From the IMG/VR virus record IMGVR_UViG_3300045988_055713, positions 1-25,438 of that record: 25,438 nt of DNA; one strand, given 5' to 3'. Both the position numbers and the translations under genes were made by a program. The DNA comes from a virus. Below, piece by piece: positions 1-25,438 of this stretch. A model generated the notes under the pieces. That model worked only from the letters and a program-made list of their open reading frames with translations. It searched no databases and was not told the origin of the DNA. Position 1 is the stretch's first letter, and the number at the start of each line of letters is the position of its first letter.

Positions 1-385
1 CAACCTGTGTATTTGAAGTCTTTGTTCCAATGAAATACTTATCGCTTTCATCGTTGAAATAAATCTTAACTTGTTCACCACTTAGTAGCAAATTCATTTT
101 GTTATATGCATCTCTAAACTCTTTATTACTAGATGCATTTATCTGATATTTAACTGTGATCGTGCGCGGTTTTAAGTATTTTTCTTTCCAAATTGTTCCA
201 TCTAAGCCTTCAATTTCTTTAGCTTTAAATTCAGAACCAATCAATTCTCTACCACTCACTGTCAATGTTCTATATCCGTTTATTTCATTTTCTAAAAATT
301 TGCCATTAAAATTCATGGCTTCACTAGGTAAATTACTACCTAGTGTGCCACTTGTATCTGTTGTATCTCTAAATCCGTATAACAT
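1..385 (-). CDS. Distal tail protein (Dit-like siphovirus tail component), N-terminal part; 3' end lies beyond the window
   Basis: Not in the ORF track because there is no stop in the window. My translation from ATG 385-383 is MLYGFRDTTDTSGTLGSNLPSEAMNFNGKFLENEINGYRTLTVSGRELIGSEFKAKEIEGLDGTIWKEKYLKPRTITVKYQINASSNKEF..., open to position 1. It starts 3 nt after the tape-measure stop, which is the usual Dit position in siphoviruses. The family call is mainly positional. Confidence 0.6.
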   Translation of the reverse strand, partial: MLYGFRDTTDTSGTLGSNLPSEAMNFNGKFLENEINGYRTLTVSGRELIGSEFKAKEIEGLDGTIWKEKYLKPRTITVKYQINASSNKEFRDAYNKMNLLLSGEQVKIYFNDESDKYFIGTKTSNTQV

Positions 386-388
386 GAT

Positions 389-3300
389 TTACACAACACC
401 TACCAATCTATCTTTGAATCTAGCACTCTTGTTTAATTCTTCTTCAGTATATCTATTAGAAGCCTTTGCTAATGTTCGACCATCTAGAGTCAATGTTGAA
501 TTAAATGTAAAGCTTTGATTTGAATTAAAATCATAAGTTGTTGAATTAACATTACTTACTCCGTCCATTCTAAATCCGAAACCATCCAATGCTTGAGCGC
601 TAGGAATACTTACGATTGATTCAGTAGCTTTTCTAACCATTCGTTCAGTCTGCTCAATACCAATTGCGAATCCCTTACCGATGTAATTACCAATTAGCAT
701 AAATATACGTGAAGGAGAATGAACTTCAGCTGCTGCACGAGTAGCTTTTTCTGCTTCTTGTGCCAGTCGTGTAGCAACCGCACTAACTCTACCTAATGTG
801 CTTTCCATACCATTGGCCAATCCATTACCAATCATTTGACCGACCGAATAAGCACCACTGGAAGCCGATTTCAAAGCACTTGTAATATTTCTCGACATTG
901 AACGAGCAACACTCACAGATTGAGTTAATCCGCTCTGCAAACCAGTCTTAAATTTAGTACCTAATTGAGTACCTGCTTGACCGCCTTGATTTGCAACTTG
1001 CATTAAAGCATTGCTTAGCGCATTCAATGATGAACTAGCTACAGATGTAGCACTTGTGATTATGATTAAGCTTGATGCAAATCGAGTCATTGCACTGCTT
1101 GCACTCGTCAAAGGCCCACTGATTGATTCAATACCGCTAAACGAACCGATAACACTAGGCATTACACCTGCTAATGCGCTTAGGCTATCTGTATATCCAA
1201 CCAGCAATCCTAATCCAATTGCTAGATTCATAATCTGAGTGCCTGCATCACCGATTCCACTTGATGCAGTAGCTATTGCACCAACACCTGTTGCGACTGC
1301 TCCTAATGATGTGGCCATATCGAGCAAATTCAAACTAGTAATGATTTGGATTCCTTTTGCTAATTCCTTGAATCCTTTACCTGCATTCAATGCAGATTGA
1401 CCAATTGAATCAAACACACCTGCTAATGAATCTAAAATACCACTTACTGCATCACCAAACGATGTAATCGCATCAGATGCAGACTCGAATACTTGTGATA
1501 TTGAATCACCTAACTGTTGAACCAAATCTTTGACTGATTCCACAATTGGTTGAATGTTCTGAACCAATGCGATAAACGCATCACAAATTGATTGAATTGC
1601 ATCAGATGTAGCTTGTACCATGTCTGCAATTGCAGGAGCAAATGGAGCAATTGCTTGAACAATCTGAACGATCGCATTGGCTACTATTTGAACAACACTT
1701 TCAATAACTGGCCCAATTGCATTAATGATATTAGATATTGCATTGCCAACTGATTCAATCACTGTACCGAATGCATCACCGAACGCCTCAACTAATGGAC
1801 TTAATTGTGCGAATGCATCACAAATTGTAGGTAATACCGGAGCTAATGCAATCAATGCTTGAGTTACTGCATCAATCGTTGTTGCAATAACTTCACTAAA
1901 TGCTTTTCCAAGTGATTCTGCAATTGAACTTAAACCATTACCACTTTCGCCGATTAAAGCAATTCCGGCCGCTACCATAAATAACGCACCACCTAAGGCT
2001 AATATATTTACTGGATTAGCAACTTTAAGTATTTGAGCTAAACCTTTAAATGCACCATTCAATCCTTGTCCTAAACCTTGGAACGTAGCTTTTAATCCTT
2101 GACCTAATCCTTTTGATGCAGTACCGATTAATTGGCCAATTGATTTGATAATCGTAGCCATCTTACTTTTAGAGCCTTTAACTGCATTTGTAGCACCTTT
2201 GACTCCTTCTTCTGCATTTTTCTTGAAAATACCAAAAGGATTAAAACTCTTCAAAAAATTGAAGGCCTTAAATCCACCTACAACTCCTAGTACCGAACCA
2301 ACGATGCCACTCAGTTGAGCGCCATTTAATTTACCGATAAACTTACTGACTGCACTAATTGCTTGTGATACAAATTTGACAACTTGACCAAATGCTTGGC
2401 CAAACTTTTCAATCAATCCTGTATCTTTGAATTGACTCATCACATTTTTAATCGCACCACCAACATCACTTAGTGCTTGTTTGAACGCTTTAATCGCACC
2501 TGTATTTTCAAACGCTTTGCCAAACCTTTTAAACGTATCAATTACTTTATCAATTCCGTTCGTTAATATATTTGCGTCAAATCCATCTAAACCATCAATG
2601 ATTGCACTTAACGCTTTTATTCCTATCTGACTGAGCTTATCGTATGCAGGCATCAATTTATTTGCTAAAGTCTCTTGCAGTCCATCCATTGCTTGACCGA
2701 CTGATTTATATTCAGTGGCCATCTTAGTGAATGCTTTACTGTTACCTGCTTTTTCTACTGCATTAAAGAAATCTTCAGTCTTTACTGTTCCACTTTGGAC
2801 TGCACTTACCAATTCAGAAGTACTCATACCCATTTCACGAGCGACCGCAGCAATACCTGCAGGAGTTTGTTCCAACATTAATTTGAAGTCTTGCCAAGCA
2901 ACCATTGGCTTAGCAGCCATTTGCGTACCTTGTTGTGACAAGGTTTTCATCGCTTGTTTAGGATTTTCCGCAGCCGATGCTAAACCACCGAATCCTTTCA
3001 CCAATTGCAAACAGTTCTTAGTTCCGACTGCAGCTAACTGTGAATAAGTTTGAGACATATCAGATGCAGAATAAATCGTCTGTGTAGCATATTGTTGTAA
3101 CGCTTTCTTTGTTTTGGTGATTTCGCTACTTGACTGGCCTAACATCTGCATATTGCCTTCAAACGTTTTCCATGCAACATTGGATGCAGAAAGCTCTGAT
3201 ATAGTTCCACTAATTGCACTTGTGACTGTATGCATCGCACTAGCACCTACACTAGCAAATGCACCGAATACCGCACTGCTTTTTAATTTGCTAAGGAATG

Positions 3301-3397
3301 AATCACTTTGTTTTGTCACACTTGATAATGTTTTAGATAAGTTCTTATCATTCGCGCTCAAGGTGACATTAACTTTATAGTTTTCTCCGCTTGCCAT
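389..3397 (-). CDS. Tail tape measure protein
   Basis: 1002 aa, the largest structural ORF, directly downstream of the G/GT chaperones. Ala/Gly/Ser/Ile-rich helical low complexity with internal repeats (GLGQGLKATFQGLGQGLNGAFKGLAQ; many DA(I/F)xxx(I/V) units). ATG at 3397 overlaps the chaperone stop (TAATG). Confidence 0.9.
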   Translation of the reverse strand: MASGENYKVNVTLSANDKNLSKTLSSVTKQSDSFLSKLKSSAVFGAFASVGASAMHTVTSAISGTISELSASNVAWKTFEGNMQMLGQSSSEITKTKKALQQYATQTIYSASDMSQTYSQLAAVGTKNCLQLVKGFGGLASAAENPKQAMKTLSQQGTQMAAKPMVAWQDFKLMLEQTPAGIAAVAREMGMSTSELVSAVQSGTVKTEDFFNAVEKAGNSKAFTKMATEYKSVGQAMDGLQETLANKLMPAYDKLSQIGIKALSAIIDGLDGFDANILTNGIDKVIDTFKRFGKAFENTGAIKAFKQALSDVGGAIKNVMSQFKDTGLIEKFGQAFGQVVKFVSQAISAVSKFIGKLNGAQLSGIVGSVLGVVGGFKAFNFLKSFNPFGIFKKNAEEGVKGATNAVKGSKSKMATIIKSIGQLIGTASKGLGQGLKATFQGLGQGLNGAFKGLAQILKVANPVNILALGGALFMVAAGIALIGESGNGLSSIAESLGKAFSEVIATTIDAVTQALIALAPVLPTICDAFAQLSPLVEAFGDAFGTVIESVGNAISNIINAIGPVIESVVQIVANAIVQIVQAIAPFAPAIADMVQATSDAIQSICDAFIALVQNIQPIVESVKDLVQQLGDSISQVFESASDAITSFGDAVSGILDSLAGVFDSIGQSALNAGKGFKELAKGIQIITSLNLLDMATSLGAVATGVGAIATASSGIGDAGTQIMNLAIGLGLLVGYTDSLSALAGVMPSVIGSFSGIESISGPLTSASSAMTRFASSLIIITSATSVASSSLNALSNALMQVANQGGQAGTQLGTKFKTGLQSGLTQSVSVARSMSRNITSALKSASSGAYSVGQMIGNGLANGMESTLGRVSAVATRLAQEAEKATRAAAEVHSPSRIFMLIGNYIGKGFAIGIEQTERMVRKATESIVSIPSAQALDGFGFRMDGVSNVNSTTYDFNSNQSFTFNSTLTLDGRTLAKASNRYTEEELNKSARFKDRLVGVV

Positions 3398-3783
3398 TAT
3401 TCATCGCCTCGCTTTCTTTTTTTATATTCAATAATTTTTTCAACACGAGACTCTTCTTTTGTTTTGCTTTCGCCTTTTGGATTAAAAGACTTATCCAATT
3501 CTTTTTTTGCTTTCGTTCTGTTATAAAATTTTTCAAATGTTGAATAACGCAGATGTTGTGATTTTCCTTTACCAACTGGTGATTTAACCGCCATTTGTAA
3601 AAAAGCTCTCCAGTGCCTGTCATATTCGGCTTCTTCTTCTCTGTATAAATTAGCTTTGAGCATCAATTTATATTCGGCCAAAGTCACGCGATCCACTTGT
3701 TCAAATGTGGTAAAGTTTAAATTTTTAAAGCAAAAAAAAGCTACATCATCATAAATCTCTGCGATGTAGTCTATTTCTTTTTC
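3397..3783 (-). CDS. gpT-like extension of the tail assembly chaperone, reached by -1 frameshift from the gpG-like ORF (G-T fusion spans 3397..4169)
   Basis: The track's 99-aa ORF begins at a GTG. I checked that its frame stays open upstream (..KDEKEIDYIAEIYDDVAFFCFKNLNFTTFEQ-VDRVTLAEY..) back across the gpG stop. It is the -1 frame relative to gpG and there is no SD before the GTG. Confidence 0.7.
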   Translation of the reverse strand, partial: EKEIDYIAEIYDDVAFFCFKNLNFTTFEQVDRVTLAEYKLMLKANLYREEEAEYDRHWRAFLQMAVKSPVGKGKSQHLRYSTFEKFYNRTKAKKELDKSFNPKGESKTKEESRVEKIIEYKKRKRGDE

Positions 3784-4169
3784 GTCTTTGGTTTCGTTTC
3801 CGTTTCCGTCTGTACCTCTGCCAATGCTTCCATAATCTGATTCATTAAGTTCTTCGATGCATTGGCTTGTAATAAAAAAGCCTTTACTTCTTCAATCAAC
3901 GATTCAATATCAGTTGATTCATCTTCTAGATATTCCATTAAGGCCTTTTCTGTGATACGTGGCTTTTCTGTTTTGTTAGCAGTATATAAAATATCAAACA
4001 AATCTTCGATATGACCATCTAACATACTAGCTACCACGTATTTGAATCCGTTTGGGATTGCTACTGAAATTGAAGCCATTTCTTTATATCGAGATTGAAT
4101 CTCTTTCATGAATCCGATACCGAATCTAAATTCATATGTTGTTCCGTTAATTTCTAATTGCATATTCAT
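3771..4169 (-). CDS. Tail assembly chaperone (gpG-like)
   Basis: 132 aa, acidic, located between the major tail protein and the TMP. SD is AAGGAG, 9 nt before ATG 4169. The Lys-rich C-terminus carries the slippery site. Confidence 0.8.
   Translation of the reverse strand: MNMQLEINGTTYEFRFGIGFMKEIQSRYKEMASISVAIPNGFKYVVASMLDGHIEDLFDILYTANKTEKPRITEKALMEYLEDESTDIESLIEEVKAFLLQANASKNLMNQIMEALAEVQTETETKPKTKKK
3777..3783 (-). promoter_or_regulatory. Candidate -1 programmed ribosomal frameshift slippery site, G AAA AAG
   Basis: The minus strand reads ACG AAA AAG AAA TAG at the end of gpG. AAA AAG is the dnaX-type slippery pair. It lies 2 codons before the stop, and a -1 shift enters the open gpT frame. 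Confidence 0.65.
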
Positions 4170-4220
4170 AAGTTAAGTCTCCTTTTTTTGTCTCTTTTCG
4201 TTTTTTTGTTTATGCGCATA

Positions 4221-4247
4221 AATAAAAAAGGGAGAACTAAATCTCCC
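4221..4247 (-). terminator. Rho-independent terminator after the major tail gene
   Basis: Minus-strand RNA: GGGAGA-UUUAGU-UCUCCC followed by UUUUUUAUU, 16 nt after the major tail stop. It is probably a partial terminator that sets major-tail versus downstream gene stoichiometry. Confidence 0.7.
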
Positions 4248-4262
4248 TATAGTTTTTGAAAA

Positions 4263-4763
4263 CTATTCTGTTTGAGCAGTTGTATCAGTGAATGTATACA
4301 ACGCTTCATCTAGCATTTCAGTAGGAACAGTTACATCTCCTTCTGCTCCTTTTCCTTCGATTCCGAATGTTAATGACATTTCTACCCAGTCGTCCGAAGG
4401 TGAGCTTTTTTCTGACTCTGTAATGTATGCTTGATAATAAGTTCCTTTATATTTACCACTAGTTGTCCCTGGCTCTGCTAAATTAATTTCCCATACTTCA
4501 ACTTTCTCATTATTTAATTGAGCTTTCTTTAATAAATCAATCATTTTATCGCCAACTGCTAATACTGATGTAGAAGTGATTTCAATTTCTGGTTGGCTTG
4601 GTGAACGCAATGTACCATCTTTCGTCTGAGTTGTATCTGCATCGGTTGATACAGTATTACCATTTTCTTTTACAAAAGCTAAACGTAAAGCTGCACTTTT
4701 TTTAGCTTCTGCATTCAATGGTCTATACATATAAATGATTTTACTTCCATGTACACTTTCCAT
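4263..4763 (-). CDS. Major tail protein (phi13-like family)
   Basis: 166 aa. Strong SD (AAGGAGG) before ATG 4763. Position is upstream of the chaperones. The N-terminal pattern GSKIIYMYRP...LAFVKENGNTVSTDADTTQTKDG is typical of Firmicute siphovirus major tail proteins. Confidence 0.8.
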   Translation of the reverse strand: MESVHGSKIIYMYRPLNAEAKKSAALRLAFVKENGNTVSTDADTTQTKDGTLRSPSQPEIEITSTSVLAVGDKMIDLLKKAQLNNEKVEVWEINLAEPGTTSGKYKGTYYQAYITESEKSSPSDDWVEMSLTFGIEGKGAEGDVTVPTEMLDEALYTFTDTTAQTE

Positions 4764-4781
4764 GTTTTATGTCCTCCTTAA

Positions 4782-5156
4782 TTAAATGTATTTAAAATTC
4801 AAAGTGATTACTCCGTGTAAGTACGTTGTGCTTGTTGAATTATCGACTAATATTCTTCTTCCATCACATAAGCACATAATCGAATGTCCTTCGATTTTTA
4901 GTTGCTTTGCAATTCGCAAAATATCGTCCATAATGTTTGTTACTTCTTTTCGTTTATCTAAACGATAGTGCCATACATGAACATCTAAATTAAAATATCC
5001 ATTTTCGCAGTCTTTAAATTGGCTCGGATTGTCATAAATTGAATACATCTGAATATATGGACAATTCGCATCATCAGGTGCTTGATCTAAATAATATGTG
5101 TCATATTTTTTATCCAATTCTTGTCCTAATAATTCATAAATTGATTCACTTATCAT
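4782..5156 (-). CDS. Tail terminator / tail completion protein (positional call)
   Basis: 124 aa. ATGA overlap with the upstream gp10-like gene. It sits immediately upstream of the major tail gene, which is the canonical position. Confidence 0.5.
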   Translation of the reverse strand: MISESIYELLGQELDKKYDTYYLDQAPDDANCPYIQMYSIYDNPSQFKDCENGYFNLDVHVWHYRLDKRKEVTNIMDDILRIAKQLKIEGHSIMCLCDGRRILVDNSTSTTYLHGVITLNFKYI

Positions 5157-5515
5157 TTTGTTTCCACCAACTTTTTACATTCTTCAATAAGAACTTTCTT
5201 TCCTAATGATTGAGCAGGCCTCATAAACGGTTGTGCATCACCATGTTTTTTTGTTCCGAACTCAACGTATTGAGCGTATTCAACACCTTTTTTATTTTTG
5301 GCTAGAGCCTCAATAAATATGGTCTTACCACCACTTGCAAATCTATGTTGAATACTATCGCGCAAATCACCACTATCTTTTGGTACTAAATTCTTTGCGG
5401 TTTGTTCGGCTTTTTCACCTGCTTTAGCAACTGCCGATGCTACCTTTTCAACTGCAACTTTCTTTTTTGTTAAGGCTTTTTTCATCTCTGCCAATCCTTC
5501 AATTTGTACTCTCAT
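5153..5515 (-). CDS. HK97 gp10-like neck/tail component
   Basis: 120 aa with NLVPKDSGDLRDSI ... YAQYVEFGT, the characteristic HK97-gp10 family pattern. Confidence 0.75.
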   Translation of the reverse strand: MRVQIEGLAEMKKALTKKKVAVEKVASAVAKAGEKAEQTAKNLVPKDSGDLRDSIQHRFASGGKTIFIEALAKNKKGVEYAQYVEFGTKKHGDAQPFMRPAQSLGKKVLIEECKKLVETK

Positions 5516-5882
5516 TCAATCTCCTATCATCAAACTTTGTTTTGACTTTTTCTAAAGATAACTGAAGGCACATAGGCTTTGAGTCAAGTAACTCTTGGCA
5601 TTGAACTACCTTATAAATGCTCGGTTGATTAGGTTCTCTAAAGAATCCACACTCAACATAATCTGCATCTTGTAATCCTGATTCAAAAGGAACAACCACA
5701 ACTTTCGATATTTTTATATCGTTGTTGTACGCTCTGAAAAAGCGATTGTATCCTACTGTCTTTTGACCAAACGGAACGTAGCTTGATAAATCTTTCAAGA
5801 TACCACCATTTCGGATTGATACAGATTTCAAGATTCCATCATTGAAAGTTGTATTACCTTGTGACTGCTTCTTGACTAACAT
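5499..5882 (-). CDS. Head closure / head-tail adaptor protein
   Basis: 127 aa. ATG at 5882. Lies between the gp6-like connector and the gp10-like gene and overlaps both neighbours. Confidence 0.6.
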   Translation of the reverse strand: MLVKKQSQGNTTFNDGILKSVSIRNGGILKDLSSYVPFGQKTVGYNRFFRAYNNDIKISKVVVVPFESGLQDADYVECGFFREPNQPSIYKVVQCQELLDSKPMCLQLSLEKVKTKFDDRRLNESTN

Positions 5883-6150
5883 CGCTTGCCCTTCCTAAAT
5901 CACTAAAGAGAAGAATCTCATCTTTGTAATTAACTTTAAAATCATCAGTTGCATTTGATAAAGCGTATAGCACGTAATTCTTTAATAAACTTCTTGCAAA
6001 TTCATCACTTTGAAAATCTGCAGAAGGACTATACTTCTTTAGATAAGCTAATCCCTCTGCGATTAAATGTTTTAGTTTTTCATTTGTGGAATCATCGCAC
6101 CACTTGTAGCCTAAATCAACTTTGATTAGGTTTAATAAATATTCATCCAT
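5854..6150 (-). CDS. Head-tail connector protein (gp6-like)
   Basis: 98 aa, directly after the capsid gene. N-terminus LIKVDLGY...DDSTNEKLKHLIAEGLAYL resembles gp6-type DNA-packaging connector proteins. Confidence 0.65.
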   Translation of the reverse strand: MDEYLLNLIKVDLGYKWCDDSTNEKLKHLIAEGLAYLKKYSPSADFQSDEFARSLLKNYVLYALSNATDDFKVNYKDEILLFSDLGRASDVSQEAVTR

Positions 6151-6172
6151 TTAGATTCCACCTTTCTATAAA

Positions 6173-7366
6173 TTAAGCAGCAGCTTTTGTATTAACTTGA
6201 CCTTCTACTGTAGTAGTTGACTCAACTTTGAATGCTAACTCTTTCAATCCAGTAATATCTAATACTTGGAATGCGTTGTTATCCTTTGGTTGTCCATTAC
6301 CATACAATTTAATCTTGTATGTTCTGTTATCATCCAAGAATGCGAACTCATCAGATGTTTCTAATTTACCTGCTTGAGCAGTACCGATACCCATCATATA
6401 TTTTTTATCAATACCCATGATAGCTTTACCAGTTGGACAATATACTGATTGGATGATATCAATTGGATATGGTGATTTATCTACCCAGTCACCTGCAGGT
6501 GTCTGAATACAAATTGCAGGTTTAACTAATCCATAATAATCATCAGGACTTACGACCATGAATAATCCTGTAACCTTACGAGCTTTTCCGTTACGACCTT
6601 TTGCCATAGCTTTGATTACATCTGCCAATCCTTTTGGTGTCCAATTAACTACTTTTTTAGCAGTCTTAGCAGTGTAAGTTGTTTTACCACTATTTGTTGT
6701 ACCTTTAGATAAATCGGCCATCATACCGATAGGACCTTTGTCAGATACCAAGTTGTTCAACGCTGCATCTTCAATACCATTTGATAATGCATCATATAAC
6801 AATGTACGAACAAATCTATCTAAATAAACTGGCCCTAAATCTAACATTGATTCAGGAATAGGAACATAAGCACTTACTTTTAATTGGTAAATATCCATTT
6901 CTTCGAATGAACCAGAGATTTCTGTAGCGATCTTATCTGTCAATTTACCCCATGTCGCTTTGTTATCACCTGCTACGCCAAATAATAATTTAACTTTTGC
7001 AGATGCAACTTGAATATCTAATTTAGATAACAATGGATGTTCATTTTCGATTTCTGAGAAAATATCTTCGATAACTGTTTCAGGTAATACAGTGTCGATG
7101 CTGTCAATTGACTGACGGAAATTGTCAGAACGCATTGCATCAATAACTTTGTTATAGAATGCTTTTTCAACAGAAGTTAACTGACGAGCCCCGCGTGCTT
7201 TTAAGATGTTTGAATCATCAACACGTAATGCTTCTTGTAAAATCTGTTCTGCTTTTGAATCCGTTTGATTCTCAATTAAATTGCTCAACGCTTCGAACAA
7301 ACCATCTGAGTTTTTGTCGTTAATGGCTTGCTTTAAAGTTTCTAATAGTTCTTCTTTAGTTTTCAT
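6173..7366 (-). CDS. Major capsid protein, HK97 fold, with N-terminal delta (scaffold-like) domain
   Basis: 397 aa. SD is AGGAGG. Follows the ClpP-like protease. The helical N-terminal ~100 aa are followed by a capsid-like body, and no separate scaffold gene is present. Confidence 0.85.
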   Translation of the reverse strand: MKTKEELLETLKQAINDKNSDGLFEALSNLIENQTDSKAEQILQEALRVDDSNILKARGARQLTSVEKAFYNKVIDAMRSDNFRQSIDSIDTVLPETVIEDIFSEIENEHPLLSKLDIQVASAKVKLLFGVAGDNKATWGKLTDKIATEISGSFEEMDIYQLKVSAYVPIPESMLDLGPVYLDRFVRTLLYDALSNGIEDAALNNLVSDKGPIGMMADLSKGTTNSGKTTYTAKTAKKVVNWTPKGLADVIKAMAKGRNGKARKVTGLFMVVSPDDYYGLVKPAICIQTPAGDWVDKSPYPIDIIQSVYCPTGKAIMGIDKKYMMGIGTAQAGKLETSDEFAFLDDNRTYKIKLYGNGQPKDNNAFQVLDITGLKELAFKVESTTTVEGQVNTKAAA

Positions 7367-7390
7367 TAATTTATCCTCCTAATTTTTGCA

Positions 7391-8080
7391 TTAAAAAAAC
7401 CAACCATTTTCCTTATCAAAAGGTTCAACAGTTGGTGATTTTTCAAAAGGCTCATCGTCCTTTTCTTTATCGGCTTTACCTTCTTCTTTTTTAGAAGTAT
7501 CTACACCGATAATTTCATCGCATAATCCTAAGTCAAAACATTCTTGAGCGGTTAGGTAACTTTCATTATCTAATAACTCATTAAGTTTTTCTTCTGTAAG
7601 CTTGTCTTTTGCTTTGCTTAAATATGCAATTCTTGACGAATCCATAATCTTGTCCATTTGGTCTGCTAACTTTCTAAAATCATTAGCATTACCACAACCA
7701 TAAGTCCAACAGTTATGAATCATCATTTGTGATGTTGGATACATTTTAACAGTATCACCACACATCGCAATTACACTCGCAATTGATGCAGCTAAACCAT
7801 CAATGATTACATTTACAGTTTTGTCAGAGCCTTTCAAAATGTTATGAATTGTGATTCCTTCAAATACCAATCCACCATTTGAATTAATGTGTAAATTAAC
7901 TGTATCTACATCTTGATTTTCCTTTAAAAACTGAGTGATTGATTCGGCACTGATGCCTGATGTCTTTCCAGTCCACCAGTCTGTAGACTCACCAATTTCA
8001 TCGTACAATTCAAGGTCTGCTTCATTTGGCTTAGCTTCATTAACTTGCATTCGCATTTGCATTACCTTCATCTTGGGCAT
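7391..8080 (-). CDS. Prohead serine protease (ClpP/S14 family)
   Basis: Motifs INSNGGLVFEG, GLAASIASVIAMCGD and MIHN. I moved the start to ATG 8080 (MPKMKVMQ..), which has AAAGGAGG 8 nt upstream. The track's longer N-terminus lies inside the portal gene. Confidence 0.85.
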   Translation of the reverse strand: MPKMKVMQMRMQVNEAKPNEADLELYDEIGESTDWWTGKTSGISAESITQFLKENQDVDTVNLHINSNGGLVFEGITIHNILKGSDKTVNVIIDGLAASIASVIAMCGDTVKMYPTSQMMIHNCWTYGCGNANDFRKLADQMDKIMDSSRIAYLSKAKDKLTEEKLNELLDNESYLTAQECFDLGLCDEIIGVDTSKKEEGKADKEKDDEPFEKSPTVEPFDKENGWFF

Positions 8081-9257
8081 TTGTTTTTCCTCCTTTCTCA
8101 CTCGTTGATTGACTGGTTGAGTCGATACCACTGTAATTCTTAGTGATGTAATGCTCGTTCGCCCATTCTTCGTCAATCTCTTCCTCACCTAAAATGCGTA
8201 AGATGTTATTGATTGAATAAACACCACTACTAATTAATTTGTCGACTGAGTTAGCCATATCTAAAGCATCAATATGTTTGATTGCTTGAGTGTTGATTTT
8301 CATGTAAGTACCTTTTAAGTACTCATCTTCTGTGTAATGCTTTCCGTTGATTTCATCTTGAATCAATTTAACGATTGAATCTAAACAGAATGTTAGGAAG
8401 TCATCCACTGCTTTTGATGTATCTGCTACATCTCCATTACAAATATTCACTGGAATTAAAAAAGCCTTACAAGTGAGCTCTAAAGTATCATCTAATAAGG
8501 CCTTAATATCTCGAGTAGTTACTATATTTTTCTTTTCTTTTCCAAACTCTTCAAAACTCAAACCTTCGTATTCAGGTAACAAAGCATTATCTGCTTTCAT
8601 AAAAGTTTTGACTTGATTGTTTAATAAATCCTTAATCTTGTTCTCTAATTCAGAGTTTGCTTGTAAACGACCAATGTGAGCTTTCATCTTAAATCCATTT
8701 GCTCGTTTATATGAACTTAATGCAGTTTGAATCAAAGATGTTTGCAATGCTAAAGTGCCATCTAAATATTCTTTTATTTTTTTATTGCCTAACTTGAAAT
8801 GCATTACTCTTGATTGCTTGTATTCTCCATTAAGTTTCAAATCGCCGATTGTAATATCCTTGAACACGTGCTCGCCAAATACAATCGAATCGTCGACTGT
8901 GAATGAATCTGCAATGAATAACTTATCCGCTCTTTGCACAACCAATACTTCATCTTCATAGTAAAGCTTATGGATAAACTTGTTCCAAAACTCTGCACTC
9001 GATTGATTGTAGTTTGGCTTAACATTCAATAAATAATAAAAGCTATTCTTTTTTTCTTTTTTCTTTTCGTACGTTCTGAACTCGCATTTCGATATAGCTT
9101 TTGCAATTCGTTGTACACAAATCTCAAAGGCCAATTGTCGAGCGGTCAAAGATGCAAACTGTTCTTGCTCTGCCGTAATTGTTGCGGATTGAATCCACAT
9201 ATTTTTTTCATCTGCAAAATCTTTGCCGAATCCAAATATCTTTTTTAAAAAACCCAT
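8040..9257 (-). CDS. Portal protein (HK97 family)
   Basis: About 405 aa, between TerL and the protease. ATG 9257 has AAAGGAG 8 nt upstream; the track start at 9266 is a GTG. Confidence 0.85.
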   Translation of the reverse strand: MGFLKKIFGFGKDFADEKNMWIQSATITAEQEQFASLTARQLAFEICVQRIAKAISKCEFRTYEKKKEKKNSFYYLLNVKPNYNQSSAEFWNKFIHKLYYEDEVLVVQRADKLFIADSFTVDDSIVFGEHVFKDITIGDLKLNGEYKQSRVMHFKLGNKKIKEYLDGTLALQTSLIQTALSSYKRANGFKMKAHIGRLQANSELENKIKDLLNNQVKTFMKADNALLPEYEGLSFEEFGKEKKNIVTTRDIKALLDDTLELTCKAFLIPVNICNGDVADTSKAVDDFLTFCLDSIVKLIQDEINGKHYTEDEYLKGTYMKINTQAIKHIDALDMANSVDKLISSGVYSINNILRILGEEEIDEEWANEHYITKNYSGIDSTSQSTSEKGGKTNAQDEGNANANAS

Positions 9258-9281
9258 ATTCTTCACTCCTTTCTTTTTTAT

Positions 9282-10958
9282 CTAAAACGTAAGAACCCCA
9301 ATATCAAAAGGTACACTTCCCAATGATTGAGGTAGCATATCTTCAATTGTCATTGATGCAGCTAATGACATGAATGGGTCTGTCTTTCTTGCTTTTGGCT
9401 CGATTTTTCCGATTAAATAATTTCCCATGTCTAACTCGCCATCTTTCGCCATCATTGATTTTTTAGCAGGCACTAATTTTGCATTGTTAGTTGCCCATCT
9501 CAAACAAGGTTGCTCACCCCATACGAAAAAGTGATTTAAAAAGCACCTATTAATAATAGGTACAACTTTCATGATGTCCGAATTTCTAACAAGCTTAATA
9601 TTTTTATTTTCATAATTAAAACCAAGCCTATTCAATTCATCTTTCAATATTTCATATCTGTAACTATCCATTGCAACACCTTCAATAACATAATCATTCA
9701 TCATTTGCTCAAGATACTCAGACACCAATTTTGGTGATATTTCAGGCTCATCCACTAATGTTACATATCCTTCATTTGCCCATTCTTTATACGGACATTT
9801 CAACCTCCACAATTCAGTTGACTGCATACATATCCAAGCATGATTTATATCGTATCGAATTTCATCTTGTTTAAAATGTAAATCAACCGCCATCCAGTCA
9901 TTTGTTTTTGAAAAGTCAATTCCACAAACGCATGACCAACCTTTAAGATCAATAAAATCTTTATTCGTAGCTTTAATATCTTCCCATTTTGCGACTGGCA
10001 TTGATTCCTTCGTCTGTCTGATATTCATTCGCTTAGTCATAAATGCGGATAAGCTTTGCGGAGAATTCAACCATTTGTTATATTCCTTACGCATCTCAAC
10101 CAACAATGAAGGTTTGTATCTCAATGAAGGATTAGCTTTCCTCCAATTCAATTCATCATGTACTTCATCTTTATTGTTTAATCTGCAAATAAAATAAAAG
10201 CAGCCATTATCGTCGCTCCCTTTTTTTAAGACATCTGTTCCGGTATCTAACATATCGTCTAAAGGCCCATCTGGAACATCTCCATTTGTTGTAAAGTACC
10301 CAATTCTTGGATGAGGCTTCTTTCCTAAGCCAGTAGTGAATACGTTGATGTTATCGTAGTTTTCATAAGTGTGAATCTCATTCAAAAATACTGCACCACT
10401 TCGCAAACCATCCTTCCCTTTGGCATTGTTGGTATGGCCTTTAATACATCCTTTATTTTCGATGCCTCTGATTTTTTCTTGAGTCCATTTAAAAAACTTC
10501 TTAAACTTCTTCGGATTTTTTTCTAAAGTATCGTGAATATCTAACACTGGTCTTAAAGCTTGGTCCTCATTATAAGCACAAATATCAACGTCATAGTTTT
10601 CGATTGGATTATATGGACTAATCAAACACAAACTCATCCAAGATATTAATCCGTCTTTTCCTGCACCTCGTCCCATAAAAAAAAGGCCGTCATCCCATCT
10701 CGGTAATCCGTCCTCTTCTTTAAATGTACACAAGTAACATCCTATGCAGTATCTTTCCCATTCATATCCTCGGCCAAAGCCTAAATACTTACCTAATCCA
10801 ATGTAATGCTCATAAAGTTCTAAATCGACAATCAACCTTTCATTCTGAAAGGCCCTCTCAACCATCGAACGCAGTTGCCATTGTTCAATACAAAACTCAT
10901 CTTTATTCGCATCCATTAAATCAAAATATTCTTTACAGAATATTGGCAACGAACTCAT
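9282..10958 (-). CDS. terL: Terminase large subunit
   Basis: 558 aa. ATGA overlap with terS. Walker-A-like GRGAGKDG and a C-terminal nuclease-sized domain, in canonical position. Confidence 0.9.
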   Translation of the reverse strand: MSSLPIFCKEYFDLMDANKDEFCIEQWQLRSMVERAFQNERLIVDLELYEHYIGLGKYLGFGRGYEWERYCIGCYLCTFKEEDGLPRWDDGLFFMGRGAGKDGLISWMSLCLISPYNPIENYDVDICAYNEDQALRPVLDIHDTLEKNPKKFKKFFKWTQEKIRGIENKGCIKGHTNNAKGKDGLRSGAVFLNEIHTYENYDNINVFTTGLGKKPHPRIGYFTTNGDVPDGPLDDMLDTGTDVLKKGSDDNGCFYFICRLNNKDEVHDELNWRKANPSLRYKPSLLVEMRKEYNKWLNSPQSLSAFMTKRMNIRQTKESMPVAKWEDIKATNKDFIDLKGWSCVCGIDFSKTNDWMAVDLHFKQDEIRYDINHAWICMQSTELWRLKCPYKEWANEGYVTLVDEPEISPKLVSEYLEQMMNDYVIEGVAMDSYRYEILKDELNRLGFNYENKNIKLVRNSDIMKVVPIINRCFLNHFFVWGEQPCLRWATNNAKLVPAKKSMMAKDGELDMGNYLIGKIEPKARKTDPFMSLAASMTIEDMLPQSLGSVPFDIGVLTF

Positions 10959-11299
10959 AGTTCATCATCTTCATCTTCTTCATGTAAAGCACCGCCTAGC
11001 GATACAATCACTTTAATCAGTGCTTGTGTTGTGTTATTTGCTTGCTGGCAAGTTTTATTATACGTAGTCACTGCAGGACTCACATACATATTTTCTCTTC
11101 CCTTAACATATTCCTTCGTACAAACGACACCATCTTCTTCAATTTTCTTTTCCAAGCTTGTCAGAATATCAATTTGAGTCTCCAACCTCTTCAAAGTGCT
11201 TGCAAACAAAAAATTATCAATATATCCTTGTCGCTCAGCATCTTTTTTGAAATTATCCAACGATTTCTTTAGATCAATAGACTTATTCTCTTTTTTCAT
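10955..11299 (-). CDS. terS: Terminase small subunit (P27-like family)
   Basis: 114 aa with an acidic C-terminus (EEDEDDEL). Lies immediately upstream of and overlapping terL, and downstream of HNH plus the GC-rich site. Confidence 0.75.
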   Translation of the reverse strand: MKKENKSIDLKKSLDNFKKDAERQGYIDNFLFASTLKRLETQIDILTSLEKKIEEDGVVCTKEYVKGRENMYVSPAVTTYNKTCQQANNTTQALIKVIVSLGGALHEEDEDDEL

Positions 11300-11354
11300 T
11301 CCTTAATCACCACCTATTTTCCAAATTTCTACATGACTTAGAAGAATTTCTCAA

Positions 11355-11425
11355 CAGGAAAGGCCGCCCCCGCTCCGCTACCCCTTGAATCTGAACTCAA
11401 ATTTTTGACCCGGGGGTAGTTAACA
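11355..11425. other. Candidate cos (cohesive end) region
   Basis: The only strongly GC-rich island in the window: GGCCGCCCCCGCTCCGCTACCCC (11362-11384) and CCCGGGGG (11409-11416). A 7-bp inverted repeat, CTACCCC/GGGGTAG, sits at 11378-84 and 11413-19. The island lies in the 172-bp gap between HNH and terS. Confidence 0.5.
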
Positions 11426-11471
11426 ATTTTATTTTCTTCACAAATTTATCCAAAAATAAATGAGACTAACC

Positions 11472-11837
11472 TTACCATCTTTCTTCTGTGATTAAATCCT
11501 TTTCCTTTTCGCTATCTGATTTGAAATTTATAATCTTTTCAGGATGAACTTTGTTGTGACATTCGTTGCATAAGCTAATCAATTGACGATCATTGTTGTT
11601 GTAGATTGATAAAGCTAAGCTTGGATTGTCACGCAAGTGAATGATGTGATGGACTGTTTGAGCTTTAGTTATAATTCCATGTTGTTTACACAGTTGACAT
11701 TCATTGTGGTCCAAGTGTAATACTTCGGCACGTTTATGTCTCCAAACAGATGAGTTATAAAAGTTCTTACAAGCTACATTCCAATCATTTGAATCCTTGT
11801 GTTGATATAAATATTCAATCCATTCTGAGTCTGTCAT
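11472..11837 (-). CDS. HNH endonuclease (packaging-associated)
   Basis: CQLCKQHG...VHHIIHL...NDRQLISLCNECHNKVH is an HNH/zinc-finger motif. Start reset to ATG 11837 (MTDSEW) with AGAGGA 6 nt upstream; the track start is a TTG. Confidence 0.9.
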   Translation of the reverse strand: MTDSEWIEYLYQHKDSNDWNVACKNFYNSSVWRHKRAEVLHLDHNECQLCKQHGIITKAQTVHHIIHLRDNPSLALSIYNNNDRQLISLCNECHNKVHPEKIINFKSDSEKEKDLITEERW

Positions 11838-11915
11838 ATGTATTCCTCTCAATCATGCACCTATGATTCTAGGCACATGAGCGAAAGGAAAACTTAAAAG
11901 AGACTCATATGTGAC

Positions 11916-11945
11916 AATAAAAGGGAGTATCTTTTTGATACCCCC
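11916..11945 (-). terminator. Rho-independent terminator between the early/middle genes and the late operon
   Basis: Minus-strand RNA: GGGGGUAUC-AAAAA-GAUACUCCC, a 9-bp stem with one G-U, followed by UUUUAUU. Confidence 0.7.
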
Positions 11946-12027
11946 TAAGTCGCATATTTTGTAAGAACTAAATTCTTACGTATCCATTATATCAGAGATT
12001 AAAGGGTACTTTAGTACGCTTTTTGTT

Positions 12028-12507
12028 TTATATTTGTTTGATTTGTTGCTTGATTAAAGATTTCATGTGTCGATTCACGTTTGAAATATGGTATTGCATC
12101 TTCAATGATTCGTATGATTTGTTATCAAAGTAATCAAGAATAAATTGTACTTCATCACTTTGTTTTAGTTGTTCAAGATATGACATTGCTTTGCATAGAC
12201 TGTATCGCATCACTTGTAGTTCCTGGATTAATTCATCTTCATAATCAAATACTAATCCATTTGAATTTGAATGATACTTAGAGCCTGGTGCTTTGTATCG
12301 AGCATCTTCATCGACTAACTTACCTTCCCAATCTTTAACTTTGATTGTTATTCTCTGCCAATTCAACGGACTTTTATATCCTCTATCATAATTCAATAAA
12401 TCAGATACTTTACTTAATTTATTTTCAATCTCAGTGATACGTGCAATATACCAATCAATATTGCGTATCTGTCTGATTACATACGATGCATCTTCGTTTG
12501 ATATCAT
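12028..12507 (-). CDS. Late-gene transcriptional activator candidate (RinA/ArpU-like, sigma region-4-like HTH)
   Basis: C-terminal SDEVQFILDYFDNKSYESLKMQYHISNVNRHMKSLIKQQI parallels the RinA pattern (xFIxEYYFNKKxL...IHISDRTAHRIKRKI). It is the last gene before HNH/terS. Start at ATG 12507 (TAATG overlap). Confidence 0.5.
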   Translation of the reverse strand: MISNEDASYVIRQIRNIDWYIARITEIENKLSKVSDLLNYDRGYKSPLNWQRITIKVKDWEGKLVDEDARYKAPGSKYHSNSNGLVFDYEDELIQELQVMRYSLCKAMSYLEQLKQSDEVQFILDYFDNKSYESLKMQYHISNVNRHMKSLIKQQIKQI

Positions 12508-12737
12508 TAACCTAAATATCCTTTCGCTCTGTATGCACATTCTAATTCATAAACTGAAAGCTTGTGATCTAAAAGATATTGAACTTCTTTTTTCATATTT
12601 CTTTTATTGATTTGCTCAGCTAAAAATAAATCTTGCTTTGTTAATTTGTATTGATAACAAATTGTAGCTAGTTCATCAATCTCTCTTTTAGATTGTGCTG
12701 TGCTCGATAATATTTGAGTATTTGCCCATGCACTCAT
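12507..12737 (-). CDS. Hypothetical protein (76 aa)
   Basis: SD is AAGGAAG before ATG 12737. Coupled to the downstream gene. Confidence 0.6.
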   Translation of the reverse strand: MSAWANTQILSSTAQSKREIDELATICYQYKLTKQDLFLAEQINKRNMKKEVQYLLDHKLSVYELECAYRAKGYLG

Positions 12738-12741
12738 TCAA

Positions 12742-12963
12742 TCACTTCCTTTTCTTATTTTCGCTTACAACTACTGAACCACGATGCCATGATTCATCAC
12801 CAGTATGGTATCTTCTTTCGTTGGCTCTTTCCTGGTGTTTCTTATATTCTTTTAATCCACAATTTTCACGTTCTAATTTAACGATGTAATCAATAGTCTT
12901 TTGCATACATTCTCTAATGTGCTCATCATGAATATCATTTACTGTTACATTCATTTTCGACAT
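12742..12963 (-). CDS. Hypothetical protein (70-73 aa)
   Basis: ATG 12954 has GAAGGA 8 nt upstream and is more likely than ATG 12963. Basic C-terminus. Confidence 0.55.
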   Translation of the reverse strand: MSKMNVTVNDIHDEHIRECMQKTIDYIVKLERENCGLKEYKKHQERANERRYHTGDESWHRGSVVVSENKKRK

Positions 12964-13249
12964 CCTTCAAATACTCAAATTCTTTCAACAACTCGCTCTT
13001 TGTTCTTTCAAACTCTGATTCGATTTGCTTTTGTACATCAATTTTAGTTTGTTTGAACCATTTCTTTTTAAATTCAGTAACTGTTTTTCTGTAAGTATCC
13101 TCACTATAATCGCAAGACTCCCACCACTCTAAATCGTGTAGCAACTTACACAAATCTTTCATCATTTCATTTAATTGAGAATCATACATTCTATCAACAT
13201 ATTCTTCTTCAATTCGACAATACATATAATTATAACTTCCACCGCTCAT
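12935..13249 (-). CDS. Hypothetical phage protein (MSGGSYNY... family)
   Basis: Start reset to ATG 13249 with GGAGGA 6 nt upstream. The MSGGSY(N/D)Y N-terminus recurs in phage ORFans, from memory. Confidence 0.6.
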   Translation of the reverse strand: MSGGSYNYMYCRIEEEYVDRMYDSQLNEMMKDLCKLLHDLEWWESCDYSEDTYRKTVTEFKKKWFKQTKIDVQKQIESEFERTKSELLKEFEYLKDVENECNSK

Positions 13250-13251
13250 TC

Positions 13252-13476
13252 TCAATCCTCCACAAATTCTATTTGTTCTCTTTCTACGCAAAATCTTGCG
13301 CCGTCATTAAATTCAATATCGAATAAATTTGTAGCACTTCCATTCCCTGTTAGCGTTTTGTGTACGTGTACAATATCACCAACTTGACTAATGTAATCTT
13401 CTTTGCTCTTGCCAGTACTACTAATTAATTCATATTCATACTTATCAATAAGGCACAGCAATCTAGCTTTACGCAT
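13252..13476 (-). CDS. Hypothetical protein (74 aa)
   Basis: SD is GAGGTG before ATG 13476. Confidence 0.6.
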   Translation of the reverse strand: MRKARLLCLIDKYEYELISSTGKSKEDYISQVGDIVHVHKTLTGNGSATNLFDIEFNDGARFCVEREQIEFVED

Positions 13477-13533
13477 TATTTGATCACCTCACAGTTTGCT
13501 AAAATTTCATTGATCGATTTTTCACATTCATTT

Positions 13534-13794
13534 CTAGTCATATTCCTTCAATTCCTCTTTAAGCTCATTTATAGCTTGCTTAACATCTTTCAAGTCTAAA
13601 TCTACATTGCTAACTAATTCTGCCATACGATTGTTAGAATAGCTCTGTAAAGCCGATTCTAGCGTTGTATGGTATGAGATAGGCTTTTGTACGTCTATCT
13701 CATTTCCTTCTTTATCCTTACCCTTTACGAACGTTACAAGAGCGAATGAACCACCGCTAGAAGTGATTGCATAATTGTTTTGTAATCTAATCAT
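13534..13794 (-). CDS. Hypothetical protein (86 aa)
   Basis: SD is GGAGAGG before ATG 13794. Confidence 0.6.
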   Translation of the reverse strand: MIRLQNNYAITSSGGSFALVTFVKGKDKEGNEIDVQKPISYHTTLESALQSYSNNRMAELVSNVDLDLKDVKQAINELKEELKEYD

Positions 13795-13814
13795 TTTTCA
13801 CAACCTCTCCATTT

Positions 13815-13952
13815 TCAAAATGATATTTCTTTGTCAACTAACTCTTGCAAACGTAAAGCATGCCTAGTATCTTCGTTCATTGGCTTACCTTCGTAATGCA
13901 TATCAAGATATTTATCTATGATATAGTTCAGGCTTTCTTGATATTTATTCAT
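13815..13952 (-). CDS. Small hypothetical protein (45 aa), absent from the ORF track
   Basis: My translation: MNKYQESLNYIIDKYLDMHYEGKPMNEDTRHALRLQELVDKEISF*. AGGAGG lies 10 nt upstream of ATG 13952. It fills an otherwise empty 164-bp gap in a tightly packed operon. Confidence 0.5.
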   Translation of the reverse strand: MNKYQESLNYIIDKYLDMHYEGKPMNEDTRHALRLQELVDKEISF

Positions 13953-13958
13953 ATGCTT

Positions 13959-14411
13959 TTAACCTCCTATAGTTGGGCAAATACAATCCCATTCATAATC
14001 ATCAAACTTAACTTCTTCATCCTTTGTAATTTCTCCGTCAATGATTTCAATAATTTGGTTGAACTGCATTCTTCTTTCAAACGCATGAATTCTCATGTCA
14101 ACTCCGTATTTTTTACAAGATTGTAATAATTCTTCCGCACTAATACCCCATGCGAATTCTGTTTCGAGTCCAATTGTAGTTTCTTCTTCATCTTCCAAGT
14201 CATCAAAATAGACATGCGAATCAACGACAAATCCTCTATACGTTCCTTTAATCCAGCATCTTCTACATTCAACATAACAATAATCATCCATCTTCAACGC
14301 TTCTAAATCTTTGCCGATACAATCAACCGGTTGTAATCCTTCTAAAACAAATTTTGTTAAATTCTCTTTTGTACCTCTCACTCTTAAGGTACCAGCACAC
14401 CAATTAGGCAT
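13959..14411 (-). CDS. Hypothetical protein (150 aa; MPNWC N-terminus, possibly DUF1281/Api92-like)
   Basis: Start reset to ATG 14411 with GGAGGA 7 nt upstream. The family hint comes only from the MPNWCxxTLxVxG N-terminus. Confidence 0.6.
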   Translation of the reverse strand: MPNWCAGTLRVRGTKENLTKFVLEGLQPVDCIGKDLEALKMDDYCYVECRRCWIKGTYRGFVVDSHVYFDDLEDEEETTIGLETEFAWGISAEELLQSCKKYGVDMRIHAFERRMQFNQIIEIIDGEITKDEEVKFDDYEWDCICPTIGG

Positions 14412-14435
14412 TTTTATTTCCTCCACTTTTCTCTC

Positions 14436-14714
14436 TCATTTCAACACGATTTTTTCCAATTCAAATCCATCTATATCACCATTACTTTTGATATGTTCAA
14501 TAATGCATTTTTTTTCGTATTCACTTAAAGTGCTGAATCTATATATAACAAAAATATACCTTTTCCAATTCGCATCATTTTTATTCACAAATATAAATTT
14601 ATGCATAAATAAATCATTCGATTTTTCGTCAAATAATCTATCTGTTTTAATCCAAAACTTTGTAGCCCCATCTGTAATATTTGTTACAATAACGGCGTGT
14701 TCCACTTCAATCAT
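14436..14714 (-). CDS. Hypothetical protein (92 aa)
   Basis: Start reset to ATG 14714 (MIEVEH..), which forms an ATGA overlap with the upstream stop and has an AAAGGAG SD. Confidence 0.6.
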   Translation of the reverse strand: MIEVEHAVIVTNITDGATKFWIKTDRLFDEKSNDLFMHKFIFVNKNDANWKRYIFVIYRFSTLSEYEKKCIIEHIKSNGDIDGFELEKIVLK

Positions 14715-15124
14715 TTTCTTTCTCCTTTCAAAAAATATTCTTTCCAACATTCTTTGGACTTCTTTTCATATTCTTTATTAAAAAAATATTTCTCAGAGTC
14801 ACAATGAAATTTACATAAAATACATTCTTTTTTCTTCTTTTTAGCAACTGCTCCAATATCAAAATTTGCCGGGCAACCATTGAGTCCATTGTTATGTGTA
14901 TATTTACAAGCTTTATCTAATGCTTTTTCAAGTACTTTAATTTCTTTTTCATATATCATTAAATCCTCATCATTTGAATCATCATTAATAATCGCGTTGT
15001 ATAAGTATTCAATACGTTCTCTGTATTCATCTTTTGTGATTTCTGATAAAGGCTTTTTAAATCCTGTAGGCAATAATTTAAATCCGAATTCTTTTTCAAA
15101 TTCATCTAAATCTTTTTCTGTCAT
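14711..15124 (-). CDS. Hypothetical protein (137 aa, Cys-rich C-terminal half)
   Basis: SD is GAGGTG. C-terminal cysteines: CKYTHNNGLNGC...CILCKFHC...C. Confidence 0.6.
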   Translation of the reverse strand: MTEKDLDEFEKEFGFKLLPTGFKKPLSEITKDEYRERIEYLYNAIINDDSNDEDLMIYEKEIKVLEKALDKACKYTHNNGLNGCPANFDIGAVAKKKKKECILCKFHCDSEKYFFNKEYEKKSKECWKEYFLKGERK

Positions 15125-15126
15125 AC

Positions 15127-15357
15127 TTACACCTCTTTATGCGCTAGCTCTCTTATGTTTCTTTTTAGAAATACAATCGTATTTTTTAACGATTCAATAA
15201 CCTCTTTATCGTCTATATCATGCACATCATAAATAAACCTAAGAGCCATTTCTAAGCCGTCCGATACTCCACTTCCATAAGTTGTACCTCTATTTTCGTA
15301 TTCTTCCATTTTAAGAAACGCAAAGTTTTCTATTTGTTTAATTTCTTCTTTTGTCAT
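15127..15357 (-). CDS. Hypothetical protein (76 aa)
   Basis: ATGA overlap with the upstream gene. Confidence 0.6.
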   Translation of the reverse strand: MTKEEIKQIENFAFLKMEEYENRGTTYGSGVSDGLEMALRFIYDVHDIDDKEVIESLKNTIVFLKRNIRELAHKEV

Positions 15358-15644
15358 ACTTCAACATCCTCATCTTTAGGCATTTCAAAAACATGAACAC
15401 CTTTATTCAATATGTAACTTTTACGTGTCACATTATCAATCGCACAATATTGCTTATCTGAAATAAATCTTTGAATTTCATCCAAAACTTTTAAGGCTTT
15501 ATCTTGTGTTGAATAGACACCTAATATGTCGATTCCTCTTTCTGAATATCCGTATATGTAATATTCACTTTTATCTTTATTGTTGTTAATTACTACTTGA
15601 TTTACATTTAACAACACTTTTTTACTTTGGCTTCTAATCCACAT
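15354..15644 (-). CDS. Hypothetical protein (96 aa)
   Basis: TAATG overlap with the dUTPase stop. Confidence 0.6.
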   Translation of the reverse strand: MWIRSQSKKVLLNVNQVVINNNKDKSEYYIYGYSERGIDILGVYSTQDKALKVLDEIQRFISDKQYCAIDNVTRKSYILNKGVHVFEMPKDEDVEV

Positions 15645-16159
15645 TAGTACCCCTCCTTCAATCTTTGATAGTTGATTTTGTTCTTTTTACAATAACATTC
15701 ATAAACTTGCTCAATCGTGAAGCCTAAGTATTCTGTAATTGCAATTAATGCTTCAACTCTATAAAGTGGAAAGCTAACCAATCTGAGAAATCCATTAATT
15801 AGCGCATCATTAGTCTTATGCATCAAATTACTTTGCTCCTTAATTCTTCTTTTAACATCAGGAGCAGAGCCTAAGCCTTCTTCACCATCATTGAAATTAT
15901 TTTGCCAACTTAATACAAAATGCCAAATATCAACTAATTCGCCTAATACATTTTCTTCATCAACTTGTGGTTGAGTTTTCTTCCACCAACACCAGTTGGC
16001 TTTTAATTCGTGAGTTAATTCGCCTACTTCATCAAGAATTGCGAAACTCAAATTCTCTTCATAAATCGTGTATAATCCGTATTCTTTCATGATAGCTTCA
16101 TCTAATTTAGCTTGCATTTTTAACATTTTTTTAATTAATTCAATTTCTTTAATTGTCAT
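15644..16159 (-). CDS. dut: Dimeric (all-alpha, dUTPase_2/MazG-like) dUTP pyrophosphatase
   Basis: ILDEVGELTHELKANWCWWKK...VDEENVLGELVDIWHFVLSW matches the ExxEL / WKWWK / ExVDxxHF pattern of dimeric dUTPases. Confidence 0.7.
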   Translation of the reverse strand: MTIKEIELIKKMLKMQAKLDEAIMKEYGLYTIYEENLSFAILDEVGELTHELKANWCWWKKTQPQVDEENVLGELVDIWHFVLSWQNNFNDGEEGLGSAPDVKRRIKEQSNLMHKTNDALINGFLRLVSFPLYRVEALIAITEYLGFTIEQVYECYCKKNKINYQRLKEGY

Positions 16160-16778
16160 GTTTCTTAATCTCTCTTTCTAAATACCATTTAGCTTTTTTC
16201 AAGTCTTGTAATTCTGTTCCTTTGAATGGAGCACGTGATACATATTTGATTACATTGCCTAAATTAAAGTTAAGGTTATGTGATTCAATATAATCAATTG
16301 GTTCAATACCGTGTTGATAGTGTTGAGGATGATTTACCATGTCTATTTCATCATCAGCTTTTTCTTCGTTAGACTTAAAACAATCTTTTGTTTTTAAACA
16401 ATTTGTCTCAGCGGCATAAGTGTTATATTTGCATTCGCAACAAGGTAGCTCAAATTCTGATAAATTGCTATATATGCATTTCATACATTCTTTCTCTTTT
16501 TTAGGCTTGAAGTAATCCTTTGCTTTCAAATATGCCATAGTATCGTGTTTATATGTTCCTTTACAATTTACGCAAGGCTCTTCAAGCTCTTCAAAATCTT
16601 CGTATACACATCCCATACATCCATTATGTTCAATTGTTGATTGCTCTTCTTTTGGTTGGAACTTATCATCATGCATTTGATAAGCTAAACTTAATTCGCC
16701 CATTTGCTCCCTGCAGTATTTACATGGTTCATCCAATTTAGATGAATATTCATATTTACATCTATTGCATTTGCTCAT
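16149..16778 (-). CDS. DUF3310-like protein with three N-terminal CxxC-x11-CxxC zinc-ribbon repeats
   Basis: C-terminal HPQHYQHGIEPIDYIESHNLNFNLGNVIKYVSRAPFKGTELQDLKKAKWYLEREI is a DUF3310-type motif. The N-terminus carries three tandem Cys4 units. SD is AAGGAG. Confidence 0.7.
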   Translation of the reverse strand: MSKCNRCKYEYSSKLDEPCKYCREQMGELSLAYQMHDDKFQPKEEQSTIEHNGCMGCVYEDFEELEEPCVNCKGTYKHDTMAYLKAKDYFKPKKEKECMKCIYSNLSEFELPCCECKYNTYAAETNCLKTKDCFKSNEEKADDEIDMVNHPQHYQHGIEPIDYIESHNLNFNLGNVIKYVSRAPFKGTELQDLKKAKWYLEREIKKHDN

Positions 16779-16781
16779 TGT

Positions 16782-17129
16782 TTATCTCCTTTTAAGTTCT
16801 TCATTGATTCCACTTTTTTGAATTGCAATTTCAATAAAGCGACGTTCAACCATTCTATACGCTTGTAACTCATCCAATTCGCCTAACAGTCTATTAACTT
16901 TGCTTTGTAGCTTTTCTAGTCTGTCATCATTAAATTGCGTTACTGCATCACCTCGTAAAAGGTTATCAATAAATTCATTCTCTGCATGAATCACATCTTT
17001 TTTGTTTTCATAACGAAAACCGTACACTTTTTCTCTGTCTCGATAATCCAATAACTTATGCTTGTTTTTTTCGACTCTTTTATCGAGATATGATTTCACA
17101 TTTTCAACTGCTTTTAATTTTGGGTTCAT
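16782..17129 (-). CDS. Hypothetical coiled-coil protein (115 aa)
   Basis: Start reset to ATG 17129 (MNPKLK..) with AAAGGAG 8 nt upstream, immediately after the recombinase stop. Confidence 0.6.
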   Translation of the reverse strand: MNPKLKAVENVKSYLDKRVEKNKHKLLDYRDREKVYGFRYENKKDVIHAENEFIDNLLRGDAVTQFNDDRLEKLQSKVNRLLGELDELQAYRMVERRFIEIAIQKSGINEELKRR

Positions 17130-17145
17130 TTTTATGCTCCTTTCT

Positions 17146-18198
17146 TTATTGCATATATTTTTCATGACTAGATTTAACATTTGAATTTTTAACTTTGGCA
17201 TAAATCAATGTTGTATCAATTTGCTCATGTCCTAACATAATTTGTACTTCCTCAATTGGCATTCCTTTATTCAATGCAACTGTTGCAGCGGTTCTTCTAA
17301 ATTTATGAGGATATGCTTCAATGCCTAGTTTTTTTCCTAAATTTCTTATCATTACTTCCAAACAACTAACATTAATTTTTTCTAAATCTGATGTGAGAAC
17401 TGGAGTGAATATGTATTCACTCTCTTTGTTTCGATAATTCAAATATTCTTTTAATTTCATTGCGCTTCTAACATTTAAATAACAAACTCGTTCTTTATTG
17501 CCTTTACCAACAACTTTCATTTCTCGCTTTTCCAGATTTAGATCACATAACTTAGCACCTGTGATTTCTCCTGCTCTGCATCCAGTTGATAAAAGAACTT
17601 CAAATAGAGCAATATTTCTGATTGTTTTTTTATATTTTGTTGTTCCCTTAATTGATTTATTTTTTTGCTTGTTAAGTTCATCACGCATCATTTCAATTTC
17701 TAATTCAGTGAATGGCTTTCTTATATTTTTGTCTTCTTTTATTTTCTTAACTGCACACATTGGATTGCTTCTTATATAGTCGTTTTCTACGAGCCATGTA
17801 AAAAACGATGAGAAATTACGTCTTTCATTATTTAATGACGTTTTCTTTAATTCAGGATAATCAAGCATACGCTTTGCAAAATGCATACGTATGTCATCTT
17901 TTGTAAAATCAACAACACTCTTTTTAATATATTCATGAAGCCATGTATTAAGGGTGTACGCATAAAACTTGATTGTTCTATCACTACAACCGTCAATTTT
18001 TTTACTAACTAAAAACATTTTTATTAAATCGTCATCATTGCTAACATAGGTTGATACTTCATTTTTACATTCAATAATTTCAGAGCCTTCAAGCGCTATG
18101 TATAGTATTCCTCTAACTTTCACTAATTGTTCAGGTTCTAAATCTTTAACTAACAATGCCATGCATTTGTTTATAAATTCATCCTTCACATAATTCAC
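17146..18198 (-). CDS. Site-specific tyrosine recombinase (phage integrase / XerC-XerD family)
   Basis: Complete catalytic set: STGCRAGEI (Arg I), GKGNKER (Lys), PHKFRRT (HxxR), LGHEQIDTTLIYAKV (His and Tyr). N-terminal SAM-like core-binding region is present. The start is uncertain (GTG 18198 or GTG 18189) with no good SD, and it overlaps the upstream ORF by 20 nt. Confidence 0.85.
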   Translation of the reverse strand: MNYVKDEFINKCMALLVKDLEPEQLVKVRGILYIALEGSEIIECKNEVSTYVSNDDDLIKMFLVSKKIDGCSDRTIKFYAYTLNTWLHEYIKKSVVDFTKDDIRMHFAKRMLDYPELKKTSLNNERRNFSSFFTWLVENDYIRSNPMCAVKKIKEDKNIRKPFTELEIEMMRDELNKQKNKSIKGTTKYKKTIRNIALFEVLLSTGCRAGEITGAKLCDLNLEKREMKVVGKGNKERVCYLNVRSAMKLKEYLNYRNKESEYIFTPVLTSDLEKINVSCLEVMIRNLGKKLGIEAYPHKFRRTAATVALNKGMPIEEVQIMLGHEQIDTTLIYAKVKNSNVKSSHEKYMQ

Positions 18199-18856
18199 AA
18201 CCTTTCACATACCACATCATCGTGCATAAAGTTTCGTTTTTTTCTTCTGCTAATGTATTGCCTTGAATAACTTTTGCAGGTATGCCACATAAATTAAATT
18301 GAACGTATGCCATATAAAAGCAGTTGTAATCTAAATCTTGAGCAGTAACTATCATCATGTCTTGATAATCAATTTTTCTTTTTTGCAATCCTTTAGCAAT
18401 TGCTAAGATGTTAGCACCACCGCCAACTGTAGGCTCACTAAGTATTATTTTTTTTCTGTCCCATTTGGTTAGCATTGACTCCGCCATAATTTCAGATACG
18501 TGAAATTGAGTGAAGAATTGTGCAGTTTTAACACTACTTGCTCCCAACATCATATATATTTCACCTAGATAATCTGATATTTCTTCGTCAAATAACATCA
18601 CTAATCGCGCTGACATTTCTGAAAACATATTTAATTGATCGTTTGTATATTTCTTCGCTATATCTAAATATTCATTCTCTAATTTATTATCAAAATAAAA
18701 TGAATTACTCATTGATAAAGCAAACATTTTAATCCAATCTTGGAATATTTGTCTTGGCTGATATCGTCCTGCCATGCAATTGATTATTTTTACGATTTCA
18801 TTCATCACGAAATTCTCACTTTCTGTAATTTGTGTATAATTACACATTTTTAACAA
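18179..18856 (-). CDS. N6-adenine DNA methyltransferase-like protein (HsdM/N6_Mtase-like) lacking catalytic motif IV; possibly truncated or non-catalytic
   Basis: The motifs occur in order: DYLGEIYMML, AQFFTQFHVSEIMAESM, LSEPTVGGGANILA (motif I), VTAQDLD, IQGNTL. The ORF then ends 23 aa later without NPPF/NPPY/DPPY. The start is uncertain: TTG 18856, ATG 18847 or ATG 18805. Confidence 0.55.
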   Translation of the reverse strand: MLKMCNYTQITESENFVMNEIVKIINCMAGRYQPRQIFQDWIKMFALSMSNSFYFDNKLENEYLDIAKKYTNDQLNMFSEMSARLVMLFDEEISDYLGEIYMMLGASSVKTAQFFTQFHVSEIMAESMLTKWDRKKIILSEPTVGGGANILAIAKGLQKRKIDYQDMMIVTAQDLDYNCFYMAYVQFNLCGIPAKVIQGNTLAEEKNETLCTMMWYVKGCELCEG

Positions 18857-18970
18857 GTGAAGGGAATGAAAGGTGAAATGTAGTTATAATCTCTATTTAT
18901 ATATATATTTATTTTTTATTTTTATTTAGAAATATAATATAACTAAGAAAATGCCTTCATACCCTTCACT
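18856..18970. repeat. Imperfect 17-bp inverted repeat flanking an 81-bp spacer of about 12% G+C (ori-like or switch-like element)
   Basis: Left arm is AGTGAAGGGAATGAAAG (18856-18872). The right arm's reverse complement is AGTGAAGGGTATGAAGG (18954-18970), a 15/17 match. The spacer has 10 G/C in 81 nt by my count. Confidence 0.7.
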
Positions 18971-18981
18971 ATTTAAGTAAC

Positions 18982-21456
18982 TTAAGTATTTTTGAGGTTA
19001 ACAAACACATTTCCATAATTCCTATGAACCTTTTCGACTGGCTTATCTGCTCGCCTAAATTCCTGTTCAATTCGTTTGAAGAATCTCTCTTTTGTTAAAA
19101 TGAACTTCTCCAAATATCCTTGGTCTAAATACCATCTTCTGTAATCCAAATAAATTTCATCAGGAGTTAATTCTTTTTCATCTTTAAAATCAAATTGTGC
19201 TGCAAACACAAATAAATGATTTCCTGCACCAAATAATTCCATATCCATATTCACATCACGAGGAATCGGAGTGTATTTATTACCATTGCGCACCAATCGA
19301 GCATATCCTTCAAGTGCATAGTTCAATATCGCACTTAGGCCTTCTCCTTCACACAAATGTTCAATGATTTGGTCATCTGCTGGAAATACCGAAATGTTAT
19401 CGGCCTTATCTTCATCGGGAGTAAACGAGTTGTACAATCTGTGTGTTGTTTTTGTGAATCGTCTTTGCCATCCATTTGTTTTATCTTTTGGATGAAAGCA
19501 TTCATTTGCATCAATAAAGATTGAAGCTCTTGGATGGAATGATACTGGTTCTTTATTTTTAACGTTTGTAGTAATCTTGTCATTCGTACATAAATTTTTC
19601 ATGATGTTCTCGTTTTCTGAAGTATCAGGCTTTGGATCGTGGAAGAAATTAACCCATTTTCCAATTAAACTCTGCAAACGAAACTCACGTGATAAGGCCT
19701 CAACTGGAATCGCACAACATAATGAATCGCCTAGCATCTTTTCAATGATTTCATTTAATTTAGACTTTCCATTTGAGCCATCACCAATCCACATCACCGC
19801 TTTACCTTCGATGTTTGTTGGATTAAATAAACTGCCTAAGTATTCCTTGAACCGATTAACCATGTTTTCTTCACCGCTTGGGTGATTTGCAAAAATTTGA
19901 TGTAGGAATAGCTTAATCTTTGAATCGTCTGCTTTAGGATTGTAGTCGTATTCCTGACAATAATCACAGTAATCTTTGATGTTGTGATTACGCTCAAATT
20001 TATATGGTTCTTCTGGATTATTCTTATCAAAATAAATCGTTCCGTTTGCCACATTGAAGCATTCTTTTTGATTAGGCATAGGCTCATTCTCATCCGTTGT
20101 CTGAACTTTGACCTTATCAATAATTGACTTCTCCTCATTATTGCGGACATCATACATACGCTCAAATGATTTACGAATGATAAATTCATTTACACTCTGC
20201 CAATGTGTACCGTTAAATCTGTACATTCCATTTGCTACATCGTGCCAAAGATCGTATTCATATTCTCGAATAAAGTCTGCAGCAATTTCATTTTGAGTTT
20301 TCGACCTATCAAGCATTTTGATAAGGTCCTTCCTATCACGAGAATTAAATGAAATGCATTCATTAATATAATCAATTACATGATTCTTTGTTTTTCGATT
20401 TAAATAAGGTGCTAATGGATTGATATATGCGTATAAGGAATCATAATCATCGAATTGACTTAGGTATTCTTTCATACCATCACGACTATGCTTTTCAAGT
20501 AATTCACTTGGTTTCAAGCCAACACAATATGCATCTGATATATCTTTAATTGGCTTTTTTCTGTATTCAGTTGGAATCGTTACGATTGTGAATTGTATGT
20601 TATGTTCAAAGCACGATTTGAACATTCTATGTGTAAATTGAGTACCACTTGAATCATTGTCGAAGCATAAGATTAATCGTTTGAAGTCTTTAGCGACTTG
20701 CATTACTGTTTGGATGTGTTTATTGCTCATTCCTGTAGCATTACATAATACTGATTCTCCTTCTTCCCAAAGAGATGCAAAATCAAATACACCCTCTGCA
20801 ATCCACAAATCATCGTTACCTCTATCTAAGGTATCGTATCCGTATAGTTCATTTTCACGATATGAACTAAAGCCAATTGTAGGCTTTTTGTATTTCGGAT
20901 AGTCTTTTGAAATTTTAGATGAGTCAAAAGCACGAGCACACCAATAAATTGGTTGACCATCTTTCCACACTGGAATGATGATTCTATCTGAATAAGGATC
21001 ATAACCACATTTATATTCATCTATAAAATCATCAAAAATTTGTCTGTTATGAAAGTATTGTCTGTGTTCAGGCTTCAAATTCTTATGATATTGCTCAACA
21101 TTTAAGCGTAAACGCTCCATGTCGGTCTTGTAATTGTCGATTTCTTCTTTACGATAATCATCATCGCCGATATTTAAACGATACAATAAATCAGAGAAAG
21201 CTTTTGAATTGTCACCGTTGTATTTTAAATAAGCATACATCGAGATAACATCTCCACCTTTTTTCGAGCTATGGCAATACCAGGAATCTTGCCAAACTTG
21301 GCATGATGTTGGATTAGTGCCGTCATGAGTAAATGATTTACATCTGCACGAATCTTCACCACTGCATCTTTGAGTTTCAATATTAAATTCATTTAATAAA
21401 TCAAAGCAGTTGATTTTGGATTTAATCAACTCGCTAGATTTTGCTCGTTTTTCCAT
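18982..21456 (-). CDS. Bifunctional DNA primase / SF3 helicase (DnaG-type Zn finger and TOPRIM, plus P4/D5-type NTPase)
   Basis: N-terminal CKSFTHDGTNPTSCQVWQDSWYCHSSKKGGDVISMY is a degenerate CHC2-like finger. TOPRIM-like LWIAEGVFDFASL and LCFDNDSSG. Walker A is WIGDGSNGKSKL. Start reset to ATG 21456 with AAAGGAG 9 nt upstream. Confidence 0.85.
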   Translation of the reverse strand: MEKRAKSSELIKSKINCFDLLNEFNIETQRCSGEDSCRCKSFTHDGTNPTSCQVWQDSWYCHSSKKGGDVISMYAYLKYNGDNSKAFSDLLYRLNIGDDDYRKEEIDNYKTDMERLRLNVEQYHKNLKPEHRQYFHNRQIFDDFIDEYKCGYDPYSDRIIIPVWKDGQPIYWCARAFDSSKISKDYPKYKKPTIGFSSYRENELYGYDTLDRGNDDLWIAEGVFDFASLWEEGESVLCNATGMSNKHIQTVMQVAKDFKRLILCFDNDSSGTQFTHRMFKSCFEHNIQFTIVTIPTEYRKKPIKDISDAYCVGLKPSELLEKHSRDGMKEYLSQFDDYDSLYAYINPLAPYLNRKTKNHVIDYINECISFNSRDRKDLIKMLDRSKTQNEIAADFIREYEYDLWHDVANGMYRFNGTHWQSVNEFIIRKSFERMYDVRNNEEKSIIDKVKVQTTDENEPMPNQKECFNVANGTIYFDKNNPEEPYKFERNHNIKDYCDYCQEYDYNPKADDSKIKLFLHQIFANHPSGEENMVNRFKEYLGSLFNPTNIEGKAVMWIGDGSNGKSKLNEIIEKMLGDSLCCAIPVEALSREFRLQSLIGKWVNFFHDPKPDTSENENIMKNLCTNDKITTNVKNKEPVSFHPRASIFIDANECFHPKDKTNGWQRRFTKTTHRLYNSFTPDEDKADNISVFPADDQIIEHLCEGEGLSAILNYALEGYARLVRNGNKYTPIPRDVNMDMELFGAGNHLFVFAAQFDFKDEKELTPDEIYLDYRRWYLDQGYLEKFILTKERFFKRIEQEFRRADKPVEKVHRNYGNVFVNLKNT

Positions 21457-21925
21457 TTTCAACTGCTCCTTTCTCTAATATTTCAACTATTTTGTTTCCA
21501 GTTTGATTTTTAGCACAAAACTGAAATTCAACATCATATACCATCTGCATTGTGTTTAGTATCTTAATTAATTGATTACCAGTAGTTGCTTTTGGTGATG
21601 TCTTTAACCTTGGATTGTGCCAATATCGAATATCATCAATACATTTAATTGCTGATGAATGTTCAATCAATACAATCACGTGTATACCTAACTCTTGTGC
21701 TCGTTCTAATTCTGCTTTGAATCGTTTATGATCATGCGTAACATTTCCAATGATTTCTTGAAGATTTTGTTTTCTATCGACAACCAAATACGGATTGGAT
21801 AAGAGTTGATAATCACCAACATAAAGCTTAGTGCGTACCAACTCATATCCTTTCTTTTTTATTTGTTCACTTAACGATTCAATAGCTTGAGGCTTTTCTC
21901 TTGTATCACAATAAATCGCATTCAT
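21434..21925 (-). CDS. ERCC4-type (XPF/Mus81-like) structure-specific nuclease
   Basis: CDTREK, then VGDYQL, then VVDRKQNLQEI, which parallels the DxRE / GDY / ERKxxxD signature with D and E swapped. Confidence 0.55.
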   Translation of the reverse strand: MNAIYCDTREKPQAIESLSEQIKKKGYELVRTKLYVGDYQLLSNPYLVVDRKQNLQEIIGNVTHDHKRFKAELERAQELGIHVIVLIEHSSAIKCIDDIRYWHNPRLKTSPKATTGNQLIKILNTMQMVYDVEFQFCAKNQTGNKIVEILEKGAVENGKTSKI

Positions 21926-22480
21926 TTAGAATGGTAAGTCGTCATTGGAAATATTGACTGGTTGAGGTGCAGTCGGTTGAGTCTGAACTGTTGGACCAGT
22001 ATATTTATCCAACTTCTTCAATTCAGGAACTTTGAATTTTCTGCTTTTAATTGTTTCAACATTAACAACTTTTTGAACAATTAAACGTGTACGCAATTCT
22101 CCTGCGTGAGCACCACCGGTTGGTACATATTCTTCTTCTTGAAGGATTAAACCGACTTTCTTTCCTTTTAAAGTTGATTCATCCCAATTCCATACATAGC
22201 CGACATTTGATTCTTCAACTGCTTTGATAAAGCCTTTAAACATTGATAAGGCCTTTTCTTTGTATGAGCGAATGAATACACCACCCCAGAAATTAATAGC
22301 TTTATATAAGTTTCGGTAGTAATCCGCAAATTCGTCTTCCGCAATATCGAATGAGACTTTCAAATATTCCTTATCTGATTCGTCTTTAGCCTCCATCAAT
22401 GTACAGATGTATCCTCCTGGTTTAAGTGAATCAAAATCACCACTTGCTTTAATTTCTTCAAAGTTTTCAATTTTCTTCAT
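21926..22480 (-). CDS. SSB-like protein (DUF669-like) with a canonical SSB C-terminal tip
   Basis: 184 aa. A Pro/Gln-rich linker (TGPTVQTQPTAPQPVN) is followed by the terminal DDLPF, as in the bacterial SSB acidic tip D-D-D-I-P-F. It lies next to the Sak4-like ATPase. Confidence 0.6.
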   Translation of the reverse strand: MKKIENFEEIKASGDFDSLKPGGYICTLMEAKDESDKEYLKVSFDIAEDEFADYYRNLYKAINFWGGVFIRSYKEKALSMFKGFIKAVEESNVGYVWNWDESTLKGKKVGLILQEEEYVPTGGAHAGELRTRLIVQKVVNVETIKSRKFKVPELKKLDKYTGPTVQTQPTAPQPVNISNDDLPF

Positions 22481-22494
22481 TTACTAAATCCTCC

Positions 22495-23166
22495 TTATTT
22501 TGAAACCTTTTTATCTAATTTATCGAATCCGTAATAATCACGAATCGTTGAATCGACTAGCTTTAAATCGTTGTCGATTTCATCCTCTTTAAACATTCCA
22601 ATAGGGCTTTTGCACGTGTCTGAACCACTGTTATGAGTTGTGAATGTGTATTTACCTTCTGTACATTTTGTCCCCAATACAATCGTTGCTAGAGACTCAG
22701 GAGACATATACTGCTCAACCATCTTGCCGACTGTTTTGGCTTTGTATGTTCCATTTGTATTGTCATATTCGTTATGCATTAAGAAATACACGATCACATC
22801 TCTAGGAGTATATCCACTGATATATTCCATTAAATCAGTCCAATGACGAGCAATCTCTGTGAATTTGTCGTAACCTTTTTCATTTGCTCTACTCATTAAT
22901 TCGAAAGCCATTAAAAATTGAGCGTCATCAACGATGTACAATTTGCATCTATCTTCGTTGACCGATAATGATTGGATATAAGATTTAATAGTCTCATATC
23001 TTTCAGTACCATTCTTGTCACGTAAATTCACGCAACTTAAATCTGATTTAAACGGCATTAATTTATTTGCCGTGTTAAAAACTAAACATTCTTCTTTTTT
23101 TAAATTCCTAAGTGAAGCTGATTTACCAGTTCCACTAGGACCAATACAAAGTACAATCTGACCCAT
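22495..23166 (-). CDS. P-loop ATPase, Sak4-like (RecA-core, AAA_24-like) recombination protein
   Basis: Walker A is IGPSGTGKSAS. Walker B is KLYIVDDAQF. About 220 aa. Flanked by a Gp157-like gene and an SSB-like gene. Confidence 0.6.
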   Translation of the reverse strand: MGQIVLCIGPSGTGKSASLRNLKKEECLVFNTANKLMPFKSDLSCVNLRDKNGTERYETIKSYIQSLSVNEDRCKLYIVDDAQFLMAFELMSRANEKGYDKFTEIARHWTDLMEYISGYTPRDVIVYFLMHNEYDNTNGTYKAKTVGKMVEQYMSPESLATIVLGTKCTEGKYTFTTHNSGSDTCKSPIGMFKEDEIDNDLKLVDSTIRDYYGFDKLDKKVSK

Positions 23167-23178
23167 GATTTAATCCTC

Positions 23179-23673
23179 CTACTTTAATGTTAAGTTAGTG
23201 TTTTCAACTAACTCTGCGCCATCAACTTTTTTGCCATTTGAAATAGCTGCTTTGATTCCAACTTTATCAATCGACCACATTTCTTTACATTTTTTGAAAT
23301 CACTAGAAATTAAATCTTCATCCAAAATATTTACTGATTTTGACTTTCTTGTTGATAATTTATTTTTAGCGGTTTCATATTTTTTGATTCCTTCATAGTC
23401 GAACATCATTAATACATATTCTTTTAGCGATTTAATTTTCTTTTCATTTTCTTTTTTTCGTTTGCTTAAATTATCAATTTCTTTTTTGATTCCATCGTTC
23501 AATGAATCAAGATTTTTGATATATCCTGAAATGCCGTCAATTTTTTCGTCAAATGCGATTTGCAAATCCATCAAATCATCTTCTTCAAATAAGATTTCGC
23601 CTGTTTCTTCATCTTCAGAAAATCCCTTTTCGATAATGTCTAAAATAGTTTTGTTAATTTCAAATAAATTCAT
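23179..23673 (-). CDS. Siphovirus Gp157-like protein
   Basis: 164 aa, acidic coiled coil (..EETGEILFEEDDLMDLQIAFDEKIDGISGYIKNL..). Sequence style and its position upstream of the Sak4-like ATPase match the Gp157 family. Confidence 0.5.
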   Translation of the reverse strand: MNLFEINKTILDIIEKGFSEDEETGEILFEEDDLMDLQIAFDEKIDGISGYIKNLDSLNDGIKKEIDNLSKRKKENEKKIKSLKEYVLMMFDYEGIKKYETAKNKLSTRKSKSVNILDEDLISSDFKKCKEMWSIDKVGIKAAISNGKKVDGAELVENTNLTLK

Positions 23674-23679
23674 ATTAAT

Positions 23680-23946
23680 TCACTCCTTTTTCAACCACTC
23701 TTTTACGAAGTAGCTATCATATTCTTTTTCAACTACACATTTTCCTTCTTTTCCAGGCATTTGATTGAACTCAAACGGAGTTACATCGATTGACTCAAAG
23801 AAGGCTTTGATTTCATTTAATTCAATTAACGCATGATTGATAAATTTAAAACCATCATCTGTGCGAATGCTCAACTTTGCTACACATTTAAATCCATCAC
23901 ACGTTTGAACTGTTTCATATCCGAAAACATAAAACTCAACGATCAT
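23680..23946 (-). CDS. Hypothetical protein (88 aa)
   Basis: Start reset to ATG 23946 (MIVEFYVF..). ATGA overlap with the upstream stop. SD is GGAGAGGAG. Confidence 0.6.
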   Translation of the reverse strand: MIVEFYVFGYETVQTCDGFKCVAKLSIRTDDGFKFINHALIELNEIKAFFESIDVTPFEFNQMPGKEGKCVVEKEYDSYFVKEWLKKE

Positions 23947-24197
23947 ATAAACTCCTCTCCACATGACGAACATTTGCGATAAACTTCAAATCCACAATCA
24001 TCATGATTTTTTTTGATAACATCTAAATCACCACCACAGAATGGACAAGTGTTATTGTTCAGGCATTCTTGGTCTAACCAATCAATATTGGCTTGAAGTA
24101 CATTTACTTCTTCTTTAAATTGTCCTGACTTTCTTAATTTATCTGCGATTTGTTGAAGTTCATGAGCTACATTATGTAAATCACTGTAATTAGTCAT
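23943..24197 (-). CDS. Hypothetical zinc-ribbon protein (84 aa)
   Basis: CPFCGG...x21...CSSCG are Cys4 pairs following an N-terminal helix. Confidence 0.6.
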   Translation of the reverse strand: MTNYSDLHNVAHELQQIADKLRKSGQFKEEVNVLQANIDWLDQECLNNNTCPFCGGDLDVIKKNHDDCGFEVYRKCSSCGEEFI

Positions 24198-24432
24198 TCA
24201 AAGGTCCTCGCATTCTTCTTAGGATTTCTTCTTTTAAAACAGTTTCAAATGCATTCGCTGCATTATTCAACGCTTTAGCTAAATCCAATTCACTCATCAT
24301 CAATGCTCTTGCAGTTTTGCTTTTATCGAACATTCCTTCAGGCTCAACTCTTAATGCGTATTTTGTATGTACTACGTTGACTCTAAAAACAATAAAATCT
24401 TCAGAATCATCATGCGTATGCTTCTCTACCAT
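24190..24432 (-). CDS. Hypothetical protein (80 aa)
   Basis: The track gives 111 aa from ATG 24525, which has no SD. The internal ATG 24432 (MVEKHTHDD..) has GGAAAGGA upstream, and the extra N-terminus would run through the inverted-repeat arm. Confidence 0.55.
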   Translation of the reverse strand: MVEKHTHDDSEDFIVFRVNVVHTKYALRVEPEGMFDKSKTARALMMSELDLAKALNNAANAFETVLKEEILRRMRGPLND

Positions 24433-24449
24433 ACATTTATTCCTTTCCA

Positions 24450-24595
24450 CTCGAACCCTACAACCTAGATACCGCACGACTAGAAAGCTGTTTAAATTTG
24501 ATATTAAATTGGAGAAAATAATCATGAATCAAATACAATGCCTAATTCGTATGTATCGTGATTTAATGTGCGATACCTAGGTTGTAAGATTCGAG
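24450..24595 (-). repeat. Long inverted repeat: 28-nt arms, 24/28 complementary, 90-nt loop; candidate structured RNA on the minus strand
   Basis: Arms are 24450-24477 (CTCGAACCCTACAACCTAGATACCGCAC) and 24568-24595 (GTGCGATACCTAGGTTGTAAGATTCGAG). The four mismatches (24456/24589, 24458/24587, 24469/24576, 24472/24573) are C-A or A-C on the plus strand, and therefore G-U pairs in the minus-strand transcript. Confidence 0.75.
24503..24532 (-). promoter_or_regulatory. Possible sigma-A-type promoter inside the inverted-repeat loop
   Basis: Minus strand has TTGATT (24532-24527), an 18-nt spacer, then TTTAAT (24508-24503). The region is AT-rich, so a chance match is quite possible. Confidence 0.25.
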
Positions 24596-24644
24596 AATTT
24601 CATTTAAAATATAAGTAGTGATTTATTTCATCACTGTGTGACTT

Positions 24645-24929
24645 TTACTTGCAGGTTTGAGTCACTTTTTTTGTGCTTTTTCTTAAACGAATTAAGTTAT
24701 CAATATAAGGTTGAAGTTCTAAAACTCTAATGACCTTAGCAGTTGGATAACCAAATTCATTCTTTTCAATGCCTAAGTTTTTGAAAACTTTACCAACAGT
24801 TGAACTAGCACATCCAATAACTTTAGCTGCATCAATTTGTGAGATGTAGGCTTGTTTCGTTAAGATTTGCAATTTGTGTTCAACATCTGCATCGTATTCA
24901 ACACTTAACATTGGTTCTATCACTCTCAT
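24645..24929 (-). CDS. HTH DNA-binding protein (94 aa)
   Basis: ISQIDAAKVIGCASSTVGKVFKNLG is an HTH-like segment. SD is AAGGAGG, 9 nt upstream of ATG 24929. Confidence 0.6.
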   Translation of the reverse strand: MRVIEPMLSVEYDADVEHKLQILTKQAYISQIDAAKVIGCASSTVGKVFKNLGIEKNEFGYPTAKVIRVLELQPYIDNLIRLRKSTKKVTQTCK

Positions 24930-24947
24930 ATCACATCACCTCCTTTA

Positions 24948-25244
24948 CTAAAATCTGATTGATTGAATCACATTACATACATATGCGGTTGCAATCAGGC
25001 ATCCAATCGTCAATATAACAGATGCAAATAACATCCAATTCGCTACACGTTGTTTTCTTTTCAATTTAATTTCTTTTCTTTCCAACTCTGCATATTTATG
25101 CATCATCAACGTGTATTCTGTACGATGCGGATTATTAGCAAATTCTGCTACATCAAGTTGTTGTTCCGTTACAATTTCGGCTTGTTTTGTTCTTGATCTA
25201 GAACTAGAACTAGCTTTTTTTGTTGAATTTGGCATTTTTTTCAT
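24948..25244 (-). CDS. Tail-anchored small membrane protein (95-98 aa)
   Basis: The basic Ser-rich N-terminus and a helical middle are followed by one C-terminal TM segment (WMLFASVILTIGCLIATAYVCNVI). ATGA overlap with the cro-like stop. ATG 25235 has the better SD spacing. Confidence 0.6.
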   Translation of the reverse strand: MKKMPNSTKKASSSSRSRTKQAEIVTEQQLDVAEFANNPHRTEYTLMMHKYAELERKEIKLKRKQRVANWMLFASVILTIGCLIATAYVCNVIQSIRF

Positions 25245-25438
25245 CCTTTCTTAATCAATAAATCTAAATTGATAACTAATGCATCTGCTATCTTTTTCGC
25301 AGATTTATCTGAGATTGGCTTTCCGTTGTAGGCTTTGCTTATCGTCGTAAGTGATACACCTGATTTTGTTCGCAAAACCATTTGAGTCCATGAACGTGAT
25401 AAGCATTCATTAATTAACTTTTTCTCGTCCAATATCAT
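25241..25438 (-). CDS. XRE-family HTH regulator (Cro-like)
   Basis: SWTQMVLRTKSGVSLTTISKAYNGKPISDKSAKKIADAL is an HTH_3 pattern. The ATG coincides exactly with the window edge, so the true start may lie further upstream. Confidence 0.65.
   Translation of the reverse strand: MILDEKKLINECLSRSWTQMVLRTKSGVSLTTISKAYNGKPISDKSAKKIADALVINLDLLIKKG

Follow-up and report, generated by a model that had tools for sequence, protein, structure and literature searches.

A conserved phage gene pair encoding an HsdM-like half methyltransferase and a tyrosine recombinase related to those of phase-variable type I restriction-modification loci

Why does a phage carry a gene for what appears to be half of a type I methyltransferase subunit, joined to the gene for an intact tyrosine recombinase? 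The question is raised by the IMG/VR record IMGVR_UViG_3300045988_055713, of which positions 1–25,438 were analyzed; this whole stretch is referred to as the window. A preliminary description of the sequence had noted that ORFs of 225 and 350 codons share 20 nt, and these coordinates were confirmed. The features discussed below are as follows, with residue conservation calculated from 93 non-redundant members or relatives.

18179–18856, minus strand: gene for a short, putative HsdM-like pseudo-methyltransferase; maximal ORF, 225 codons
18805, minus strand: ATG, probable start of the HsdM-like gene (208 aa); it is the start of the 98%-identical protein P0001 and of the family alignment
18506–18520, minus strand: motif X, QFFTQ (aa 113–117); family consensus QFFTP, with Q113, F114, F115 and T116 conserved at 100% and P117 at 98%
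18416–18436, minus strand: motif I, EPTVGGG (aa 141–147), at the end of strand 1; E141, P142, G145 and G147 conserved at 100%
18329–18343, minus strand: motif II, AQDLD (aa 172–176), at the end of strand 2; D174 conserved at 100% and D176 at 99%
18251–18262, minus strand: motif III, GNTL (aa 199–202), after strand 3; G199 conserved at 94% and L202 at 98%
18218–18223, minus strand: T212-M213 near the C-terminus, on or after strand 4, at the site otherwise taken by motif IV; TP in the family, with T212 conserved at 100% and P213 at 96%
18179–18198, minus strand: overlap of the two ORFs, 20 nt, or 11 nt with GTG 18189 as the recombinase start
17146–18198, minus strand: tyrosine recombinase gene, 350 codons; of a clade that includes the hsdS-shuffling recombinases of type I restriction-modification (R-M) loci
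17200–17202, minus strand: codon of the catalytic tyrosine Y333 of the recombinase, conserved at 99%

The gene pair is located between the primase-helicase gene with its AT-rich spacer and the DUF3310 and dUTPase_2 genes, as had been described. It is part of a rightward early lytic operon, in which it shares the strand and the close packing of the primase, the dUTPase and other early genes; it does not adjoin the lysogeny module, and a promoter and terminator of its own are absent. No promoter-like or terminator-like site was found on the minus strand at the junction of the two genes. Overlaps of 4, 20, 25–26 and 35 nt are recurrent in 77 loci in which the HsdM-like gene precedes the recombinase gene, and the overlapping or abutting ORFs suggest that the two proteins are translationally coupled. 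The overlap arrangement is itself conserved across the family. The recombinase had been thought to have no Shine-Dalgarno (SD) sequence of its own, which is doubtful, as an SD-like GAAAGG is present about 11 nt upstream of GTG 18189, the codon that corresponds by length and alignment to the start of P0035 (347 aa).

The HsdM-like protein and its family

The elements DYLGEIYMML, FFTQFHV, EPTVGGG, AQDLD and GNTL occur in this order in the HsdM-like ORF, which terminates 23 aa past GNTL, in agreement with the preliminary description. The cofactor motifs X, I, II and III follow the order of the gamma class and are conserved at 94–100% among the 93 non-redundant family members. Motif IV, (N/D/S)PP(Y/F/W), is missing from the HsdM-like protein and from all aligned members of the family. 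A scan for [NDST]PP[YFWH] gave three matches in the window, all in stop-to-stop frames of 22–34 codons on the plus strand, and the earlier statement that NPPF, NPPY and DPPY are absent from every ORF was thereby verified for all real ORFs. The 20 window proteins scanned included no methyltransferase, and a 3' methyltransferase half was found nowhere else in the window on either strand. The glutamine of FFTQ, previously described as a replacement of the usual proline, is present in the window and occurs in this genome only; the sequence is FFTP in P0001 and in 98% of the family. The window copy is off-consensus at six positions that are conserved at 90% or more, including P117Q and P213M, and judging from these substitutions it may be functionally relaxed.

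An AlphaFold (AF2) model of the protein (pLDDT 86.5, pTM 0.86) displayed helices and four strands only, including residues 137–141, 168–174 and 208–211, with 14 residues between strand 4 and the end of the chain. The predicted fold is an HsdM-like helical N-domain followed by a four-stranded half Rossmann fold, rather than the complete seven-stranded fold of class I. The best Foldseek matches were type I M subunits. A comparison of an AlphaFold model with HsdM had been recommended to see whether the beta4/NPPF strand is missing; in the model, strand 4 is present and the chain ends after it with no NPPF. HsdM (PF02384; EcoR124I, 7BST; PacII M, 7VS4; S. thermophilus, 3LKD) shares with the phage protein a helical N-domain and the initial half of a Rossmann fold of the gamma class, and motifs X (FFTP), I (EPxxGxG), II (acidic) and III (G-N/D-x-L) have the same order and spacing in both. 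Unlike HsdM, the phage protein ends after strand 4 and is without the NPPF/Y motif, strands 5–7 and the C-terminal HsdS-binding helices, and it is not encoded together with hsdS or hsdR.

The homology to HsdM is real but remote. A Pfam search with the window copy gave no match at E≤0.1 and did not reach the gathering threshold, and its relatives have weak precomputed matches to PF02384; longer relatives scored 20–43 bits over profile positions 11–153 only, mostly 21–122. A family profile matched EcoR124I HsdM with E=4e-9 over motifs X–III only, and the PADLOC model MTase_I matched the HsdM-like protein with 3e-8. The alignments to HsdM stop at motif III, about 20 aa short of the HsdM NPPF. The family scored 24–38 bits against the HsdM proteins of recombinase-bearing type I loci, a similarity so low that recent capture of hsdM from one such locus was rejected.

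The ORF is a full-length, somewhat divergent member of the phrog_5696 family (E=3.4e-60; residues 12–218 on profile positions 14–229 of 250). This PHROGs family has no function assigned, and neither its link to a recombinase nor the clamp-binding tails discussed below are recorded in the library. A set of 34 homologues has lengths of 203–237 aa, and at E≤1e-30 the family comprises 1767 clusters at 50% identity, nearly all of 200–340 aa and with full profile coverage. Thousands of members, with a typical length of about 210 aa, stop at the same place as the window ORF. Decapitation of a methyltransferase gene upon acquisition of the recombinase, one of four options in the preliminary description, was refuted by this common end point and by the nearly end-to-end coverage of phrog_5696. 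Based on the alignments and the predicted fold, we conclude that gene 1 encodes a putatively non-catalytic pseudo-methyltransferase of ancient origin from the type I modification subunit HsdM.

The recombinase and its relatives

The recombinase matched PF00589 (1.8e-31) and carries an N-terminal SAM-like core-binding domain (PF13495, Phage_int_SAM_4; 5.3e-9, residues 59–141). The complete R-K-HxxR-H-Y set noted previously in the 350-aa protein was confirmed: R208, K235, H298, R301 and H324 are conserved at 100% and Y333 at 99% in 93 non-redundant relatives, i.e., each residue at 99% or more.

Two homologues, P0134 and P0144, are encoded in loci with the gene order hsdM-hsdS-recombinase-hsdS-hsdR, and the three best plasmid matches examined were recombinases in multi-hsdS type I loci with inverted repeats. 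The identity to five enzymes of multi-hsdS type I loci was 35–40% over essentially the full length, and in a neighbor-joining tree with short internal branches and no support values, the recombinases of type I loci nest among the cassette clades. These comparisons show that the closest non-phage relatives of the recombinase, as judged by sequence, are those in phase-variable, multi-hsdS type I R-M loci. The hsdS-shuffling recombinases of such "epigenetic invertons" (examined in loci L179, L180 and L182–L184) have their architecture and catalytic residues in common with the phage enzyme. PsrA/CreX and TvrR are literature examples of recombinases of phase-variable type I loci (PMC7672463); the likeness described here is to the enzymes of the loci listed above. 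Unlike the hsdS shufflers, the phage recombinase has no flanking hsdS genes and no inverted or direct repeats, its partner is an HsdM-like half protein, and its site is an early phage operon.

The best curated models for the recombinase were XerA_Arch (2e-52), XerC (9e-42) and XerD (5e-40), all with scores well below the NCBIfam equivalog cutoffs (178 versus 220 bits for XerA, 143 versus 335 for XerC and 138 versus 330 for XerD). The best matches among solved structures were a XerC-like protein (4A8E) and XerA (5HXY). The phage enzyme differs from the Xer recombinases in that no equivalog cutoff was reached, no dif-like site was found and its carriers integrate by other means.

Several searches were made for a recombination site. 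No significant repeats were found near the cassette, the weak repeats in the window and in L048 being at the level of chance matches, and a comparison of 92 non-redundant loci revealed neither a conserved lox- or dif-like site nor a conserved repeat within or next to the cassette. Inverted megablast matches, as expected of inverted segments, were absent between and within related loci. Palindromes near the cassette numbered 223, as compared to 92 in a mononucleotide shuffle, and none recurred in sequence or position. The AT-rich spacer with its flanking inverted repeat (18857–18981) was considered as a candidate site and rejected, as the cassette-less locus L097 has the same structure with compensatory changes. 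The hsdS repeat of L179 was not found in the window in a search tolerating up to 3 mismatches, nor in any of the other loci fetched when it was used as a degenerate exact pattern; neither hsdS nor hsdR nor a repeat pair was found close to the cassette, either in the window or in the loci of related phages. Thus, of the earlier suggestion of a recombinase-driven DNA switch, the grouping with hsdS-shuffling recombinases is retained, whereas the phage sequence reveals neither an invertible segment nor a pair of repeats. Since no recombination site was identified, the host target proposed below is deduced from relatedness alone.

The gene pair as an accessory cassette

The locus L004 is collinear with the window at 87–92% nucleotide identity and has, next to its HTH repressor and cro genes, a distinct gene for an integrase of 357 aa. 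This integrase/cI/cro module is situated just past the position equivalent to the window edge; a lysogeny integrase had been expected beyond the cro-like gene at the right edge. The L004 integrase aligned with the recombinase over 34 aa only (26% identity). Among other carriers, L008–L010 have a Mu-type transposase and L011–L013 an integrase of their own, while L014, in which the recombinase occurs without the HsdM-like gene, has a serine recombinase next to the repressor. Judging by this gene content, the recombinase is shown not to be the integrase of the phage, and a role as the lysogeny integrase, or as the only integrase, was rejected. Cre/Xer-like multimer resolution in a phage-plasmid, which had also been suggested, was unsupported: L004 has a classical integrase/cI/cro module, and the carriers include chromosomally integrated prophages and a phage with a Mu-type transposase.

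A recombinase gene was immediately adjacent to the HsdM-like gene in 129 of 160 related loci (on the same strand in 77 of 80 IMG/VR loci and in 52 of 80 genome loci), which removes the earlier reservation that the linkage might not be conserved. The gene order was swapped in 10 of the 87 paired loci of a first, mostly IMG/VR set and in 12 of the 52 paired genome loci, about 17% overall. The two proteins co-diverge, their identities to the window copies being correlated with r=0.83. No third conserved gene was found near the cassette, the next real family being lineage-specific and present in 28 of 94 loci, and no fusions of the two proteins were seen.

The homology between the window and L097, which lacks the cassette, breaks at 19080 and restarts exactly at the recombinase stop codon at 17147, showing that the cassette of the window phage occupies a variable slot after the primase gene. 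The cassette is frequent in integrated prophages of Lachnospiraceae, Holdemania and others, and neither replication modules nor lifestyles are related among its carriers, one of them being a phage with a Mu-type transposase. We conclude that the gene pair is a conserved, self-contained accessory cassette of many phages and prophages, mostly of gut Firmicutes. Essentially no nucleotide relatives, near or distant, were found among cultured phages. The recombinase alone occurs in the prophages L014 and phiCp-D, and the HsdM-like protein alone in phages of Vibrio, Flavobacterium, Faecalibacterium and Melainabacteria; since each protein is found without the other, each can function alone. In L015/L016, L181 and Dulem virus 37, a gene for a Lar_restr_allev protein is found close to the cassette or to a gene of the family, and in L007 an ArdC-N protein and a ParB-methyltransferase are encoded close by.

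The HsdM-like proteins differed at their C-termini depending on the partner. A QLxLF-like motif was present in 18 of 27 unpaired proteins and in none of 116 recombinase-paired proteins; controls gave 0 of 120, and 1 of 778 for the strict motif. The window protein ends in VKGCELCEG and is without a disordered tail ending in QL[SDAT]LF, whereas FP_Taranis gp23 and the L131 protein are among the tail-bearing relatives. The QLxLF sequence of the unpaired members resembles a beta-clamp-binding motif; the HsdM-like domain of this sister branch would be tethered to DNA by a C-terminal clamp-binding motif in place of a recombinase partner.

Possible functions of the cassette

Our tentative working hypothesis is that the cassette is an anti-type-I-restriction accessory module, an early-expressed counter-measure directed especially against phase-variable systems. 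Among the options of the preliminary description, a non-catalytic HsdM-like decoy against type I R-M is the best supported: the alignments and the model bear out the non-catalytic, HsdM-like nature of the protein, and the decoy function is deduced from it. The HsdM-like protein would bind SAM or SAH and, without catalysis, imitate the part of HsdM on which the decision to methylate or restrict depends; it would interfere with the way the restriction complex is assembled or licensed. Repeats in hsdS shufflons of the host would be targeted in trans by the recombinase, which would scramble, delete or diversify the specificity genes. As a result, the infected cell would stop making the restricting specificity, or progeny DNA would be methylated with several specificities.

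Two observations from the literature are relevant here. The N-terminal ~150 aa of HsdM set the choice between methylation and restriction as well as the sensitivity to Ral (PMC12707154). According to PMC7672463, trans action is possible for hsdS invertases, and many loci with multiple hsdS genes have no invertase gene of their own. The HsdM-like protein is without the C-terminal helices, the HsdS-binding part of HsdM, which counts against mimicry. A further argument against the hypothesis is that a phage must escape restriction before it can express the cassette genes, and the benefit must therefore fall on replicating or progeny DNA; the occurrence of each protein without the other also weighs against it.

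Ocr and ArdA are DNA mimics, and Ral and Lar modulate HsdM. The proposed target and time of action of the cassette match those of these four proteins, and in several lineages Lar genes are neighbors of the cassette or of a family gene; the four proteins are unrelated to those of the cassette in sequence and fold, and the similarity is one of functional analogy only. To our knowledge, none of the four works with a recombinase. A full-text literature search retrieved no description of an HsdM-like/recombinase module, in agreement with the preliminary description, which knew of no phage module of this composition, and nothing relevant on inactive phage methyltransferases, clamp-binding methyltransferases or PcfK. 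Nor did the literature searched contain a phage counter-measure against the hsdS shuffling machinery itself.

Other functions were also considered. The recombinase could act on phage DNA, in multimer resolution, genome cyclization or a short switch, with the HsdM-like protein as an accessory or regulatory subunit that possibly couples the reaction to SAM levels or methylation state. Genes that overlap or abut, suggesting translational coupling, and proteins that co-diverge are as expected of a physical complex; genes for replication and recombination surround the cassette, a motif of replisome proteins takes the place of the partner in the sister branch, and the core sites of tyrosine recombinases, of about 30 bp only, could slip past the scans. 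However, no conserved site or repeat was found within the cassette or next to it in the 92 non-redundant loci, related contigs contain no inverted segments, the related phage L097 dispenses with the cassette, and replication modules and lifestyles are unrelated among the carriers, down to the phage with a Mu-type transposase. In addition, the nearest non-phage relatives are hsdS shufflers and not dimer resolvases, with Xer equivalog scores below the cutoffs, and we consider action on phage DNA unlikely. There is only a small probability that the pair serves the lysogen, as a prophage remnant or an in-trans driver of host type I phase variation (methylome conversion or defence diversification), or that it is a selfish two-gene unit spreading through gene-boundary recombination, of little benefit to the phage. 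Such roles would agree with the frequency of the cassette in integrated prophages (Lachnospiraceae, Holdemania and others), with its moron-like swapping in and out of a variable slot and with invertases acting in trans on loci without their own, as described in PMC7672463. They agree poorly with the position in a rightward early lytic operon, away from the lysogeny module and without its own promoter or terminator, and the strong purifying conservation of both proteins in hundreds of lineages speaks against a functionless passenger.

The HsdM-like protein might instead be a stand-alone sponge or sensor of SAM or SAH that starves SAM-dependent defences, in which case the recombinase would have an unrelated role and be adjacent through co-transfer only. 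Within the protein, conservation is highest in the cofactor-binding motifs, stand-alone members exist in phages of Vibrio, Flavobacterium, Faecalibacterium and Melainabacteria, and phage SAM lyases, which reportedly attack SAM-dependent defence, provide a precedent. Against this, the adjacency outlasts the permutation of gene order, both proteins co-diverge, and the mutual exclusion of clamp motif and recombinase points to a requirement for a DNA-localized partner and not to a soluble sponge. By general reasoning, stoichiometric sequestration of an abundant metabolite is also implausible, and we regard this function as quite improbable. A last explanation, a methyltransferase cut by insertion of the recombinase, or a recombinase that is the lysogeny integrase, is suggested by an ORF that stops just before the position of motif IV with a tyrosine recombinase as the next gene. 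It can practically be dismissed, since the whole family stops there with the profile covered end to end, the window holds no 3' methyltransferase remnant, and the collinear L004 has its separate integrase beside cI/cro.

Returning to the anti-restriction hypothesis, its most elaborate form is a two-protein weapon of gut Firmicutes phages, in which an in-trans invertase would act on the hsdS shufflon during infection so that the cell loses or multiplies its specificities and progeny are methylated for several phase variants of the host population, an HsdM-derived, SAM-binding pseudo-enzyme would meanwhile keep the complex non-cutting, and the pseudo-enzyme of the sister branch would reach replicating DNA via the beta clamp; taken as a whole, this scheme is rather improbable. 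Phase-variable type I R-M is thought to confer herd immunity against phages on the population. Such systems are common in host-associated bacteria, with 827 inverton loci reported in PMC7672463.

For the protein family, the analysis suggests that more than 1700 protein clusters, now of "unknown function" or mis-annotated as "DNA methyltransferase", represent a non-catalytic half fold, and the database annotation would be corrected accordingly; FP_Taranis gp23, listed as "N-6 DNA methylase", is an example. Within the family, tight coupling to a recombinase of the hsdS-shuffler clade characterizes one branch, and a tail that resembles a sliding-clamp-binding motif the other. If the proposed function is true, the recombinase would be the first phage recombinase turned on a host defence locus, and the HsdM-like protein the first pseudo-methyltransferase serving as an anti-restriction factor.

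The gene pair in the window

The coding in this region lies on the minus strand throughout, and the mechanical ORF list confirms that the HsdM-like and the recombinase ORFs, which form the cassette, share 20 nt, as the preliminary description had stated. The features are as follows.

17146..18198, minus strand: tyrosine recombinase ORF, 350 codons
18179..18856, minus strand: HsdM-like ORF, 225 codons
16782-17201: 139-codon ORF downstream of the recombinase gene
18857-18981: AT-rich spacer next to the primase-helicase gene, on its downstream side, between the arms of a 17-nt inverted repeat (AGTGAAGGGTATGAAGG / CCTTTCATTCCCTTCACT)

An 826-aa primase-helicase (Toprim/D5_N/DUF5906) is encoded upstream of the cassette and DUF3310 and dUTPase_2 proteins downstream, in agreement with the suggested location between the primase-helicase and the nucleotide-metabolism genes. 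Genes for an ERCC4 nuclease and for SSB-like, Sak4-like and Gam-like proteins are found further right.

The motifs DYLGEIYMML, FFTQFHV, EPTVGGG, AQDLD and GNTL follow each other in the HsdM-like ORF in the order first reported, and the stop codon is located 23 residues past GNTL. A six-frame search of the window for [NDST]PP[YFWH] yielded just three matches, in frames of 22-34 codons on the strand opposite to the cassette; thus, no motif IV is encoded in the window, consistent with the earlier failure to find NPPF, NPPY or DPPY. No methyltransferase was identified among 20 window proteins scanned against Pfam and PHROGs. The recombinase matched Phage_integrase (1.8e-31) and Phage_int_SAM_4 (5e-9), and the residues R208, K235, H298, R301, H324 and Y333 are present, which makes up the complete R-K-HxxR-H-Y set described for it.

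The length of 225 aa is correct for the HsdM-like ORF but not for its product, which likely starts at ATG 18805 and has 208 aa, as judged from the 98%-identical protein P0001 and the family alignment. The initial reading that the recombinase gene has no Shine-Dalgarno sequence is doubtful, as a Shine-Dalgarno-like GAAAGG is located ahead of GTG 18189, where the 347-aa homologue P0035 begins according to length and alignment. No promoter-like or terminator-like site was found between the two genes on the coding strand. The probable start of the 139-codon ORF is ATG 17130, preceded by GGAG, and its overlap with the recombinase ORF thus results only from the mechanical way in which ORFs were called.

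A family of short HsdM-derived proteins

The Pfam scan did not recognise the window copy of the HsdM-like protein, which was assigned in PHROGs to phrog_5696 (function unknown; 3.4e-60) with near end-to-end coverage. A word-indexed protein search returned 34 relatives, mostly of 203-237 aa and most with weak precomputed PF02384 matches. The exhaustive HMMER search with the family profile identified 4329 clusters at E<=1e-10, of which 1767 reached E<=1e-30; the best 150 were almost all 200-340 aa long and covered the whole profile. Since the family as a whole stops here and its profile is covered nearly end to end, the proposal that a methyltransferase gene was decapitated when the recombinase gene was acquired is ruled out. 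In one NCBI protein of 356 aa (P0002), segments of 40-60 residues are present in two or three copies, which points to faulty assembly or gene calling more than to a genuinely longer variant.

The family is genuinely but anciently related to HsdM. Its profile matched EcoR124I HsdM (4e-9) in an alignment that begins shortly before motif X and ends at motif III, and the HsdM proteins of five type I loci over the same stretch (24-38 bits), with their NPPF located about 20 residues beyond the end of the alignment. The AlphaFold model, built on 27 sequences, is confident (pLDDT 86.5, pTM 0.86); its N-terminal part is helical, and it contains no more than four strands (137-141, 168-174, 194-198 and 208-211). 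Its best matches in the PDB were type I M subunits (PacII M, 3LKD, 3KHK and 2OKC), and among viral models other short "methyltransferases" of 153-226 aa.

The most conserved residues among 93 non-redundant members are those that bind the cofactor (QFFTP, EP..G.G, QDLD and QG(N/D)xL), and a TP pair past strand 4, at the expected place of motif IV, is also conserved. The protein is non-catalytic and derived from HsdM, and we infer a pseudo-enzyme that binds SAM or SAH. In the window copy, six residues at positions with at least 90% conservation deviate from the consensus (L59, S107, A112, Q117, N188 and M213), and five of these deviations are common to close relatives, as judged from P0001; constraint may be relaxed in this lineage. 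The replacement of P by Q in FFTQ was correctly noted for the window, but this change (P117Q, motif X) is confined to a single genome, with P in P0001 and in 98% of the family.

Distribution of the cassette and its independence of lysogeny

The same arrangement was observed in quite different phages, on contigs with close and distant relatives of either protein.

L004-L006: same backbone as the window
L007: Sak/SSB/Rep_org_N replication module
L008-L010: Mu-type transposase (rve plus Mu-transpos_C_2)
L011-L013: Holdemania filiformis prophage with its own integrase
L015/L016 and L181: further cassette carriers

The IMG/VR scan returned 384 loci with a relative of the HsdM-like gene, and a recombinase homologue was directly adjacent on the same strand in 77 of the best 80; the three exceptions are two loci truncated where the contig ends and one 2.5-kb fragment (L082). 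When one genome per species was scanned, 524 places were obtained; the majority belong to Lachnospiraceae, other Clostridia, Holdemania and Oscillospiraceae, Melainabacteria account for some, and a Serratia plasmid carries one. Among the best 80 of these places, 52 were paired. The homologues thus co-occur, a question raised in the preliminary description. The HsdM-like gene usually comes first, with overlaps of 4, 20, 25-26 or 35 nt, and the order is reversed in 10 of 87 paired loci of the first set (mostly IMG/VR) and in 12 of the 52 paired genome loci. The identity of the HsdM-like protein to its window copy correlates with that of the recombinase to its own (r=0.83), and clustering of all neighbouring ORFs found no third co-travelling gene.

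Variants of the layout were also seen. Two recombinase homologues are located downstream of the HsdM-like gene in L089 (5640-7781), L093 (6630-8771) and L054 (7044-8604). In the IMG/VR phage L048 (7700-9436), a full-length 578-aa N6-adenine methyltransferase with NPPY directly follows the recombinase gene, so that a half protein, a recombinase and a complete enzyme stand in one row. Recombinases of this family that have no HsdM-like gene beside them occur in the early region of a prophage (L014, 6001-6948) and between a tail-associated gene and a holin gene in Clostridium phage phiCp-D (L178, 3989-4966).

The cassette is both conserved and exchangeable. In L097, a related phage with a primase 70% identical to that of the window, a 74-aa ORF is found where the cassette stands in the window. 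Homology between the two phages ends at 19080 and resumes precisely at the stop codon of the recombinase gene (17147), which identifies the cassette as an exchangeable accessory unit without flanking repeats. The resumed homology starts at the ribosome-binding site of the 139-codon ORF. The AT-rich spacer (fold z-score -2.5) has the same layout in L097 (7503-7610), with arms that differ from those of the window but are still complementary (GGGTATGACACCTTTT / AAAAGGTGTCAC). It is part of the phage backbone, not of the cassette, and is a candidate origin or regulatory element.

The window and L004 are collinear to the right edge of the window at 87-92% nucleotide identity. Beyond this edge, L004 has a cro-like gene and genes for an HTH repressor and for an integrase of 357 aa. 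This is where a lysogeny integrase had been predicted; the identity of the L004 integrase to the recombinase is 26%, over 34 residues only. Other carriers have a Mu-type transposase or a different tyrosine integrase, and many are prophages integrated in large chromosomal contigs. The recombinase is therefore neither the lysogeny integrase nor a sign of the phage-plasmid lifestyle initially considered. Phages with the Mu-type transposase (L008-L010) would need no site-specific integrase, and in L014 a serine recombinase adjoins the repressor.

Recombinase relatives, unpaired members and a proposed role of the cassette

The nearest curated models of the recombinase are XerA, XerC and XerD, although it scores well under their cutoffs, and the solved structures that match it best are those of XerA and an XerC-like protein. 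It is related to enzymes that shuffle hsdS genes. Two homologues with 40% identity over essentially the whole length (P0134 and P0144) are encoded in the context Fic-hsdM-hsdS-recombinase-hsdS-hsdR, with repeats common to both hsdS genes. In the plasmid collection, the four best matches were near-identical L. salivarius records; one of these (pR1) and the next two distinct matches, E. faecium pW142 and L. cremoris pJM2A, encode "xerA"-annotated recombinases (35-39% identity, 97-99% coverage) within type I loci that each contain three complete or fragmentary hsdS genes. Inverted repeats at the hsdS ends were found in both plasmid loci scanned, of the three examined. The scores of these R-M-locus enzymes equal those of the more distant cassette recombinases. 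In a neighbour-joining tree with short internal branches and without support values, all five of them and a lone prophage enzyme cluster together in the midst of the cassette clades.

In two host type I loci, the hsdS genes flank the recombinase in direct orientation and have two conserved repeats in common, AAAGCCCGATTTGTCGAGATGTTTGG and AAACAAGTCGATAAATCAAAATT (in L179 at 3364-3389 and 5544-5569, and at 3901-3923 and 6075-6097), which suggests excision and reintegration, not inversion. A published survey (PMC7672463) describes 827 "epigenetic inverton" loci, invertases able to act in trans on invertase-less loci and an invertase clade that performs excision and reintegration, without mentioning homologues from phages that stand beside an HsdM-like gene.

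Unpaired family members, such as those of Melainabacteria prophages, FP_Taranis gp23 and many representatives of 240-340 aa, are somewhat longer. QL[SDATNQ]LF or a close variant was present in the last 14 residues of 18 of 27 unpaired proteins (15 with the strict pattern). Such tails were noted in L128, L131, L133, L134, L137, L140, L142, L152, L156, L159, L163, L165, L171, L177 and L002, which is FP_Taranis gp23, and in P0206-P0296. By comparison, the ending was seen neither in 116 unique paired proteins nor in 120 recombinase homologues, and the strict pattern occurred in one of 778 neighbouring ORFs. QL[SD]LF is the consensus beta-sliding-clamp-binding motif, a putative role here. Two further proteins, P0246 (450 aa) and P0260 (653 aa), are fusions of the HsdM-like module, one with a C-terminal PcfK-like domain (PF14058, 3e-13) and the other with an N-terminal small methyltransferase with NPPF, in a layout resembling phrog_23459. 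The restriction of the clamp-like motif to unpaired proteins suggests that the domain needs a DNA-associated partner, which would be either the clamp or the recombinase, never both.

In the literature searched, we found no description of the cassette, in line with the preliminary description, and none of the clamp-motif branch. Both components belong to known superfamilies.

We tentatively favour an anti-type-I-restriction module, in which the HsdM-like protein hinders the restriction complex and the recombinase acts on the host, because both halves point to type I restriction-modification, the cassette is located in an early lytic operon, and genes for Lar-type restriction alleviation, for an ArdC-N protein and for orphan methyltransferases are found nearby in several lineages. 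The methylate-versus-restrict decision and Ral sensitivity also map to the N-terminal ~150 residues of HsdM (PMC12707154). In at least three lineages, a few genes separate a Lar-type gene from the cassette or from an unpaired family member (L015 8231-8374; L016 3082-3225; L181 2266-2502; L001 9350-9613), and the ArdC-N protein is located downstream of the cassette in L007, together with a ParB-methyltransferase. Weak points of the anti-restriction reading are that no recombination site was found for the recombinase, that the HsdM-like protein has no HsdS-binding helices, that a phage expressing the cassette is already past entry, and that either gene can be found without the other. In the main competing reading, which is less likely but conceivable because core sites are short, the recombinase would work on the DNA of the phage and the pseudo-enzyme would be an accessory subunit of it. 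If the cassette counteracts type I restriction, the pseudo-enzyme would disturb the way in which the restriction complex is licensed or assembled, and the hsdS genes of the host would be rearranged in trans by the recombinase.

Follow-up and report, generated by a model that had tools for sequence, protein, structure and literature searches.

A conserved long-range RNA helix with interchangeable inserts between early genes of uncultured temperate gut phages, a candidate RNase III site

RNase III sites are known from the early transcripts of phages, as in T7 (R0.3-R1.3), lambda (the N leader and sib) and SP82 (early RNA). In T7 and SP82 the site is a compact hairpin, which in many cases has an internal loop and is cut once. 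RNase III also excises the intervening sequences of 23S rRNA, without religation of the ends. The mRNA targets mapped for this enzyme in Bacillus subtilis are duplexes of 10-36 bp that form over long distances within one molecule, the two cuts lying up to 505 nt apart (PMC11780869). The Correia/NEMIS elements of Neisseria are units of about 100-150 bp with inverted repeats of about 26 bp, which are co-transcribed with genes, form a hairpin that is bound or cut by RNase III, and can give rise to promoters at their ends (PMC2649163). Lambda OOP and DicF of the Qin prophage are small RNAs that lie in, or antisense to, the early/immunity operon, with RNase III taking part in their action or maturation (PMC5069750; bioRxiv 10.1101/2023.04.14.536235). 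Here we describe an element that is most likely a new family of this known kind of phage mRNA signal, unusual in that a conserved bracket encloses interchangeable contents.

The locus lies in a stretch of 25,438 nt of viral DNA (the window), which is part of a temperate siphovirus-like phage. All of its long ORFs are on the minus strand, hereafter the gene strand. Upstream of the helix, this strand carries a Cro/C1-type HTH ORF, a 98-aa ORF and a 94-aa HTH-like ORF; downstream of it follow an 80-aa ORF, a zinc-ribbon-like ORF, Gp157, a Sak4-like annealing protein, SSB, an ERCC4 nuclease and a primase-helicase and, farther on, an HNH endonuclease, the terminase and the structural genes. In related contigs the series integrase, cI, cro and antirepressor is found farther upstream. 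The 94-aa HTH-like protein has no sequence match in Pfam or PDB, and its AlphaFold model (pLDDT 59) was too poor for a fold search. Among 50,697 deposited phage genomes we found no DNA match to the window, to the element or to the intergenic regions of its relatives. The host is probably Holdemanella, since one homologue bears this name at NCBI and a search of 185,579 species genomes matched the arm in one Holdemanella MAG only. The window also holds a tyrosine-recombinase gene (integrase-like, phrog_1; 17146-18198, minus strand) among replication and nucleotide-metabolism genes; as the integrase of the relatives adjoins cI, this gene would be a second recombinase.

An earlier, sequence-only reading of the window had proposed an inverted repeat with 28-nt arms in the gap after the HTH-like gene, with four mismatches that would all become G-U pairs on the transcribed strand. 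Both parts of this proposal were borne out. An inverted-repeat search gave arms that are 24/28 (86%) complementary and 90 nt apart (Table 1), and the four non-Watson-Crick positions read U-G, U-G, G-U and U-G on the minus strand, so that the RNA helix runs unbroken for 28 bp and exceeds two helical turns, roughly, of dsRNA on the transcribed strand. The gene geometry had likewise been read correctly, with 18 nt from the helix end to ATG 24432 and a gap of 212 nt between the stop codon of the HTH-like gene (24645) and that ATG. ATG 24432 is the start in all 80-aa homologues; an in-frame upstream ATG at 24525 (ORF 24190-24525, minus strand), which would add 31 residues to the 80-aa protein, was rejected as it lacks an SD and is not conserved among insert types. 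The genes on both sides of the gap are on the same strand, and no terminator-like site was found between them on the gene strand, which is consistent with read-through but is no proof of it.

Folding of the minus-strand RNA of 24430-24644, which the same reading had suggested, gave a stable structure of -62.4 kcal/mol (z = -7.5, reached by 0 of 200 shuffles). The plus-strand RNA of this interval gave -47.1 kcal/mol (z = -3.5), and the gene strand folded as DNA gave z = -4.2. When the whole window was scanned for uninterrupted helices of Watson-Crick and G-U pairs with a span of up to 460 nt, the 28-bp helix was the longest on the minus strand and in the window as a whole, the longest on the plus strand being only 17 bp. 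In 40 dinucleotide shuffles of the window the longest helix measured 15-23 bp (median 17), and none exceeded 23 bp. The arm sequence occurs a single time in the window. A search of Rfam returned no match to the element at the gathering threshold, and its E-value mode gave chance-level matches only for all five of the insert types described below.

Table 1. Positions of the helix, its flanking features and the further helices of relatives (window positions; those of H1 and H2 refer to the related locus L020)
Feature	Coordinates	Strand	Sequence and remarks
94-aa HTH-like gene	24645-24929	minus	helix always after it, even with different downstream genes
5' arm of RNA helix	24568-24595	minus	CUCGAAUCUUACAACCUAGGUAUCGCAC; C/A/U-rich; more variable arm among relatives
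Insert ("cargo", type A) inside helix	24478-24567	minus	90 nt; replaced in relatives by unrelated sequences (types B-E, about 85-190 nt)
3' arm of RNA helix	24450-24477	minus	GUGCGGUAUCUAGGUUGUAGGGUUCGAG; G/U-rich; highly conserved; its end (24450) 1 nt before the SD
SD and start codon of downstream 80-aa gene	SD 24441-24448; start codon 24430-24432; gene 24190-24432	minus	SD = GGAAAGGA
Candidate antisense promoter	24582-24610	plus	TTGTAA-17-TAAAAT; -35 within the complement of the 5' arm; predicted
Candidate antisense small-RNA body	24616-24672	plus	hairpins 24616-24636 and 24638-24665; U7 run 24666-24672; predicted
H1	1525-1551 / 1793-1819	wobbles on gene strand	about 26 bp, insert about 245 nt
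H2	1826-1852 / 1941-1967	wobbles on gene strand	27 bp, inserts of 50, 88 or 330 nt

Related loci were collected by three routes, namely homologues of both flanking proteins, a pattern derived from the 3' arm, and a pattern derived from the upstream flank, the last of these to avoid selection on the 3' arm. DNA patterns were needed, a protein-guided scan of the genome collection having returned nothing and scans of the viral collection the nearest relative only. About 45 loci from related uncultured temperate phages, 30-odd of them distinct, carry the same helix, and in every locus with the HTH-like gene it lies directly 3' of that gene. The insert, by contrast with the arms, falls into five unrelated types. 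Counted between the 26-bp arm cores, these measure 94 nt (type A, that of the window), 103 nt (B), 89 nt (C, related to A in its 5' half only), about 120 nt (D) and 187 nt (E). Each type is well conserved within itself, and the insert has been replaced at least five times. Full elements gave the same closing helix in every fold, with the SD unpaired, and in types D and E the helix may extend farther with small bulges. From the helix end to the next SD there are 1-2 nt in types A-C and 12-14 nt in types D and E.

The genes that follow the helix differ as well. In types A-C the next gene belongs to the 80-aa family, and in types D and E the next genes are a 56-aa gene and those for a Phg_2220_C protein, DnaN and PcfK/PcfJ. 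The homology between the phage groups breaks exactly at the end of the 3' arm, indicating that helix and upstream gene move together and that the helix marks a junction of modules. Between loci with identical arms, the DNA of the HTH-like gene can be as little as 59-66% identical. Remoter HTH homologues (53-57% identity) were also collected, but their element is again that of type D, so no deeper divergence is gained. Since the insert has been replaced repeatedly and the downstream module is not the same in all groups, the conserved unit is, as far as these comparisons tell, the helix and not its contents.

The inserts themselves fold into sub-hairpins. The only motif that they have in common on the gene strand is ATTGT followed, after 13-20 nt, by CUCC-like pyrimidines, which on the opposite strand corresponds to GGAG and then ATG or TTG. 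In the window this arrangement goes with an antisense small ORF that has an SD (24524-24580, plus strand; MNQIQCLIRMYRDLMCDT). We rejected it as a conserved protein because it has 18 aa in type A, 24 in B and 6 in C, is reduced to a bare ATG-TAA in locus L018, and is absent from most type D loci. Promoter-like sites inside the inserts differ by type and are no commoner than in shuffles.

For the analysis of pairing, 14 distinct arm pairs were aligned over their common core of 26 bp, with the arms joined by a fixed GAAA linker. Among these arm pairs, which represent about 45 genomes, 17 of the 26 base pairs vary: 11 on one side only, 4 on both sides, and 2 only via unpaired cells; the other 9 are invariant. 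Pair 11, for instance, is A-U in types A-C and G-C in D and E, pairs 25 and 26 differ between A, B and D, and pair 8 is C-G, U-G or U-A. A standard pair is formed in 99.2% of the 363 cells, compared to 25-44% in slid controls in which the partner was shifted by 1-3 columns, and no shuffle reached the observed paired fraction or the observed covariation score. On the gene strand every sequence forms 4-7 G-U pairs and has one mismatch at most, and the same positions make 4-7 C-A mismatches on the opposite strand. The covariation that the sequence-only reading had looked to relatives for is therefore clearly present, with compensatory double changes at 4 pairs, and the outcome that would have spoken against that reading, namely equal disruption of pairing on both strands, did not occur, as pairing is kept on the transcribed strand only.

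The kind of substitution points in the same direction. All substitutions in the arms are transitions (for example, 10 differences between A and D and 9 between A and E), whereas in the adjoining gene the same comparisons give transitions and transversions at 28:30 and 48:61, a ratio of about 1:1. In the C/A-rich 5' arm, C<->U and A<->G changes drift opposite G or U, while the G/U-rich 3' arm is more constrained; in loci that had not been chosen via the 3' arm, G<->A and U<->C changes are found there too, with pairing kept. The sole disruptive change is T21->C in the 5' arm, which makes a C-A mismatch on the gene strand in loci L010, L012, L014 and L016. This change is present with both type A and type B inserts, which suggests recombination within the arms. 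L006 and L017 lack one base at the outer end. These alignments show a helix that is maintained by selection, and show on which strand it is maintained. An RNA-level element on the minus strand is well supported by them, since the arms are conserved, pairing is kept on the gene strand alone, and double changes are compensatory. The arms are also conserved as sequence (81% between A and D, with only 4 double changes), which would be compatible with sequence-specific recognition or with a second function such as an antisense -35 box.

Two further helices, H1 and H2 (Table 1), are found in relatives L009-L013 and L020. Their place is just beyond window position 25438, in the gap that separates the antirepressor gene from the next gene; the start codon of the gene after this gap falls on the last base of the window. 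H2 ends about 10 nt before the next SD. From L013 it is cleanly missing, with a direct repeat, CATCAG, bounding the junction. H1 and the window helix have an 8-bp block in common, 5'-AAUC(C/U)UA(U/C) paired with GUAGGGUU, including the same U-G wobble, and the 5' arms of H1 and H2 have UGAUGUAGU in common. These blocks could reflect common descent or could be a recognition determinant.

Three other observations concern RNA structures or repeats elsewhere in these phages. The gap of 125 bp directly after the primase-helicase gene of the window holds a 21-bp inverted repeat (18850-18870 / 18956-18976), 18/21 complementary with mismatches that are not wobbles, around an 85-bp stretch that is very rich in A+T; its role may be that of a replication origin or of a further bracket helix. 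In phages with type D or E inserts, the Rfam family DUF3800-I RNA scored above its gathering score at L033:768-892 (plus strand, 56 bits) and at L040:12940-13064 (minus strand, 54 bits). L051 has a DUF3800 gene in the same neighbourhood.

The reading that we prefer, with a probability of about 0.55, is that of a cis-acting long-range RNA duplex, formed within the early polycistronic transcript, that host RNase III cuts. The presence of the enzyme in the host is assumed from the near-universal presence of rnc in bacteria. The arms would pair in the early polycistronic minus-strand mRNA to form a duplex of 26-28 bp, perfect apart from its G-U pairs, which would close off the variable insert. A duplex of this length would be a substrate of host RNase III, and staggered cleavage in it would excise the insert and split the upstream message (from the cro-side genes to the HTH-like gene) from the downstream recombination/replication message. 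The latter would be left with a short 5' leader, starting a few nt before its ribosome-binding site. The helix would then be a cistron boundary, or insulator, and would decouple one half of the early operon from the other in stability and translation. Cleavage, its consequences and the co-transcription of the flanking genes are inferred. A duplex of 26-28 bp is within the substrate range known from B. subtilis (PMC11780869). The two additional helices of the same build in relatives strengthen the case. What counts against processing alone is that a plain hairpin would suffice for it, and the large, repeatedly replaced inserts are left unexplained.

The inserts are central to a second reading, in which the helix would be a processing bracket that releases a small regulatory RNA, different for each insert type. 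This reading can accommodate cleavage by RNase III, but the function would then reside in the cargo. DicF, which is cut out of the dicB operon, and the intervening sequences, which are cut out of 23S rRNA, are RNAs removed in this way from a longer transcript. Conserved arms around five unrelated inserts, each conserved within its type, are what such a reading expects, the same pattern recurs at H2 with inserts of 50, 88 and 330 nt, and both the sub-hairpins and the short pyrimidine motif CUCC, common to all types, fit it. Nevertheless we consider it unlikely, as no insert matches any Rfam family, no covariation is demonstrable inside the inserts, where variation is too small, and the absence of H2 in L013 indicates that at least the cargo of H2 is dispensable.

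It is also doubtful that the helix works as a structure without being cleaved, either by bringing the ribosome-binding site near the end of the upstream gene (coupling or standby) or by blocking exonucleases, in the 5'-3' or the 3'-5' direction, and RNase Y. Stable 5'-proximal structures and nearby SDs stabilise mRNA in Firmicutes, and in all types 1-14 nt separate the end of the helix from the SD, which is unpaired in the fold, as this reading would have it. However, a cell with RNase III would hardly leave a perfect duplex of 26-28 bp uncut, and an SD distance that is 1 nt in some types and 12-14 nt in others argues against a tight translational mechanism.

More speculative is the idea that long G-U-rich helices, that is H1, H2 and the window helix, are generic "brackets" through which interchangeable RNA cassettes enter the early operon and are cut from it again. 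If this were true, each of the five insert types would be a regulatory RNA of its own, sense or antisense, and the types would vary between phages as immunity regions do, for instance in phage-phage competition or in host control.

On the plus strand, the 5' arm overlaps a candidate antisense RNA resembling oop, for which we find moderate support in the sequences. The putative promoter reads TTGTAA-17-TAAAAT in types A-C and TTGCA(A/G)-17-TATAAT in D and E, at the same position and spacing. A hairpin and U-run follow 45-55 nt after the promoter-like site, at the stop codon of the HTH-like gene; in the window, the U7 run overlaps this codon. This hairpin folds more stably as antisense RNA (-11.7, -16.0 and -15.6 kcal/mol) than as RNA of the gene strand (-6.1, -7.7 and -12.6 kcal/mol, respectively). 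Type D has a canonical antisense terminator, and the unit of types D and E, with its TATAAT -10, is the clearer one. We nonetheless regard it as improbable that the main role of the region is antisense control in the manner of lambda oop, with a predicted RNA of 45-55 nt acting against the 3' end of the HTH-like gene and the conservation of the arm reflecting a promoter with its -35 in the arm. Promoter-like sites held at one position with 17-nt spacing in divergent types, together with a downstream hairpin and U-run favouring the antisense strand, speak for a module of this kind; yet promoter-like hexamers are no commoner here than in shuffles, and the module accounts for 6 nt of one arm only and not for a two-arm helix of 26-28 bp with wobbles on the gene strand. 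Such a module can also coexist with cleavage by RNase III.

Identities at the level of DNA fare worst. Cruciform extrusion is unlikely with a spacer of 90-190 nt, and a ssDNA hairpin on the gene strand has no obvious role; the strand that folds is also the one that is transcribed. That the element is a MITE or Correia-like relic, an inverton, a pair of HTH operators or the hairpin of a ssDNA replication origin is very improbable: the 28-bp terminal inverted repeats around about 100 bp do resemble Correia/NEMIS (PMC2649163), the second tyrosine-recombinase-like gene is 6 kb away, and the gene strand folds as DNA too (z = -4.2), but there is one copy in the window and one per phage contig, with the one match in 185,579 species genomes, there is no target-site duplication, the insert is never inverted, the arms never exchange their C/A-rich and G/U-rich character, and transition-only change compatible with one strand is unexpected for protein-binding sites. 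The flanks, AAATT / TGGAA in type A and ATTTT / ATAGA in type D, have no direct repeat of the kind left by a MITE. As for an inverton, no insert is the reverse complement of another, and the character of the arms is constant in about 45 assemblies. The sequence-only reading had offered as its alternative paired operators around an internal promoter (TTGATT-18-TTTAAT), which found no support, since this site is found in the type A insert only, the inserts of types B, D and E being unrelated, and the transition-only, one-strand G-U pattern of the arms is not expected of operators. A palindrome-like motif, TTGATTCATGATT, was tried as an operator; it is not enriched and does not resemble the repeats of the cI-cro region. 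A retron msr-msd was rejected as well, with no RT found in the part that was searched, the early and replication region 9282-25438, the neighbours there being small proteins, Gp157, Sak4, SSB and the ERCC4 nuclease.

Uncultured temperate phages of a common human-gut Firmicute thereby gain a well-supported family of structured RNA that Rfam does not contain. Together with H1 and H2, it suggests early operons that are organised post-transcriptionally by several long-range duplexes, in the manner of T7 but with distant arms and replaceable contents. Its strand-specific wobbles are an unusually clean sign, readable from sequence, of which strand is functional. If cleavage were confirmed, helices of this kind would be natural cistron insulators for Gram-positive hosts and a place to look for phage-encoded small RNAs.

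Like the sites of T7, lambda and SP82, the window helix would be an intercistronic helix of an early polycistronic transcript, one of several per operon (here H1, H2 and the window helix). Those sites set mRNA ends beside ribosome-binding sites, and we propose the same for the window helix. In contrast to T7 and SP82, the arms here are 90-330 nt apart around variable cargo, and there is no sequence similarity. The intervening sequences of 23S rRNA also have a conserved stem, made by flanking inverted repeats, and a variable interior, which in their case is dispensable; they lie inside rRNA helices, whereas the window helix lies between protein genes. Correia elements are multi-copy, dispersed and flanked by a TA duplication (PMC2649163), and the window element is single-copy and syntenic, has no duplication and shows strand-specific wobbles. 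The candidate antisense RNA follows a small HTH gene as oop follows cII; it has no sequence relation to OOP or DicF, and its expression is only predicted. Finally, the duplexes that RNase III cuts in B. subtilis are, like the one proposed here, in Firmicute mRNA, with arms tens to hundreds of nt apart; U-G wobbles are tolerated in them and both strands of the duplex are cut (PMC11780869). They were mapped experimentally (PMC11780869), whereas cleavage of the window helix is deduced from sequence, and the window helix differs from them in being intercistronic, phage-borne, at the long end of their range, and conserved around an insert that can be replaced.
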